A program made the translations under genes and the position numbers. A DNA stretch of 64,000 bases, from contig JAIYAU010000036.1 in the NCBI GenBank assembly GCA_027488865.1, positions 16,596 through 80,595 on the forward strand, in the 5' to 3' direction. Of the stretch, positions 1-64,000 are shown in pieces. This DNA is from Cytophagaceae bacterium (GTDB taxonomy: Bacteria > Bacteroidota > Bacteroidia > Cytophagales > UBA9547). The notes beneath the pieces are model-generated. The model did no database searches, had not been told where the DNA came from, and saw only the letters and a list, made by a program, of their open reading frames with translations. Numbering within the stretch: position 1 is the first letter of the stretch; each line of letters begins with the position of its first letter.

Positions 1-2
1 TT

Positions 3-1472
3 TTTATCAACAACAACGGACAATTTTCTCCAAAATTATTAGGCAGTTTTCCTGTGGCAACAGAAAAAGAAGCGCAGTTGGCACTAGATGCAGCTGTTAA
101 AGCTTATAATAACGGTAGGGGAGAGTGGCCAACTATGACTATCAACGAGCGGATAGCTTGTATGGAGCATTTTACTAATATAATGATTCAGAAAAAGGGA
201 GAAGTGGTTAATTTGCTTATGTGGGAAATTGGCAAATCCTACGCCGACTCCCTTAAAGAATTTGACAGAACAGTTGAATATATCTTTAATACCATCGATG
301 CACTTAAAGATATGGATCGAGATGCCTCAAGATTTGTGATTGAAGGTGGTATTATTGGACAAATTCGCCGTGCACCGTTGGGCGTTGTGTTATGTATGGG
401 GCCATTTAACTATCCCTTAAACGAAACCTATACGTTGTTAATTCCAGCACTGTTAATGGGTAATACAGTAATGTTCAAACCGCCTAAACATGGCACATTA
501 TTACATGCTCCGTTGTATGAGGCATTCCAAAAGGCATTTCCAAAGGGCGTTTTTAATACTGTTTATGGCAAAGGAAGTACCGTCGTACCTCCTTTAATGG
601 CATCTGGTAAGGTAAATGTCTTGACACTAATAGGTTCTAGCAAAGTAGCTGATTCACTTAAGAAAATGCACCCTAAGGTTAATAGGCTTAGGGCGATTTT
701 AGGATTAGATGCCAAAAATGCTGCAATAGTTTTAAAATGTGCCGATGTTGATTTAGCCGTGAAAGAAACCATTTTAGGATCCTTGTCTTTTAATGGTCAA
801 AGATGTACAGCTATTAAAATTATTTTTATACATCGATCTATAGCCGAGTCTTTTATAAGGAAGTTTGCCGACGAGGTAGAAAAGTTAAAAATTGGGATGC
901 CTTGGGATAAGGACGTTATGCTTACCCCATTGCCAGAACCAGGCAAGCCTGATTATATAAAAAATTGTATTGACGACGCTGTTAAAAATGGAGCACGCGT
1001 AGTAAATGAAAGTGGTGGAAATACTGCAAATAGTTTTGTATTTCCTGCGGTATTATACCCAGTGAATGAAAAAATGATTTGTTATAGAGAAGAGCAATTT
1101 GGTCCAATTGTACCTATTGTGCCATTTGATGATGTGGAAGAACCAATAGAATATCTTATTTCTTCTGACCACGGACAGCAGGTAAGTATTTTTGGTACCA
1201 AAAGAGACACCATCGCCAACTTAATAGATCCTTTAGTAAATCAGGTTTGTAGGGTAAATGTCAATTGTCAATGTCAACGTGGCCCAGACACTTTTCCATT
1301 TACTGGTAGAAAAGATTCTGCGGAAGGTACATTGTCCGTTTATGATGCAATGAGAGCATTTTCAATCCGAACAATGGTGGCCGCAAAACAAACTGCCTTA
1401 AATAAGCAAATAATTAACGATATAGTGGATAAAGGAGAGTCGAAATTCTTATCAACTAGATTTATTTTTTAG
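3..1472 (+). CDS. gapN: NADP-dependent non-phosphorylating glyceraldehyde-3-phosphate dehydrogenase (ALDH superfamily), 5'-truncated by window edge
   Basis: ALDH motifs GPFNYPLNE, LSFNGQRCTA (catalytic Cys), EEQFGP and FPFTGRKDS; the frame is open back to base 3 (FINNNGQFSPKLLGSFP), so the true start lies upstream. Confidence 0.85.
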   Translation, partial: FINNNGQFSPKLLGSFPVATEKEAQLALDAAVKAYNNGRGEWPTMTINERIACMEHFTNIMIQKKGEVVNLLMWEIGKSYADSLKEFDRTVEYIFNTIDALKDMDRDASRFVIEGGIIGQIRRAPLGVVLCMGPFNYPLNETYTLLIPALLMGNTVMFKPPKHGTLLHAPLYEAFQKAFPKGVFNTVYGKGSTVVPPLMASGKVNVLTLIGSSKVADSLKKMHPKVNRLRAILGLDAKNAAIVLKCADVDLAVKETILGSLSFNGQRCTAIKIIFIHRSIAESFIRKFADEVEKLKIGMPWDKDVMLTPLPEPGKPDYIKNCIDDAVKNGARVVNESGGNTANSFVFPAVLYPVNEKMICYREEQFGPIVPIVPFDDVEEPIEYLISSDHGQQVSIFGTKRDTIANLIDPLVNQVCRVNVNCQCQRGPDTFPFTGRKDSAEGTLSVYDAMRAFSIRTMVAAKQTALNKQIINDIVDKGESKFLSTRFIF

Positions 1473-1920
1473 CCAAATGCCTCCTTAAGATAGGATGAAA
1501 ACGTCCATTTCTTAAGGAGGCTTTTTTAATTTTTAGTTTAAAGATTAAGAATTCTCTTTGGTCATGAGACGTAAATTCTCTTCTTATAGTGATGTTATAT
1601 TCATCACTTACTAATTTCTCAGCTTCTTTTTGTTTCTTTAATTCTGATTTTTTAATTCTGATTACACGCACATTGCCTTCAGTGCCGTTATAGCCGTCGT
1701 CAGGACGTTTAAAATATCCATGTTTGCCGGGTCTCTTAGCTAAGCAAGACATTGGGTCTGCAGCCATGATTGAAAAACTCTGCTTTATCGAATTTTGGCT
1801 TATATCAGGAAATAAATGTTTAATATTATCTAATAGATGATGTGCTAGGATTGCATCGTCAGGTGAAGATGGAAGAAATGAAGGAAGGGTTTCCTCTAAT
1901 CGGTCTCTAACGGATTTCAT
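1462..1920 (-). CDS. Hypothetical protein, possible N-terminal winged-helix-like domain
   Basis: 152 aa ORF with ATG after an AT-rich intergenic region; helical N-terminus ending in AKRPGKHGYF; the 3' end runs through the gapN terminator. Confidence 0.5.
   Translation of the reverse strand: MKSVRDRLEETLPSFLPSSPDDAILAHHLLDNIKHLFPDISQNSIKQSFSIMAADPMSCLAKRPGKHGYFKRPDDGYNGTEGNVRVIRIKKSELKKQKEAEKLVSDEYNITIRREFTSHDQREFLIFKLKIKKASLRNGRFHPILRRHLAKK
1479..1527. terminator. Intrinsic terminator hairpin between convergent genes
   Basis: GCCTCCTTAAGA (1479-1490) pairs with TCTTAAGGAGGC (1510-1521), followed by a T run. Confidence 0.75.
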
Positions 1921-2055
1921 AATTTGTGTGTAAAGTTAACTTTTAATTATATTTCAATCTAAACATTAACACTAATATATAAAAAATATTTTTTAAAATT
2001 TATATATTCATAGATATAATAGATTATTATATAGATTAATTTAAAATTTAAATAA

Positions 2056-3522
2056 CTAGTTATTCTTTACACTTGTAGCTTTAAACTTACCAGTTATCAT
2101 TAAGCCAATTATTGTGAGGCAAGCATTAATAAGCAATAATTCAAAGCTGAATTTATAAGCAAAGTGCGATTCAATCAAATATACGAATCCATAAGTAAGT
2201 AAAGGTGCTGTAATGCACACATAAGGAGATAAACTATCCTTTATTTTATACTTGCTTAAAATACCTAGTGTAAATAAACCCAAAAGTGGGCCATAGGTGT
2301 AACTTGCCATTTTTAGCACAGAATCTATCACAGTGCTATTGTTTAAAACTCTAAATATTAAAATCGAAACCAGTAAGATCAATGAAAACCCAATATGCAC
2401 CAAGAATTTCTGCCTTTGCTTGGTTTGTTCATCTTTATCCTTAAAATTTAAAAAATCTATACAAAAGGAAGTTGTAAGAGACGCCAAAGCAGAATCAGCA
2501 CTGGCATAAGAAGAGGCTATAATACCCAATAAAAAAGCCACACCAGCTATTACTCCAAAGTTGTTTAATGCTAACAAAGGATATAAATCATCAGACCGAG
2601 AGGGGAGCGAAAGGTTTTTTATATCACAATATATGTACAATAAGGCACCTAAAGTTAAAAACAGTAGATTTACTCCGACCAAAATAGCTGAAAACCAAAA
2701 CATATTTTTTTGTGCCTCTTTAATATTTCTACAGGTTAGATTCTTTTGCATTAAATCTTGATCCAATCCAGTCATAACAATGGTGATAAACATGCCACCT
2801 ATAAACTGCTTGATGAAAAATTTTGAATCATTAGGGTCGTTTAAGAAAAATATTTGAGAATATTTACTCGATTGGATGGTTTCAATTAATCCAAAAGGAG
2901 ATAATTCAAGTTCTTGGGCTATTACTACAATACTTGTAATTAGAGCAGTAATTAGAAATAAGGTTTGAATACTGTCAGTCCAAATAATAGTTTTTATTCC
3001 ACCCTTAAATGTGTAGACCCATATTAAAAGTATAGTAATAAATACTGTAACCCAAAATTCTATTTTTAATGCATCAAAGATAAAAAGTTGCAATACTGCT
3101 GCAGCTAAATACAACCTTAAAGATGAACCAATCGTTCGAGAAAGTAAAAAAAAGAAAGATCCTGTTTGATATGTTTTTTTGCCAAATCTTTCCCCTAAAT
3201 ACGAATAAATTGAAATTAAATTTAACCTATAATAAAGTGGCATCAATACCGTAGCTACCACTATGTAACCCGCTAAATAGCCAATTACCAATTGAAAGTA
3301 GGAAAAAGAAGCTACACCTACTTTTCCTGGAACTGAAATAAAGGTAGCACCAGAAATGGATGTACCAATCATTCCAAAAGCCACAAGATACCAAGGAGAT
3401 TGCTTTTGTGCAGTAAAAAAATCCGTTGAACTTGCATTTCTGCTTGTAAACCATGCTATTGTGAGTAACATTACAAAATATAAAATAATTATGATTGCAA
3501 TTAGCGTTGTAGACATTGGCAA
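2056..3522 (-). CDS. Sodium:solute symporter family transporter
   Basis: Multi-TM protein with SSS motifs GMIGTSISGATFISVPG, GGIKTIIWTD and MTGLDQDLMQKNL. Confidence 0.9.
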   Translation of the reverse strand: MPMSTTLIAIIIILYFVMLLTIAWFTSRNASSTDFFTAQKQSPWYLVAFGMIGTSISGATFISVPGKVGVASFSYFQLVIGYLAGYIVVATVLMPLYYRLNLISIYSYLGERFGKKTYQTGSFFFLLSRTIGSSLRLYLAAAVLQLFIFDALKIEFWVTVFITILLIWVYTFKGGIKTIIWTDSIQTLFLITALITSIVVIAQELELSPFGLIETIQSSKYSQIFFLNDPNDSKFFIKQFIGGMFITIVMTGLDQDLMQKNLTCRNIKEAQKNMFWFSAILVGVNLLFLTLGALLYIYCDIKNLSLPSRSDDLYPLLALNNFGVIAGVAFLLGIIASSYASADSALASLTTSFCIDFLNFKDKDEQTKQRQKFLVHIGFSLILLVSILIFRVLNNSTVIDSVLKMASYTYGPLLGLFTLGILSKYKIKDSLSPYVCITAPLLTYGFVYLIESHFAYKFSFELLLINACLTIIGLMITGKFKATSVKNN

Positions 3523-3581
3523 ATAATTAAATATTCAAATTTTAGTTTTCATAATATAGAACAAATGTGTCTATTTTTTTT

Positions 3582-3589
3582 TATTTTTG
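3582..3589 (+). promoter_or_regulatory. Bacteroidota sigma-70 -7 element for clpS-recR
   Basis: TATTTTTG matches TAnnTTTG, 21 nt before the ATG at 3611. Confidence 0.5.
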
Positions 3590-3610
3590 CTATATAAGTC
3601 ATCCCTCATC

Positions 3611-3892
3611 ATGAATACCAATCCTTTTTATGAAGAAGATGTGCTCCTTGAAGAAGAAGTAAAGGACACAGAACTGCGCGATTTGATTGTTTTTAATGAC
3701 GATATCAATACTTTTGACCACGTTATTGAAACCTTAATTGATGTTTGTGGGCATTCACCGCATCAGGCTGAGCAATGCACCATTTTAATTCATTATAAGG
3801 GTAAATGTAGTGTAAAAAACGGTGATTTTGAGACCTTAGCCCCTATGCGAAATGACATATGCAGAAGAGGTATTTCTGCTGAAATTTTGTAA
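3611..3892 (+). CDS. clpS: ATP-dependent Clp protease adaptor ClpS
   Basis: LIVFNDDINTFDHVI and HYKGKC motifs; ATG 3611 preferred over the track's TTG 3587, which overlaps the promoter. Confidence 0.9.
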   Translation: MNTNPFYEEDVLLEEEVKDTELRDLIVFNDDINTFDHVIETLIDVCGHSPHQAEQCTILIHYKGKCSVKNGDFETLAPMRNDICRRGISAEIL

Positions 3893-3924
3893 TAAGTGCT
3901 TTGTTCAAAAGCATATAATAAACC

Positions 3925-4530
3925 ATGAATTACCCATCTAAATTAATAGAGGAAGCAGTAAATGAATTAAGTAAATTACCTGGGGTGGGTAAAAAATCAG
4001 CAATGAGATTTGCTTTGTTTTTGTTGAAAAAAGACGAAAATACAAGCATAGCACTTGCTGATGCTGTTCGTAACTTACGTACCAAAACTACCTATTGCAA
4101 GATTTGTCATAATATAGCTGACGACTCCCTTTGTAATATTTGTAATAATTCTAAAAGAAACAAGACACTTATTTGCGTTGTAGAAGACACACGAGATGTG
4201 TTGGCTATAGAAAATACGCATCAATATGATGGTACTTATCATGTGCTAGGTGGTATTATATCACCAATTGATGGTATTGGGCCAAGTGAACTTAAAATAG
4301 AATCCTTACTTGAAAGAGTTAGGTCTGGTGATATTGTGGAGATAATTTTAGCGTTAAGTTCAACTATGGAGGGCGATACCACTTCTTTCTATATAACCAA
4401 AAAATTAAAGGATTCACCGATTAAAATATCCTCAATAGCGAGAGGTATTCCCGTTGGGGGGGAACTAGAATTTGCCGATGAGATTACGTTAGGCAGAAGT
4501 ATTTTAAAACGAGTAGACTATAATAATTAA
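3925..4530 (+). CDS. recR: Recombination protein RecR
   Basis: HhH LPGVGKKSA, C4 zinc finger CKICHN...CNIC, Toprim YHVLGG/EGDTT and ARGIPVGGELEFAD. Confidence 0.97.
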   Translation: MNYPSKLIEEAVNELSKLPGVGKKSAMRFALFLLKKDENTSIALADAVRNLRTKTTYCKICHNIADDSLCNICNNSKRNKTLICVVEDTRDVLAIENTHQYDGTYHVLGGIISPIDGIGPSELKIESLLERVRSGDIVEIILALSSTMEGDTTSFYITKKLKDSPIKISSIARGIPVGGELEFADEITLGRSILKRVDYNN

Positions 4531-4745
4531 AAATCCCAAATTGTACTTCTTCTGCGTCTTAAGTAAGTGCCTAAGTTCATCAAAAATATTAAGGCCACAT
4601 ACAATATTATTGGTGAACCAAACGTAAAAAAACATAAGTAAATAAATGTCATTCTAACAGCACCAGATGCTATCCCTAAAATCTCACCCAGCCAAGAACA
4701 CACCCCAAAAAGATTAAATTCAAAAATGGCTTGTAATTTTTTCAT
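4527..4745 (-). CDS. PspC domain-containing membrane protein
   Basis: FGVCSWLGE...VR..F..ILY PspC-like motif in a 72 aa hydrophobic protein. Confidence 0.8.
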   Translation of the reverse strand: MKKLQAIFEFNLFGVCSWLGEILGIASGAVRMTFIYLCFFTFGSPIILYVALIFLMNLGTYLRRRRSTIWDF

Positions 4746-4916
4746 AATTCATGAATACCTATTAAACCTAATACAGTTTTTTGGTAACATATAAGGTTTA
4801 AAAATTTTAACAAAAATACTCTTTTTTTTGTTAAAAGGAACTTATTTTCTTAAATTTTTTGCATGAATCAAATCTTTAACATACATTCGCAACAGCAACT
4901 AATTTTTAATTGTAAT

Positions 4917-6722
4917 ATGAAATTCACTAAACAATCTTTTTCAGTGTTGTTAGCTTTGGGAGCCTTTACTTTTTCAGGCTGTTCTTTAAAGCAGATGATC
5001 AAGTTATCTAAACAACAGCAATTAACCGTAACTCCATCTCCTTTGGAGGTTCACGCGGATACTGTAAGCACAGAGGTTTCTGTTTTGCTTCCTATCAAAA
5101 TGTTAAAGAAAAACAAAATTTACACTGTTAAAACTTGGTATCAAGCAGCTGATACAAAAGTAGAACTAGGGGAGGTTGAATTTAAACAAAATCCTGATTT
5201 CCCTAATGCAAAAACGGAGCAGCCAAAGCTTTCAAAGAAGTTTATTTTCCCTTACAGTGATAACTTGAAAAAAGGAGATTTAAACATCCAAGGTACTGCA
5301 TATAATTTTTCTAAGTCTAAATTTAAATCTACCGAAGTATTACCTATAGCAAAAGGAGCTATTACCACTTCTAGATTGGTTAAAGACATTTATTTTACTG
5401 CATTTGCTGATCATGGTTACAATAATAAAGAAGAGCTTGAGCCAACGAACGTTGGATTTTTCTTCGAAAAAGGTAAGTCGGTGTTGAGAAAAACTGAAAT
5501 TAAAAGTAAAAATGGAATGTTTTTTGAAGCTTTTGTTGCTAAAAAGAATGTGACTAGGGTAGTAACTATCACTGGTTCTCACTCGCCTGAAGGTACCGAA
5601 ACTATCAATACTAAACTTTCAGATGATAGAGCAAAGTCAATTTCTGACTTTTATAAGGAAACGATGAAGAAATTTAAATATAATCAAGGTGCAGCGGATT
5701 CTATTCAATTTGTATTAAAGGCAGTAGTAAAAGATTGGACTTCTTTTAAAGATACTCTTTCCAATGATAAAAAACTAACCCAAGCTGAAAAAGACGAAGT
5801 TTTAGCTATAGTAAATGGTGGTTCAGGTGATTTTATAGAGAAAGAAAAACAACTTCAAAAGCTGAAATCTTATAAATACATTGCTAAAACTATTTATCCA
5901 AATTTGAGAACAGCCAAAACTGAAATTTTAACTGTTAAACCAAAGAAAACAGATGCACAAATTTCTATATTAGCTAAAGGAGTTTCTGAGGGGTCTATCA
6001 AGGCTGATACATTAACAAATGAAGAATTGTTATATGCAGCTACACTTACTCCTGATGCATCTGAAAAAGAAAAAATTTACAACGCAGCATCTAAAAAAGC
6101 TGATACTTGGCAAGCATATAATAATTTGGGTGCCATTTATGTGGAATTAGCAAAAAAACAATTAAACTCTAATGATAAATTGTCTTACGCAGATAAAGCA
6201 GTAGTTCAATTAGAATTAGCTAATAAAAAGGAAGAAAACGCACTTTCACTCGTAAATCTTGGTACAGCTTATGCAATTAAAGGCGATTGGTCTAAAGCAA
6301 TAATTGCCCTTGATAAAGCTTACAGCTTATCTAAAGATGAGGCTATTAAAAAAGGAGCAAATAGTGTTAAATCTGTTTATTTCATTAAAAGAGCAAAATA
6401 TGATGAAGCAATTGCAGCTTTGCAAAATGGTGTGTCAGAAGACCCTACTGTTAAATATAATTTAGCATTATCTTATTTATTAAAGAAAGATTTTGAAAAA
6501 GCTAAAGTTTCATTTGACGAAGCTACTACCGCAGATTCTAAAAATGCTTGGGCTTACTACGCTGGCGCAATTACAGCGGCTCGTCAAAATAATTTAGAAA
6601 TTTTAACTTCTCGTTTACAAAAAGCAATTCAATTGGACGATACTTTACGTGCAAAAGCACTTGAAGATCTAGAATTCGTTAATTTTTGGAATAACGATGC
6701 GTTCAAGAATGCTATCAAATAA
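4917..6722 (+). CDS. Lipoprotein with OmpA-like domain and C-terminal TPR repeats
   Basis: Lipobox FSGC after the signal peptide; OmpA-like GSHSPEG..N..LSDDRA; TPRs (AYNNLG, LVNLG, KYNLAL, AYYAGAI); start 4917 chosen from signal peptide position. Confidence 0.8.
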   Translation: MKFTKQSFSVLLALGAFTFSGCSLKQMIKLSKQQQLTVTPSPLEVHADTVSTEVSVLLPIKMLKKNKIYTVKTWYQAADTKVELGEVEFKQNPDFPNAKTEQPKLSKKFIFPYSDNLKKGDLNIQGTAYNFSKSKFKSTEVLPIAKGAITTSRLVKDIYFTAFADHGYNNKEELEPTNVGFFFEKGKSVLRKTEIKSKNGMFFEAFVAKKNVTRVVTITGSHSPEGTETINTKLSDDRAKSISDFYKETMKKFKYNQGAADSIQFVLKAVVKDWTSFKDTLSNDKKLTQAEKDEVLAIVNGGSGDFIEKEKQLQKLKSYKYIAKTIYPNLRTAKTEILTVKPKKTDAQISILAKGVSEGSIKADTLTNEELLYAATLTPDASEKEKIYNAASKKADTWQAYNNLGAIYVELAKKQLNSNDKLSYADKAVVQLELANKKEENALSLVNLGTAYAIKGDWSKAIIALDKAYSLSKDEAIKKGANSVKSVYFIKRAKYDEAIAALQNGVSEDPTVKYNLALSYLLKKDFEKAKVSFDEATTADSKNAWAYYAGAITAARQNNLEILTSRLQKAIQLDDTLRAKALEDLEFVNFWNNDAFKNAIK

Positions 6723-6743
6723 TTAAAATTAGTTGTTATTTTT

Positions 6744-6775
6744 AAAAAGCCCGATAAATAATTCGGGCTTTTTTT
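6744..6775 (+). terminator. Intrinsic terminator
   Basis: AAAAAGCCCGA pairs with TCGGGCTTTTT, with a T tail. Confidence 0.85.
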
Positions 6776-6907
6776 ATGTTAATACATCAAAAACAGCTAT
6801 TTTTGAGCGTTTTATATTCGTAATATTCAGCCTTTTTGTTGTTATAAATATATTTCAAATCAATAACTTACTGCTTATAAAAATTCTTTAATAGTAATAC
6901 ATTCGTA

Positions 6908-7888
6908 ATGAGAGAAATACAATTTAGGGAAGCATTGCGTGAGGCAATGCAAGAAGAAATGCGACGTGATTCTTCCATCTTTTTAATGGGTGAAGAGGTT
7001 GCAGAATACAATGGTGCTTACAAAGTAAGCCAAGGAATGCTGGAGGAGTTTGGTGCGAAAAGAATAATTGACACACCTATAGCTGAACTAGGTTTTACCG
7101 GAATTGGTATAGGCGCAGCTATGAATGGCCTTAGACCAATTATTGAATTTATGACTTTTAACTTTTCCCTAGTTGCAATAGACCAAATAATCAATAGTGC
7201 CGCCAAAATGATGTCCATGTCTGGAGGGCAATATTCTGTGCCGATTGTTTTTAGAGGCCCAACTGGTAACGCGGGGATGTTAAGCTCCCAACATTCACAA
7301 AATTTCGAAAACTGGTATGCCAATACTCCAGGTTTAAAAGTAGTAATACCGTCCAATCCAGCCGACGCTAAAGGATTGCTTAAATCTTCAATTAGAGATA
7401 ACGATCCTGTTATTTTTTGTGAATCTGAGTTAATGTATGGAGATAAAGGTGAAGTGCCAGAAGGTGAATATACTTTACCAATAGGAATAGCGCATACCGT
7501 GCAAGAAGGCTCAGATGTTACCTTGGTGTCGTTTGGAAAAATGATGAAAGTGGCTTATGCTGCGGCTGCAGAAGTGGCCAAAGACGGTATATCAGTGGAA
7601 GTTATAGATTTACGCACAGTAAGGCCTATTGATTATGACACAATTGTGAAATCTGTGAAAAAAACAAATAGATTGGTGGTAATAGAAGAGGCATGGCCTC
7701 TAGGAGCAATATCTTCGGAAATTACATATCATATACAAAGATTTGCTTTTGATTATTTAGATGCACCTATTTTAAGGGTAAATAATGCAGATTTACCTTT
7801 GCCATATGCACCTACTTTGATTGAAGAGATTTTACCAACAGTACCTAAAGCGGTAAAAGCTATTAAAAAGGTGTTATATAAAGACTAA
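6908..7888 (+). CDS. pdhB: Pyruvate dehydrogenase E1 beta subunit
   Basis: GEEVAEYNGAYKV, DTPIAE, EFMTFNF, PIVFRGP, QHSQ and EVIDLRT motifs. Confidence 0.96.
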   Translation: MREIQFREALREAMQEEMRRDSSIFLMGEEVAEYNGAYKVSQGMLEEFGAKRIIDTPIAELGFTGIGIGAAMNGLRPIIEFMTFNFSLVAIDQIINSAAKMMSMSGGQYSVPIVFRGPTGNAGMLSSQHSQNFENWYANTPGLKVVIPSNPADAKGLLKSSIRDNDPVIFCESELMYGDKGEVPEGEYTLPIGIAHTVQEGSDVTLVSFGKMMKVAYAAAAEVAKDGISVEVIDLRTVRPIDYDTIVKSVKKTNRLVVIEEAWPLGAISSEITYHIQRFAFDYLDAPILRVNNADLPLPYAPTLIEEILPTVPKAVKAIKKVLYKD

Positions 7889-7901
7889 TTTGAATATGAA
7901 C

Positions 7902-7940
7902 AATCTAAAAAGGTATTAAATTTTAGTACCTTTTTAGATT
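7902..7940. terminator. Inverted repeat, probable terminator after pdhB
   Basis: AATCTAAAAAGGTATTAAA pairs with TTTAGTACCTTTTTAGATT. Confidence 0.65.
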
Positions 7941-7999
7941 ATAATAAAACCTAATCCTTACATGTTCGTATATTTAGAAGTATTAAATATTAGTCTGCT

Positions 8000-8737
8000 A
8001 TGAATTTATTGTTTGTATTGTTAAATGTTTTTAATCTCACGCAGATTGCCAATACGGAACAGTTAATTACTGAAATGAACAGCAGGTATGCGGGAAAGTT
8101 TAATAAAAATATAACCTTCATACAATTAAATACACACTTTAATGAAGATGGCTCTACTGAATCAAGTACTTGGTACGAGGCATTTCATTTTCCAGGAAAA
8201 TATAGAATTGATTACGGATATACACCTAATGTTGACGGAATAATATTTGCAGATGATTCCGTGTATCATTTTAAAGATAAAATGTTAACAAAAAAGGGTC
8301 AATCAATTAATGACATTTTGTTACTTTGTGGTGATATTTATTTCTTAACCCCAAAACAAAGTTTAGACAAAATTAAAAAACTAGGTTACAACACCTCAGA
8401 ATTCCGAGAAGACGTGTGGGAAGGGAGACCTGTGTTTGTAGTAGGGGCTAAGAAGGGTGACGAAGTTACAGCACAGTTTTGGATTGACAAAGAAAATTTG
8501 TATCTGGTAAGAAATATTAACGTTTCGAAAGAAACGGCAGAATTGGAAGATGCCCATTTTGTAGAACATGAAATTGTAGGAAAGGCTTGGGTAGAGAATA
8601 AGGTAATCGTATTTAGCAAAGGCAGAAAAATCAGAATGGAAAAATATGCCGAAGTTATGCCGGACAGAAAGTTGAATGCTGAAGTGTTTGATCATAAAAA
8701 ATGGGGTCAACTACATTGGCACGACAAAAAAAAATAA
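8000..8737 (+). CDS. Exported hypothetical protein, possible LolA-like fold
   Basis: Hydrophobic N-terminus; beta-rich pattern WYEA..FPGKYRID and QFWIDKENLYLVR typical of LolA-like periplasmic proteins. Confidence 0.55.
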   Translation: MNLLFVLLNVFNLTQIANTEQLITEMNSRYAGKFNKNITFIQLNTHFNEDGSTESSTWYEAFHFPGKYRIDYGYTPNVDGIIFADDSVYHFKDKMLTKKGQSINDILLLCGDIYFLTPKQSLDKIKKLGYNTSEFREDVWEGRPVFVVGAKKGDEVTAQFWIDKENLYLVRNINVSKETAELEDAHFVEHEIVGKAWVENKVIVFSKGRKIRMEKYAEVMPDRKLNAEVFDHKKWGQLHWHDKKK

Positions 8738-8769
8738 TGTTTTCATAGTTTTAAATGTTTATGTTTATG

Positions 8770-8803
8770 AAAACCCTTGGTATTTTATCAAGGGTTTTTC
8801 TTT
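8770..8803 (+). terminator. Intrinsic terminator
   Basis: AAAACCCTTGGTA pairs with TATCAAGGGTTTT, followed by T-rich sequence. Confidence 0.65.
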
Positions 8804-8915
8804 TTAGTATAATAAAATATTCATTAATACTGGTTTTTGTTAATACCTTAGATTCATTATTTTTGAACTGGATTTATAGTACTTATAATATTATCTTAAG
8901 AGGTTCAATTAACTT

Positions 8916-9884
8916 ATGGTATTTAATAACACGCTTTCATGGTTGGAATATTCTCTGATTGGCGCATTTATTTTATTTTATTTTATATTCGTTTTTAAAA
9001 TAATTTATGTCTCAATTCGTCTAAAAACCGGGTTTCGACACATTTTTTTGAAAGTGGTCTTAAGGACAATATATTTTTCATTGTTTGTGATTTCCTTATT
9101 AGCTCCGTCTTTTGGGGACATTAAGAAGGAAATAAAGGCAGTAGGGAAGGATATATATATAGCGGTGGATTTATCACAATCTATGAATGCAGTTGATATT
9201 CAACCAAATAGGTTAGAGAGATTAAAGTTTGAACTAAAAAAACTTGCTAATGCATTACAATCAGATAGGCTAGGTATTATTATTTTTTCTTCACAAGCGT
9301 ACATGCAATGTCCGATTACTTATGACCAAAGTGCGTTAGGATTATTTATTGAAACATTAACTTCTGGTCTGGTACCAGCTTCAAGCACTGATTTTTATTA
9401 TCCTTTAAAGATGGCTCTTGAAAGGCATCTTGATCCAGAAAATTCTACCGCCTCTAAAAAAGCAAAGATTGTAATATTGATAAGTGATGGTGAAGATTTT
9501 AGTGAAGAAACTGACGATATTATTAGTGAATTCAAAGCCAATCGTATCAAACTTTTTACGCTTGGTATTGGAACTGCTGAAGGTGGTAAAATACCCGTAA
9601 ATGGCTCTTATAAACGCGATAGCGAAGGTAAGTTTGTTGTTACCAAATTGGCGTCAAATACTATGAAAAATTATGCGCAAAAAACTGGAGGAAAATATTT
9701 TGAAATTAGTAATTCAATTAATGAAATGCCCAAGTTGATTGATACTATATCAAAAATAGAGGGAGAGGTAAAGGCAACAAAAACAATTGATATAAGTGCT
9801 AATAAATATTACTATTTCTTGTTTATAGCTTTTATTTTAATGGCCTTGGATATGCTTATTACAGTGAGGGTTATTCGTCTTTAA
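8916..9884 (+). CDS. VWA domain membrane protein (BatB-like)
   Basis: MIDAS DLSQSM, P.RLER.K, ILISDGED and TLGIGT..GG.IP; N- and C-terminal TM helices. Confidence 0.85.
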   Translation: MVFNNTLSWLEYSLIGAFILFYFIFVFKIIYVSIRLKTGFRHIFLKVVLRTIYFSLFVISLLAPSFGDIKKEIKAVGKDIYIAVDLSQSMNAVDIQPNRLERLKFELKKLANALQSDRLGIIIFSSQAYMQCPITYDQSALGLFIETLTSGLVPASSTDFYYPLKMALERHLDPENSTASKKAKIVILISDGEDFSEETDDIISEFKANRIKLFTLGIGTAEGGKIPVNGSYKRDSEGKFVVTKLASNTMKNYAQKTGGKYFEISNSINEMPKLIDTISKIEGEVKATKTIDISANKYYYFLFIAFILMALDMLITVRVIRL

Positions 9885-9895
9885 GATATTTATGC

Positions 9896-11146
9896 ATGAG
9901 CCTAAGAATTTTACACACCGCGGACTGGCATATTGGGCAAACTTTTTATGGGTATGATAGGTCTGTTGAACATGAACATTTTTTAGCTTGGTTGATTTCT
10001 GCTTTAATAGATCATTCTATTGATGTTTTGTTGGTTTCTGGGGATGTTTTTGATATTGCTAATCCGTCTGCGGCTTCACAAAAAATGTTTTTCAATTTTA
10101 TAAAAAAGGCTAAATCTAAAATGCCGAATCTGCAAATTATCATTACTGCTGGTAATCATGATTCTGCCTCAAGATTGGAAGCACCAAAACCGTTATTAGA
10201 AGATTTGGATATTACTGTTATTGGTACTATTCCACGTAATAATGAGTTAAGTATCGATTACAAATCATTATTAATACCCTTGTATAATAGTGGTAGAGAA
10301 ATAAGTGCATGGTGTCTAGCTGTTCCATTTTTGAGAATGGGTGATTATCCTCCAGGGGAAACGTCAACTACTACTTATTACGATGGTATTCTAAGGTTGT
10401 ATGATGAACTGTATTCGTTCGCAAAGACAAAAATTAGCCCAGATCTTGCAGTCATTGTTATGGGTCATTTGCACGTACAAGGTGCCAAAACTTCAGATAA
10501 TGACAAAAGTGAAAGAACTATTATTGGTGGCATGGAATTTTTACCTGCTGAATTTTTTAATCCAAATATTAGTTATTTGGCTCTAGGTCATATACATAAG
10601 GCACAAATAGTAGCAAATAAAAATCACTATCGATATTGTGGTAGTCCAATTCCTATGTCATTCAGTGAAATTGAGTATAACCATCAAGTGGTAGTATTTG
10701 ATATTGTTAATAATTCTGTTGTTAATATAGAAGAAATTAAAATACCTATTAAAGTTGGATTAAAGTGCATTCCTGATTTTCATGAACCATTACCCAACGT
10801 ATTACAAAAGTTGGAAGCTTTGCCCACAAAGGGTAGTTATATAGGTGATGCTCCTTATCTTGAGGTACGTATTTTGATTAGTGAAATAGAACCCTCTCTA
10901 AAACATAAGGTAGAGGCTGTTTTAGCATCTAAGCATGTAAAATTCGCAAGAATAGATGTAAAATATGTTCAAGAAGAAATTCCTATAAAAAGTCAAAAAA
11001 CACTCAGTTTTGATGATTTTAAGAAATTAGATCCAATAGAAATTGCCAATAAAAGTTATGCAGCTAAGTATAAATCCGACATGCCTTATGAACTTAGTAA
11101 TCTATTTATAGAAATAATAGAGGAAGCAAAATTATTAGAGGATTGA
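9896..11146 (+). CDS. sbcD: Exonuclease SbcCD subunit D
   Basis: Metallophosphoesterase motifs HTADWHIG, GDVFD, GNHDS, ALGHIH and YCGSP.P.SFSE, plus the SbcD C-terminal domain. Confidence 0.93.
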   Translation: MSLRILHTADWHIGQTFYGYDRSVEHEHFLAWLISALIDHSIDVLLVSGDVFDIANPSAASQKMFFNFIKKAKSKMPNLQIIITAGNHDSASRLEAPKPLLEDLDITVIGTIPRNNELSIDYKSLLIPLYNSGREISAWCLAVPFLRMGDYPPGETSTTTYYDGILRLYDELYSFAKTKISPDLAVIVMGHLHVQGAKTSDNDKSERTIIGGMEFLPAEFFNPNISYLALGHIHKAQIVANKNHYRYCGSPIPMSFSEIEYNHQVVVFDIVNNSVVNIEEIKIPIKVGLKCIPDFHEPLPNVLQKLEALPTKGSYIGDAPYLEVRILISEIEPSLKHKVEAVLASKHVKFARIDVKYVQEEIPIKSQKTLSFDDFKKLDPIEIANKSYAAKYKSDMPYELSNLFIEIIEEAKLLED

Positions 11147-11339
11147 GACGTTTAATATTTTTAATCCCTTTAAAAACTTAAAGTCATTTTTATGACAATA
11201 ACCTTAACTTTAAAGGGATATTAGTGAAATAGTTTATAGAACACCGTTAAAACCACCCATTTTTAAATTATTAGTTTATTTCAACACTAATACTTTGAAA
11301 AAACAATGATTTGTTATGGTGATTTGATGCTACTTCAAG

Positions 11340-12677
11340 TTATGATTGTTTTAAAATCTTATATCCTCTTATTCCAAAAAATAAGATATAGATATAACAA
11401 ATAAAAGGAACAAAGAAGGATTTTTGATAACCAATAACATCAGCACTTAAGCCCATTAAAGGAGGAATAATGGCTCCGCCGACAATCATCATAACCAGCA
11501 TGGAGGATGCCTTACTTGTATAATTACCTAATCCTTCAATAGACAAAGCAAAAATGGTAGGAAACATAATTGAGTTGAATAACCCAATAGATAAAATTGA
11601 CCACATTGCTAAATCGCCATCTGTATTCATTCCTATTATGAGTAATGTACATACAGTAGCAGCACAAATTGCTAAAATCCTAGACGGTTTTATATAATAT
11701 AAAATAACAGCACCTAAGAACCGACCTACCATAGCGCCTCCCCAATAATACGATAAATATCCTCCAGCTTCATTTTCTAAAAAACCTTTAATATTGCTTT
11801 GTCCTAAAAAGTTAATTATAAAGGTACCTATAGCTACTTCTCCGCCTACATACATGAAGATACCTCCCATTCCGAATAGCAGATGTCTGTATTTTTTCCA
11901 TATAAGGCTAAATGTAAAATCCTCGGTCTCAGTATTACTTTCAGAAGTATTGTTACCAGTTATTTTAGGCAATTTAAATATGTAGATGAGCGCAGAAAGA
12001 GCTAGTAACGTTATTGCAAGGCCTATGTAAGGAAGTTGAACGCTTTTTGCTTCGTTAATTAGGTATGCTGACAGTTCGTTTGGAGTAAATTCATTTAATT
12101 CTTCTGGTGATGGATGATGAGCGGTTAGTATTAACATAATACCAAACTGAGGAGCTATAGTCGTTCCTAAAGAATTAAAAGCTTGAGTCATAGTTAATCT
12201 ACTTGATGCAGATTCAGCCTTGCCAAGAATACTAACGTATGGGTTTGCAGCTATTTGTAATATAGTCACACCTGCTCCTAACACGAAAAGAGCTAACAAG
12301 AAAAACCAGTATTGTTTTATTTCTGCTGCTGGATAGAAAAGTACACATCCAAAAGCTAAAATAATGAGGCCTAGGATTATACCGTTTTTATACCCAATTT
12401 TATTTAATAGGTCACCATAAACTTGAGATGTTACAAAATAGGTAAGTGCAACTACGAAGTATGCAAAGAAGAAAAACGTTTGAATAAGTGATGATTGCCA
12501 GTTTTGTAATTGAAAAGCAATTTTTAAATGTGGTACCAGAATGTCGTTGAGACAAGTGATGAAACCCCACATGAAAAACAGGGAAGTTAGTACAATAAGT
12601 GGGCCAATATAATTATTATTACCAACAGTACTTTCAGAAGTTTGGGTTTGGTCACTTACCGGGGCAAATCCAGCCAT
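11340..12677 (-). CDS. Sugar MFS transporter (FucP/GluP family)
   Basis: SLFFMWGFITCLND, LQIAANPY, QAFNSLGT, YVGGEV and NSIMFPTIF motifs. Confidence 0.92.
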   Translation of the reverse strand: MAGFAPVSDQTQTSESTVGNNNYIGPLIVLTSLFFMWGFITCLNDILVPHLKIAFQLQNWQSSLIQTFFFFAYFVVALTYFVTSQVYGDLLNKIGYKNGIILGLIILAFGCVLFYPAAEIKQYWFFLLALFVLGAGVTILQIAANPYVSILGKAESASSRLTMTQAFNSLGTTIAPQFGIMLILTAHHPSPEELNEFTPNELSAYLINEAKSVQLPYIGLAITLLALSALIYIFKLPKITGNNTSESNTETEDFTFSLIWKKYRHLLFGMGGIFMYVGGEVAIGTFIINFLGQSNIKGFLENEAGGYLSYYWGGAMVGRFLGAVILYYIKPSRILAICAATVCTLLIIGMNTDGDLAMWSILSIGLFNSIMFPTIFALSIEGLGNYTSKASSMLVMMIVGGAIIPPLMGLSADVIGYQKSFFVPFICYIYILFFGIRGYKILKQS

Positions 12678-12725
12678 AGATATAAGTTTAAAGTAAAATT
12701 GTTGTTATTTAAAAGATAATTTTGA

Positions 12726-12733
12726 CAAATATA
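12726..12733 (-). promoter_or_regulatory. Bacteroidota -7 promoter element for the MFS transporter
   Basis: Minus strand reads TATATTTG about 48 nt upstream of the start. Confidence 0.55.
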
Positions 12734-12812
12734 CATAGAAAGTTCTTGTAGATTAGAAGATTTCATGAAAAAATGTTAATTAAGAAAGTATAATTTTTTA
12801 ATTAATTGATTT

Positions 12813-13523
12813 TTAAGCCAATTGGCGTAAATAGAGTTGAACTGTGTTTTCAAGTCCAAGGTAAAGGGCATCACATATAAGTGCATGTCCTATTGATACT
12901 TCAAGCAAATTAGGGATGTTTTTTTTGAAGTATCTCAAATTTTCTAAGTTCAAATCATGTCCGGCATTTAAGCCCAGTTGCAAGGTTTCTGCCATTTTTG
13001 CAGCTTGAATAAATGGGTAAATTGCTTCTTCTTTGTTTAAATAATTGATTGCATAAGGTTCTGTAAATAATTCTACTCTGTCACTTCCTATATTTGCAGA
13101 TCCTTCCACCATTTTTACATCGGCATTTACAAATATTGAAGTTCTTACTCCTAATGATTTAATTTCATCAATAATATCTTTTAAAAAATGATAATGTGAA
13201 ATTGTGTCCCATCCTGAATTTGAGGTAATTGCATTTGGAGGATCAGGCACAAGAGTCGCTTGTGTCGGTAAGGTTTCACGTATTAATTGAAGATATTTTT
13301 GGTCAGGATAACCCTCAATATTGAGTTCTGTGCTTATGGATTGTTTTAGGTTTACAACATCATCGTACCTAATATGACGTTGATCTGGTCTTGGATGAAC
13401 CGTAATTCCTTGAGCACCAAATCTTTCACAATCTAATGCTACTTGTTGCAAATTGGGATTATTTCCACCCCTAGCGTTGCGAAGGGTGGCAACTTTGTTA
13501 ATATTTACACTTAGTTTTGTCAC
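12813..13523 (-). CDS. pdxJ: Pyridoxine 5'-phosphate synthase
   Basis: LSVNINKVATLRNARG, GITVHPRPDQRHI, NAGHDL and EVSIGH; GTG start. Confidence 0.97.
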   Translation of the reverse strand: MTKLSVNINKVATLRNARGGNNPNLQQVALDCERFGAQGITVHPRPDQRHIRYDDVVNLKQSISTELNIEGYPDQKYLQLIRETLPTQATLVPDPPNAITSNSGWDTISHYHFLKDIIDEIKSLGVRTSIFVNADVKMVEGSANIGSDRVELFTEPYAINYLNKEEAIYPFIQAAKMAETLQLGLNAGHDLNLENLRYFKKNIPNLLEVSIGHALICDALYLGLENTVQLYLRQLA

Positions 13524-13600
13524 TTATTTTGATTGTTAAGCTTTGTTTTTATACTTTCGCAAAATTCATTAATGATTCACAAAAATAAAACTTTTATTTT

Positions 13601-14050
13601 ATGAGCTTAAAATTACTTATTGAGGCGGATATTAAAAAAGCAATGCTGGCGAAGGATAAAGAAACACTTCAGGCCTTACGTAGCATTAAATCATTGATAT
13701 TATTAGCTGAAACTGAGAAAGGCGCATCTGAAGCCATTAGTGAGGAGGCAGAAATTAAATTACTTACAAAGGCTGCCAAACAAAGACGAGAGTCTGCAGA
13801 AATATTTGCTTCACAAGGTAGAGAGGATTTGAAATTAGTAGAAGAAAGGGAACTAGAAATAATAGAAAGGTATTTACCTAAACAACTTACTCAGGAAGAA
13901 TTAGAGTTTAAAATTAAGTCTTTTATCCAACAACTAGGTGCTACATCTATTGCAGATTTAGGTAAAGTAATGGGGTTGGCATCCAAAGAGCTGGCAGGTA
14001 TGGCAGATGGCAAATTGATCGCATCTACAGTAAAGTCATTATTAAGTTAG
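13601..14050 (+). CDS. GatB/YqeY domain protein
   Basis: KKAMLAKD, KQRRES, YLPKQL and DLGKVMG motifs. Confidence 0.93.
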   Translation: MSLKLLIEADIKKAMLAKDKETLQALRSIKSLILLAETEKGASEAISEEAEIKLLTKAAKQRRESAEIFASQGREDLKLVEERELEIIERYLPKQLTQEELEFKIKSFIQQLGATSIADLGKVMGLASKELAGMADGKLIASTVKSLLS

Positions 14051-14055
14051 ATTTA

Positions 14056-14520
14056 ATGAAAGTACTTGATTATTTCATACTTATTCCTACAATTACTGCC
14101 GCTTGGTTTGGATACCAGAAAGGGTTTCTTATGGCCATTTTACAATTGTTAGGCTTAATAATTGGTCTTTTTTTGGGGTTTAAGATGATAGATGTGGGTG
14201 TTGAGTTTATTAAACTTAAGCTGGGATACGAAGGGTTGCTTTCTCCTATTCTTGGTTACCTAACCATGTTTTTGTTCATTTATATATCCTTCATTGTAAT
14301 AAGTAAAGTGTTTAAATGGGTTTTACATAAAACTATTTTAGGGTCATTTGACAAATTGGCAGGATTATTGCTGGGAATACTTAAGGTGTTTTTGGTAGTT
14401 TTGATGTTTATATGGACTGCTCAAAAATACAGTTTTTTTGTCAAGGTTAATTGGATTAAACAGAATAGTGTTTTTTGCGAATATTTTATTGATAAAGTTC
14501 AATTATTTGCAACAAACTAG
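14056..14520 (+). CDS. CvpA family membrane protein
   Basis: LD..I.....GY.KGF start, four TMs and DKLAGLLLG. Confidence 0.85.
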   Translation: MKVLDYFILIPTITAAWFGYQKGFLMAILQLLGLIIGLFLGFKMIDVGVEFIKLKLGYEGLLSPILGYLTMFLFIYISFIVISKVFKWVLHKTILGSFDKLAGLLLGILKVFLVVLMFIWTAQKYSFFVKVNWIKQNSVFCEYFIDKVQLFATN

Positions 14521-14623
14521 TATTATAATCTTACCAAAACTTTTTATTAAAAATTAATTTTCATTGGTAAACATGAACCTCAGGAAACTTTATTTCTAGG
14601 GACACGTAGTAATTTTAAACGAA

Positions 14624-15400
14624 ATGCACAATAATATGGACTTAAACTTGAGAGAAGAGCGGGGATTCAAATTTATTGATGTTGGACACGGTGATGTGTT
14701 ACTCTTGTTGCATGGGTTGTTTGGCGCATTAAGCAATTGGTCTGATGTAATTAGAACTTTTTCAGCTACCCATCGGGTTGTAATTCCAATTATGCCGATT
14801 TATGAAATGCCCTTAAAGTCAGCCAGTGTGGATGGTTTGGTAGAATACGTTGAAGATTTTCTCCAGTTTCGTGAAATTGAAGAAATGACCATACTTGGAA
14901 ATTCTCTAGGAGGGCATGTAGGGCTCATTTATACGCTAAGAAATCCTACCAAGGTTAAAAATTTGGTGCTAACAGGTAGTTCTGGTCTGTTTGAAAATTC
15001 AACTGGTGGCTCGTATCCTAAACGTGGCAACTATGACTTTGTTAAAGAGAAGGTACAATATACATTTTACGATCCAGCGGTAGCTACTAAGGATCTTGTT
15101 GATGAAGTTTTTGAGATTACCAATAGTGTACCAAAGTGTATGCGAATTGTTGCAATTGCTAAATCAGCTCAAAGGCACAATATGGCCAAGGATATAAGAA
15201 AAATAAAAATTCCTACATTGTTAGTGTGGGGATTAAATGATACCATAACCCCACCAGAAGTGGCACATGAGTTTAATAGATTAATTCCTAACTCGGAGAT
15301 CAGATTTATCGATAAATGTGGTCATGCACCAATGATGGAACACTCTGAAATTTTTAATCAATATGTCAGTCAATTTTTGCAAGTTAAAGTGGCTGTATGA
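14624..15400 (+). CDS. Alpha/beta fold hydrolase
   Basis: LLHGLFG, GNSLGG nucleophile elbow, WG.ND and CGHAPMME. Confidence 0.92.
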   Translation: MHNNMDLNLREERGFKFIDVGHGDVLLLLHGLFGALSNWSDVIRTFSATHRVVIPIMPIYEMPLKSASVDGLVEYVEDFLQFREIEEMTILGNSLGGHVGLIYTLRNPTKVKNLVLTGSSGLFENSTGGSYPKRGNYDFVKEKVQYTFYDPAVATKDLVDEVFEITNSVPKCMRIVAIAKSAQRHNMAKDIRKIKIPTLLVWGLNDTITPPEVAHEFNRLIPNSEIRFIDKCGHAPMMEHSEIFNQYVSQFLQVKVAV

Positions 15401-16062
15401 TTGCAGAGGAGCTAATAGATGCATCGTATCCGGTTCTTAAATCTACTGATTTAGCAGAAAAAGCTTTGGACTTAATGGAAGAAACTGGATTTGTATGTCT
15501 TCCAGTTGTAAATGAAGGGGTCTTTTTGGGTTTTTTGTTTGAAGATACAATTCACACATTGTTTGAAACCAACGTGGCCATACTTAACTTAAAGCTATCG
15601 AATATAGACTGTTTGGTAAAAAATACCGATCATTGGTACGAAGTATTAAGAAAGGCCTCAGTTTTTAATAGCAATATTGTTTCTGTCGTTAATCATGCAA
15701 AACAATTGGTAGGTATCATAAGAATGGAGTCTATTTTCAATAGATTCTACGGCATGACTGCCTTTAAAAATCCTGGAGGTATTATTGTATTGCAACTTGA
15801 GCATAGGGAATATTCATTAGCAGATATAAGTAGAGTAGTAGAAAGTAATGGTGCTAAAATTTTAAGTGCAATACTTTCCGAGGACGATAATACTAATAAT
15901 TTTGTTTTCCTTACATTAAAACTTAACCTTGATGAGTTAACCAGGGTAATTGCTGGGTTAGAACGATATCATTATAACATAGTAGGTCAGTTTCATCAAG
16001 CTGAGTTTGAAAATATTGATAAACAACGCTTAGATAATTTTTTTAAGTTTATAAATATTTAA
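15397..16062 (+). CDS. CBS domain-containing protein
   Basis: Tandem CBS pattern plus ACT-like YSLADISRVVESNGAKIL; ATGA overlap; usual position before nadK. Confidence 0.85.
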   Translation: MIAEELIDASYPVLKSTDLAEKALDLMEETGFVCLPVVNEGVFLGFLFEDTIHTLFETNVAILNLKLSNIDCLVKNTDHWYEVLRKASVFNSNIVSVVNHAKQLVGIIRMESIFNRFYGMTAFKNPGGIIVLQLEHREYSLADISRVVESNGAKILSAILSEDDNTNNFVFLTLKLNLDELTRVIAGLERYHYNIVGQFHQAEFENIDKQRLDNFFKFINI

Positions 16063-16064
16063 AG

Positions 16065-16940
16065 ATGAAAGTCGCAATACACGGAAGAGCTTTTAAGGAT
16101 GAAAATATAGCATTGATTCAGAGTGTATTGCAACAACTTGTAGATGCCAAAGTGGAGGTTTTTTTATTTGAGGCATTTTCAGATTGTGTGGCAAAAAAAA
16201 ATGTTTTTCCCAATCATTTTCAAGTTTTTACGAGTCATTTAGATTTTCCAATTGCTGATTTTGCAATAAGCATAGGTGGAGATGGTACCTTGTTAGAATC
16301 AGTCACTTTTATAGGGGAAAAGGAAATACCTATTTTAGGAATAAATACTGGGAGGTTAGGTTATTTAGCCAATGTATCTAAATCCGATATTACGTTAGCA
16401 TTAAAAAGTATTTTAGATCAGGTATATGAAATTGATGAAAGAACATTAATTAAGTTAGAATCTGACAAGGATTTATTTCAAGGGGTTAATTTTGGAGTAA
16501 ATGAGCTCGCAATCTTAAAAAGAGATACCTCTTCTATGATTATAGTGCATACCTATATTAATGATGAGTTTTTAAATTCTTATTGGGCCGATGGATTGTT
16601 GGTATCAACCCCCACCGGCTCTACAGGATATTCGCTAAGTTGTGGAGGGCCAGTGGTAATGCCTAGGTCAAATAGTTTAATTATTACTCCTGTAAGCCCA
16701 CATAATTTAAATGTAAGGCCTTTAGTGGTGCCAGATGATGTACATATTAAGTTTCAAATAGAAGGAAGAGGGAAGAACTTCTTAGTAGCGCTAGATTCTA
16801 GGTCTAGAACCGTCGATGCTAATGTGCAGTTAGCCGCCAAAAAAGAAAAGTTCAAAGCTAAATTAATAACTGTACAAGGGGTAAATTATTTAAATACACT
16901 TAGAACAAAATTAAATTGGGGTTTAGACGTAAGAAATTAA
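16065..16940 (+). CDS. nadK: NAD kinase
   Basis: GGDGT, GINTGRLGYL, NE and ADGLLVSTPTGSTGYSLSCGGP. Confidence 0.96.
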   Translation: MKVAIHGRAFKDENIALIQSVLQQLVDAKVEVFLFEAFSDCVAKKNVFPNHFQVFTSHLDFPIADFAISIGGDGTLLESVTFIGEKEIPILGINTGRLGYLANVSKSDITLALKSILDQVYEIDERTLIKLESDKDLFQGVNFGVNELAILKRDTSSMIIVHTYINDEFLNSYWADGLLVSTPTGSTGYSLSCGGPVVMPRSNSLIITPVSPHNLNVRPLVVPDDVHIKFQIEGRGKNFLVALDSRSRTVDANVQLAAKKEKFKAKLITVQGVNYLNTLRTKLNWGLDVRN

Positions 16941-17022
16941 TAGTTTTTTTGGGATATTCAAAGAATATATATTAATTTTGCAATAGAAATATACACCAAT
17001 TTTGAATTTTCAAATTTCATCC

Positions 17023-18009
17023 ATGAACAGACCAATACAACTGATAGTAATTTTAGTAGTAGGTTTTTGTACGATTTCTGAGTCTACTTATGCTCAGAGA
17101 TTCATAAAAAAGAAAAAATATTTAAGTGTTGGTGGTACACTTAATGCTATGAACTATGTAGGTGACCTAGATCCAGGTTCTAGTTTTGTGAGTCCATCAT
17201 TGAGATACACAAGGCCAAATCTAGGTTTTACTGTTACTTATAGAATGGCTCCAAGAATTTCTGCGAGGGGAACGTTTGCATGGGGAAGAATAAAGGGAAA
17301 TGATGCCGTAAGTAGTTCTGGTGGAGGGGATGATGTTACAAGAAAAATTCGGAATTTTAATTTTAGAAGCACTATTTGGGAACTTAAAGGTGATGTAATA
17401 ATCGATTTATTTGAAAATAGAAGTTATTCAGAAAAGCGTCCTGATTATACACCTTATGCGTTTATAGGTCTGGCATTTTTTCATCACAATCCTAAAACCA
17501 ATACTGGTGTTGATGGTACTGGTGGAAGTTGGGTTAAAACACAAGGTTTAAATGCTGGAGAAACATTTAGTTTAAACCAAATATCAATACCTTTAGGTTT
17601 AGGGTTTAGATACAAGCTAGCAAAACATTTAGATTTGGCCTTTGAAATTGGATGGAGAAAAACCTTTACCGATTATTTAGATGGTATGGCGGAGAATTAT
17701 GGAGACCCTAGAGCAATGACTCCAGAACAAAGAGCTTTAATCTTTAGATCGTCTACTCAACAACAATTTGCAGCTGAAAATGGTAATCCAGGTTACGAAA
17801 CTATAGCTGATCCATCAAATCCTACAGGCCCACCGTTAGCAAGTTTTGTTTTAGGTCATGGTGGTGATTTTGTAAACAAGGATGTTGTAAACGGTGCTTG
17901 GGTAAGTAATAAAAGAGGAGATCCAGGAAAAGACTGGTACATAGTTTCTGGGTTTCATTTAACATATATATTTCCTCGTCAGGTAGTATGTCCTAAATTT
18001 AGATATTAG
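17023..18009 (+). CDS. DUF6089/PorG-like outer membrane beta-barrel protein
   Basis: Signal peptide, NYVGDL, TPYAFIG, IPLGLGFRY, R.TFTDYLDG and DWY; TAATTTTG promoter at 16973-16980. Confidence 0.8.
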   Translation: MNRPIQLIVILVVGFCTISESTYAQRFIKKKKYLSVGGTLNAMNYVGDLDPGSSFVSPSLRYTRPNLGFTVTYRMAPRISARGTFAWGRIKGNDAVSSSGGGDDVTRKIRNFNFRSTIWELKGDVIIDLFENRSYSEKRPDYTPYAFIGLAFFHHNPKTNTGVDGTGGSWVKTQGLNAGETFSLNQISIPLGLGFRYKLAKHLDLAFEIGWRKTFTDYLDGMAENYGDPRAMTPEQRALIFRSSTQQQFAAENGNPGYETIADPSNPTGPPLASFVLGHGGDFVNKDVVNGAWVSNKRGDPGKDWYIVSGFHLTYIFPRQVVCPKFRY

Positions 18010-18051
18010 CATAAATAATATTTTGAAAACTTTTACGTTTAAACAACAGAT

Positions 18052-18747
18052 ATGAAAAATTTATTTGTTGTTTTTTTATTTTTAGTCGTGTTTGTCCAAT
18101 TTGGAGTTGCACAAAGTCTAGAATTTGGTGGTAGTATTGGCGCATTAATTTATAAGGGAGATCTCGCTCCTAGAATTGATCCAAGAAATGCAGGGCTAGG
18201 TGGGATGTTTTTTTTTAGACATAACGTAAGCCCTATTGTTGATTTAAGATATCAAATTCAAGCTGGCCAAATTTCTGGTAAGGATTCCAGATTTAATAGC
18301 GCACAAGCAGCAATTAGAAATGCCTCTTTTAAAAACACGATTTTGGAGTTAGATGCTATAATGGAATATAACTTTTTAAACTATAGAGAAACTCCAAAAA
18401 CTTTTAAAAGAAGTGAAAAATGGTCTCCATATTTGGCCTTGGGTCTAGGAGTTATGTTATTCAATCGACTTTCTGATGATGGCGGTATAGTAACCCCTAC
18501 CATACCAATGGGATTTGGAGTAAAATGGGCAACATCAAAACAGTGGAATTTAGGAGCGGAGTTTATGGCAAGAAAGACCTTTACAGATGCTTTAGATGGT
18601 TTTGCCACAAATGACAAATTAACCGTTCAGCGTACTTTTACGAATGATCAAGATTGGTTTACTTTTTTTGGTATAATGGCAAGTTATACCATCTATGGAG
18701 TACATTGTCCAGAAAATAACTCTGGATATTCTCATCCTTCGCATTGA
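18052..18747 (+). CDS. DUF6089/PorG-like outer membrane beta-barrel protein, second paralog
   Basis: YKGDL, EYNFL.Y, SPYL, IPMGFGVK, RKTFTD.LDG and DW; directly before uppS. Confidence 0.8.
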   Translation: MKNLFVVFLFLVVFVQFGVAQSLEFGGSIGALIYKGDLAPRIDPRNAGLGGMFFFRHNVSPIVDLRYQIQAGQISGKDSRFNSAQAAIRNASFKNTILELDAIMEYNFLNYRETPKTFKRSEKWSPYLALGLGVMLFNRLSDDGGIVTPTIPMGFGVKWATSKQWNLGAEFMARKTFTDALDGFATNDKLTVQRTFTNDQDWFTFFGIMASYTIYGVHCPENNSGYSHPSH

Positions 18748-18796
18748 TTTTTAAATTTTTATAAGCAAATTTGCAAGCTAAATTTGAACAAGACTA

Positions 18797-19561
18797 TTGC
18801 AAACTGTTGATTATTCAATTATTTTAAGAGATCAAGTAAACAAAGATAAGCTACCAAACCACATAGCCATAATAATGGATGGCAATGGTCGCTGGGCCAA
18901 AAAAAAGGGTGGTATGCGTATTTTTGGTCATAATCACGCTTTGGAATCAGTGAGACAGACGGTTGAAGGCTGTGCGGAACTGGGTATTGGTTATCTTACC
19001 TTATACGCATTTTCAACGGAAAATTGGAGCAGACCTCAAGAGGAGGTAAAAGGATTAATGGAATTATTAGTTCGTGCAATAAAAGAGGAAGTACCTACGT
19101 TAAATAAAAATAATATAAAATTAAATGCCATTGGGGATATTGCAAGCTTGCCTGCTAATTGTCAAAAGCAATTAGAAGAGGCAATTGCGGCAACCGCTCA
19201 TAATTCACATATGACCTTAACTTTGGCCTTAAGTTATAGTGGAAGGTGGGAAATAACAAGAGCTGTGAAGCTTATTGCTCAAGCAATTGCAAACCATGAG
19301 ATTGAAATAGACGAAATTAATGAGGATTTAGTATCAAATTATTTACATACTAAAAACCTACCAGATCCAGAATTAATGATTAGGACAAGTGGAGAATTAA
19401 GAATTAGTAATTTTTTATTATGGCAGCTTGCCTACACAGAATTATATATCACTGAAGTTTTGTGGCCAGATTTTAGAAAAGAGCACTTATACCAGGCCTT
19501 AATAGATTACCAAAAAAGGGAACGCAGATTTGGCAAAACAAGTGACCAATTAAGTAAATAG
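18797..19561 (+). CDS. uppS: Undecaprenyl diphosphate synthase (isoprenyl transferase)
   Basis: HIAIIMDGNGRWA, YAFSTENW, IRTSGE.RISNFLLWQ and RERRFG. Confidence 0.97.
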   Translation: MQTVDYSIILRDQVNKDKLPNHIAIIMDGNGRWAKKKGGMRIFGHNHALESVRQTVEGCAELGIGYLTLYAFSTENWSRPQEEVKGLMELLVRAIKEEVPTLNKNNIKLNAIGDIASLPANCQKQLEEAIAATAHNSHMTLTLALSYSGRWEITRAVKLIAQAIANHEIEIDEINEDLVSNYLHTKNLPDPELMIRTSGELRISNFLLWQLAYTELYITEVLWPDFRKEHLYQALIDYQKRERRFGKTSDQLSK

Positions 19562-19565
19562 CATA

Positions 19566-22112
19566 ATGCAAATAGCAACAAGAATATTTTTAATAATCTG
19601 TATTTCCTTTATTGTAGGTGCGGCTCAAGATTTTGACCAAAATAATGCACTTGGTTTTAGGTTTAACTATTCTGATCCTGATAAATATGAAATAGCTAAT
19701 ATTACCACTTCTGGAACTAAATTTTTGGATCCTAACGCAATAGTGTCAATATCAGGTCTTAAAATAGGTGATGTAATAAAAGTGCCAGGTGATGACATTA
19801 GTAACGCCATAAAGAAACTTTGGGATCAAGGTATATTAGGAGATATTAAGATACAGATTACGAAGATAGAAGGAAAGAAAATTTATTTAAATTTTGAATT
19901 AACAGAACGGCCAAGGTTGTCTAGATTTCAATTTAAGGGTGTTAAAAAATCAGATGAAGATGATATTAAAGGAAAAATTAGACTTATTAAAGGAAAGGTT
20001 GTAACTGATGCACTTTTAAAAAATACTCAAAATACAATTAAAAAGTATTATGCAGAGAAAGGTTACCAAAATGCTTTGGTAAAAGTGCAACAAATAAAAG
20101 ATACCACTTATTCTAATAGTGTAGTATTGGTTATAAATATTACTAAAAATAGTAAAGTAAAGGTGAGAGCATTGATGTTTGAAGGCAATGAAGCATTTGA
20201 TGACAAAAAACTCGCTAAAAAAATGAAAAAAACCAAAGGTCGCTCTCCTGGTAAGTTTTGGGTGTCACATAAATATAATCAAAAGTTGTATGATGAGGAT
20301 AAAAAGAAACTCATAGAATTTTATAACACCCAAGGTTATAGAGATGCGAAAATTTCAATAGACTCATCCTGGTATTTTTCTGCGAAAAAGCCAAAACATA
20401 AAAATAAATATTTGGGGCTTAAGTTGAAAATAGACGAAGGAAGAAAGTATTATTTCAGAAATGTAAATTGGACAGGAAACTTTGTTTACAGCGATAATTA
20501 CTTAGCTAGTGTTCTTAACATAAAAAAGGGTGATGTTTATGACAAAGATGCCCTTGATAAAAAACTAAACTATAATCCAAACGGACAAGATATTAGTTCA
20601 TTGTACTTGGATGATGGATATTTGTTTTTTACTGTTGATCCTGTTGAATTGGTAGTGGATAACGATTCTATTGATATTGAGATGAGAATACATGAAGGCA
20701 CTCAAGCCACAATCGATAAGATCAATGTTTCAGGGAATACAAAAACCAATGATCATGTGGTTTTACGTGAGATTAGAACAATTCCTGGAAGAAAGTTTAG
20801 TAGGTCAGATTTAATTCGTTCACAACGTGAAATAGCTCAGTTGGGATATTTTGATCCAGAAAAAATTGATATTCAGCCTGTTCCTAATCCTCAAAAGGGA
20901 ACAGTAGATATCAACTATAATGTTACTGAAAAACCAAGTGACCAAATACAATTGTCAGGTGGGTGGGGTGGTTTTTTTTTTTTTTTTTTCACATTAGGGC
21001 TTGTATTTAATAATTTTTCATTAAAAAATGTTAAACATTTTGACAAATGGGATCCGCTTCCGGCTGGTGATGGACAAAGATTATCTGTCAATTTTCAAGC
21101 GAATGGACCAAATTTTCAAAGTTATAGTACTTCTTTTACCGAGCCTTGGTTAGGAGGTAGGAAACCTCACGCTTTTACAGTAAGTTTTAGTAGATCAGTC
21201 CAAAGGCTTGGTGCAGGTCGTTTAGGTTTTCAGTCTGGTTTTGGTTCAACAGGATTTTTAAGGCTGAATAGTGTAAGTGTGAGTTTAGGAAAAAGACTAA
21301 GATGGCCTGATGATTATTTTACCTTAAGCCATTCTGTATCTTATTTAATTTACGAATTAGGAAATTATAATACAGGTTTGCTAGGCGTGAATAATGGAAT
21401 ATTTAACAACTTTACAGTTGCTAATACTCTTTCTCGCAACAGCATCGATAATCCAACTTATCCAAGGCGAGGTTCTTCGATAACCTTGGGAATAACGTTA
21501 ACACCACCATATTCTATTTTTAATAGATCTAGAGATTTCGCCAAAGAAACAAATGCAGAAAAATATAAATGGGTGGAATATCATAAATGGATGTTGGATT
21601 ATTCACTTTTTACCAAATTGGCAGGAAATTTGGTATTAAGCACTAGAGCACATTTTGGCTATCTTGGGGCTTATAACAAGCAACTTGGGCCTGGACCTTT
21701 TGAACGATTTGTGATAGGAGGTAGTGGTCTTACAGGATTTAATTTCTTATTGGGATCTGATGTAATTGGTTTGAGAGGATATCAGGATCGGTTTTTACTA
21801 AATAGTTCGGGCAATACCACTGGTGGTGTGGTTTATAATAAATATGTAATGGAGTTAAGGTATCCTATTTCTTTAAATCCGATGGCGACGTTATATGGGT
21901 TGATTTTTGCTGAAGGTGGAAACAGCTTTACAGCGTACAAGGAGTATGATCCATTTTCATTATACAGAGTAGCTGGGGTGGGTGCGCGTATATTTATGCC
22001 AGCGTTTGGTATGATTGGTTTAGATTATGGTTTGGGATTTGATGAAGTACCTGGAGCACCTAGTGCAAACAACAACAGATTTACCTTTACTATAGGTCAG
22101 CAAATTCGTTAA
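19566..22112 (+). CDS. bamA: Outer membrane protein assembly factor BamA
   Basis: POTRA repeats (GNTKTNDHVVLRE), barrel with LRGY and FTFTIGQQ C-terminus; contains a suspicious 18-T run. Confidence 0.95.
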   Translation: MQIATRIFLIICISFIVGAAQDFDQNNALGFRFNYSDPDKYEIANITTSGTKFLDPNAIVSISGLKIGDVIKVPGDDISNAIKKLWDQGILGDIKIQITKIEGKKIYLNFELTERPRLSRFQFKGVKKSDEDDIKGKIRLIKGKVVTDALLKNTQNTIKKYYAEKGYQNALVKVQQIKDTTYSNSVVLVINITKNSKVKVRALMFEGNEAFDDKKLAKKMKKTKGRSPGKFWVSHKYNQKLYDEDKKKLIEFYNTQGYRDAKISIDSSWYFSAKKPKHKNKYLGLKLKIDEGRKYYFRNVNWTGNFVYSDNYLASVLNIKKGDVYDKDALDKKLNYNPNGQDISSLYLDDGYLFFTVDPVELVVDNDSIDIEMRIHEGTQATIDKINVSGNTKTNDHVVLREIRTIPGRKFSRSDLIRSQREIAQLGYFDPEKIDIQPVPNPQKGTVDINYNVTEKPSDQIQLSGGWGGFFFFFFTLGLVFNNFSLKNVKHFDKWDPLPAGDGQRLSVNFQANGPNFQSYSTSFTEPWLGGRKPHAFTVSFSRSVQRLGAGRLGFQSGFGSTGFLRLNSVSVSLGKRLRWPDDYFTLSHSVSYLIYELGNYNTGLLGVNNGIFNNFTVANTLSRNSIDNPTYPRRGSSITLGITLTPPYSIFNRSRDFAKETNAEKYKWVEYHKWMLDYSLFTKLAGNLVLSTRAHFGYLGAYNKQLGPGPFERFVIGGSGLTGFNFLLGSDVIGLRGYQDRFLLNSSGNTTGGVVYNKYVMELRYPISLNPMATLYGLIFAEGGNSFTAYKEYDPFSLYRVAGVGARIFMPAFGMIGLDYGLGFDEVPGAPSANNNRFTFTIGQQIR

Positions 22113-22113
22113 A

Positions 22114-22665
22114 ATGTATATAAGATTTTTAGTTTTAGGATTTTTATTTCTAATATCAAATGTCACATTTGGTCAGAAAATAGGTTATATAGATTCCGAA
22201 TTTATACTTTCTAAAATGCCGGAATATAAGAAGGCTCAAGAAGACCTCAATAAAATTTCAGGTAAATGGCAAAAAGAGGTTGATGATAAGTATAAGGAGA
22301 TTGTCAAATTAAAAGATGATTTTAATGCCGCTGAAGTTTTACTAACAGAAGATATTAGAAAAGAAAGATTAGACACGATTACTAAAAAGGAAAAGAATGC
22401 CAAAGAACTTCAAAACAAATATTTTGGATATGAGGGAATGTTGTTTTTAAAACGACAAGAATTGGCAAAGCCTGTACAAGATAAATTATTTTTGGCAGTA
22501 CAAAAGGTTTCTAGGGCAAAACAGGTACAAATAATGTTTGATAAATCTGGTGATATTGTCATGATATATACTGATCCTAAACACGATTATACTGATTATG
22601 TGTTGGAAGAATTAGGTTTAGGTGACAAGAACGATAATCCAGATAATAAAAAGGATCAAAAATAA
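22114..22665 (+). CDS. OmpH/Skp family periplasmic chaperone
   Basis: Signal peptide, QKIGYID.E.IL..MPEY and coiled coil; follows bamA. Confidence 0.92.
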   Translation: MYIRFLVLGFLFLISNVTFGQKIGYIDSEFILSKMPEYKKAQEDLNKISGKWQKEVDDKYKEIVKLKDDFNAAEVLLTEDIRKERLDTITKKEKNAKELQNKYFGYEGMLFLKRQELAKPVQDKLFLAVQKVSRAKQVQIMFDKSGDIVMIYTDPKHDYTDYVLEELGLGDKNDNPDNKKDQK

Positions 22666-22704
22666 ATTCAATAATTCTATATTTACAAATAAATAACACA
22701 CAAA

Positions 22705-23286
22705 ATGAAAAATGTTTTTAAGATTGCCGTTGTAGCAGTAATTTTTTCTTGGGGCTTAGGAGCTAATGCGCAACAGAAGCACCTAAAGATAGGTTATACT
22801 AATGTGGAGGATATTTTAATAGAAATGCCTGAAAGTAAACAAGTGGAGTCAGAGTTAAAATCGTATAAAACACAATTGGATAATCAAATTCAAACTAAAA
22901 TGAAGGATTTTCAAGATAAATATGAAAATTATCAAAGAGGAGAGAGTATGATGTCAGAAGTGATTAAGGCAGACAAACAAAGAGAACTAAGAGGTATGCA
23001 AGAGCAAATAGAGGCTTTTCAGAAGGATGCTGAGCAGGCTATGCAAAAAAAGCAAATTGACCTTTTAGATCCAGTTTTGAAAAAGATTCAAAAAGCCATA
23101 GATGATGTGGCCGCAGAAAATAGTTATACCTATATCTTTAATAAGGAGGCAGGTTATGGTACTTCAATTATGTTACATATGCCAAAAGAAGACGATATTA
23201 CTAATTTGGTAAAAAAGAAACTTAATATCGGTGTTGCCACTCCTACACCAGCACAAAAAACACCTTCAACAGTAACACCTAAATAA
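22705..23286 (+). CDS. OmpH/Skp family periplasmic chaperone, second copy
   Basis: KIGYTN...IL..MPE, AIDDVA.EN.YTYIF and DIT..V.KKL. Confidence 0.92.
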   Translation: MKNVFKIAVVAVIFSWGLGANAQQKHLKIGYTNVEDILIEMPESKQVESELKSYKTQLDNQIQTKMKDFQDKYENYQRGESMMSEVIKADKQRELRGMQEQIEAFQKDAEQAMQKKQIDLLDPVLKKIQKAIDDVAAENSYTYIFNKEAGYGTSIMLHMPKEDDITNLVKKKLNIGVATPTPAQKTPSTVTPK

Positions 23287-23319
23287 TAGGTAGACTTGGG
23301 GTTGCAATTATTTTAAGAT

Positions 23320-23349
23320 GGAGCTACTTATTTAAGTAGCTCCTTTTTT
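23320..23349 (+). terminator. Intrinsic terminator of the bamA-ompH operon
   Basis: GGAGCTACTTA pairs with TAAGTAGCTCC, followed by T6. Confidence 0.85.
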
Positions 23350-23446
23350 GTATAATTAATGGGGTAAGGTAGTTTTAACTTGATTCCGCAAAGGAATCAT
23401 ACTTACCAATTCTATTTTATAATAGAAGCAAACCTATTTAAGTTGT

Positions 23447-23977
23447 TTAATCTAAAATTCTTGTGGCCTTTAAAAAAATATCTCTATAATATCCAGTAAG
23501 AAGTTCATTTTCCATTACACCTTTTTTAGTAGAGGCATGAATGAAAGTAACACTTTTATTAGAGTTTACTACTGTTACAATTCCTACATGAGTAATTTTT
23601 GTGTTTCCTTTTTTGTCGGTAAAAAACACTAAATCACCTTTTTTCAACTCACCAATATATACTCTTTTCCCTATTTTGGACTGATCTCCAGCTACTCGTG
23701 GTAAGGTAATATCAATGGCTTTGTAAGATGCACAAGCTAGACCTGAACAATCTATGCCATTTCTATCATTTCCACCGTACTTATACTTTACCCCCGTGTA
23801 TGTTCTCGCTGTGGTAATTATTTTATCAATCTTAGCTTCATCTTTTTTAGGACTTTTGCTAACTTGCTGGTTGTCATCATTAAAGTTACTTCTACTGTTG
23901 GGTTTGGTGCTTTTACAAGCATAAAAACCAAGGATAATAATGTACAGTATTAGTAACTTATGTTTGATGAAAGGCAT
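23447..23977 (-). CDS. NlpC/P60 (C40) peptidase lipoprotein
   Basis: Lipobox FYAC; Y.YGG, DCSGL, GDLVFF, HVGI and FIHAS. Confidence 0.93.
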   Translation of the reverse strand: MPFIKHKLLILYIIILGFYACKSTKPNSRSNFNDDNQQVSKSPKKDEAKIDKIITTARTYTGVKYKYGGNDRNGIDCSGLACASYKAIDITLPRVAGDQSKIGKRVYIGELKKGDLVFFTDKKGNTKITHVGIVTVVNSNKSVTFIHASTKKGVMENELLTGYYRDIFLKATRILD

Positions 23978-24031
23978 GATTTAATCGCATCAAATTTTAT
24001 ACCAATTGCGGTTTATTATTAGTGCATTGCC

Positions 24032-25378
24032 TTAACTTTTAAAGCTTATTGGTTGCCCAGTAGCTTCTAGAACCGATTGCCAGAGTTGCGATTTTAAATC
24101 AATTTTTTTACGTTTGGAGGTAGCAACTTCCATTGGTAAATGGGTAAATTGACCGTTAATATAGCCCACAACCATGTTTGTACGTCCAGACATGCCAGCA
24201 TGAACTGCCATTTGAGCTAGTTGAAAACAGAAAATGGAGTCATTTGGCGTGGGTGCACAGCTTCTAATGTTATAACTTGGATCAATGTATCTTAATGCAA
24301 TGGGAATATTGCGTTCTTTGAAATAACGTGTTACTTGATCCTTCAAAAACAATCCAATATCGCCAAGTTTGTGATTACCTGAGGCATCAAATTCTGGTTT
24401 TTCAGGGTTAGTTACATATTTTTGTCCAGCACCTTCTGCCACCACAATAACCGCATGGTTTTTTCTTAATAATCTATTTTCCAATTGCTTGAGTAAACCT
24501 TTGTCCCCATCAAGTTCAAATTCAAGTTCAGGAATCAAACAGAAATTAGCTTCACCTGTAGCAAGAACTGCATTAGCAGCAACAAATCCTGATTCTCTTC
24601 CCATTAGTTTTACTAATCCTATTCCATTATAGGCGGCTTCGGCTTCAGTATGTCCGGAATGAATGGACTCACATGCTTCGGAAAAGGCAGTTTCTACACC
24701 GAAAGATTTGTCTATGAAATTAATATCATTATCAATCGTTTTTGGTATGCCGATCACAGCAATATCCAAATTTCTTTTTTCTATCTCTTTTATTATGGCC
24801 ATAGCACCCTTTTGGGTACCATCTCCACCAACTGTATATAAGATATTGATTCCAAGTTCTTGCAGCCTATCTACCATCTTAATAGGGTCTTGATTGCCTC
24901 TAGAAGATCCTAATATTGTACCTCCTTGTGTGTGTATAGGTGATACATCATCCACCGTGAGAAGTTCAATTTCATGACCAATTTCTTTTACAAGTCCCGC
25001 ATAACCAAAGCGAGCTCCATAAGTAATTTGTTTTTCGTAGCGATAATAATTCATCATTACTATAGCTCTAATTACTGAATTTAATCCAGGACATAACCCT
25101 CCACATGTAATTACTGCAGAAACCGCTTTACCTGGCTTAAAATATAATTTTTTACGAGGTCCTGCTTTTTCAAATGCTGGTACGGGTTGCCCTTGTTTAT
25201 TTAATTCTTCTATAATACTTGTATCTATTACTGAAAGTACCTTTTCATTATCAGGTACAAAAATGCTATCATCATTATCCTCAGAAAGACGGATTGGAGA
25301 GTCGAATAGAGGTTCTCCAATTTTACGGATATCTAAATTAAGAGAAATTAATTGTTCCACTTTTTTTTCTAAGGCCAT
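24032..25378 (-). CDS. pfkA: ATP-dependent 6-phosphofructokinase (long, group X-like)
   Basis: TCGGLCPGLN, GGTILGSSRG, GGDGT (ATP-type Gly), PKTIDND, LMGRESG and YIDPSY. Confidence 0.92.
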   Translation of the reverse strand: MALEKKVEQLISLNLDIRKIGEPLFDSPIRLSEDNDDSIFVPDNEKVLSVIDTSIIEELNKQGQPVPAFEKAGPRKKLYFKPGKAVSAVITCGGLCPGLNSVIRAIVMMNYYRYEKQITYGARFGYAGLVKEIGHEIELLTVDDVSPIHTQGGTILGSSRGNQDPIKMVDRLQELGINILYTVGGDGTQKGAMAIIKEIEKRNLDIAVIGIPKTIDNDINFIDKSFGVETAFSEACESIHSGHTEAEAAYNGIGLVKLMGRESGFVAANAVLATGEANFCLIPELEFELDGDKGLLKQLENRLLRKNHAVIVVAEGAGQKYVTNPEKPEFDASGNHKLGDIGLFLKDQVTRYFKERNIPIALRYIDPSYNIRSCAPTPNDSIFCFQLAQMAVHAGMSGRTNMVVGYINGQFTHLPMEVATSKRKKIDLKSQLWQSVLEATGQPISFKS

Positions 25379-25752
25379 ATTAATAATAGTATTATTTGTG
25401 AATGTGCTTGCTTGTATTGCTTAAATTAAAAGTAACTTAAGTCTGAAATTAATTGTGAATACTCATTTTATGCTCAAACAATAATACGTTTTTATTCCGA
25501 AATAAAAAACACCCAAGAAGACTATAAAATGTACTTTTGAAAAGAATTGTGTTAAATATTTGATTAACAATATAAAATAAGTAATATATTTTTTGAAAAC
25601 ATGGTATTTTTAGCAATCAATTTACAATTGCTTAAGGCTCTTTAATTTTGCTTGATTTCTTTCATTAATATATTCTTTACAGCTTTTTGTGTATAATTAA
25701 TGCCTAAATGTTACATTTGACACAAATTTTGAACAAGAATAAACTATTAAAC

Positions 25753-26211
25753 ATGGATAAATTTGTTTTTGAAGCATTGGCAACCATTCGCACTAATACT
25801 TTGAAATATATTGCATCACTTTCTGAAAAGCAACTTTTTACAATCCCTTCGGGCTTTAACAATAACATCGTATGGCAATTAGGTCACATGGTTACAACAC
25901 AACAACTTTTATGTTACCACTTATCAAATAATAGCCTTTTAATTCCACAAGAGTATGTAAGCCTTTTTAGAAAGGGAACATCTCCTAATGACCGTATGAC
26001 TCAAATTAATGTAGAAGAAATACGACATTATTTTTTTGAAACAACCTTGCAGTTCATGCCAGATTATAATGCTGGTAAGTTAAATGAGTTTACAAAGTAT
26101 CCCACCTCCATGGGGGTTGAATTAACTACCATTGAAGATGCCATTACTTTTAACTTTGGGCATGAAAACTTGCACTTTGGTGTTATTATGGCCATGACAA
26201 AAGTTGTTTAA
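25753..26211 (+). CDS. DinB family protein
   Basis: IPSGFNNNI.WQLGH and HE..H.G metal-binding His pattern; ATG 25753 preferred. Confidence 0.88.
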   Translation: MDKFVFEALATIRTNTLKYIASLSEKQLFTIPSGFNNNIVWQLGHMVTTQQLLCYHLSNNSLLIPQEYVSLFRKGTSPNDRMTQINVEEIRHYFFETTLQFMPDYNAGKLNEFTKYPTSMGVELTTIEDAITFNFGHENLHFGVIMAMTKVV

Positions 26212-26228
26212 TTTTATTTTCCAAAAAT

Positions 26229-27065
26229 ATGGAAACACACATACTTTTAATTGATTGTACTGATGAAAAGGGCTTAATTTCTAAAATAAGTACCACAATC
26301 TTTCACCATGGACTGAATATCTTGATAATGAAAGAATATGTGGAAGAGGAAACAAATCATTTTTTCATGAGAATGGAATTGTCGGGTGAGCTTCAAATTG
26401 AAAGATTAGAGGGAGCCTTAAAAAATATGTTGCCGAATGATGCTATTATTTCCATTAACCCAAAAAGGAAAAAGGACATTGTGCTTTTGGTTACTAAAGA
26501 GTACCATTGTTTAAGTGATTTACTTATTAGACATAATTTTGAAGAGATAAATGCTACCATTAAAGCTGTGATTGGCAATCATGAATTTTTACGTACCTTG
26601 GTTGAGAAATTTGGATTACCTTACCATTTTATAACTCATGAAAATAAAACTAAAGAACAATTTGAAGATGAATTGTATAGTCAAGTAGCTTATTATCAGC
26701 CTGATTATTTGGTTCTAGCCAAGTTTATGCGAATCCTTTCTCCAGATTTTGTTGGTAAGTTTGAAAATAAAATTATCAATATCCACCATTCATTTTTACC
26801 TGCTTTTGTGGGGGCTAATCCTTATAAACAAGCCTATGAAAGAGGTGTGAAACTAATTGGTGCTACTGCACACATTGTAAATAATCATTTGGATGAAGGG
26901 CCAATTATAACCCAACAGGTTATACAAGTAGATCATTCGCAGACTATTAAAAAGTTGGTACTTGCTGGTCATGAAGTAGAAAAAAATGTGCTTGCTGAAG
27001 CATGTAAAATGGTATTTGAGGATCGTGTTTTTGTAAGCAGAAACAAAACTATTGTTTTTAGCTAG
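26229..27065 (+). CDS. purU: Formyltetrahydrofolate deformylase
   Basis: N-terminal ACT domain, LAKFMRILS, INIHHSFLPAF.GA.PY and GATAH...LDEGPII. Confidence 0.96.
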   Translation: METHILLIDCTDEKGLISKISTTIFHHGLNILIMKEYVEEETNHFFMRMELSGELQIERLEGALKNMLPNDAIISINPKRKKDIVLLVTKEYHCLSDLLIRHNFEEINATIKAVIGNHEFLRTLVEKFGLPYHFITHENKTKEQFEDELYSQVAYYQPDYLVLAKFMRILSPDFVGKFENKIINIHHSFLPAFVGANPYKQAYERGVKLIGATAHIVNNHLDEGPIITQQVIQVDHSQTIKKLVLAGHEVEKNVLAEACKMVFEDRVFVSRNKTIVFS

Positions 27066-27122
27066 AATCATTTGTGACCTTTAGCTATATTTTCTCTTAG
27101 TTATAATGGTTAAAGTGATAAA

Positions 27123-28529
27123 TTAAATTAATTCTAAAAGAACTACATTTTCGACATGATGTGTTTGTGGAAACATATCTACGGGTTGTACTTTTTTTAT
27201 ACTATAATTTTGGTTCAATAAGGCCAAATCTCTCGCTTGAGTTGCAGGGTTACAACTCACATACACTATCTTTTTTGGCAATATTTCAAGTATTTTGTTA
27301 ATCACTTGAATTTCCATCCCAGCTCTTGGAGGATCGGTGATAATTACGTCAGGTTTGCCGTGTGTTAAGATAAATTCATCATTTAAAATGTTTTTCATAT
27401 CACCTGCAAAAAAAGCGGTGTTGTTAATATTGTTTATTTTAGAATTTATTTTTGCATCTTCTATAGCTTGCGGAACATATTCAATACCAATTACCTTTTT
27501 TGTATTTTTGGCAACAAAATTTGCTATAGTTCCTGCACCCGTGTAAAGGTCATAAACTAGTTCGCTACCCGTTAAGCCTGCAAACTCTCTTGTTATTTTA
27601 TATAATTCATAAGCCTGTGTGGAATTTGTTTGATAAAAGGTTTTTGGCCCAATTTGGAACTGAAGCTCTTCCATATTTTCAATAATGAACGGTTGCCCTT
27701 TAAAACAAGTTATATCCAGATCGTTGAAGGTTTCATTTCCTTTATTGTTAATCACGTACATTAAGGAAGTAATTTGTGAAAATTGATTGGCGAGATATTG
27801 CAAAAGGTGGTTTATTTGTTCAGGAATATTTTCATAAAATTGAACTATTACCATAAGCTCACCAATGGAACTTGATCTAATAATTAGATTACGCATAAGG
27901 CCATTTTGCGCTATTAAATCAAAAAAGGTATAGGAATTTTTTAAACAAAACTCCCTTACTGCCAACCTTATAGCATTACTTGGATCAGCTTGTAGAAAAC
28001 AATGATTGATTTCAAGAACTTTGTCAAATCTACCCGGAACATGAAAACCCAATGTATTTCTTTCTAAGATACCTTGTGCATCAATTTCTGTCTTTGTGAG
28101 CCAGCGCTTATTTGAAAATGTAAAATCTAATTTATTCCTATAGTAAGTTGTATTTTGTGAGCCTACAATTGGTAGGAGCGGCGGAAATGAAACTTTGCCA
28201 ATTCTTTCTAAGGCATCTTGAACTAGTTTTTGCTTATAATGTAATTGTGTATCGTAGGCAATATGCTGCCATTTACACCCACCACATAACCCAAAATGTT
28301 CACAAAATGGTGTAGTTCTAAAAATTGATTTTTTATGAAAGTTTGTTATTGTTCCTTCTGCAAAGTTCTTCTTTTTAGATGTTACTTTAATATCAACAAT
28401 ATCTCCTGGAGCCCCAAATTCTACAAAAATCACCAAATCATTGTGTTTAACAACACATTTGCCTTCGGCGGCCATATCTCCAATTTCCACATTCTCAAGA
28501 AATATTTCCTTAAATTTTGCTTTTTTCAT
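27123..28529 (-). CDS. rlmD: 23S rRNA (uracil-5-)-methyltransferase RlmD
   Basis: TRAM domain, Fe-S motif C.HF..CGGC, FYQTN, DLYTGAGTI, DPPRAG, YVSCNPAT and DMFPQTHHVE. Confidence 0.95.
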   Translation of the reverse strand: MKKAKFKEIFLENVEIGDMAAEGKCVVKHNDLVIFVEFGAPGDIVDIKVTSKKKNFAEGTITNFHKKSIFRTTPFCEHFGLCGGCKWQHIAYDTQLHYKQKLVQDALERIGKVSFPPLLPIVGSQNTTYYRNKLDFTFSNKRWLTKTEIDAQGILERNTLGFHVPGRFDKVLEINHCFLQADPSNAIRLAVREFCLKNSYTFFDLIAQNGLMRNLIIRSSSIGELMVIVQFYENIPEQINHLLQYLANQFSQITSLMYVINNKGNETFNDLDITCFKGQPFIIENMEELQFQIGPKTFYQTNSTQAYELYKITREFAGLTGSELVYDLYTGAGTIANFVAKNTKKVIGIEYVPQAIEDAKINSKINNINNTAFFAGDMKNILNDEFILTHGKPDVIITDPPRAGMEIQVINKILEILPKKIVYVSCNPATQARDLALLNQNYSIKKVQPVDMFPQTHHVENVVLLELI

Positions 28530-28768
28530 ATCAACTTTTGAGCTTTTAAACTAGTAGTTTCTGGTTGGTTAGCTATTAATCCACAATATTAAGCTTTTGT
28601 CTTTTAATATACCCCATAGGTTTGAATGGTATTGTAACAAAATGTTATTTGTTTTGAAGAGACCAGTTTATAATAGAAATACCTTTTACATTCGAAACTG
28701 TAATAGACTCAAAATACCTCTACACCGTATCAGTAAAAACTACACTATAACTCAAATAAAAATAATGC

Positions 28769-28776
28769 TATATTTG
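28769..28776 (+). promoter_or_regulatory. Bacteroidota -7 promoter element for pyrR-pyrB
   Basis: TATATTTG, 17 nt before the pyrR ATG. Confidence 0.55.
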
Positions 28777-28793
28777 CTATTATTTCTATTGAA

Positions 28794-29336
28794 ATGCAAA
28801 AAAGGAATATAATCAACAATGAATTGCTGCAAATAATAATTAATCGTTTATGTCAGCAACTTATTGAAAACCATGATGATTTTACCAATTCTGTTATTTT
28901 AGGACTACAACCTAGAGGTGTTTTTTTGGCAGACAGAATTCAAAAAACCCTTGCAGTAAGCATAGGTAGACTAATTCCAATTGGTCAGCTTGATATTACT
29001 TTTCACCGTGATGATTATAAAAGACGTGAAATTACACCAGCACATACAATGCACGTTCCATTTATAATTGAAGGTAAAAACGTAATCCTAGTAGATGATG
29101 TGTTATGGACAGGCCGTACGGTAAGAGCGGCTATGGAAGCTATGATGGCCTTTGGACGACCACAAAAAGTAGAACTTTTAGTATTAATCGATAGAAAATA
29201 TAGCAGAGAACTACCTATAGAACCTGATTATACCGGTAAAAAGGTTAATTCTCTTCATTCCGAAAAGGTGCTCGTAGAACTAAAAGAACAAGGAGCAAAA
29301 GATGATAATGTGTGGTTAATAAAAAAGAAGGAATAA
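28794..29336 (+). CDS. pyrR: Bifunctional pyr regulator / uracil phosphoribosyltransferase PyrR
   Basis: LDITFHRDD, ILVDDVLWTGRTVRAA and RELPIEPDY.G. Confidence 0.95.
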   Translation: MQKRNIINNELLQIIINRLCQQLIENHDDFTNSVILGLQPRGVFLADRIQKTLAVSIGRLIPIGQLDITFHRDDYKRREITPAHTMHVPFIIEGKNVILVDDVLWTGRTVRAAMEAMMAFGRPQKVELLVLIDRKYSRELPIEPDYTGKKVNSLHSEKVLVELKEQGAKDDNVWLIKKKE

Positions 29337-29342
29337 TAGTTC

Positions 29343-30272
29343 ATGCAAAAACAACTAAGTGTAAATCATTTATTGGGTATTAAAGAACTCCAAAAAGACG
29401 ATATTCAACTAATTTTTGAAACAGCTGATAATTTTAAAGAAGTTATTAACAGACCTATTAAAAAGGTTCCTTCTTTGCGTGATGTTACCATTGCAAATGT
29501 ATTTTTTGAAAATTCAACAAGAACTAGACTTTCATTTGAGCTTGCACAGAAACGCTTATCTGCCGATGTTATTAACTTTTCATCTTCATCCAGTTCTGTA
29601 AAAAAAGGCGAAACTTTGTTAGATACCGTTAACAATATATTAGCCATGAAGGTTGATATGATTGTGATGCGTCATTCAAGCGTAGGTGCGCCTCATTTTC
29701 TATCTAAACATATTAGTGCACAAATTGTAAACGCCGGTGATGGAACTCACGAACATCCCACCCAAGCACTTTTAGATTGCTTTTCAATACGGGAAAAACT
29801 TGGAGAAGTAGCAGGAAAAAAAGTTTGTATTTTTGGAGATATTTTGCACTCAAGAGTGGCTTTATCTAACTTTTTTTTTTTTTTTTTACTGGGTGCAGAA
29901 GTGATGGTTTGTGGGCCAATTACTTTAATTCCAAAATATATAAAAGAACTTGGTATTAAGGTTGAACTTGACGTTAAGAAAGCACTAGAATGGTGCGATG
30001 TTGCTAATATTCTTAGGATTCAACTTGAAAGACAACAACTTAAGTATTTTCCATCCTTACGTGAATATGCATTATACTATGGTATTAACAAGCCGCTTTT
30101 GGACAGTATTAACAAAGAAATCGTAATTATGCACCCTGGGCCAATTAATAGGGGTGTGGAAATAACTAGCGATGTTGCAGATTCTCACCATTCAATTATC
30201 CTAGACCAAGTGCAAAATGGCGTAGCAATAAGAATGGCAGTTATGTTTCTTTTGGCAGGGAGAATTAATTAG
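29343..30272 (+). CDS. pyrB: Aspartate carbamoyltransferase catalytic subunit
   Basis: FFENSTRTR.SFE, NAGDG.HEHPTQALLD, HSRVA and HPGPINRG; contains a suspicious 17-T run. Confidence 0.97.
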   Translation: MQKQLSVNHLLGIKELQKDDIQLIFETADNFKEVINRPIKKVPSLRDVTIANVFFENSTRTRLSFELAQKRLSADVINFSSSSSSVKKGETLLDTVNNILAMKVDMIVMRHSSVGAPHFLSKHISAQIVNAGDGTHEHPTQALLDCFSIREKLGEVAGKKVCIFGDILHSRVALSNFFFFFLLGAEVMVCGPITLIPKYIKELGIKVELDVKKALEWCDVANILRIQLERQQLKYFPSLREYALYYGINKPLLDSINKEIVIMHPGPINRGVEITSDVADSHHSIILDQVQNGVAIRMAVMFLLAGRIN

Positions 30273-30287
30273 TAGTGAAATGCAGGT

Positions 30288-30806
30288 CTATTCTGCTTTG
30301 GAGATAAAAAAACGTACGATTAAAAAACCAAACCAAATAGACAGAACACCAAACCATACATATTGAATCCAATAAAAGGAACCCACTTCATAGCGCAAAT
30401 CAAATTGTTCTAGGTTAAACTGGGTAATCATAAACAACCAAAACGTAATAAACACATTCAAAACTGCCGCAAAGGTATTAACCCAATTTACCAAAATATT
30501 TTTGGCATATTCACTATGGTCTTTTGACGATTTCCAAAAATCATGGTTAGGTAATTTTATTAACTCAATTGGAAGTTGAGGAATATATGAAACCAGCATC
30601 AGTATTATAACATTGAAAGAAATAATGCCTGTCACTGAAAAATAAAATAATTGCGACTTACCAAGTGCGTAAGTACCCTCTCCATTTTGATCAAAGTATA
30701 CTGCCACTTCTTGAGGCCAAGAAAAATAACAGAAAAAAATTACTGCAAAAAATACAATTAATGATAAAAACCAAACAAATTTTGCAATGCGAAAAAGGGC
30801 AATCAT
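30288..30806 (-). CDS. Hypothetical four-TM membrane protein (DUF1648-like)
   Basis: TM helix followed by P.EVAVYFD.NG, then three more TMs. Confidence 0.65.
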   Translation of the reverse strand: MIALFRIAKFVWFLSLIVFFAVIFFCYFSWPQEVAVYFDQNGEGTYALGKSQLFYFSVTGIISFNVIILMLVSYIPQLPIELIKLPNHDFWKSSKDHSEYAKNILVNWVNTFAAVLNVFITFWLFMITQFNLEQFDLRYEVGSFYWIQYVWFGVLSIWFGFLIVRFFISKAE

Positions 30807-31007
30807 TATTAATAGAGGTTATTGAATTAATGATAAATATTGTAGTAGGTTAACTGCGACAAAAGTAACGTTTGTTTAACACAAATTGTTAATATTAATT
30901 TAAAATTGTCATATTTTTCTGAATTATAGCATTGCTAAAGCACTCTAAGGTTGGTTAAATGTTATAAAGGCAACTCAGTCGGATTGGTATCATTGCCTAA
31001 GTATAAC

Positions 31008-31015
31008 TATCTTTG
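31008..31015 (+). promoter_or_regulatory. Bacteroidota -7 promoter element for the DEAD-box helicase
   Basis: TATCTTTG, 17 nt before the ATG at 31033. Confidence 0.55.
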
Positions 31016-31032
31016 TTCACAAATAATACAAA

Positions 31033-32265
31033 ATGAAATTTGAGGATTATAATATTTCTTATGAAGTAAAGAAAGGCCTAGATGCATTAGGTTTTAAAAA
31101 GCCCACCGATATTCAATTTAAATCAATCCCACCTATACTTAAAGGTGAAGACGTGTTAGCAATAGCCCAAACAGGTACAGGTAAAACAGCTGCATTTGCC
31201 ATTCCAATTCTTAGTATATTACAAGAATATAAAAAAAATCAATCCCGTGATGATGGGGTTAAATGCTTGGTAATGGTGCCCACACATGAGTTGGCTATTC
31301 AAATTTCGGAGGTATTTAATAAATTAGGAAAATACACTCGAGTAACTACCTACGCGTTATTTGGTGGAGTGGAGCAAGATCCACAAATAAAGGAGCTAAA
31401 CGAAGGTGTTGATATATTAGTAGCTACCCCAGGTAGAATGTTTGATTTAGTAAGTCAAGGCTATCTTAGGCTACACCGTATTAACACCCTTATCTTAGAT
31501 GAGGCAGATCACATGCTTGATCTTGGGTTTATTAAAGATATAGAAGATTTAGTAAAAAAATTACCTAAAAGCCGTCAAACATTGTTTTTTTCGGCTACTA
31601 TTAATGATTATATAAAAAGTTTGGCCTATTCTTTGGTTAAAAATGCCATAAGAATTCAAATTTCACCAAAAGACCCTGTTTCTAAAAATGTGACACATTC
31701 AGTGATGTTCATAGAAATGGATGATAAAAGATTTTTTTTGGAGAGAATTGTAAATGAACATCCTGAAAGTAAAATATTGGTTTTTGTGCGTACCAAGGTA
31801 CGTGCGGAAAGGGTAAAAGCTGCCATGGCACGCGTGGCAATTGAATCGGAGACCATTCATGGAGATAAAGAACAAGCCTCCAGACTTGAGGTAATGAAAA
31901 AATTTGCAAATGGTGAAATTAAACTTCTAATTGCCACTGATGTTAGTGCAAGAGGTATCGATATACCTGGTGTAGAATATGTGGTAAATTATGATTTGCC
32001 CGATGTTTCAGAAAATTATGTGCACAGGGTTGGTCGTACAGGTAGAGGATTTAATAAAGGTGTTGCCATATCATTTTGCAGCGAGGAGGAGAAGCCAATA
32101 CTTGAAGAAATTGAAACATTTCTTGCAAAACCAATCCAAGTAATAGGGATGGATAAAAGAGATTATAATTCAACCATTGAATTTACTGCCGACGTAGATA
32201 ATGATTGGAAAAAATTGTTAAAAGATGCTGAGAAAGAAGAATACAAACCTAAAAAGAGGAAATAA
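31033..32265 (+). CDS. DEAD-box RNA helicase (RhlE-like)
   Basis: Q motif, AQTGTGKT, PTHELA, TPGR, DEAD, SAT, ARGID and HRVGRTGR. Confidence 0.95.
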   Translation: MKFEDYNISYEVKKGLDALGFKKPTDIQFKSIPPILKGEDVLAIAQTGTGKTAAFAIPILSILQEYKKNQSRDDGVKCLVMVPTHELAIQISEVFNKLGKYTRVTTYALFGGVEQDPQIKELNEGVDILVATPGRMFDLVSQGYLRLHRINTLILDEADHMLDLGFIKDIEDLVKKLPKSRQTLFFSATINDYIKSLAYSLVKNAIRIQISPKDPVSKNVTHSVMFIEMDDKRFFLERIVNEHPESKILVFVRTKVRAERVKAAMARVAIESETIHGDKEQASRLEVMKKFANGEIKLLIATDVSARGIDIPGVEYVVNYDLPDVSENYVHRVGRTGRGFNKGVAISFCSEEEKPILEEIETFLAKPIQVIGMDKRDYNSTIEFTADVDNDWKKLLKDAEKEEYKPKKRK

Positions 32266-32318
32266 TGGCTTAGCTGAAATACGGCACGCCTAATTAAAAT
32301 GAAAATTTTGGTTAAAAA

Positions 32319-32882
32319 ATGAAATATTTAATAGCTGGACTTGGAAATATAGGTTCAGAATACGATAAAACACGCCATAATATTGGCTTTATGATACTTG
32401 ACCATTTGGTTAAAATGGAAAATGGTAAATTTGAATTGGCTAAGTTGGCTTTCAATAGCGAAATCAAACACAAAGGAAGAAGCATCCATTTAATCAAGCC
32501 TACCACTTACATGAATTTAAGTGGTAAATCCCTCAATTATTGGATGCAAGAGCTTAAGATTCCTGTAGAAAATGTTTTAGCTATTACTGATGATGTAGCA
32601 TTACCTTTTGGGCAAATAAGGATGAGACCTTCTGGATCTAATGGAGGCCATAACGGTTTGGGTAATATTCAAGAAATTCTTGGTACTGTTAATTACCCTC
32701 GAATGCGAATAGGTGTCGGCAACGATTATCCCAAAGGCAAACAAGTGGAATACGTTTTAGGTGAATTTAATTCGTTTGAAAAATCCGAATTACCTTTACT
32801 ATTGGACAAAGCAGTAGAAGCCACCCTGTCCTTTTGTACCATAGGACTCGAAAGAACAATGAATATATATAATAAAAAATAA
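32319..32882 (+). CDS. pth: Peptidyl-tRNA hydrolase
   Basis: GLGNIG..Y..TRHNIGF, KPTTYMNLSG and GGHNGL. Confidence 0.97.
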   Translation: MKYLIAGLGNIGSEYDKTRHNIGFMILDHLVKMENGKFELAKLAFNSEIKHKGRSIHLIKPTTYMNLSGKSLNYWMQELKIPVENVLAITDDVALPFGQIRMRPSGSNGGHNGLGNIQEILGTVNYPRMRIGVGNDYPKGKQVEYVLGEFNSFEKSELPLLLDKAVEATLSFCTIGLERTMNIYNKK

Positions 32883-32915
32883 AACATAAAGAATAATTTA
32901 AAATGGAGCTTTTAC

Positions 32916-33701
32916 ATGCCAAAGTTTAAAATCACTTTAGAGTATAACGGATCTAAGTATGCAGGGTGGCAAATTCAAAAAAATGCTCAAACCATACAAG
33001 GTGAATTATTAAAGGCAGGTGAGGCTATTTTTGGTACCAAAACCTTCGAATTTTATGGATCAAGTCGTACCGATGCTGGAGTACATGCACTTGGACAAGT
33101 GGCACATTTACAGGTAGAAACACTAATTCCATTGGAAAATTTGCTTAACAAATTTAATGATAAATTACCACCCGACATTTCAATAGTTGCCATTGAAAAA
33201 ACTCATCCTAAATTTCACGCAAGGTTTGATGCTACTGCAAGAAGTTACATTTATCTTATTTCAAAAAGAAAAACCGCTTTTGCCAAACCATATGTCTGGT
33301 GGGTCAATGAGGACTTTGATGCAAATATAATGCAGGAGGCTGCAAGATATTTAGAAGGATTTCATGATTTTAGGTCTTTTACCAATGATAGTCCTGAGGA
33401 AAAGTCGACCGATACAGAGCTTAAGTTTATTGATCTGTATCAGATAAATGATTTATTAGTAGTGCATATTGTAGGCTCGCATTTTTTATGGAAAATGGTT
33501 CGTAAAATAATTGCAGCATTGGTAGAAGTAGGTAAAGGGAAAATTGCTCCCTCGTCCATTGCTTCTATTCTTAATGGACACGACAATCAACTTCATTTAA
33601 CTGCGCCTCCAATGGGACTTTTTCTGGAAAGGGTATATTACAAAGAGGATATTTGGAGGGGGCCTGAAGCCTTCAAACTTCCAATATTAATAGAAGGGTA
33701 G
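32916..33701 (+). CDS. truA: tRNA pseudouridine(38-40) synthase TruA
   Basis: Y.G..Y.GWQ, SRTDAGVHA.GQ, FHARF, HDF.SF, FLWKMVR and TAPP.GLFL. Confidence 0.93.
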   Translation: MPKFKITLEYNGSKYAGWQIQKNAQTIQGELLKAGEAIFGTKTFEFYGSSRTDAGVHALGQVAHLQVETLIPLENLLNKFNDKLPPDISIVAIEKTHPKFHARFDATARSYIYLISKRKTAFAKPYVWWVNEDFDANIMQEAARYLEGFHDFRSFTNDSPEEKSTDTELKFIDLYQINDLLVVHIVGSHFLWKMVRKIIAALVEVGKGKIAPSSIASILNGHDNQLHLTAPPMGLFLERVYYKEDIWRGPEAFKLPILIEG

Positions 33702-33723
33702 GAGGGGGATGCTTATAAATACT

Positions 33724-33861
33724 CTAGTTTTTTTTAAATAATTCAGAGGCTGAAAAATTATCTTCTTGTTTAGTAAGATAATTAGAACCGCCCAGCAGGG
33801 CCAAAACAAATATTATTGCCACTACTACACTCATAATTAATAATACATATATTAATTCCAT
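33724..33861 (-). CDS. Small single-TM protein (45 aa), CcoS/FixS-like; absent from the ORF track
   Basis: Hand translation MELIYVLLIMSVVVAIIFVLALLGGSNYLTKQEDNFSASELFKKN*, ATG at 33861 and TAG at 33724-33726. Confidence 0.55.
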   Translation of the reverse strand: MELIYVLLIMSVVVAIIFVLALLGGSNYLTKQEDNFSASELFKKN

Positions 33862-34104
33862 CGCTATTTTATTCTATTCAAGTTAGATGGTTTTACGGAT
33901 TGCGTCCTATTCTGTTATACACATACAACGAATAAAAAATAGAGTACGTAATGTTTTCTGTATTAATTGAATATTAAGTTAATTTGCACCTGATTAAAAA
34001 GGATGCGGGTCGATATGATCAATTTAGGATCATTGGTGCTTAGATCAAGTAGGTAATTCCTTCATTCATCGACAAAGTGAATATTTAAAACAATAAAACT
34101 TATA

Positions 34105-35181
34105 ATGAGTAACAAACTTTATTTTACGCCAGGGCCATCAGGACTTTATCCAACAGTTCCATTTCATATTCAAAATGCCTTAAATGAGGATGTATGCGCA
34201 ATTTCTCACAGAAGTAAGAAATATGAAGCAATCCACGAAAATACAGTTCAAAATTTAAAGGAACTATTAAATATTCCAGACAATTTTCATTTATTTTTCA
34301 CGGGTTCTGCTACTGAAGTTTGGGATAGGGTAATCGAAAATTGTGTAGAGCAACATAGTTATCATTGTGTAAATGGATCATTTTCTAAACGCTTTTATGA
34401 AACGGCGAAGGAGTTAAATAAAAATGCAACCAAAATAGAAGTTGAATTTGGTAAAGGGTTTAATGCTGATGATTTAAATGCGCCAATAGAAACCGAATTA
34501 ATTTGCCTTACACATAACGAAACCAGTGCCGGCGTGTCGATGCCTGTGAGTGAAATAAATAAGGTAAAAGACAAATATCCGAATGCGCTTATAGTTGTAG
34601 ATGCAGTGTCATCGATGCCTTACCCAAATTTTGATTATTCTAAAATAGATAGCGTTTTATTTTCTGTACAAAAGGGCTTTGGAATGCCTGCGGGACTTGG
34701 TGTTTGGATTGTTAATGAAAGGTGTATAGAAAAGTCAAAATTATTGCAAACCAAAGGGATTTCAATAGGGACTTATCATAATTTACCCTCATTACTTTCA
34801 AAGGGAATTAATAATCAAACTCCTGAAACGCCCAATGTATTAGGAATATATGTATTGGGAAAAGTAGCAGGAGATATGTTATCGATTGGAATAGATAACA
34901 TTAGAAAGGACACAGAAACTAAAGCAAAATTACTTTATGAATTCATTCAAAATAGTACAAATTTTGAAATATTTGTGAATGAACCAGCGCATCGTTCTCA
35001 AACAGTAATAGTTGCGAATACTGTAATACCTTCTCCACAAATCAACAAAATATTAGAACCACATAACATGGCCATCGGTACTGGATATGCCAAGTATAAA
35101 GAACAACAAGTAAGAATTGCTAATTTTCCAGCATTTAGCATTGATGATGTTGAAAAACTAATTGAAAAGTTGAAATTGTAA
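34105..35181 (+). CDS. serC: Phosphoserine aminotransferase (class V PLP enzyme)
   Basis: FTPGPS, ISHRS, GSAT, HNETS.G, DAVSS, SVQK (PLP lysine), TP.TPN and RIANFP. Confidence 0.85.
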   Translation: MSNKLYFTPGPSGLYPTVPFHIQNALNEDVCAISHRSKKYEAIHENTVQNLKELLNIPDNFHLFFTGSATEVWDRVIENCVEQHSYHCVNGSFSKRFYETAKELNKNATKIEVEFGKGFNADDLNAPIETELICLTHNETSAGVSMPVSEINKVKDKYPNALIVVDAVSSMPYPNFDYSKIDSVLFSVQKGFGMPAGLGVWIVNERCIEKSKLLQTKGISIGTYHNLPSLLSKGINNQTPETPNVLGIYVLGKVAGDMLSIGIDNIRKDTETKAKLLYEFIQNSTNFEIFVNEPAHRSQTVIVANTVIPSPQINKILEPHNMAIGTGYAKYKEQQVRIANFPAFSIDDVEKLIEKLKL

Positions 35182-35237
35182 ATATTTACAGTTGACATGA
35201 ATTTACATTTTATGCTTTCATCCTATTAAATTTCATC

Positions 35238-35693
35238 ATGGAATTATTCTCTGAAGACTTTATTGAGCATTCTAATTTACTGTGTTCGTCTTATAGGAAA
35301 GTTACTGGTCAAAATTTGGTAAATAATGAATTAGGCGTCAATATTGAAGAAGCATTATATGAAGCACCTTTTGTGGTAGTTTCGCATGGTGTTCAATTAG
35401 ATCCAATTTTTTCCTATGCGAATCTCACAGCTCAAAGTCTTTGGGGATATTCTTGGGGAAATTTTATTACTTTGCCTTCTCGATTGTCAGCAGAACCTAG
35501 CACGCAACAAGAAAGAGAAGTATTGTTGAAGAAGGTGCTATTGTGTGGGTATATTGATGATTATGAGGGAGTAAGGATTACTAATTCTGGGCATAAATTT
35601 AGAATCAAGAATGTTTTTATTTGGAATATTATGGATCAAAATCGACAATATCACGGACAAGCTGCCATGTTTAAGTCATGGCAGCATTTATGA
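35238..35693 (+). CDS. MEKHLA domain protein
   Basis: LYEAPFVVVSHG...DPIF.YAN..A..LW, LPSRLSAE, Y.GVRI and GQAA.F. Confidence 0.92.
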   Translation: MELFSEDFIEHSNLLCSSYRKVTGQNLVNNELGVNIEEALYEAPFVVVSHGVQLDPIFSYANLTAQSLWGYSWGNFITLPSRLSAEPSTQQEREVLLKKVLLCGYIDDYEGVRITNSGHKFRIKNVFIWNIMDQNRQYHGQAAMFKSWQHL

Positions 35694-35814
35694 TTTATCA
35701 GAAAATTTCATTTTTTGAACAAAATACAGATTTAACCTAATTATATCAAACTCCTCATTAGATAAATTTTGAAATAATTAAACGTTTTCGTCAGTTACAA
35801 AAGTTAAGTTGTGG

Positions 35815-36927
35815 TTAATTTTCAACCCATATCTTTCTAGCTATCCACTTACCTTGATGACTAAATTTAATAATATAAATTCCGGATTTTAAATGAGGTA
35901 CAATAATCAAATCAGATGTATTTTTATTCCTTTCAATAAATTTTCCTCTTGAGTCAAACCATTCTAGTTCAAGCTCATTTTCGTCCTCATTTTTGAAAGA
36001 AAAGGTTTGGCCAGATCTCAATGGTTGTATGAAATCCTTAAAAATATCATCAGAACTATCCAAAACGTTATCTTTATTGTCATCATTGGAGAGGCTTAGA
36101 GGTTGAAAAATATCAGAAGCATTAGCACTTATTTTAATATCATCGAACCAAATGTGTACATCCGACCCTGGCGACCAAGCTGCTGAACTGCCACCGTGAA
36201 ATGTAGAAAAGTACAAATTATCTACTTTGTCGCCATTTGTAACAAATTGAATACCAGTTCTTAATAGTGCAGATTGACCATTTATCCATAATTCAACCTC
36301 GCCATCGTGATTGTTTCCACTATTTACCTTAACGCGTTGGGTTACTTGAAACCATTGACCTTTAGTTATATAATAATCAGCACCTCCCACCACGAGGGTA
36401 TTGTTGTCACCACAAGGTGGGTTTGATTTATCTAGATGATATAAATAAAGTACCAATCTTCCGCCTGTTCGCCACATTAATCGAGCGGTAAAGCCATTAG
36501 TGCCATCACACGTGGTGCATCCACTACATCTGCCTCCTCCTCCAAGACCTGGTAGTTTACCTCCCTCGCTCGTGCCACCATAATCAAAATTATTGCTAAA
36601 GCGAACCCAGTAAGACATATACAATTGATTTGCTGGAGTTACCATTAAAGGTGCTTGTGCTCCACTGTTACCAGGTCCAAAGTTGTTGGCAGGAAATGTA
36701 ACTCTAAGGGATTTAGTTCCAGATTTGGCAAAGGCATCGTCAATATATGCACGGTTTTGATTAAATCCGTTTACCCAAGGCACTGTAAAACCTTGTGCTG
36801 TCCAACTAGCCTGTGTAAAAACTGACTCATCAGCTAAATTTTCGAATCCAGTAGAAGATAATTGGGCATTGCTCTGAAGCAAGCTAAGCAGAAAAACTGC
36901 CGCAATTGAAGTAATAATTTTATTCAT
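35815..36927 (-). CDS. Secreted polysaccharide lyase (PL14-like) with T9SS type A CTD
   Basis: Signal peptide; GGKLPGL, RLMWR, DGEVELW.NG and FSTFHGG motifs; C-terminal L.SGIYIIK......RKI CTD; TATATTTG promoter at 36962-36969 on the minus strand. Confidence 0.82.
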   Translation of the reverse strand: MNKIITSIAAVFLLSLLQSNAQLSSTGFENLADESVFTQASWTAQGFTVPWVNGFNQNRAYIDDAFAKSGTKSLRVTFPANNFGPGNSGAQAPLMVTPANQLYMSYWVRFSNNFDYGGTSEGGKLPGLGGGGRCSGCTTCDGTNGFTARLMWRTGGRLVLYLYHLDKSNPPCGDNNTLVVGGADYYITKGQWFQVTQRVKVNSGNNHDGEVELWINGQSALLRTGIQFVTNGDKVDNLYFSTFHGGSSAAWSPGSDVHIWFDDIKISANASDIFQPLSLSNDDNKDNVLDSSDDIFKDFIQPLRSGQTFSFKNEDENELELEWFDSRGKFIERNKNTSDLIIVPHLKSGIYIIKFSHQGKWIARKIWVEN

Positions 36928-37002
36928 AAATATAGGAATGATAGAAGTAGTAATAATTGTACAAATATAAGATATTATATTATTTATAAAATATATTACA
37001 AC

Positions 37003-37037
37003 AAAAAAGCCCCATTAACAAGTAGTTAACGGGGCTT
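37003..37037 (-). terminator. Intrinsic terminator of the TPR gene
   Basis: AAGCCCC-ATTAAC pairs with GTTAAC-GGGGCTT; the A run at 37003-37008 is a U tail on the minus strand. Confidence 0.8.
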
Positions 37038-37063
37038 ATCACTTTTATATTATTAATAAAAAT

Positions 37064-39253
37064 CTAGTCGCAGTATTTCTTTGTTAGTGTCTCTAACTCC
37101 GTCGGATTTGCAGCGTCTGTATATCCTAATTCTTTGGCCTTTTTAAGGTCAGGACATATTTGATCCTTATTTTTTAACTTTTGATTTACCTTTGCTCTTT
37201 GATAAAACATTTCTGGATCTTTGTCATAAAGTTTAATGCCTTCGTCAAGATCTTGCTTGGCCTTAGCATACTCCTCAGTATTTAGAAAGAATATTGAACG
37301 ATGATAATAAACCTCGTAGTCTTCTTTAAATTTGTTAACAACCTCATTATAAGTATTATTGGCAGTGGTAATATCTCCAAGAGCATACTTCATAGTTGCT
37401 TTTTCATAATATGCTTCTTTAAGATCTGGTTTTATTTTAATGGCTTGGTCAAAGTCTTTAGTTGCATTAATAAAGTCCGTGATGGCAGAGTAGGCTTGTC
37501 CTCTATGTAAATGAGCTTCAGCATCTTCTGGCTCTATTTCAATAGCTTTTGTATATGAGGTGATACTTTCTTTGTATTTGCCCATTTCAAAATAGGTTGC
37601 ACCTTTATTAAAATGACCTTCCGATACATTGGGAGATAGTTCCAACATTTTGTCATAATCTTTTAGAGCATCTTCATACCTTCTTAAATGGTTTTTAGCC
37701 ACTCCACGATAAAAATAAGGATAATTGTAAGAAGGATATAATTCTATCACTTTGTCTAAATCTTCAATGGCACTTAAATATTCTCCTATTTCATTTTTAA
37801 CTATGGCTCTTTTGTAAAAAGCTGGAATGTCATTAGGTGAAAAAGTAAGCACATGGGTATAGTTTTCTAAAGCAGCCTCATAATCACCAAGAAAATCTTT
37901 ACAATCACCTAAGTGCATGTAAGCGTCGGTATAATCTGGTTTTAACTCTACTACCTTATTAAAATCTTCTGTGGCACTAGAATATTCTCCCATCTCCATT
38001 TTCATAATTCCTCTTTGGTAAAAAAGCAGTGCATCGTTATTGTTAGTGTTAATTTGCTCATTCACACTTTCAATTTTCTTCACATTTTCTACTTTATTTA
38101 CAGAAGTAGTCTTTAATGGCTTAGCTAACATTTCTTCGATTGCCTTTTCTTGAACTACCGCAGGTGCCTTTTCCTCAATTTTAATTGGTTTTTTATAAGA
38201 TACCTTAGTTTTTGGGGTTTTAGGCGCTACCACAATGTGGTAATAAGCCTTGGGAAGTTTGGAAAACTCAAATAGACCGTGTTCATCTGTTAATATTTCT
38301 TTTATTACCAAACCTGCCTTATTTACTAAATGAATTTTTCGTAATGGTAATTGCTGATTGGTTGTAGCATCTTCTAATTGGCCAATAAATGTACCATCTT
38401 GAAGTGTATCACTTTTAAAAGCATATATACTCAATTCCTTTAATTTAAGTGGGCTAAGTTGGTCAAAAGTCTTTAATACTTCTAACTGAGGTTTTATCTT
38501 GGTTTTATCATAAACATAATCAATTGATGCCTTAATATTTTGATCGGGCACCTTTTGAATAATTTTATAATCATAAGCCTTAAGAGCAGTAAGTTTAAAC
38601 TTCTTATCAGAGGTAAGGTCTATCTTTTTAAGTATTTTGTTGGCACTATTAACTAAGAATACCGTGAGGATTTCAGCATTTTTAGTTTTGCCTACTATGG
38701 TTATTTTGCCATTTACTACATTACTTTTAAGTGTAGTTAATGAATCTTTTGAAATAGAGTTTAGGAGTCTTTCGTTTACCTCTTTTTGGGTTAAAACTGT
38801 TCCTATTTGAAATTTATCAACGATTTCTTCCTTAATTAATACGTCTACCTCCTTTTCAATTTTTGGTACGTTTGCGCTAATGTTTACATTAATTGAGTCA
38901 AGGGCGATATTATAATTGCCCGATTCTAATTTTCTGAACGCATAAGACCCATCCTTTTTGGCTTTTATTTGTTTTATAATAACACCATTCGTGTCAAGAA
39001 TTAACACTTGGTAGATGCTAAAGTCTTCATTCGCAAGACTTGATATTAGTTTTCCACTTATTTTGTAACTTTTAGCGCCTTTAAAATCTTTTTGTGGAAG
39101 CGGTGATAAAATTTGAAATGAATCCTTTTTAGGAATGACCACGTTGGCATAGCTGTTGAGGGAATCTATAATAACGTTTTCTTTAGGTCGAGGCTCTTTA
39201 CAAGCTAAAAGACAAATTATGGAAAGAAGTGTTATGAGTAATAGTTTTTTCAT
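37064..39253 (-). CDS. Lipoprotein with three beta-sandwich repeats and a C-terminal TPR array
   Basis: Lipobox LLAC; three G.L....V.L.N..G.IIK.....G.F.F.KL...Y.I modules; about nine TPRs (FYQRG, YMHLG, YFYRG, HFNKG). Confidence 0.8.
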   Translation of the reverse strand: MKKLLLITLLSIICLLACKEPRPKENVIIDSLNSYANVVIPKKDSFQILSPLPQKDFKGAKSYKISGKLISSLANEDFSIYQVLILDTNGVIIKQIKAKKDGSYAFRKLESGNYNIALDSINVNISANVPKIEKEVDVLIKEEIVDKFQIGTVLTQKEVNERLLNSISKDSLTTLKSNVVNGKITIVGKTKNAEILTVFLVNSANKILKKIDLTSDKKFKLTALKAYDYKIIQKVPDQNIKASIDYVYDKTKIKPQLEVLKTFDQLSPLKLKELSIYAFKSDTLQDGTFIGQLEDATTNQQLPLRKIHLVNKAGLVIKEILTDEHGLFEFSKLPKAYYHIVVAPKTPKTKVSYKKPIKIEEKAPAVVQEKAIEEMLAKPLKTTSVNKVENVKKIESVNEQINTNNNDALLFYQRGIMKMEMGEYSSATEDFNKVVELKPDYTDAYMHLGDCKDFLGDYEAALENYTHVLTFSPNDIPAFYKRAIVKNEIGEYLSAIEDLDKVIELYPSYNYPYFYRGVAKNHLRRYEDALKDYDKMLELSPNVSEGHFNKGATYFEMGKYKESITSYTKAIEIEPEDAEAHLHRGQAYSAITDFINATKDFDQAIKIKPDLKEAYYEKATMKYALGDITTANNTYNEVVNKFKEDYEVYYHRSIFFLNTEEYAKAKQDLDEGIKLYDKDPEMFYQRAKVNQKLKNKDQICPDLKKAKELGYTDAANPTELETLTKKYCD

Positions 39254-39380
39254 AATTTTAAAAATCTGAGTCTAAGAAAAAGAATATCGATAATAATACG
39301 AGCTATATTTTTTGGATATTTTCTAAAAAAGGTTTTGAATATTTCAAAACAATGCAAAAATTAAAAAAAAATTCGACTAA

Positions 39381-40328
39381 TTAAAACTTTTGCTCAAAAT
39401 TTATATCAATCATACATTTAAAATGTGTTTTAGGGCATTTGTTAAACCCTATTTTGGAGCAGGGTCTACAACCTATATTGACATTTTCTATGTTTTCATA
39501 TTCTGTTTTGTAAGGATACATTCCAAAATCAGGAACTGTATTTCCCCAGATAGCAAAAATCTTCTTCTTGAGTGCAGAGGCAATATGCATCATCCCCGTG
39601 TCATGGCTAATTACAAATGCTGATTTGTTAATAACACTAGCAGATTGATGAATGGAAAGTTTCCCTGTTAAGTTTATTAAGTCGGTTTTAGGACAAAATT
39701 TGATAACATCCTCAGCCGCTTTATAGTCTTCTTTTCCTCCAATTATTACTATAGGTAGTACAATTTTAGCACAGGCTTCTGCGATTTTAAAAGGCGGAAG
39801 CTTCTTTGTAAAATGTTGACCTCCAATAGCAAATACCACATATTTAGAATAGATAGATAATAACGACGACTCAGTAGTTACACTGGGGGCAATAAAAAAG
39901 TCGAGTCCTTGATGGTCATTAAAAACTCCTAACGAAGCAACAGTGGCCATGTATCTATCTACGATGTGAACCTTGGGCAAAAGGTTAATTTTAAAATTTA
40001 CATAAAGCCATTTTTCAATATTTAACTTGTTGTAGCTATAAGATTTTACGCCAAGCTTCCATTTTATTATCTTAGTTCTTACATTGTTATGTAGATCAAT
40101 TACATAATCATACCTTTCTTTTTTAAGTGTATCGATCAGTTTATTTAGGTCATTTTGTAAATAAATGTATTTATCAATGTAATGATTGGTGTTAATAATA
40201 TTTTCAAAAGATTGTTTTGTACAATAGTGCAATACAACTGATGGAAGCTGTTGTTTAAGACAACGTATTACTGGTGTGGTTAACACGATGTCTCCTATTG
40301 ATGAGAAACGAATAATAAGTATTTTCAA
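39381..40328 (-). CDS. Glycosyltransferase family 9 (heptosyltransferase-like)
   Basis: RFSSIGDIVLTTP, IDLH, DTGMMHIA and CRPCSKIG. Confidence 0.92.
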   Translation of the reverse strand: MKILIIRFSSIGDIVLTTPVIRCLKQQLPSVVLHYCTKQSFENIINTNHYIDKYIYLQNDLNKLIDTLKKERYDYVIDLHNNVRTKIIKWKLGVKSYSYNKLNIEKWLYVNFKINLLPKVHIVDRYMATVASLGVFNDHQGLDFFIAPSVTTESSLLSIYSKYVVFAIGGQHFTKKLPPFKIAEACAKIVLPIVIIGGKEDYKAAEDVIKFCPKTDLINLTGKLSIHQSASVINKSAFVISHDTGMMHIASALKKKIFAIWGNTVPDFGMYPYKTEYENIENVNIGCRPCSKIGFNKCPKTHFKCMIDINFEQKF

Positions 40329-40348
40329 GTTTATAGTATTGTATATAA

Positions 40349-41125
40349 CTATTCTTCAACAACTCTAAATTGATTTTCCTTCAAGCCGTTAAAAATTTTG
40401 AATTTGCCAATTCCCCATTTTTGAAGTCTGTATGTTACAGATACTCTTAAAACACCCAAGCCATATTTAACACTACGTTTAAAATTAATACTGCTAGCGT
40501 CTTTAAAATATTTAGTTGGACAAGTAACTTCTCCTATTAAAAAGCCTGCATAGGTAATTTGTCCCAGCATTTCGTTGTCAAATACAAAATCGTCAGAATT
40601 GTTATCTAAAGGCAAATTTTCTAATACTTTTTTGCTAAAGGCACGATATCCTGTGTGATACTCTGCTAGTTTTTGCCTCATCATTACATTTTGAAAAAAG
40701 GTCAGAAATCTATTGGCAATGTATTTGTACATGGGCATCCCGCCGATAAGTGCTCCTTTGCCTAATATTCTTGATCCAAGCATTACATCAAACAAACCCC
40801 GTGCAATAGGATAAATCATTGCTTCTAACAACAACGGAGTATATTGATAATCAGGATGTAACATTACTACTATATCTGCTCCCGATGCTAATGCGCTTTT
40901 GTAACAAGTTTTTTGATTGCCACCATAACCTGTATTTTTTTCATGACGAATGACAGTGTTAATTCCCAAGTTTTTGGCTTTTTCAAAGGTATGGTCTCTG
41001 GAATGATCATCTACCAAAATAACCTCATCTACAATATTAAAAGGAATTTCATTATACGTTTTTTCTAGGGTTATTTCTGCGTTGTAGGCAGGCATTACTA
41101 CCACTATTTTTTTGCCGTCAATCAT
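40349..41125 (-). CDS. Glycosyltransferase family 2
   Basis: VVMPAYNA, LVDD.S.D, GYGGNQK, H.DYQY, GSR and HTGYRA. Confidence 0.93.
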   Translation of the reverse strand: MIDGKKIVVVMPAYNAEITLEKTYNEIPFNIVDEVILVDDHSRDHTFEKAKNLGINTVIRHEKNTGYGGNQKTCYKSALASGADIVVMLHPDYQYTPLLLEAMIYPIARGLFDVMLGSRILGKGALIGGMPMYKYIANRFLTFFQNVMMRQKLAEYHTGYRAFSKKVLENLPLDNNSDDFVFDNEMLGQITYAGFLIGEVTCPTKYFKDASSINFKRSVKYGLGVLRVSVTYRLQKWGIGKFKIFNGLKENQFRVVEE

Positions 41126-41203
41126 TTAATTTATGATAATTTTCGAATAATTATTTTAAAACCCTTTAGAATGTCTTTTTGTAAAGGTTCAATGTAAATA
41201 AGT

Positions 41204-42682
41204 TTAATATGCTTGTGCAAATAATACTCTTTTGGATGATGGTGCCCCTGAATACACACAATTTCCTACTTCTGCCACAGCATCAAGGGGAATACATCTA
41301 ATAGTGGCTTTTGTTAATTCTTTTATCTTGTCTTCGGTTTTGTTGGTACCATCCCAATGCGCTGAAATAAAGCCTCCTTTTTCAGCCAATACTTTTTTGA
41401 AGTCTTCAAAATTGTCAACTTTGGTGATATTAGAATTCCTAAATTCTAAGGCTTTTTGAAATATGTTATTTTGAATATCATTTAAGAGTTGTTCAATATG
41501 TGGTACCACATCTGCTACTGGAAGCGTTTCTTTAGTTTTTGTATCTCTGCGTGCCACTTCAATTGTGCCGTTTTCTAAATCTCTTTGTCCCATGGCAAGT
41601 CTTACAGGTACACCCTTAAGTTCGTATTCTGCAAATTTCCAACCTGGCTTATGCGTATCTCTGTTATCATATTTTACAGAAATGCCCTTTCGTTTTAGTT
41701 CTTCGACAATTTGCTGTACCTTTTCCGAAATTAATTTTAATCCATCATCACCTTTATATATAGGCACAATCACCACTTGTATCGGTGCTAGGACAGGGGG
41801 TAAAACTAAGCCATCATCATCGGAGTGAGCCATGATTAAAGCGCCCATTAATCGTGTTGAAACACCCCAAGAAGTTCCCCAAACGTGTTCAAGTTTGCCT
41901 TCCTTCGATTGATATTTGACATCAAATGCATGTGCAAAATTTTGACCCAAGAAGTGTGATGTCCCCGCTTGAAGGGCCTTGCCGTCTTGCATTAAGGCTT
42001 CAATACAATACGTATCATCAGCACCAGCAAAACGTTCGTTTTCGGTTTTAACACCCTTAACAACTGGCAAAGCCATGTATTGCTCGGCAAAAGTAGCATA
42101 AATGTCAAGCATTTGGGTAGTTTCAAAAAGTGCTTCTTCTTTAGTAGCATGAGCGGTATGCCCTTCTTGCCACAAGAACTCGGCAGTCCTTAAAAACAAT
42201 CTTGTTCTCATTTCCCACCTCACCACGTTGGCCCATTGGTTTATCAAAATTGGTAAATCACGGTAAGATTGAACCCAATTTTTATAAGTCTTCCAAATAA
42301 TGGCTTCCGAAGTAGGTCTTACAATTAGTTCCTCTTCAAGCTTTGCCTCTGGGTCTACAATAAGTTTACCCTTATTATTGGGGTCGGTTTTTAGCCTATA
42401 ATGCGTTACTACTGCACATTCTTTAGCAAAACCTTCTGCGTTTTTTTCTTCTGCTTCAAATAAGCTTTTTGGAACAAATAGTGGAAAATAGGCATTGGTA
42501 TGTCCAGTTTCTTTAAACATTTTGTCCAAAGCTTGTTGCATTTTTTCCCAAATCGAATAGCCATACGGTTTGATAACCATACAACCTCTTACTTCAGAAT
42601 TTTCTGCCAAATCGGCTCTTTTAACTAGTTCATTATACCAACCAGAATAATCTTCTGACCTTTTTGGCAAAGCTTCACTCAT
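41204..42682 (-). CDS. proS: Proline--tRNA ligase (eukaryote/archaea-like type)
   Basis: [39 protein letters not shown] and SWGVSTR; ATG 42682 preferred because TATATTTG (minus, 42704-42711) overlaps the track start. Confidence 0.97.
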
Positions 42683-43244
42683 AAAAATGTAAAAATTAAG
42701 CTGCAAATATAGGTTTTATGGTTAATACTTAAAACTTCTAGGCCTATTTAAGTGGCAATGGCGGTTTTAAATTGATAATTATTAATATTGTTTGGATGTT
42801 ATAAAGCTAAGGTTTGGAAGAGTAGGATACTAAATAATGGATATTACAAATCCAAATTTTCAATTATTGTTGGGATATTTAAATTTTGGTTCTACCTACT
42901 GATAAACAAACAGGGTCTCTTATAATATACAAATGATTATTTTCAATAAAACTCTTGAGTTCGGTTCTCAAATTTAAAGTCTACTAGTATCCCTCAACTT
43001 ATAAAAATAAAGATAATATCAAAAACACCATTGCGTATTTAATATGTAACTCATTCATCATTATTTGCCACTCTCAGGAAATTTCTAATTTCGCTCAAGT
43101 TGATTGGTCTTTGTTTAAGTTATAGAATTATTTATTAAGTTCATGAAACTCAAACAAACCAAACAAATTTTAAGCTTTGGAGCTTACTTAAGATGTCTCT
43201 TTTTGGACAGCCAAATGAAACTACTAAAATACTTTGTAGGTATG

Positions 43245-43270
43245 GCAACCTTTATGACTTATTTAATATC
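43245..43270 (+). promoter_or_regulatory. Putative ECF sigma promoter, copy 1
   Basis: GCAACC(43245-50)-16 nt-TATC(43267-70), same arrangement as at 48733. Confidence 0.65.
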
Positions 43271-43287
43271 AAAGGAGAAAAATAGTT

Positions 43288-43749
43288 ATGTATAAAAAAT
43301 ATTTGCTTTTAGTCTTTTTATTGCAAGCTTGGTGGGTCCAAGCTCAGACTGATTTTAATGCAACCTTAATTACTAGTTTTTCAAGTTTAGAAAACTCAAA
43401 GATGGTGGTAGAAAATACCCTAGGAGAGGTATTGGTTAACAACTTTACTAATGTAAATGTGTATTTTACAAATGGTAACAATGGTTTTAATTTTGATAAT
43501 GTTTCTTCCGTGGAAGAATATACTGATTTTAAATTGACTGAATATCTCTATCCTAACCCAGCCGTAGATAAGGTATATTTTACTAATACACCCCATATGA
43601 GTTTTGTAACGGACCTGATTGATCCACTTGGAAGAAATTACTATATTCAATTTAACAATGGTGAAGCAATTTTAAATAATTTAGACAAAGGTTTATATCA
43701 AGTTAAAAACCCAATAACTAATAATTTTCATAAACTAATAATTAAATAA
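43288..43749 (+). CDS. Small secreted protein with T9SS type A CTD
   Basis: Signal peptide ending VQA-Q; CTD motifs LYPNPA, D.LG, L.KGLY.VK and KLIIK. Confidence 0.85.
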   Translation: MYKKYLLLVFLLQAWWVQAQTDFNATLITSFSSLENSKMVVENTLGEVLVNNFTNVNVYFTNGNNGFNFDNVSSVEEYTDFKLTEYLYPNPAVDKVYFTNTPHMSFVTDLIDPLGRNYYIQFNNGEAILNNLDKGLYQVKNPITNNFHKLIIK

Positions 43750-43751
43750 AC

Positions 43752-45956
43752 ATGAAATCAATAGGCCTAATAATATTCACGTTATTTGTTAACTTACTTT
43801 TTGCTCAGGTACCAAAAACAATTAGTTATCAAGGACTTGCGAGGGATTCTTCCGGAAATGCTCTGGCAAACAAAACCATTGGAATAAAAATATCAATTTT
43901 AGAAAATGCCTCAAACCAAGTTGTTTATTCGGAACTACAAACGCCTTCTACCAATAAATTTGGGAACTTCTCTTTACAAATTGGAAATGGCACTTCTAAA
44001 ACAGGCATTTTTGGAGAGGTGAATTGGGCAAATGCAAAAAATGTTAAGTTAGAAATAGATCCTAATGGAGGCAGTAATTATGAATTGAATGGAATAAGCC
44101 CCTTGAATAGTGTTCCTTTTGCCCTTTATGCTGAAAAAGTAAATTTAAAACTTGGTAAGGGTTTAGTTTTTAAAGGAGATTCTCTTTTGCTTACAGTTTC
44201 CAGTTCTATCAATCAGTTGTGGGGTGAGAATGTGAATGACAAAAGTATTTATTACAATGATGGGGTAATAATCGGTTCAAATAAGGCATCTAATTCCAAT
44301 TCTTTATTATCCGTGGCAGGAAATAAACCTTATGGAATATTTCCAGATGATCCTAGAGAAATGGTTGTTATCCACAATACTTCAACTGATAATTCGTCAC
44401 TAAGTATGTTAAATTTATATTCAGGAAGTAGTAAAACAAGTGGCAAGCTAACCTTATTACATGCGGGTCCAGAATACACCCTTTCAGGATCTGAGGGATC
44501 TAATCAAAGTATAATTGCTGGATCAGGAACCAACGGATTGGTAATTGCTGCTGATAATACGCCAGGTAAAATTGTTTTTAAAACGGGAGGCCAATTATCA
44601 TCTAATAATAGAGGAGTTATTACAAATACAGGCAATTGGGGGATTGGAACACAAACTCCAACAGCCAAGCTACACACGTTAGGTACAGTTAGGTTTGAAT
44701 CCTTGAATAATATTGATACTTTATCTAGAATTCTAGTGTCTGATATTAATGGAAATATTAGTTACAGAAATGCTTTAACCTTAACCTCCTCTAACAATAC
44801 TTGGAACAATAGCGATAATTTGGTTTATTTAAATAGCTCTAAGAATGTTGCTATAGGTACCAGTTCTCCAAATAATAGCAATGCAGTATTGTCTGTTGAA
44901 AGCAGTAGAGCCTATGGCATATTCCCTAATGATCCAAGAGAAATGGTAAGAATTCATAATACCTCTACAGATAATGCCTCCTTAGCTGGTTTGTCTTTAT
45001 TTGCAGGGAATATTCAAAATGGTGGAATCGCAATCGTACATCATGGATCAACCTATGCCTTAAGTGGAGCCGCTTATCAAAATTTAAGTGCAATTGGTGC
45101 TAGTGGATCAAATGGTTTGTTGTTGCACGCAACTAATACAACTGGTAAAATTGAATTAATGACCGCTGGTCAATCTAGAGGAGTTATTACAAATACAGGC
45201 AATTGGGGGATTGGAACTCAATCTCCAACGGCTAAACTACACACCTTAGGCTCCATTAGGTTTGAATCCTTAAATAACATGGATACTTTATCAAGAGTTC
45301 TTGTGTCTGATATAAATGGAAATATTAGCTATAGAAAGGCTTCAACCTTAACCGCCTCTAACAATACTTGGAACAATATTGGTAATTTGGTTTATTTAAA
45401 TAGCTCTAAAAATGTGGCTATTGGTACCAGTTCTCCCAACAATAGCAATGCAGTATTGTCTGTTGAAAGCAGTAGAGCCTATGGAATATTCCCAAATGAT
45501 CCTAGAGAAATGGTTGTTATCCACAATACTTCAACTGATAATTCATCATTAAGTATGTTAAATTTATACTCAGGAAGTAGTAAGACAAGTGGCAAGCTAA
45601 CTTTATTACATGCGGGTCCAGAATACACCCTTTCAGGATCTGAGGGATCTAATCAAAGTATAATTGCTGGATCAGGAACCAACGGATTGGTAATTGCTGC
45701 TGATAACACGCCAGGTAAAATCGTTTTTAAAACTGGAGGCCAACTATTATCAAATAACAGAGGAGTTATTACAAGTACGGGCAATTGGGGGATTGGAACT
45801 CAATCTCCAACGGCTAAACTACATGTAAGTACGGGTGACGTTTATATCGATGATCCTACCAAAGGAATTGTTATGAAAGCATCAAACGATCAATGCTTTA
45901 GAATAAAAGTGGCGAATGACGGAACCTTAAACTCAACTCTAATCCCTTGTCCATAA
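43752..45956 (+). CDS. Tail-fibre-like repeat surface protein, no T9SS CTD
   Basis: Signal peptide; N-domain QVPKTISYQG.ARD..G...SVPFALYA; three GNWGIGT..PTAKLH and two NVAIGTSSPN motifs; C-terminal GIVMKA...CFRIKV.NDG.L. Confidence 0.75.
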   Translation: MKSIGLIIFTLFVNLLFAQVPKTISYQGLARDSSGNALANKTIGIKISILENASNQVVYSELQTPSTNKFGNFSLQIGNGTSKTGIFGEVNWANAKNVKLEIDPNGGSNYELNGISPLNSVPFALYAEKVNLKLGKGLVFKGDSLLLTVSSSINQLWGENVNDKSIYYNDGVIIGSNKASNSNSLLSVAGNKPYGIFPDDPREMVVIHNTSTDNSSLSMLNLYSGSSKTSGKLTLLHAGPEYTLSGSEGSNQSIIAGSGTNGLVIAADNTPGKIVFKTGGQLSSNNRGVITNTGNWGIGTQTPTAKLHTLGTVRFESLNNIDTLSRILVSDINGNISYRNALTLTSSNNTWNNSDNLVYLNSSKNVAIGTSSPNNSNAVLSVESSRAYGIFPNDPREMVRIHNTSTDNASLAGLSLFAGNIQNGGIAIVHHGSTYALSGAAYQNLSAIGASGSNGLLLHATNTTGKIELMTAGQSRGVITNTGNWGIGTQSPTAKLHTLGSIRFESLNNMDTLSRVLVSDINGNISYRKASTLTASNNTWNNIGNLVYLNSSKNVAIGTSSPNNSNAVLSVESSRAYGIFPNDPREMVVIHNTSTDNSSLSMLNLYSGSSKTSGKLTLLHAGPEYTLSGSEGSNQSIIAGSGTNGLVIAADNTPGKIVFKTGGQLLSNNRGVITSTGNWGIGTQSPTAKLHVSTGDVYIDDPTKGIVMKASNDQCFRIKVANDGTLNSTLIPCP
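44328..45825 (+). repeat. Intragenic A-B-A' module repeats
   Basis: GATCCTAGAGAAATGG at 44349 and 45498 (offset 1149); AGAGGAGTTATTACAA at 44610, 45177 and 45759. Confidence 0.9.
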
Positions 45957-46044
45957 GTAACAAATAAAAATAATTTCAACTTTAATTGGATAGTTCTTTT
46001 TACTTATTTCATATATTCGTGTTCTGTTTTTCTGGGCACGATAT

Positions 46045-46518
46045 ATGAAACTAGTATTAGGCTTTGTACTAATCCACATAAATATTAGTCTTTTTTCTCA
46101 AGTTGTCACCAACCTAAGTTCTGGTCAGATTTTTAATTCTAAGAATGATCTTTTCATTGAAAATTATATTGGAACATTTGCTATCTCTTATTATAGTAAC
46201 ACTATACACAATCTCCAAGAAGGATTGTTCCATTATCCAGTAAGAAAGCTACCTACACCAACAGAACCTAATAATCAAACCCAACTATTCGAGGTTGTTA
46301 CTCCAAACAATGACAATAAAAATGATTTTTTAGTATTTGAAAATCCCAAAAAACTAACGCATAAGCTTGAAATATATAACGCCTTTGGCAACCTTATTTT
46401 CACCTCGGAAGATTATAAAAATAATTGGTGTGGAGAATCAGTAGATGCTGGCCAATATTACTATTTACTTCAATTGCCTGACCAGTCCATTCAAGGAACA
46501 CTGATTTTAGTTAAATGA
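46045..46518 (+). CDS. Small secreted protein with T9SS type B (gliding motility-associated) CTD
   Basis: Signal peptide; VTPNNDNKND, LEIYN.FG..IF...DY.NNW.G, G.YYY and GTL.LVK. Confidence 0.88.
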   Translation: MKLVLGFVLIHINISLFSQVVTNLSSGQIFNSKNDLFIENYIGTFAISYYSNTIHNLQEGLFHYPVRKLPTPTEPNNQTQLFEVVTPNNDNKNDFLVFENPKKLTHKLEIYNAFGNLIFTSEDYKNNWCGESVDAGQYYYLLQLPDQSIQGTLILVK

Positions 46519-47453
46519 GGCTGTTTTTACTAATCATTGTTGGTTGTTTCGGAACAAATACTTTGAAATCTCAAGACTTGTTTCTAAACAATTTATACCA
46601 AGTGAATTACCTCCAGTTAAATCCAGCTTACACTGGCAACCAATCATTAATAAGAATTAATTTATTATTGAATAGGCCTATAACCAACCAAAAAAGCCTT
46701 TATTCACATAATTACGTTTCATTTGATATGCCTATTAATCAAGAAAGGGTGGGTATTGGTGCATATGTTAAACAAGAAAAAATGGCGGGTTATTCTAACA
46801 TCGATGGTTTGGTATCTTATTCGTATAAAATAAAAATAGCAAAAGGACTTTTGGCCTTTGGTTTAAATGCCGGGTTTTCTCAGTTTAAGGTTGACTTCGA
46901 TATGTGGAAAAGAAAAGACCAAGACGATGAGCTGTTGAAAGAAAGGCAAATTCAAACAACAAAACCAAATTTTAATTTTGGATTATTATATAATAAAAAG
47001 AACTTGAATATTGGATTAGGCATCAATCACCTTCAAAATAATTACTTGATATCAAATCGAATTTTTAGAATTAAAAGGATATATAATTTTAATCTGGAGT
47101 ATAAGAGTTCCATTTCGGCACGGTGGAGCTTCAATCAACTCTATTTAATTCGATCCACTCTTTCAACTACAAACTATTTAGTTCAATACACCTTAAGTTA
47201 TTCAAATGAAATTTGGTTAGGGATAGGATATAGAAATAATGGATTTGTTAATTTTTCATGTGGGTTACAACTAAATAAAATTAACCAAGCCTTAGAAAAG
47301 AGTAAATTGTTTTATGCCTATGAGACTAGACTAAATAATTCCCTTTTTGGTGTTAATACACATAACATTGGATTAGAATTTCTTTTTGAAAAACCAAAAA
47401 ATGCCAAAAATGTGCTTAAAAATGGTAAATTAATTTCGCCGACTGATTTGTAA
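46515..47453 (+). CDS. PorP/SprF family T9SS outer membrane protein
   Basis: Signal peptide, QD, LNPAYTG, YSYKI, GIGYR, YAYE and TH; overlaps the stop of the type B CTD gene. Confidence 0.88.
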   Translation: MRLFLLIIVGCFGTNTLKSQDLFLNNLYQVNYLQLNPAYTGNQSLIRINLLLNRPITNQKSLYSHNYVSFDMPINQERVGIGAYVKQEKMAGYSNIDGLVSYSYKIKIAKGLLAFGLNAGFSQFKVDFDMWKRKDQDDELLKERQIQTTKPNFNFGLLYNKKNLNIGLGINHLQNNYLISNRIFRIKRIYNFNLEYKSSISARWSFNQLYLIRSTLSTTNYLVQYTLSYSNEIWLGIGYRNNGFVNFSCGLQLNKINQALEKSKLFYAYETRLNNSLFGVNTHNIGLEFLFEKPKNAKNVLKNGKLISPTDL

Positions 47454-47455
47454 AA

Positions 47456-48730
47456 ATGAATGGTTTTCTTCTTTCGTTGGCAGCAGTAATAATTTTGCTC
47501 TTAAATAGTTGTGTTATGTTTAAACAAAACTACCATAAGGATTTAGGCTTGGCATATTACGAAACAAATCAGCACTTTTTGGCAATTCCTCATTTGAAAA
47601 AAGCCATTAGAAAGGACCCTGCCAATTCACAATTAATAAAAAAGCTCACTCTTTCTTATTATAAGACTAATCGTAATGATGCAGCCTTAAAGGCTTTTTT
47701 ATACCTCGATCAACATAATTTGCTTAATGATACCCTTTCGTGGTACTATATAAAAACTTTAAAAAAGTGTGACAAAAAAAATATTCTAAACCAACTAAAA
47801 GCAAAGCTGAAGGTAAAAAATGAACTTATTGCTGGGTTTATCAAAACCGAACTCGAATTTTATGATTCAACTTTAACCTGGATAGGCAAAAAGCATAATT
47901 ATTTTTTTATTAAATCTAATAATCTAAACACTCCTTTTTCTGAACTTAATCCAAGCTATAGGCATAAAGATCAACTTGTGTTTTTATCTAATCGCGAGTC
48001 TGTTATTATCAAAAAAAAATCAGGAGATACAGGAATGCCTGCTTACAATATTTTTGTTACACGAATTGATAGCATAAAACTTGTAAATTCAAAAAAAGTA
48101 TATTTTGGGGTGAATACGCCTTTCTCCTCACTTATAAATTCGCCTAACCATGAAGGAGCCGCAAGTTTTTCTAGTGACGGCAAATACGTATTCTATTCAA
48201 GATTATCTAAGGACGAAGACAATCAGTATCGTTTTAAGTTATATCAAGCAACTAAAGGAAATGTAGGTTGGGAGAATGAATTGACCTTTAGTTTTAACAA
48301 AAAAAGGTGCTCTTTTATTCAACCATTTATCGATTCAACTGGATTGTTATTTTTTTTCACATCTGATATGGAAGGAGGTTATGGAGGAACAGATATTTAT
48401 GTTTGTATTAAAAAAAATGAATTATGGTCTAATCCCATTAATCTTGGACCTTCCATCAACACTGTACACAATGAAATAAACCCTTACTTCTCTGCTGACA
48501 GTACCTTATATTTTGCTTCAAATAGACCAAATTCAATGGGAGGCTACGACCTTTTTTCTTCGAAAATAAAAGATGACGAATGGGGTACTGCGCAAAATCT
48601 TAAACATCCTTTAAATTCGATTCAAGATGACCTTTCATTTTTAAAAATTTACAATAATATATTGGCCATTGTTAGTAATAGAACAGAAAGCAAAGGGGAA
48701 ACAGATATTTTATTTTTTAGGAATAAATAA
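47456..48730 (+). CDS. TPR + PD40 beta-propeller lipoprotein (PorE/PorW-like, lacks OmpA domain)
   Basis: Lipobox LNSC; N-terminal TPR; PD40 repeats FTSDMEGGYGGTDIY, P.NLGP.INT and LYFASNRP.SMGGYDLF. Confidence 0.82.
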   Translation: MNGFLLSLAAVIILLLNSCVMFKQNYHKDLGLAYYETNQHFLAIPHLKKAIRKDPANSQLIKKLTLSYYKTNRNDAALKAFLYLDQHNLLNDTLSWYYIKTLKKCDKKNILNQLKAKLKVKNELIAGFIKTELEFYDSTLTWIGKKHNYFFIKSNNLNTPFSELNPSYRHKDQLVFLSNRESVIIKKKSGDTGMPAYNIFVTRIDSIKLVNSKKVYFGVNTPFSSLINSPNHEGAASFSSDGKYVFYSRLSKDEDNQYRFKLYQATKGNVGWENELTFSFNKKRCSFIQPFIDSTGLLFFFTSDMEGGYGGTDIYVCIKKNELWSNPINLGPSINTVHNEINPYFSADSTLYFASNRPNSMGGYDLFSSKIKDDEWGTAQNLKHPLNSIQDDLSFLKIYNNILAIVSNRTESKGETDILFFRNK

Positions 48731-48732
48731 AA

Positions 48733-48758
48733 GCAACCTTTTTGTGGTATATTGTATC
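48733..48758 (+). promoter_or_regulatory. Putative ECF sigma promoter, copy 2 (autoregulatory position)
   Basis: GCAACC(48733-38)-16 nt-TATC(48755-58), directly upstream of the ECF sigma gene. Confidence 0.65.
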
Positions 48759-48779
48759 TAAGATTTAAATAACCCTAAA

Positions 48780-49301
48780 ATGACCTTTTTAGAGGCTAAA
48801 AATAAAGAAATTAGTAATAAGGAAATAAAGAAACTGTATTTGGAAATTGCACCAAAATTAAAAGGTGTGGCTTACAGGTATTGTAAAGATGAGTCAAAAG
48901 CGGAGGATTATGTGCACGATGCTTTTATTATTATTATTTCTAAGTTGCATACGTTCAGAGCAGAAAGTAATATTAAAACTTGGGCTACAAGAATTTTAAT
49001 AAATGTAATTCTTGGAGATAAGCAAAAAGCCAAGTTTTTTGATGATATAGATACATTAGAATCGGAATTTGAAGATAACGCAGATTCCACACTAACAATT
49101 ATCGCAAACAATGAAATTCTTTCCTCGGTCATGAAACTTCCTGAAGGAAAACGAATTATATTTAATCTATATGTGGTAGAAGGTTATTCTCATGAAGAAA
49201 TTGCCCAAATGCTAAATATTTCTGAGGGTACCTCAAAGTCACAACTGGCTAAGGCAAAGCAAATTTTACGGTCAATCTATCAAAACAATCGCTATGAATA
49301 A
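48780..49301 (+). CDS. ECF-type RNA polymerase sigma factor
   Basis: Region 2 AED.VHDAF...W..RI.IN; region 4 LP...R.IFNLY.VEGYSHEEIA..L.ISEGTSKSQL. Confidence 0.95.
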   Translation: MTFLEAKNKEISNKEIKKLYLEIAPKLKGVAYRYCKDESKAEDYVHDAFIIIISKLHTFRAESNIKTWATRILINVILGDKQKAKFFDDIDTLESEFEDNADSTLTIIANNEILSSVMKLPEGKRIIFNLYVVEGYSHEEIAQMLNISEGTSKSQLAKAKQILRSIYQNNRYE

Positions 49302-49896
49302 CAACAAACTAGATGATGATTTTGAAGCTTTTGCCAAAGATGAATTGGAAAAGTTCGAAATGCCAGTTTCTGATGAACTTTGGAATAGAATAGATCATCA
49401 TTACCAAAATTCAAAGGAAAGCAGCAATTTAGCCTCCTTCCTTAAAAAATATAAATTTTTTATCGGAGGAACTGTGATCTTAATTGGATTATGTTGGTTT
49501 TTGTTAAATGAAACCTCTCAGGAATCCGCTAAAAATGGTTTAGAATTAAATGGTCACAAGGTGTTGGTACCTACTTCAGCTATTAAAGAAAACAGTATTA
49601 CAACGCCGTCTCCTAACAAAAAAGCGATTAAAGTAGTATCAAATTTTCCTCATTCTACATCTTCCAATGGACAAAGCTTAAAAGAAAATGCCACCCCTAA
49701 TCCTATTATTGAAGATAAAGTAACTAGCCAACCTGAAGAAATAGTTACTTCACCTGAAATTACGAAAAAGGATACATCAGTCACAAAACTTGTTGATAAG
49801 TTGGAACTACCAGTGGTTCGAAAATCCCTTTTTGAGAAACTTAATTCTACTAATGATTCTGTTAATGAATTGTTTATAAAGAAAGTAAAGAAGTAA
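49294..49896 (+). CDS. Putative membrane anti-sigma factor
   Basis: Overlaps the sigma stop; cytoplasmic L..FE.PVS..LW.RI motif, one TM and a low-complexity S/T/P/K-rich tail. Confidence 0.7.
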   Translation: MNNNKLDDDFEAFAKDELEKFEMPVSDELWNRIDHHYQNSKESSNLASFLKKYKFFIGGTVILIGLCWFLLNETSQESAKNGLELNGHKVLVPTSAIKENSITTPSPNKKAIKVVSNFPHSTSSNGQSLKENATPNPIIEDKVTSQPEEIVTSPEITKKDTSVTKLVDKLELPVVRKSLFEKLNSTNDSVNELFIKKVKK

Positions 49897-50120
49897 TTAA
49901 GATAACGCTAGCATTAAGTAGTTTTAAAAAAGTTTTAGGTTTTGTTATTACCATTCTAAAAAGGTTGTATGAAATTGGTAATGAGATCCTTATTCGTATG
50001 CCACCAAATAGGTACTTTATTGTCGAAAAATTAACTTAAATACTCCAAAAATTTTATTCAAACTTTTCGCCTATTGGTAACTTTGTAAGTTATATTTGTG
50101 TTCATAAAAACGAAGGATTT

Positions 50121-50675
50121 TTGGATTATATTGGTTATATCAAAGCCCTGCATATTATTTTTGTGGTAACTTGGTTTGCAGGTTTGTTTTATATCGTAAG
50201 ATTATTCATTTATTATCGAGAGTCTTTTGATTTACCTCAACCAAATAAGCAGATCCTTACAAGTCAATTTGCGATCATGCAAAAGCGTCTTTGGTATGGA
50301 ATCACTTGGCCATCAGCTATATTAACAATTTTTTTTGGGGTATGGACGGTTATCTCTTATAACAAACTGGCATCAACATGGTGGTTACAGACGTTTATGT
50401 TGGTAAAATACACCTTAGTTATAGGTCTTTTGGTTTATCATGGTTGGTGCCAACACGTAATGAATATCATCAAAAGTGGAAATCTTAAGTACAGTCCAAC
50501 GTTTTTAAGAATAATGAATGAGGTAGCTACTGTATTCTTGGTAGCTATTATTTTTGTAATTGTATTAAAAGACGCATTAAGTTGGGTATTTGGCCTACTG
50601 GGAATTGTTGTTTTTTCAATTCTACTATTACTTGCAATTAGGATTTACAAATACGTTAGAAAGGACGGAAATTAA
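50121..50675 (+). CDS. hemJ: Protoporphyrinogen oxidase HemJ
   Basis: KALHIIFVVTWFAGLFY..RLF, RLW..IT.P and R..NE; TATATTTG promoter at 50091-50098. Confidence 0.92.
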   Translation: MDYIGYIKALHIIFVVTWFAGLFYIVRLFIYYRESFDLPQPNKQILTSQFAIMQKRLWYGITWPSAILTIFFGVWTVISYNKLASTWWLQTFMLVKYTLVIGLLVYHGWCQHVMNIIKSGNLKYSPTFLRIMNEVATVFLVAIIFVIVLKDALSWVFGLLGIVVFSILLLLAIRIYKYVRKDGN

Positions 50676-51200
50676 GGCAATCTTGGAATAACCACACCAC
50701 AATAGTCTACCTTGCCGTCCATGCCAAATGTGTGCTCTACTTGGCAAGAGGGCATTTGGTTTTATGCCTAGTCTAATCTTTTGTCTTCTTCTAAATGTGC
50801 TTGGCAAAACAGGCTGCATCTGGTGTATTTCTTGTAAAATGGCCTCCCAACTAGCATATTTTGACGCTAAGGGTCTCACCGGCAACGGAATATGAATACC
50901 TTTTAAGAAGTATTGTGTAGCCAACAAATGGACGTTTATCTTCTTTCATTTCTTAGCGATAGCTGCATATTCTGCCTTTATCTTAGGTACTAACATTGCT
51001 TGATTGGCATAGTGAACCGCTTCGCGGAACTTGCTGCGACTTTTCTGCTGATTGGGCGTGTTTGATATCGGACCTGAGTACTTTAGATAGTGTACGATGT
51101 GCCCGCCCTTTTGCCGACGAAACACCCATTTCCCAAAAGTGCCAACCACTCCATTTAATACACCAGCCTTGATAAGATACTCCAATCGATCGCGTTCCAT
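50628..51200 (-). pseudogene. Basic hypothetical protein gene interrupted by one in-frame TGA
   Basis: Track ORFs 50946-51200 and 50628-50927 share a frame; translation reads ...EYAAIAKK*KKINVHLLATQYFLKG... Confidence 0.5.
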
Positions 51201-51435
51201 GCCACAAATTTAAAATCGCACAGTGCAACCAGTGTGCATGGTGGAAAAAAGTTTAAGGTTGGTTGAAAGGTAAAGGGAGCATACTCGAAGAATGCTTGGA
51301 AGATGACCGTAGGATAAGGACAAGAAGCATTATTATGGTGATAGCTTTTATGGTACGTACACAAAACGCCTCTATCCTCAAATACCACTCAAAGAGTTTC
51401 TGTCGGAACTTAATAAATAGTTATAATATAAAGTT

Positions 51436-51585
51436 ATGAAAACAAATTTTATATTTTTTGTTACCGTTTTAAATTTCTATTTATCCACCTCCTTGAATGC
51501 TCAAGGTGTGACTTGGGTAAAAACCCATAACAATTGGGTAATCAAGTCATCCTGCACTGTTTTATTGATTATTCTTATTGGTAGT
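51436..51585 (+). pseudogene. Truncated secreted-protein gene remnant
   Basis: MKTNFIFFVTVLNFYLSTSLNA-QGVTWVKT... has a signal peptide but stops after 49 aa. Confidence 0.4.
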
Positions 51586-52025
51586 CCAGTTTGTAATTCC
51601 TGAATTCATATTTTACGTTTATTAAAATATCTAGCAGGTGATGGCCGAATTGGACTACAACTTTCGGTACTAAGGTCTTCCTATTTTTTAAAGACGTAAT
51701 TAAACTTCCATGCTTGATAGATCTAGCAAAAGCAAATATAAGTTTGGGGATGATGAACATTTTCATTTTGTTATGCAGCTAGAGAACTCCAACGGATATT
51801 AACACCATCAAGCGAAACCAAAGAAATTATACATTTTTTAATTTTAAGTAAGAAAAAAATGGATGATTCAACAACTTTTTGTATATTCATTCAAATTTTT
51901 TAAATAATAGTATCTACTTTTTTAAAAATTATCCTATTACAATAATTTGGATGTATGATTAATTCAGAACTTGCTAAAACTAAATTTATAAAAAACCGTA
52001 ATAAATTGAAGTAAAACTGCCTTTA

Positions 52026-52346
52026 ATGAAAAAACTATTAAAATATTTTATTGTTGTAGCTTGGTTTTTCGCAACAGCACACGCCTACTCCCAAGATAGT
52101 GACCAATCATTAAAAATTGATTATAGTGTAAAAAATACGAGTACACAAGAAGCAAAAGATGGGGCTATTCAGCTGAGTGTGCAAGGAGGAGACGGAAAAT
52201 ATACCTTTCAATGGTTTGGCAAAGGTATTTCGAATATAAATACACGAGATTTGAATAGTCTTGTTAAAGGAGACTATTTGGTGGTGGTGAAAGATGGAAA
52301 TGGCAAAATAGCTGCTTTAAAGATACCCGTAAAATGTTGTAACTAA
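52026..52346 (+). CDS. Small secreted protein with a single SprB-type repeat
   Basis: Signal peptide; DGAI.L.V.GG...YTFQW....L..G.Y.V.VKD.NG. Confidence 0.82.
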   Translation: MKKLLKYFIVVAWFFATAHAYSQDSDQSLKIDYSVKNTSTQEAKDGAIQLSVQGGDGKYTFQWFGKGISNINTRDLNSLVKGDYLVVVKDGNGKIAALKIPVKCCN

Positions 52347-52349
52347 TTT

Positions 52350-55300
52350 ATGAAGAAACTATTATATCTATTTATAAGTCTGGCATTTACGGCAGTCTCG
52401 TTTGCACAAGTACAAATTGTTTCTGTTGATACCACTGGAGAATCATGTGAAGGTGCGGATGACGGTAGGATTTTTATTACCACTACCTCTGGAGCTTTAC
52501 CAATTACTTACTTTGTAAGTGGTGGCTCTTTTAATGCAACAATAATCCAAAATTTTGATACGCTCACTGTTAAGAATTTGCCAGCTCAAAATTATGTGGT
52601 GGTAGCGCAAGATATAAATGGTGATTTTGATTTTAAATCATTTGATATTTCAGCAGGCAGGGCAATTTCTACCCCAATCATTACGTCAAATGCTCCTTTG
52701 TGTCTTAATAATATTTTAACTTTTTCAGCAGCCTCTGATGCAGGTGCGAGCTACCAGTGGACAGGTCCAAATAGTTTTACTTCCACAAATCAATCCTTTT
52801 TTATAACAAATGTTACCGCGGCCAACGCAGGTAATTATGATGTTTATGCGACTGGTCTAGGAAAACAATCTAAAGTATGTTCCAGTGCTGTTGCAACAAA
52901 AAATGTAGTCATAAGCCCTGTCCCTAATTCTTCTTTTACTATTTCCAAGGCTTCTCCTTGTGTTAATGAGAACATCACTTTAACTTTTACTGGATCAGCC
53001 CAATCTGGAGCACTTTACGATTGGAATCCAGCTGGTGGTAATATTAGTGGACCTGATAACTTGAAAACAGTAAGATGGTCTACTAGTGGCCCTAAAAATG
53101 TTACCTTACAAGTGAGTAATAATGGATGTTTATCAACCACTACTACACGTTTAGTAAATGTAGTAAATCAACCTCAAGCAGTAATTTCTGGCATTGATAC
53201 CATTTGTATTGGTCAATCCTCCAACTTAACAATTACCTTCACAGGTACAGCGCCTTGGATATATACTTACAACAATGCAGGGACTCCAGCAACAATTAAT
53301 ACCTCCAACAATCCTGCAACAATTGTAGTTAGCCCATCAGTTACCACCAATTATTTTGGCACTTCCATTAATGATGCACAATGTGCAGGTGTTCCTACTG
53401 GGTTGGCAACAATTAATGTTAACTCGGCACCAAGTGCAAGCATAAAGGATACAACTATTGCAGTTTGTAATGGATCAAGTACAACTATTCCAATTTCTTT
53501 TAGCGGTACAGCACCTTTTAACTATCAATATACCGATGGAACCACTACCTTTTCAGGTACCTCTAACACAATTTCATCTTCTATAACTGTAAATCCTAGT
53601 GTAAGTACAACATATTCATTAGTTTCAGTAACAGATGGAATTTGTTCTGGCACAGTAAGTGGAACATCAGTCATTAATGTTTCACCTTCACCTACCAGTA
53701 CATTTACGATTCCAAGCACAAGTTGTTTAAATTCAGATGTTACAGTAACCTATACAGGATCAGCAAGTCCCACAGCTTCTTATAATTGGAATTTTGGAGG
53801 AGGAGTAGTTGTATCTGGTTCAGGTCAAGGTCCTCACCAAATAAGATGGTTAACCACAGGGCCGAAAACTGTTAGACTTACAGTTTCGGAAAACGGTTGT
53901 ACCTCTTCCCAAACAACCAACAATATAACCATACTAACAAGACCAGATGTAAGATTAATTACTTCCAATCAAAGTATTTGTGCGGGCAATAGCGTTACCT
54001 TATCATTTTTAAGTTCTGGTACAGCTCCGTATACTTATCAATTTACCGATGGTACTACCACTTTTTCAAGAACTACAAGTAGTGTATTATCTACCTCCTT
54101 ATTATCTCCCAGTACCACTTCTACATATTCAATTGTTTCTGTAGGGGATGCTAATTGTACAAATGGCACCTTTTCAGGAACTACCGTTGTTACCGTTAGA
54201 CCTGTACCAACTTCAACCTTTAGTGTATCACCCGCTGGCTTATGTACCAATCAAGCTGCAACTATTACTTACACCGGTACTGGTAATGCAGGAGCTACTT
54301 ACAACTGGACATTTGCTGGAGGCACTCCTGCGAGTGCTACAGGCCAAGGTCCTCATAATGTTTCATGGTCAGCTCCAGGCACCAATAATGTTTCATTGTC
54401 GGTAGTGCAATCTAGTTGCCCATCAACCGTAACTACAACACCTGTTACCGTTATTAATCAACCAACCGCCACCATAAGCGGTGCAAATACAATTTGTAGT
54501 GGTAATTCTACGAATCTTTCAGTGTCGTTTACGGGAACAGCCCCATACAACTTCACCTATAGTGATGGCTCTACTTCAACCTCGGTTACAACTAGTTCTA
54601 ACCCACATGTAATTGCAGTTTCTCCTGCTACAACAAGAACCTATACCTTAACCGCATTTAATGATAACAATTGTAATGGTACTTTTGGAGGCAGTGCAGC
54701 CATTACCGTAAACCCAACTCCGACATTAACTACATCTACAACCCAGAATGTTTGTTCTGGATTAACATCCAATATCGCCTTGATTAGTAATCCTACTGGG
54801 GCAAGTTTCAGTTGGATTATCGGTACAATTACTGGGTCAGTAACTGGAGGAATTGCAGGTAGTGGAAATACAATTGCTCAAACTTTAACTGGAACAGGGA
54901 CTATCCAATATATCGTAACACCCACTTCTGGTAGTTGTGTTGGTAATCCTACCACCATTACTGTAACTGTTTCACCAATTCCTACTTTAACCACCGCTAC
55001 CACGGCTAATGTTTGCAGTGGTAACAATGCAAATATTTCGTTAACGAGTAGCCCTTCTGGTGCAACTTTTGCTTGGACATTAGGTGCTATAACTGGCTCA
55101 GTGAGTGGCGCAAGCAATGGAAGTGGATCGACAATTTCACAAGTATTAACTGGAAATGGCACCGTAGATTATTTAGTAACACCAACATTAGGCTCATGTG
55201 TAGGCAGTACAAGTACTATTACTGTAACCGTTTCACCCACACCTACTGTAACCACCAGCACAACAAGTTCAATATGTTCTGGGGATGTAACGAGCATCTC

Positions 55301-58300
55301 ACTTACAAGCAACCCCTCAGGGGCTACCTTTAATTGGACCATTGGGGCCATAACAGGAGTGGTAAGTGGAGCTACGTCAGGGAGTGGTAACTCGATAGCT
55401 CAAACGTTAACTGGTAATGGAACAGTTGCATACCAAGTAACACCTACCATCGGTTCTTGTGCAGGTACCACAACAAATATCATTGTAACAGTAAATCCAA
55501 GCCCAGTTTTGACAACTTCAACCAGCCAAACTGCCTGTTCTGGAAATGTTACCAATATTGCCTTAACTAGTAATCCTTTAGGAGCAATTTTTACTTGGAC
55601 TATTGGTACAATTACAGGCACAGCCTCTGGAGCCATTGCAGGTAGTGGAAGTACTATAGCCCAAACATTAAATGGAGTTGGTACAATAGAATATATAGTA
55701 ACCCCAACAATTGGAACATGTGTTGGTATTCCAACGATTATTACAGTTTCAGTAAGTAACAGTTCCACAGTAACCACACCTAATACTGCTATTGTTTGTT
55801 CTGGAAACACGAGCAACATTGCATTAACTAGCAGTCCCTCGGGTGCTAGCTTTTCTTGGGTCATAGGTACAGTAACTGGTTCTGCTTCTGGGGCATCTTC
55901 TGGTAGCGGTTCTGTTATTGCTCAAACATTAACAGGAAGTGGTACAATTCAATATATAGTAACACCTTCATTTGGGAGTTGTACTGGTACACCACTGACA
56001 ATAACCGTAACTGTGAGTCCATTACCAAACATGACCGTGGCTACAACTGGTTCTTTATGTAGTGGTGCAACTACTAATATTCCTTTATCTAGCTCTCCTT
56101 CAGGCTCAACATTTGCTTGGACGATAGGTACGATTACTGGTATAGTTACTGGTGGAAGTGCAGGAGGTGGAAATAATATTTCTCAAACATTAACAGGAAA
56201 TGGAACAGTAGAATATATTGTTACACCTACCAGAAATGGTTGTGCAGGAAATTCAAGAACCATTACAATAACTGTTTTACCTACGCCAGCAGTAACTACC
56301 TCTAGTACCTTTTCCATTTGTTCAGGCAATAGCACTAATATTCCTTTAACAAGTAATCCAGTTGGCGCCACCTTTGCTTGGACTATCGGAACAATCACAG
56401 GAACTGCCTCTGGAGCGATTGCAGGAAGCGGAACTAACATAAATCAAGTTTTAACAGGCACTGGAAGCATTGCGTATTTAGTTACACCTACATTAGGTAC
56501 TTGTGTAGGAACAACAACGACCATAACAGTTAATGTATCTGGACCTCCTGTACTTTCCTCAAGTACTACAAATACAATCTGCTCAGGTGGAACAACAAGT
56601 ATTAATTTAACAAGTGTACCTAGTGGTGCTAGCTTTAATTGGACAACAGGTTTAATAACAGGAACAGTAAGTGGGTTTAGTAGTGGCTCAGGTACTGCAA
56701 TTAATCAAACCCTTAATGGACTAGGCACTGTAGATTATTTGGTTACGCCATCTTTTGGAAGTTGTGTAGGAAGTACTTCTACCATTACTGTAACAGTTAC
56801 AAATCCTCCTGTATTAACTTCACCTACGACATATTCAATTTGTGAAGGAAATACAACTGCTATTTCTTTGACAAGTAATCCTACTGGAGCATCATTTAGT
56901 TGGACAGTTGGTGTAGTAACGGGTACAGCTAGCGGAGCTGCCAATGGTACGGGAAGTTCTATAAACCAAACGTTAACTGGTTCTGGTACAGTTGAGTATT
57001 TAGTTACTCCTAGTATTACAGGTTGCAGTGGTGCAGCTACCTCCATCATTGTTACTGTAAATCCTGGCCCTACTGTTTCAACGGCTTCATCTACAAATAT
57101 ATGTAGTGGTAGTCAAACAAATTTACTTTTAGTTAGTAATCCAATTGGGGCTTCCTTTACTTATACCACTTCTTTATCTGGTGGTACTGTGACAGGATTT
57201 AGCAATGGCTCAGGATCACCAATTCAACAAACACTTACAGGTAATGGAACAGTTGATTATCTTGTCACCCCCACACTTGCTGGTTGTATAGGAACACCAA
57301 GTACTATTTCTGTTAATGTGAATGATGGAGTAATAGCATCTACATCTTCCTCAACTAACATTTGTAGTGGTGGTCAAACTAATTTGGTCCTAACAAGTAC
57401 GCCTGCTGGGGCCACCTATAGTTATACTACTTCAAGCACAGGAACTGTTGCGGGATTTAGCAATGGAATTGGTTCTCCTATACAACAAACTTTAGTTGGC
57501 AATGGCACAGTTACTTATTTGGTGACGCCAAGTTTAGGTGCTTGTTTAGGCACACCTTTGTCTATTACGGTAACAGTAGACCCACCAAGCACCGTAAGTA
57601 CGGTTTCACCAACGTCAATTTGTACTGGTGCTCAAACAAATTTGGTATTAACAAGCTCTCCAGTTGGTGCAACATTTAACTATACAACCTCCTCAACTGG
57701 AACTGTTTCTGGCTTTAGCGATGGATCGGGTTCGCCAATTCAACAGACATTGACTGGAACTGGAACAGTTACTTACGCCGTAACTCCTTCTTTTGGTGGT
57801 TGTTTAGGAACTACTTCGAATATAGTGGTAAATGTTAATCCTCCACCAGATGCTAGCTTTATTGTACCACCTGCCTGTGTAAACACCAATACTTCTATAC
57901 AATATTTTGGCTCAGCACCTCCTTCTGCTACCTACAATTGGAACTTCGGAGGAGCAACGGTAGTGCCACCTGGTACTGGCATTGGGCCACATAGCGTTTC
58001 CTGGAGTACCCCTGGCAATAAAACGGTTACCCTTCAAGTAACTGAAAACGGTTGTACCTCTTCTTTGAATTCTGTAGTTGTGGCCGTAAATAGTGCACCT
58101 GATGTTACGATAAGTGGAGACACTACCTTATGCCAAGGAGGTAGCCCTATTTTATATTTTAACTTTAACGGGATAGCCCCTTATGATTTTACTTATTCAA
58201 ATGGAAGCAATAACTTTCCAACTAATTCCCCATCGGACAGCTATGCAGACCTAGTGCCTACACCTCCAGGATTAGGCACTACAACCTATCAAGTTACTTC

Positions 58301-61300
58301 ATTAACAGATGCAAGTGGTTGTACAGGAACGTTTACGGGAACAGCAGTAGTAAATGTAGGTAATGCTCCAACCGCTTCAATTATTGGAGATACCAGTGTT
58401 TGTACTGGTTCACCTGCCTTTGTTAGAATAAGATTTAATGGAGTTGCGCCATTTAGCTATACTTATGACGATGGCTCAGGACCTATTAGTGCTAGTACCA
58501 ACAATAATGTAGAGGTAATAAATATTGCTTCAGTAGCAGCAGGTGTAACTTACACTTTATCAAATGTTAAAGATGCCAATTGTGATGCTATTATTTCAAA
58601 ATCAACAGCAGTAATGAGCATAACCCCAGGACCAGATGCTAGCTTTATTGTACCACCTGCCTGTATTAACACCAATACTTCTATACAATATTTTGGCTCA
58701 GCACCTCCTTCTGCTATCTACAATTGGAACTTTGGAGGCGCAACGGTAGTACCGCCTGGCACTGGCATCGGGCCACATAGCGTTTCCTGGAGTACCCCTG
58801 GCAATAAAACGGTTACCCTTCAAGTAACTGAAAACGGTTGTACCTCTTCTTTAAATTCGGTAGTTGTGGCCGTAAATAGTGCACCTGATGTTACGATAAG
58901 TGGAGACACTACCTTATGCCAAGGAGGTAGTCCTGTTTTATATTTTAACTTTAACGGCATTGCCCCTTATGATTTTACCTATTCAGATGGAAGCAATAAC
59001 TTTCCAACTAATTCCGCAACTGACAGCTATGCAGATCTAGTGCCTACATCTCCAGGATTAGGTGCTACAACCTATCAGGTTACCTCGTTGACGGATGCAA
59101 GTGGTTGCACTGGAACATTTACAGGAGCAGCAGTTGTAAATGTAATTGCCGCTCCTACAGCCTCTATCACCAATGATACCACCATTTGTGAAGGGGCAGA
59201 TGCTTTTGTAAGATTCAATTTTAGTGGTCTTGCACCTTTTACTTATACCTATAACGATGGTGTAAAAGATAGTACAGTTACCACCAATAATTTAGTTGAA
59301 ATTGTTAATATTCCAGCAGTATTGGCTAACGTAACTTATACCTTGGTTGCGGTGAGTGATGTCAATTGTGACGCAATTATTACATCAAACACAGCTACCA
59401 TTAATATTGTGACAAAACCTGTGGCAGCATTTGATGCTACTAATCCAATTGTAGCTTGTTTAAATAATGATGTCACTTTCACCTACACAGGTGCACCAGT
59501 TACAAGTTATCAATGGGGATTTGATAATCCTACCACCATCTCAGATCCGGATTTAACTACCGCTGGACCTTATGCAGCAAGCTGGAATACGTTGGGAGTT
59601 AAAAATATTTATTTGATTGTTTCAGATGGAAGTTGTGTTTCTGACACAGCTAAACTTGCATTGACCATTCAAAACGCACCAACTGTTGTTGTTACTGGTG
59701 ATACCACCATTTGTTCAGGAAATTTTGCCATATTAAAAGTAGCATTTACTGGAACACCCATTTGGATACTTGAGTGGATAGACGAACAAGGAACTCCTAA
59801 ATCAAAGGATTTTACAGTTGCCAACGATACCATTATGGTAAATCCTTTGTCAACATACAATTATGAATTTAGTCAGGTTACAGATGCTGCACTTTGCCCA
59901 AATACCATCATTCCAAGTAAGGTTAACGTTAATGTCGAAGATACCCCTACACCAGACTTTTCCGTTTCGCCTCCAGTAAGTTGTGGAAATTCTGATGTTT
60001 TGGTTAAATACCAATCTGTTATAGATCCTGAAATGAAATTTGTTTGGGATTTTGACGGTCAATCCAGTCTAAATCCGACAGGTAATTCTCAAGAGTACAA
60101 TGTACAATGGAATACTTCGGGAATAAAGAACTTACAGGTTACGGTTACAGACACCCTTTCCGGTTGTAGTGCTAGTGTTGGTAATTCAGTAACTATTAAT
60201 CCTATTGTTAGTGCCACTCTAAGCGGAAATGATACAGTCTGTTCAGGAACATCAGCCTCTAAAATACAGGTTGACTTTACTGGAGTAAAACCTTGGATTT
60301 TTACCTATAATGTAAATGGCTCTCCAGTTACCGATACTGCTGATGTAACCCCTTATTTAATACCTACCAATCCTACGGTTAATTCAACCTACAGCTTGGT
60401 AAGTGTAATAGACTCAAATAATTGTTCTGGTAATGTTAGCGGTACTTCTGATGTAATTGTAAAATTATTACCAGATGCTACGATTAGAAAAAGTGAGGTG
60501 ATTTGTTTGGGCGATACGGTTGGTTTGCAAGCATTATTAAAAGTTGGAACACCATCATGGACTTTGGTTTATTCTGACTCATCGTCTTTAGGTATTAACA
60601 TAGATACGCTAAATTCAAATTCAATAGTAGATTCAATTTTTGTTTCTCCAACGGTATATACCGCATACAAAGTTATAAGTGTTACAGATGCCTCAGGTTG
60701 TACAGCCTTATTAAATGATGAACAACCCCCTACTGTAAGTGTTGATAGTTTGCCAATAGCCTCATTTGTTGTAAGTCCAAGTGCCATTTGTTTAGACCAA
60801 GATGTAACCATTACATTTACAGGAGATGTTTTATTTAGCCCTAGCTACAGTTGGCATTTTGATAACAATACTTTACCATTAGATTCTACCTTAGTCGGGC
60901 CACACATTGCTCAATATAATACAACAGGAAACAAAACAATCAGATTAATTCTAAAAGATAATGCAACAGGCTGTCTTTCTGATACAGCCTTTGGAAATGT
61001 GCTGATTCAAGGTGCACCAACGGCGGTTATCAGTGGTGATACCACCATTTGCTCTGGCACACAAGCATTTATCAAAGTTGTTTCTACCGGAACAGCGCCA
61101 TTTACTGTTAATTTCAACGACGAATCTGGTCCTAGTCAAGTTACGTTATCTAATTTAACAGATTATATAAGTGTAAGTCCAACTAGTCAATTTATCTATG
61201 CCCTTGACAGCATTAAAGATAATCTAGGTTGTATAAATAGTAATATTCCAGGTTCTGTTCAAGTGGATGTTAATCCTTCGCCTTTGGCAGTTATTGCAGT

Positions 61301-64000
61301 TACACAAGATGCGATTTGTATTGGTGATACAATTATTGCGCAGTTTAAAGAAGATCTAACCAACATCAAGTTGGGATGGGACTTTTCAGGGGGCGATAGT
61401 ATAAGAAATTCAGTAGATATCTATGATGTAAGTTGGACTACAAGTGGTTTAAAACCTATTACTGTAATAGCCACTAATACTATTAATGGCTGCTCAGGAA
61501 GTGCAACCAAACTTGTAGAAGTATATCCAAACCCAGTAGCAACAATTACAGGAAATGATACTGTTTGTAATGGGGTGAATGCGTCAAATATTATCATTAA
61601 TTTCACTTCAGGAACAAAACCTTGGATTTTTTCCTATGATGATGGCTCAATTAAACAAGACACCGCATATAGTTCACCTTATGTATTTAACGTAAGTCCA
61701 AGTGACACCACGGTTTACTCATTAATAAGTGTTTCAGACTCTAATTCCTGTACCAACATTGCTACTGGAACAGCCACTTTGGTTGTGAGGCCTACTCCAG
61801 AATTTGAGTTTAGCCAAAGTCAATCCATCTGTTTGGGAGATCAAGCACCTTTGGTTGGAAATTTAAAAATTGGCATACCTAATTGGTCTTTGATCTACCA
61901 AGATTCTTCCTCAAATGGAATTGTCCAAGACACGGTTTTATTTACCAAAAATATTGACACCTTTTTTGTTAGTCCAATAGTTACTACAAAATATAAAGTT
62001 GTGAGAGGTTTTGATGCCTCTGGCTGTGATGCCATTTATGACGACGAACAATCAAGTCCGATCATTATTGTTTCTCCAAAACCAAGTACCACATTTAACA
62101 TTACCCCTGGTAAATGTTTAGCTGATACCATTATAGCCACTTACACTGGCACATCTCCAAGCGCTAATTTTACTTGGGATTTTGGAGGTGGATCGAGTGC
62201 AAAACCAATTAATGATGTGGGGCCGCATAGTTTATTATACCCTAACTCAGGCTTAAAAAAGGTAAAATTAACGGTAGAAGAAAATGGATGTAGCGTAACT
62301 GATTCTGCGGTTACCAATATTAATCCTTCTCCTACGGCCACCTTAATAAATAATGGCCTAAGTACCGTTTGTGCTGGCGACAATGTGGTATTAGACCTTA
62401 CCTTTACTGCTGGCGTGCCGCCATTTAAATATACTTACAAAGAAGGAAATACCACCAAAACTGATTCAACTGTAAATAGTGTGGCAAATATTGCCTCAAA
62501 TCCAATAGATACCATTGTATTTAGGTTATTAACGATACAGGATGCCACTTGTAGTAATATATCGAACGACAGCGTGGTAGTGAATGTGAAACCATTGCCA
62601 ACTATTTCATTTACTGGTTTAGCATCAAATTATTGTAGTTCACAAGGCGAAATTACTTTTAGCTCTAACAGACTTGATACATTTAGAATAGCTCCTGCAA
62701 CTGTTGGTTTCACTAACCTAGTTGGATTGGGCCAGGGTAAATTTAACCCAACTGCTGCAGGAATTGGATTATATACCATAAGTCAAACCCATATAGGTGC
62801 CAATGGTTGTACAAATACCCGTAATCAGGATGTATTGGTTGATACGCCTCCTACCTCTGCAGATTTTGATTTTGAACCACTCTACTGTGCTGGAGTTGAC
62901 ACCGTTTTATTTCCAAGTACCAATTTCGGGGTATTTACTATTGTTCCTGCCACTGGTTTAGCATTTAATGATAGCACTGGTTCAATTTTCCCAATACAAA
63001 GTACATTGGGCACGTATACCATTACCAACACGGTAGATGGTGGTGCTTGTGCCTCTGTTAGTGCTAGTGATATTGTGGTTATTTATCCTCAAGCGGGGTT
63101 ACCAATTATAACGAATTTGGCTGATACCTTATCTTGTAGCCAAGATTCTTCCGTTATCACCTATAAATTAACACCAGTTACGGGCAATACTTATGAGTGG
63201 AATGTATTTGGTGGTACTATTAAAGGCGATTCTATTTTGGATAGTGTTATTGTGAAATGGAACAAATTGAGTTTTCAAAAGTCAATTTCTGTAGTCGCTT
63301 CAAATAAGTTTTGTTTTGATACAAGTAGTTTTGCAGTCTATGTAGATACCATTGTCATTGATGTTCGTTACGTTACAGATTCCATAGGCAATGATAATGT
63401 CATCCAACTAAACTGGTTGGCAGCATCCAGTGTTAACCCTAATGATTCGGTGTTTATCTATCGCAGAACGAATTTACCAGACTTAGGCCCATGGGAGACT
63501 ATTGCAAAAGTGCCTATGAGTGTTTCTTTTGTCAATTACATAGATACGACTAATACCCTGTTAACAGGTTTAATAAGCTACGAATATCGTGTTGGAGCCA
63601 TTAATGCTTGCGGTGATACCTTATTTTCTGCGGCACATCGTACAATAGTAACTAAGGTAACAGGTAATGAGGATAAAGGTCAGGTGTATTTGGATTATAA
63701 CTCTTACCAACCATGGACACCCAAAGAGTACCAGATATGGAGACAACTAGATAATGAGACAGAGTTTACCCTTTACCAAACCGTATATAATCTAGACTCT
63801 GTGCTTACCTTTAATAATGCCACAGATGATGGGTTTAACCAATGTTATCGTGTTTTGGCTATAAGGGATATTCTAACCAATGTGCGTACAGATAGCTCTT
63901 GGTCTAACATCGCTTGTGTTAATTTTAAAAATAAGGTTAAAATTTACAACACCTTTACACCAAATAGTAATGATGTAAACTCCACATTCTACGTTGATAA
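52350..64000 (+). CDS. Giant T9SS type B cargo adhesin (SprB/PKD-like Ig repeats), over 3,880 aa, 3'-truncated; missing from the ORF track
   Basis: ATG 52350 gives MKKLLYLFISLAFTAVSFA-Q; the same frame at 63942 reads IYNTFTPNSNDVNSTFYVD (start of a type B CTD); the track lists no long + ORF here, consistent with no stop inside the window. Confidence 0.92.
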   Translation, partial: MKKLLYLFISLAFTAVSFAQVQIVSVDTTGESCEGADDGRIFITTTSGALPITYFVSGGSFNATIIQNFDTLTVKNLPAQNYVVVAQDINGDFDFKSFDISAGRAISTPIITSNAPLCLNNILTFSAASDAGASYQWTGPNSFTSTNQSFFITNVTAANAGNYDVYATGLGKQSKVCSSAVATKNVVISPVPNSSFTISKASPCVNENITLTFTGSAQSGALYDWNPAGGNISGPDNLKTVRWSTSGPKNVTLQVSNNGCLSTTTTRLVNVVNQPQAVISGIDTICIGQSSNLTITFTGTAPWIYTYNNAGTPATINTSNNPATIVVSPSVTTNYFGTSINDAQCAGVPTGLATINVNSAPSASIKDTTIAVCNGSSTTIPISFSGTAPFNYQYTDGTTTFSGTSNTISSSITVNPSVSTTYSLVSVTDGICSGTVSGTSVINVSPSPTSTFTIPSTSCLNSDVTVTYTGSASPTASYNWNFGGGVVVSGSGQGPHQIRWLTTGPKTVRLTVSENGCTSSQTTNNITILTRPDVRLITSNQSICAGNSVTLSFLSSGTAPYTYQFTDGTTTFSRTTSSVLSTSLLSPSTTSTYSIVSVGDANCTNGTFSGTTVVTVRPVPTSTFSVSPAGLCTNQAATITYTGTGNAGATYNWTFAGGTPASATGQGPHNVSWSAPGTNNVSLSVVQSSCPSTVTTTPVTVINQPTATISGANTICSGNSTNLSVSFTGTAPYNFTYSDGSTSTSVTTSSNPHVIAVSPATTRTYTLTAFNDNNCNGTFGGSAAITVNPTPTLTTSTTQNVCSGLTSNIALISNPTGASFSWIIGTITGSVTGGIAGSGNTIAQTLTGTGTIQYIVTPTSGSCVGNPTTITVTVSPIPTLTTATTANVCSGNNANISLTSSPSGATFAWTLGAITGSVSGASNGSGSTISQVLTGNGTVDYLVTPTLGSCVGSTSTITVTVSPTPTVTTSTTSSICSGDVTSISLTSNPSGATFNWTIGAITGVVSGATSGSGNSIAQTLTGNGTVAYQVTPTIGSCAGTTTNIIVTVNPSPVLTTSTSQTACSGNVTNIALTSNPLGAIFTWTIGTITGTASGAIAGSGSTIAQTLNGVGTIEYIVTPTIGTCVGIPTIITVSVSNSSTVTTPNTAIVCSGNTSNIALTSSPSGASFSWVIGTVTGSASGASSGSGSVIAQTLTGSGTIQYIVTPSFGSCTGTPLTITVTVSPLPNMTVATTGSLCSGATTNIPLSSSPSGSTFAWTIGTITGIVTGGSAGGGNNISQTLTGNGTVEYIVTPTRNGCAGNSRTITITVLPTPAVTTSSTFSICSGNSTNIPLTSNPVGATFAWTIGTITGTASGAIAGSGTNINQVLTGTGSIAYLVTPTLGTCVGTTTTITVNVSGPPVLSSSTTNTICSGGTTSINLTSVPSGASFNWTTGLITGTVSGFSSGSGTAINQTLNGLGTVDYLVTPSFGSCVGSTSTITVTVTNPPVLTSPTTYSICEGNTTAISLTSNPTGASFSWTVGVVTGTASGAANGTGSSINQTLTGSGTVEYLVTPSITGCSGAATSIIVTVNPGPTVSTASSTNICSGSQTNLLLVSNPIGASFTYTTSLSGGTVTGFSNGSGSPIQQTLTGNGTVDYLVTPTLAGCIGTPSTISVNVNDGVIASTSSSTNICSGGQTNLVLTSTPAGATYSYTTSSTGTVAGFSNGIGSPIQQTLVGNGTVTYLVTPSLGACLGTPLSITVTVDPPSTVSTVSPTSICTGAQTNLVLTSSPVGATFNYTTSSTGTVSGFSDGSGSPIQQTLTGTGTVTYAVTPSFGGCLGTTSNIVVNVNPPPDASFIVPPACVNTNTSIQYFGSAPPSATYNWNFGGATVVPPGTGIGPHSVSWSTPGNKTVTLQVTENGCTSSLNSVVVAVNSAPDVTISGDTTLCQGGSPILYFNFNGIAPYDFTYSNGSNNFPTNSPSDSYADLVPTPPGLGTTTYQVTSLTDASGCTGTFTGTAVVNVGNAPTASIIGDTSVCTGSPAFVRIRFNGVAPFSYTYDDGSGPISASTNNNVEVINIASVAAGVTYTLSNVKDANCDAIISKSTAVMSITPGPDASFIVPPACINTNTSIQYFGSAPPSAIYNWNFGGATVVPPGTGIGPHSVSWSTPGNKTVTLQVTENGCTSSLNSVVVAVNSAPDVTISGDTTLCQGGSPVLYFNFNGIAPYDFTYSDGSNNFPTNSATDSYADLVPTSPGLGATTYQVTSLTDASGCTGTFTGAAVVNVIAAPTASITNDTTICEGADAFVRFNFSGLAPFTYTYNDGVKDSTVTTNNLVEIVNIPAVLANVTYTLVAVSDVNCDAIITSNTATINIVTKPVAAFDATNPIVACLNNDVTFTYTGAPVTSYQWGFDNPTTISDPDLTTAGPYAASWNTLGVKNIYLIVSDGSCVSDTAKLALTIQNAPTVVVTGDTTICSGNFAILKVAFTGTPIWILEWIDEQGTPKSKDFTVANDTIMVNPLSTYNYEFSQVTDAALCPNTIIPSKVNVNVEDTPTPDFSVSPPVSCGNSDVLVKYQSVIDPEMKFVWDFDGQSSLNPTGNSQEYNVQWNTSGIKNLQVTVTDTLSGCSASVGNSVTINPIVSATLSGNDTVCSGTSASKIQVDFTGVKPWIFTYNVNGSPVTDTADVTPYLIPTNPTVNSTYSLVSVIDSNNCSGNVSGTSDVIVKLLPDATIRKSEVICLGDTVGLQALLKVGTPSWTLVYSDSSSLGINIDTLNSNSIVDSIFVSPTVYTAYKVISVTDASGCTALLNDEQPPTVSVDSLPIASFVVSPSAICLDQDVTITFTGDVLFSPSYSWHFDNNTLPLDSTLVGPHIAQYNTTGNKTIRLILKDNATGCLSDTAFGNVLIQGAPTAVISGDTTICSGTQAFIKVVSTGTAPFTVNFNDESGPSQVTLSNLTDYISVSPTSQFIYALDSIKDNLGCINSNIPGSVQVDVNPSPLAVIAVTQDAICIGDTIIAQFKEDLTNIKLGWDFSGGDSIRNSVDIYDVSWTTSGLKPITVIATNTINGCSGSATKLVEVYPNPVATITGNDTVCNGVNASNIIINFTSGTKPWIFSYDDGSIKQDTAYSSPYVFNVSPSDTTVYSLISVSDSNSCTNIATGTATLVVRPTPEFEFSQSQSICLGDQAPLVGNLKIGIPNWSLIYQDSSSNGIVQDTVLFTKNIDTFFVSPIVTTKYKVVRGFDASGCDAIYDDEQSSPIIIVSPKPSTTFNITPGKCLADTIIATYTGTSPSANFTWDFGGGSSAKPINDVGPHSLLYPNSGLKKVKLTVEENGCSVTDSAVTNINPSPTATLINNGLSTVCAGDNVVLDLTFTAGVPPFKYTYKEGNTTKTDSTVNSVANIASNPIDTIVFRLLTIQDATCSNISNDSVVVNVKPLPTISFTGLASNYCSSQGEITFSSNRLDTFRIAPATVGFTNLVGLGQGKFNPTAAGIGLYTISQTHIGANGCTNTRNQDVLVDTPPTSADFDFEPLYCAGVDTVLFPSTNFGVFTIVPATGLAFNDSTGSIFPIQSTLGTYTITNTVDGGACASVSASDIVVIYPQAGLPIITNLADTLSCSQDSSVITYKLTPVTGNTYEWNVFGGTIKGDSILDSVIVKWNKLSFQKSISVVASNKFCFDTSSFAVYVDTIVIDVRYVTDSIGNDNVIQLNWLAASSVNPNDSVFIYRRTNLPDLGPWETIAKVPMSVSFVNYIDTTNTLLTGLISYEYRVGAINACGDTLFSAAHRTIVTKVTGNEDKGQVYLDYNSYQPWTPKEYQIWRQLDNETEFTLYQTVYNLDSVLTFNNATDDGFNQCYRVLAIRDILTNVRTDSSWSNIACVNFKNKVKIYNTFTPNSNDVNSTFYVD
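54720..57845 (+). repeat. Twelve tandem PKD-like repeats of about 87 aa
   Basis: Conserved Cys codons at 54753, 55014, 55275, 55536, 55797, 56058, 56319, 56580, 56841, 57102, 57363 and 57621 (261 bp period, last 258). Confidence 0.9.
57846..59417 (+). repeat. Tandem 786 bp duplication within the adhesin
   Basis: CCAGATGCTAGCTTTATTGTACCACCTGCCTGT at 57846 and 58632; near-identical for about the first 500 bp, then more diverged. Confidence 0.9.

Follow-up and report, generated by a model that had tools for sequence, protein, structure and literature searches.

The mosaic adhesive trimer (MAT) fibres of Bdellovibrio bacteriovorus (NF053851), in the sections of Caulton et al. 2024 (PMC10769870) drawn on here, have a signal peptide and, directly after it, a conserved beta-rich N-domain of ~110-130 aa, which presumably binds a surface element yet to be identified in Bdellovibrio. 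A second relevant system, treated in parts of Gorasia 2022 (PMC9143113) and Commun Biol 2025 (PMC12618676), combines a type B CTD cargo with PorP/SprF and PorE or a PorE-like protein, as in PG1035-PorP-PorE and Fjoh_3952-3951-3950. Canonical T9SS cargo with a type A CTD (PF18962/TIGR04183) is processed by PorV and PorU. The literature search found no description of CTD adaptors that act in trans to carry fibres lacking a CTD.

The window (the whole stretch of 64,000 nucleotides that was analyzed) contains seven co-oriented ORFs with gaps of -8 to +88 nt, as the preliminary description had reported, and the coordinate at which that description began, 43245, marks where a conserved promoter-like motif, P1, begins. 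The features, with the evidence for each in parentheses, are as follows.

43245..43273, + strand: promoter-like motif P1, GCAACC-17 nt-ATCAAA (motif shared with orthologues)
43288..43749, + strand: g1, type A adaptor, 153 aa (family scans, family alignment, hhalign, complex model)
43752..45956, + strand: g2, CTD-less fibre, 734 aa (NCBIfam, Bd2133 and PHROG matches; no CTD family)
43806..44141, + strand: fibre N-domain, residues 19-130, predicted adaptor socket (complex model, conserved residues)
46045..46518, + strand: g3, type B adaptor, 157 aa (CHU_C match, homologue alignment, hhalign)
46515..47453, + strand: g4, PorP/SprF-family outer-membrane barrel, 312 aa (TIGR03519)
47456..48730, + strand: g5, PorE-like lipoprotein, 424 aa (NF052230, PD40, TPR)
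48733..48761, + strand: promoter-like motif P2, GCAACC-17 nt-ATCTAA, 5' of g6 (motif search)
48780..49301, + strand: g6, ECF-type sigma factor, 173 aa (TIGR02937)
49294..49896, + strand: g7, putative single-pass anti-sigma factor, 200 aa (position and 8-nt overlap with g6)

The fibre g2 consists of a signal peptide (residues 1-18), a MAT-like N-domain (19-130), three shaft repeats of ~190 aa (period 567-582 nt, 90-97% identical) and a small C-terminal knob. In the NCBIfam scan it matched NF053851 with 48.9 bits (E 6.1e-13), a sub-threshold score since the curated cut-off is 60 bits. Part of the shaft was similar to the Bdellovibrio Bd2133 structure (8OND; E 5.3e-8), and the shaft matched PHROGs of phage tail fibres (E 9e-11 and 4e-8). 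The predicted structure of the N-domain had a pLDDT of 90-98, and its resemblance to phage parts was weak, with a best E of 2.5e-4 at a TM of 0.09 normalised to the query, and an E of 1.2e-2 for the P22 head-binding domain. In place of the earlier label, phage-fibre-like, related to Bdellovibrio MAT fibres is the better wording for the protein. No CTD family matched g2 at E<=0.1 in the Pfam and NCBIfam scans, and PF18962 and PF13585 were absent among the 25 Pfam families, of 26 in all, that were listed for a set of 87 complete fibres in the N-domain family, so that the reported lack of a recognisable CTD was borne out. In this family, the constant N-domain bears varied tips (collagen, Lcl_C, Fib_succ_major, Peptidase_S74 and Collar). 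The g2 protein is probably a trimer and may function in adhesion.

The small proteins on either side of the fibre gene were, as proposed, little more than a short domain and a CTD. In g1, a signal peptide (~1-19) is followed by the adaptor domain (~26-69) and a type A CTD (87-153), and in g3 a signal peptide precedes an adaptor domain at ~22-65 and a type B CTD at ~81-157. The g3 CTD matched PF13585 (CHU_C) with 58 bits (cut-off 27) and TIGR04131 with 33.7 bits (cut-off 35). The g1 CTD was weak, with 20.5 bits for TIGR04183 (cut-off 23) and 19.1 bits for PF18962 (cut-off 27); it was credited because Pro89, Asn90, Pro91, Gly115 and Tyr137 are invariant in a 64-row family alignment. Both passengers are divergent, as the direct adaptor HMM gave only 6.8 bits with g1 and no match with g3, and their assignment was based on orthologue alignments, that of g3 with 7 small homologues, and on profile-profile comparison. 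The adaptor-domain profile was matched by g1 (hhalign 96.3%, E 1.8e-9) and g3 (hhalign 95%, E 3.9e-8), and the two passengers matched each other (hhalign 98.3%). Moreover, the g3 orthologues in relatives matched the adaptor HMM itself with E values of 4e-4 to 1e-10. These comparisons indicate that g1 and g3 share one undescribed domain of ~45 aa, carried on a type A and a type B CTD, respectively. The idea of two alternative anchors was strengthened by this shared passenger and by the occurrence of a type B adaptor and PorP beside fibres in Pedobacter and in another family.

A complex of g1 with three fibre N-domains was predicted with an ipSAE of 0.76, compared with 0.01 for the best of three controls (0.00-0.01), by a method that may place chains side by side regardless of real binding. 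This level of ipSAE was attained by 58 of 80 solved complexes, as against 2 of 110 mismatched pairs, a calibration that is only rough here because custom alignments were supplied to the prediction. The complex runs shared at least 91% of contacts, and the partner pLDDT was at least 72. The interface involved only residues 21-68 of g1, that is, its passenger, which touched all three fibre copies, and residues 24-38, 68-77, 98-104 and 111-123 of every copy. Fibre residues Tyr26, Gln27 and Arg31 and adaptor residue Gly46, all invariant or nearly so, fall within it. The anticipated interaction between fibre and adaptor was thus predicted, and the stoichiometry would be three fibre chains to one adaptor.

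The pairing of the two genes was strongly conserved in both directions. A forward survey covered 99 N-domain ORFs in 80 loci. Upstream on the same strand lay an ORF in 84 cases and a further fibre in 8, and 7 had no neighbour on that side. PF18962 was matched at E<=0.01 by 67 of the 84 upstream ORFs, while the other 17 had no type A CTD match at that threshold. One fibre paralogue, on contig C52 of the same genome as the window, had a membrane protein upstream instead of an adaptor. In the reverse survey, the search for adaptor-domain sites took no account of fibres and located such sites in 16 other genomes among the 301 of a phylum sample. Twenty of the 27 sites were small type A CTD proteins with a fibre gene immediately after them, and a further 5 had a fibre adjacent or at most three genes away (25/27 in total). 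[quoted passage not shown] A CTD of either type was conserved on essentially every adaptor.

The type B form adjoined the fibre, with no type A adaptor, in two Pedobacter genomes (L012 and L013; adaptor, PorP, fibre) and in another family (L147 and L149; fibre, adaptor, PorP). Fibre, type B adaptor, PorP, PorE-like protein and ECF sigma recurred together in three genera of the family to which the window genome belongs. Of the 8 loci in family f1 that encode g3-like small proteins, 6 held a fibre as well, 5 of them together with a g1-like protein. Genes for PorP, a PorE-like protein and an ECF sigma recurred there, in a divergent arrangement as opposed to the co-oriented one in the window.

The g4 barrel, presumed to be the cognate shuttle and anchor of g3, matched TIGR03519 with 147.6 bits (cut-off 90.55), and a PorP of this type adjoined the g3 homologues in 8 of 8 loci of relatives and likewise in L012, L013 and L147-L149. 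The N-terminus of g5 was read by us as a lipoprotein signal. Its TPR and PD40 (beta-propeller) domains matched the PorE profile NF052230 with 159 bits (cut-off 600) over positions 6-417 of 648 only, and homologues of 411-420 aa occurred in 7 of 8 loci of relatives. No OmpA match was found in g5 by the family scans, the peptidoglycan-binding half being missing. In the PorE model, static anchoring is explained by just this domain, and its absence counts against the explanation that we favor below. SprA, PorU and PorV were found above cut-offs in the window genome. The 89 fibre-positive genomes of the phylum sample all belonged to SprA-positive families and none of 64 SprA-negative genomes had a fibre, a correlation that amounts to about one independent observation since 63 of the 64 are from one family.

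The sigma factor g6 matched TIGR02937 with 84.6 bits (cut-off 42.9) and had homologues in 5 of 8 loci of relatives. The overlapping gene, g7, encodes one hydrophobic segment and had no family match in the Pfam and NCBIfam scans; a homologue was detectable beside the sigma gene in one relative (L112, E 3e-6), and g7 may be an anti-sigma factor. P1 ends 14 nt 5' of the g1 start codon. At ~45 nt upstream, g1 and its orthologues in 5 relatives all have GGCAAC(C/T)TTT (6/6), with ATC[AT][AT]A 16-17 nt 3' of it in 5 of 6. The composite pattern was not enriched genome-wide (5 matches versus 3 for the reversed control). Judged by this motif, P1 is likely the target of the ECF sigma, and P2 suggests that g6 regulates itself. 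The AAC-type motif upstream of g1, its orthologues and g6 supports the suggested ECF control, by which g6 and g7 would govern the cassette.

The explanation that we favor, although we consider the balance for and against it to be even, is that CTD adaptors acting in trans bring about both the export and the anchoring of a trimeric fibre that has no CTD, with two alternative anchors. In the proposed mechanism, 1) the secretion and anchoring signal for g2 would be supplied by a separate small protein, 2) three fibre N-domains would form a socket for one adaptor domain, which sits just behind the signal peptide and leaves the T9SS CTD as the only other part of the protein, 3) the adaptor CTD would lead the complex, once assembled in the periplasm, through the SprA translocon, so that adaptor and fibre are co-translocated, 4) in the type A arm, the PorV/PorU route would cleave the g1 CTD and tie adaptor and fibre to the cell surface, 5) in the type B arm, the g3 CTD would remain on the g4 barrel, with g5 as its partner on the periplasmic side, and 6) g6 and g7 would switch the cassette on from the AAC-type promoter before g1 and would autoregulate from the second copy before g6. 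The preliminary description had arrived at much the same interpretation, which is supported here; none of the computable findings that it named as contrary was encountered. The pairing across Bacteroidota points to an undescribed route for exporting and mounting presumably adhesive surface fibres.

A different and unlikely possibility is that the T9SS exports the small CTD proteins on their own to serve as docking pegs at the surface, and that the fibre takes some other route across the outer membrane before it is captured by its N-domain. The interface model is equally compatible with docking and co-export. Bdellovibrio is not known to have a T9SS, and Bdellovibrio-type MAT genes share the N-domain with no adaptor upstream in 2 of 2 loci inspected, so that a MAT-type N-domain does not itself require the T9SS; moreover, the sections used of Caulton et al. 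2024 (PMC10769870) place these fibres at the surface. However, the mapped loci encoded, beside the fibres, no alternative signal or machinery for export across the outer membrane, fibres were found solely in genomes from SprA-positive families, and the gap between adaptor and fibre, often just 2-20 nt, suggests coupled synthesis and periplasmic assembly.

It is improbable that g1 alone serves the fibre and that g3-g4-g5, together with g6-g7, forms an ordinary operon of its own for a type B CTD, SprF-like and PorE-like set next door. Such stand-alone operons are known, five of them in F. johnsoniae in the part of PMC12618676 used here, and six porP-like genes adjoin porE-like genes in that of PMC9143113. 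L115 and L117 have g3-g4-g5 with no fibre detected, a phmmer search of the 80 fibre loci detected g4 homologues in no more than 2 of them and no g5 homologue at all, and the g3 passenger lacks a direct HMM match. Set against these observations are the profile match of the g3 family passenger to the adaptor domain, the HMM matches of its orthologues, the four loci with a type B adaptor and PorP by the fibre, and L110, where the fibre is accompanied by the type B arm only.

Phage fibres often require dedicated assembly proteins, and the single adaptor that touches all three N-domains in the model resembles a trimerisation template. A periplasmic cap for folding or trimerisation of the fibre base, later removed and discarded via the T9SS without carrying the fibre, is nevertheless quite doubtful, as a disposable chaperone is hard to reconcile with the conserved CTD and the dedicated PorP and PorE-like anchor set of the type B form. 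Finally, co-regulated but physically independent surface proteins, adjacent through shared regulation or a mobile cassette, would be allowed by an interaction that is predicted only, but are very improbable given the two-directional association across many families, the gulf between the complex and its controls, and the conserved residues at the interface.

In-trans export and anchoring of the fibre would set this locus apart from each of its known counterparts. Like the MAT fibres, g2 has a signal peptide and beta-rich N-domain, a Bd2133-like shaft and, in its family, varied tips on a constant N-domain; unlike them, it scores below the NF053851 cut-off, has no S74 domain, belongs to a T9SS-bearing Bacteroidota host that is no predator, and comes with a small CTD adaptor encoded beside it. 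Phage tail fibres and tailspikes, which attach through an N-terminal particle-binding domain, are similar in shaft, N-terminal attachment and variable distal end, whereas the locus has no phage genes and the N-domain fold matches were weak. Canonical type A cargo shares its CTD with g1 and 67 of 84 upstream partners, and SprA, PorU and PorV with the window genome, but here signal and functional passenger are on separate polypeptides and g1 is below the curated cut-offs. The trio g3-g4-g5 has the same members in the same order as the type B CTD, PorP and PorE systems, and the anchoring model for PorP-like barrels, as given in the parts of those papers used here, transfers to it directly. The differences are that g5 lacks the OmpA half, that a type A version of the adaptor is present in the same cassette, and that the g3 cargo is merely the ~45-aa domain, so that the functional cargo would be the separate fibre. 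In Tat hitchhiker co-export, e.g. PaoABC, signal-less subunits are carried by a signal-bearing partner. The likeness, a folded signal-less protein riding with one that bears the signal, is an analogy with no homology claimed, and it is the inner-membrane Tat system there and the outer-membrane T9SS here that would carry the pair.

The family scans agreed with the preliminary description of the cassette, seven co-oriented open reading frames (g1 to g7) that occupy window positions 43288-49896 and are separated by gaps of -8 to +88 nt. The first, g1 (153 aa), has a weak type A T9SS C-terminal domain (CTD) that scored 20.5 bits against TIGR04183 (cut-off 23) in the NCBIfam scan and 19.1 bits against PF18962 (cut-off 27) in the Pfam scan. 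Since both curated type A cut-offs were missed, g1 was placed in its family by a 64-row alignment and hhalign, not by a curated CTD score. The 734-aa fibre, g2, is followed by g3 (157 aa), which has a type B CTD, with 58 bits to PF13585 (CHU_C; cut-off 27) in Pfam and 33.7 bits to TIGR04131 in NCBIfam, slightly below the cut-off of 35. The g3 reading frame shares a 4 nt overlap with g4, a PorP/SprF protein (TIGR03519, 147.6 bits, cut-off 90.55). The g5 protein has TPR and PD40 domains and matched the PorE model NF052230 with 159 bits against a cut-off of 600, over profile positions 6-417 of 648 only, and no OmpA domain was found in it at E<=0.1 in Pfam or NCBIfam; judged by these matches, g5 appears PorE-like in its N-terminal half only and falls short of the full four-domain PorE. 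The g6 protein is an ECF-type sigma factor (TIGR02937, 84.6 bits, cut-off 42.9) that also matched PF04542 and PF08281, in line with sigma-70 regions 2 and 4. No family match was obtained for g7 in the Pfam and NCBIfam scans, and its position, the 8-nt overlap with g6 and one hydrophobic segment make it a putative anti-sigma factor.

Two other origins of this arrangement were considered and rejected. The adaptor and the fibre are not a single frameshifted gene, because they have separate signal peptides and the adaptor ends in a complete CTD, and a phage or tailocin source was rejected because there are no flanking phage genes. Immediately after the cassette, at window 50121-50675, comes a gene for a UPF0093 membrane protein (123.8 bits); no link between the two was seen. 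Further along, window 52026-63998 encodes a 106-aa protein with a weak SprB-repeat match and then a giant open reading frame of at least 3883 aa that leaves the window. With its Ig-like, PKD and "CHU_C associated" Ig_7 domains, the latter is probably a very large T9SS adhesin.

The fibre has matches to the mosaic adhesive trimer (MAT) fibres of Bdellovibrio. Residues 9-110 of g2, at its N-terminus, matched NF053851 (Bdello_MAT_N), the model of the conserved MAT N-domain that directly follows the signal peptide, with 48.9 bits (E 6.1e-13), below the curated cut-off of 60, and the fibre paralogues in the same genome scored 44.8 and 30.6 bits. Residues 638-720 matched the solved MAT fibre Bd2133 (8OND chain A, 97-181) with an E of 5.3e-8, while the shaft matched phage tail-fibre PHROGs (E 9e-11 and 4e-8). 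The shaft contains three units of ~190 aa that are 90-97% identical in DNA; within window 44292-45823 there are 300-nt repeats with 90-92% identity and a 65-nt core with 92-97% identity, at a period of 567-582 nt, which suggests that shaft modules were recently duplicated or recombined within the gene. The full-length monomer model had a mean pLDDT of 50.7 and was confident only at residues ~20-130, the β-rich N-domain (pLDDT 90-98), as expected of an interdigitated trimer. At E<=0.001, a Foldseek search of the PDB matched a single protein, the neck protein of phage XM1, whose query-normalised TM score was 0.09; an informative fold relative was thus not found.

The 133 homologues in the N-domain family differ strongly in their C-terminal domains, as judged from precomputed Pfam content. 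Among 87 complete fibres, a set that left out 13 open reading frames cut by a locus end and, for its size, one of 1212 aa, the tips included Collagen (20), Lcl_C (13), Fib_succ_major (8), Peptidase_S74 (8) and Collar (2). This variety of tips suggests, by comparison with MAT fibres, a role in adhesion to particles, prey or hosts. The absence of a cryptic CTD from the fibre was borne out: no CTD was found in g2 at E<=0.1 in the Pfam and NCBIfam scans, and for the 87 related fibres neither CTD family was present among the 25 Pfam families listed, out of 26, the one unlisted family having at most one member.

The partners encoded directly upstream of related fibres, in the locus scan described below, are proteins of 156-200 aa with a conserved motif of ~45 aa between the signal peptide and the CTD. 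There is no model for this ~45-aa adaptor domain in Pfam or NCBIfam. At E<=0.001, a profile built for it matched 5551 cluster representatives (50% identity), of which 1309 were also matched at E<=1e-10, and the best 150 matches were mostly ~155-170 aa long with the domain at ~25-72. Applied directly to the small proteins of the window, the adaptor HMM gave 6.8 bits for g1 and no match for g3, and in the genome to which the window belongs the profile found only the copy on contig C46. Full-length small homologues of both g1 and g3 are present in relatives, and hhalign matched the g1 family (window residues 26-69) to the adaptor profile with a probability of 96.3% (E 1.8e-9), the g3 family (window residues 22-65) to the same profile with 95% (E 3.9e-8), and the two families to each other with 98.3%. 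The two small proteins of the window therefore share one passenger, which is joined to a type A CTD in g1 and to a type B CTD in g3. No homology between the adaptor domain and the fibre N-domain was detected by hhalign (probability 0.5%).

The genome of the window has three strong N-domain copies and a weaker fourth on contig C48 (G000:C48:604-1011, E 1.9e-18). The fibre on C46 has collagen and phage tail Collar domains, and 7 nt upstream of it is a 160-aa type A CTD protein whose score of 35.7 bits is over the cut-off. In this C46 pair (L004:7816-11486) the adaptor is canonical. The next gene, which adjoins the pair with no gap, encodes a 575-aa Peptidase_S8 protein that has a CUB domain at its C-terminus and could be a processing protease for the fibre. 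The contig end truncates the copy on contig C52 (L005:1-1299), and the gene upstream of this copy encodes a 349-aa membrane protein. Neither the C52 nor the C48 copy has an adjoining adaptor; these fibres may borrow adaptors encoded elsewhere, a possibility suggested by tandem arrays in which one adaptor accompanies several fibres.

A locus scan of one genome per species, with a 3-row N-domain alignment as the query, gave 563 confirmed sites among 598 matched stretches, and the best 80 loci were kept. These contained 99 N-domain reading frames, and the same-strand upstream neighbour was another open reading frame in 84 cases, another fibre in 8 (the tandem arrays) and nothing in 7. PF18962 was matched at E<=0.01 by 67 of the 84 upstream reading frames, or by 69 of 86 when two from the genome of the window are included; the others include three Fib_succ_major, two PorP and two CHU_C proteins. 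Two Pedobacter genomes have the order adaptor, PorP, fibre, and the canonical adaptor domain is joined there to a type B CTD. Named carriers of the adaptor-fibre pair include Pedobacter sp. BAL39 (L012), Pedobacter duraquae DSM 19034 (L013), Edaphocola flava HME-24 (L020) and Flavobacterium sp. J27 (L053). In another two genomes (L170 and L177) the fibre comes first, followed by a larger type B CTD protein of 404-442 aa, one with a weak adaptor-domain match, and then by a protein of ~600 aa whose end reads as OmpA-type by eye; they may represent a third layout of the adaptor-fibre system.

The pairing was also seen when the search started from the adaptor. Among 301 genomes drawn evenly across the phylum, the adaptor-domain profile was positive in 17, including that of the window, with 27 sites in the 16 others. 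At 20 of these sites a small type A CTD protein has a fibre gene immediately downstream of it. The other seven, when extended, comprised two loci with the order fibre, type B adaptor, PorP (L147 and L149), one in which the fibre precedes a type A adaptor (L153), two with a fibre within three genes of the adaptor (L150 and L151), one with a 666-aa protein lacking an N-domain match (L148) and one with nothing (L152). A fibre gene thus adjoins the adaptor or lies within three genes of it at 25 of 27 sites, and the proposed co-occurrence of fibre and small CTD gene holds from either direction. The fibre N-domain was found in 89 of the 301 genomes, against 17 for the adaptor profile, and all 17 adaptor-positive genomes were fibre-positive. 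The short adaptor profile is insensitive, since it also missed g1 and g3 of the window, and for this reason 18 fibre loci from adaptor-negative genomes, picked by hand across families and hence not a random sample, were examined. Thirteen had a type A CTD protein of 148-202 aa directly upstream. In three, the first or second gene downstream of the fibre encodes an adaptor or a type B CTD protein, and two had neither arrangement.

An interaction between the fibre and g1, which the preliminary description had proposed, was predicted by structural modelling. Complexes that combined fibre residues 19-160, in three copies, with g1 residues 20-153 and were built from custom alignments gave ipSAE values of 0.76, 0.75 and 0.76, whereas none of three controls exceeded 0.01. 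Of 80 solved complexes 58 score as high as this, as do 2 of 110 mismatched pairs, a calibration that is only rough for custom alignments and multi-copy jobs. The runs had at least 91% of contacts in common, the partner pLDDT was at least 72, and the three fibre copies, a number set by the input, had pLDDT values of 83-85. On the g1 side, the predicted interface is confined to residues 21-68, that is, to the passenger and not the CTD. On the fibre side it involves residues 24-38, 68-77, 98-104 and 111-123 of all three copies, and it includes fibre Y26, Q27 and R31 and adaptor G46, all of which are invariant or nearly so. The predicted contacts pair g1 residues 41-46 with fibre residues 24-31 and 98-104. 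Because the only PDB sequence match was to the Bd2133 shaft and no close relative of the N-domain was found in the fold search, recall of a solved complex by the model is unlikely. The prediction supports binding of the g1 passenger to the fibre N-domains.

The reading that we prefer, and regard as plausible although still somewhat short of probable, is that the T9SS exports and mounts CTD-less oligomeric cargo by hitchhiking: the hitherto undescribed ~45-aa adaptor domain would plug into the trimeric N-domain socket of MAT-like fibres and lend them a type A or type B CTD. Sec would export the fibre and the adaptors, the fibre would trimerise, one adaptor domain would plug into the N-domain socket, and the adaptor CTD would then take the complex through SprA. 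A type A adaptor would be attached via PorV and PorU, whereas a type B adaptor would be retained by its PorP barrel, beneath which the PorE-like lipoprotein would lie. The site and mode of fibre anchoring would then depend on which adaptor is used. A plug of this kind for the N-domain socket would also be the type of partner that is missing for the Bdellovibrio MAT fibres.

T9SS translocon and attachment proteins are encoded in the same genome, where SprA (2365 bits), PorU (1274 bits) and PorV (450 bits) all scored over their cut-offs. The main rival explanation, which we consider unlikely, is that the adaptors serve only as docking sites for fibres with a different way across the membrane. 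SprA was found in 237 of the 301 sampled genomes. All 89 fibre-positive genomes belong to SprA-positive families, and the fibre N-domain occurred in none of the 64 SprA-negative genomes; 63 of these 64 come from one family, however, and so count as little more than one independent case. In one MAG, genes of the Bdellovibrio MAT type (82 bits to NF053851) had no adaptor or CTD protein upstream at either of two loci, which counts against an absolute requirement for the T9SS. This MAG, labelled Bdellovibrio (G340), has both a Bacteroidota-type adaptor-fibre pair and adaptor-less Bdellovibrio-type MAT N-domains (L068/L157, L154 and L155). All four loci have 31-35% G+C, and mis-binning and gene transfer are therefore both possible. 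In L068 the adaptor reading frame extends to 314 aa and includes, in frame, a receiver-domain-like part.

A second and still less probable alternative is that the fibre is served by g1 only. The gene set of the cassette as a whole, however, is conserved. In eight loci of relatives, chosen because the g3 match spans most of a small open reading frame, the fibre, a g3-like protein and PorP occur together in six (five genomes from two other genera of the family), and in five of those six the gene immediately before the fibre encodes a g1-like protein. Seven of the eight loci have a PorE-like gene (411-420 aa) and five have an ECF sigma gene. In most of these loci the g3-g4-g5 arm is divergent from the g1-fibre arm, whereas in the window the two are co-oriented; despite this rearrangement, the gene content is the same. 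In L115 and L117, g3-g4-g5 are present and no fibre was detected.

The cassette may also have its own regulation. The sequence GGCAAC(C/T)TTT precedes g1, and also the g1 orthologues of five relatives, by ~45 nt (6/6), with ATC[AT][AT]A 16-17 nt downstream of it in five of the six. The window has two such composite promoter-like motifs:

43245-43273, composite promoter-like motif upstream of g1
48733-48761, composite promoter-like motif upstream of the sigma factor gene, g6

ECF sigma factors typically regulate their own genes and recognise a -35 element that contains AAC, and we infer that the g6 sigma factor reads both sites. The composite ECF-type pattern was not enriched genome-wide, with five matches against three for the reversed control. 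Two of the three matches outside the cassette are inside genes. The third (L158, G000:C28:45182-45210, minus strand), a GCAACC...ATCTAA copy ~190 nt upstream of a 108-aa erpA/IscA-like gene, could be due to chance or mark a further regulon member. A scan for sigma-70 promoters and terminators gave no excess over chance (promoters, 42 vs 36 +/- 6; terminators, 3 vs 4.2).

If export by hitchhiking is correct, several consequences follow, 1) a trans-acting CTD adaptor would be a new targeting principle for the T9SS, 2) the surface arrival of a large family of mosaic adhesive fibres in Bacteroidota, with the N-domain in 89 of 301 genomes, would be explained, 3) the question of which surface partner the MAT N-domain has, left open by Caulton et al. 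2024, would gain a specific class of candidate that can be tested, and 4) a small modular tag and socket pair would be available for protein display on Bacteroidota surfaces. The window is unusually informative in that type A and type B adaptors surround one fibre, together with a PorP/PorE-like anchor and a dedicated sigma/anti-sigma pair, and it offers a testable answer to how CTD-less fibres are mounted.

To our knowledge, the CTD of characterised T9SS cargo is always in cis. No description of a CTD supplied in trans, or of CTD-less T9SS cargo carried on an adaptor, was found in full-text searches of the literature, although secretome supplements could still list such fibres; nor did these searches give a description of MAT-like fibres in Bacteroidota. 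In the T9SS reporter experiments of one study (PMC10994853), a CTD-less fusion was the control. The combination of a type B CTD, an SprF-like barrel and a PorE-like protein is a known module, represented by the PG1035-PorP-PorE complex and F. johnsoniae operons (PMC9143113, PMC12618676). The arrangement here differs from it in that the "cargo" is the adaptor domain only and the PorE-like protein is without the peptidoglycan-binding half. The MAT fibres of Caulton et al. 2024 (PMC10769870) have the same architecture as those described here, with an N-domain that presumably binds an unidentified surface element, and their mosaic plan of a constant N-domain and varied tips is shared by the present fibre family.
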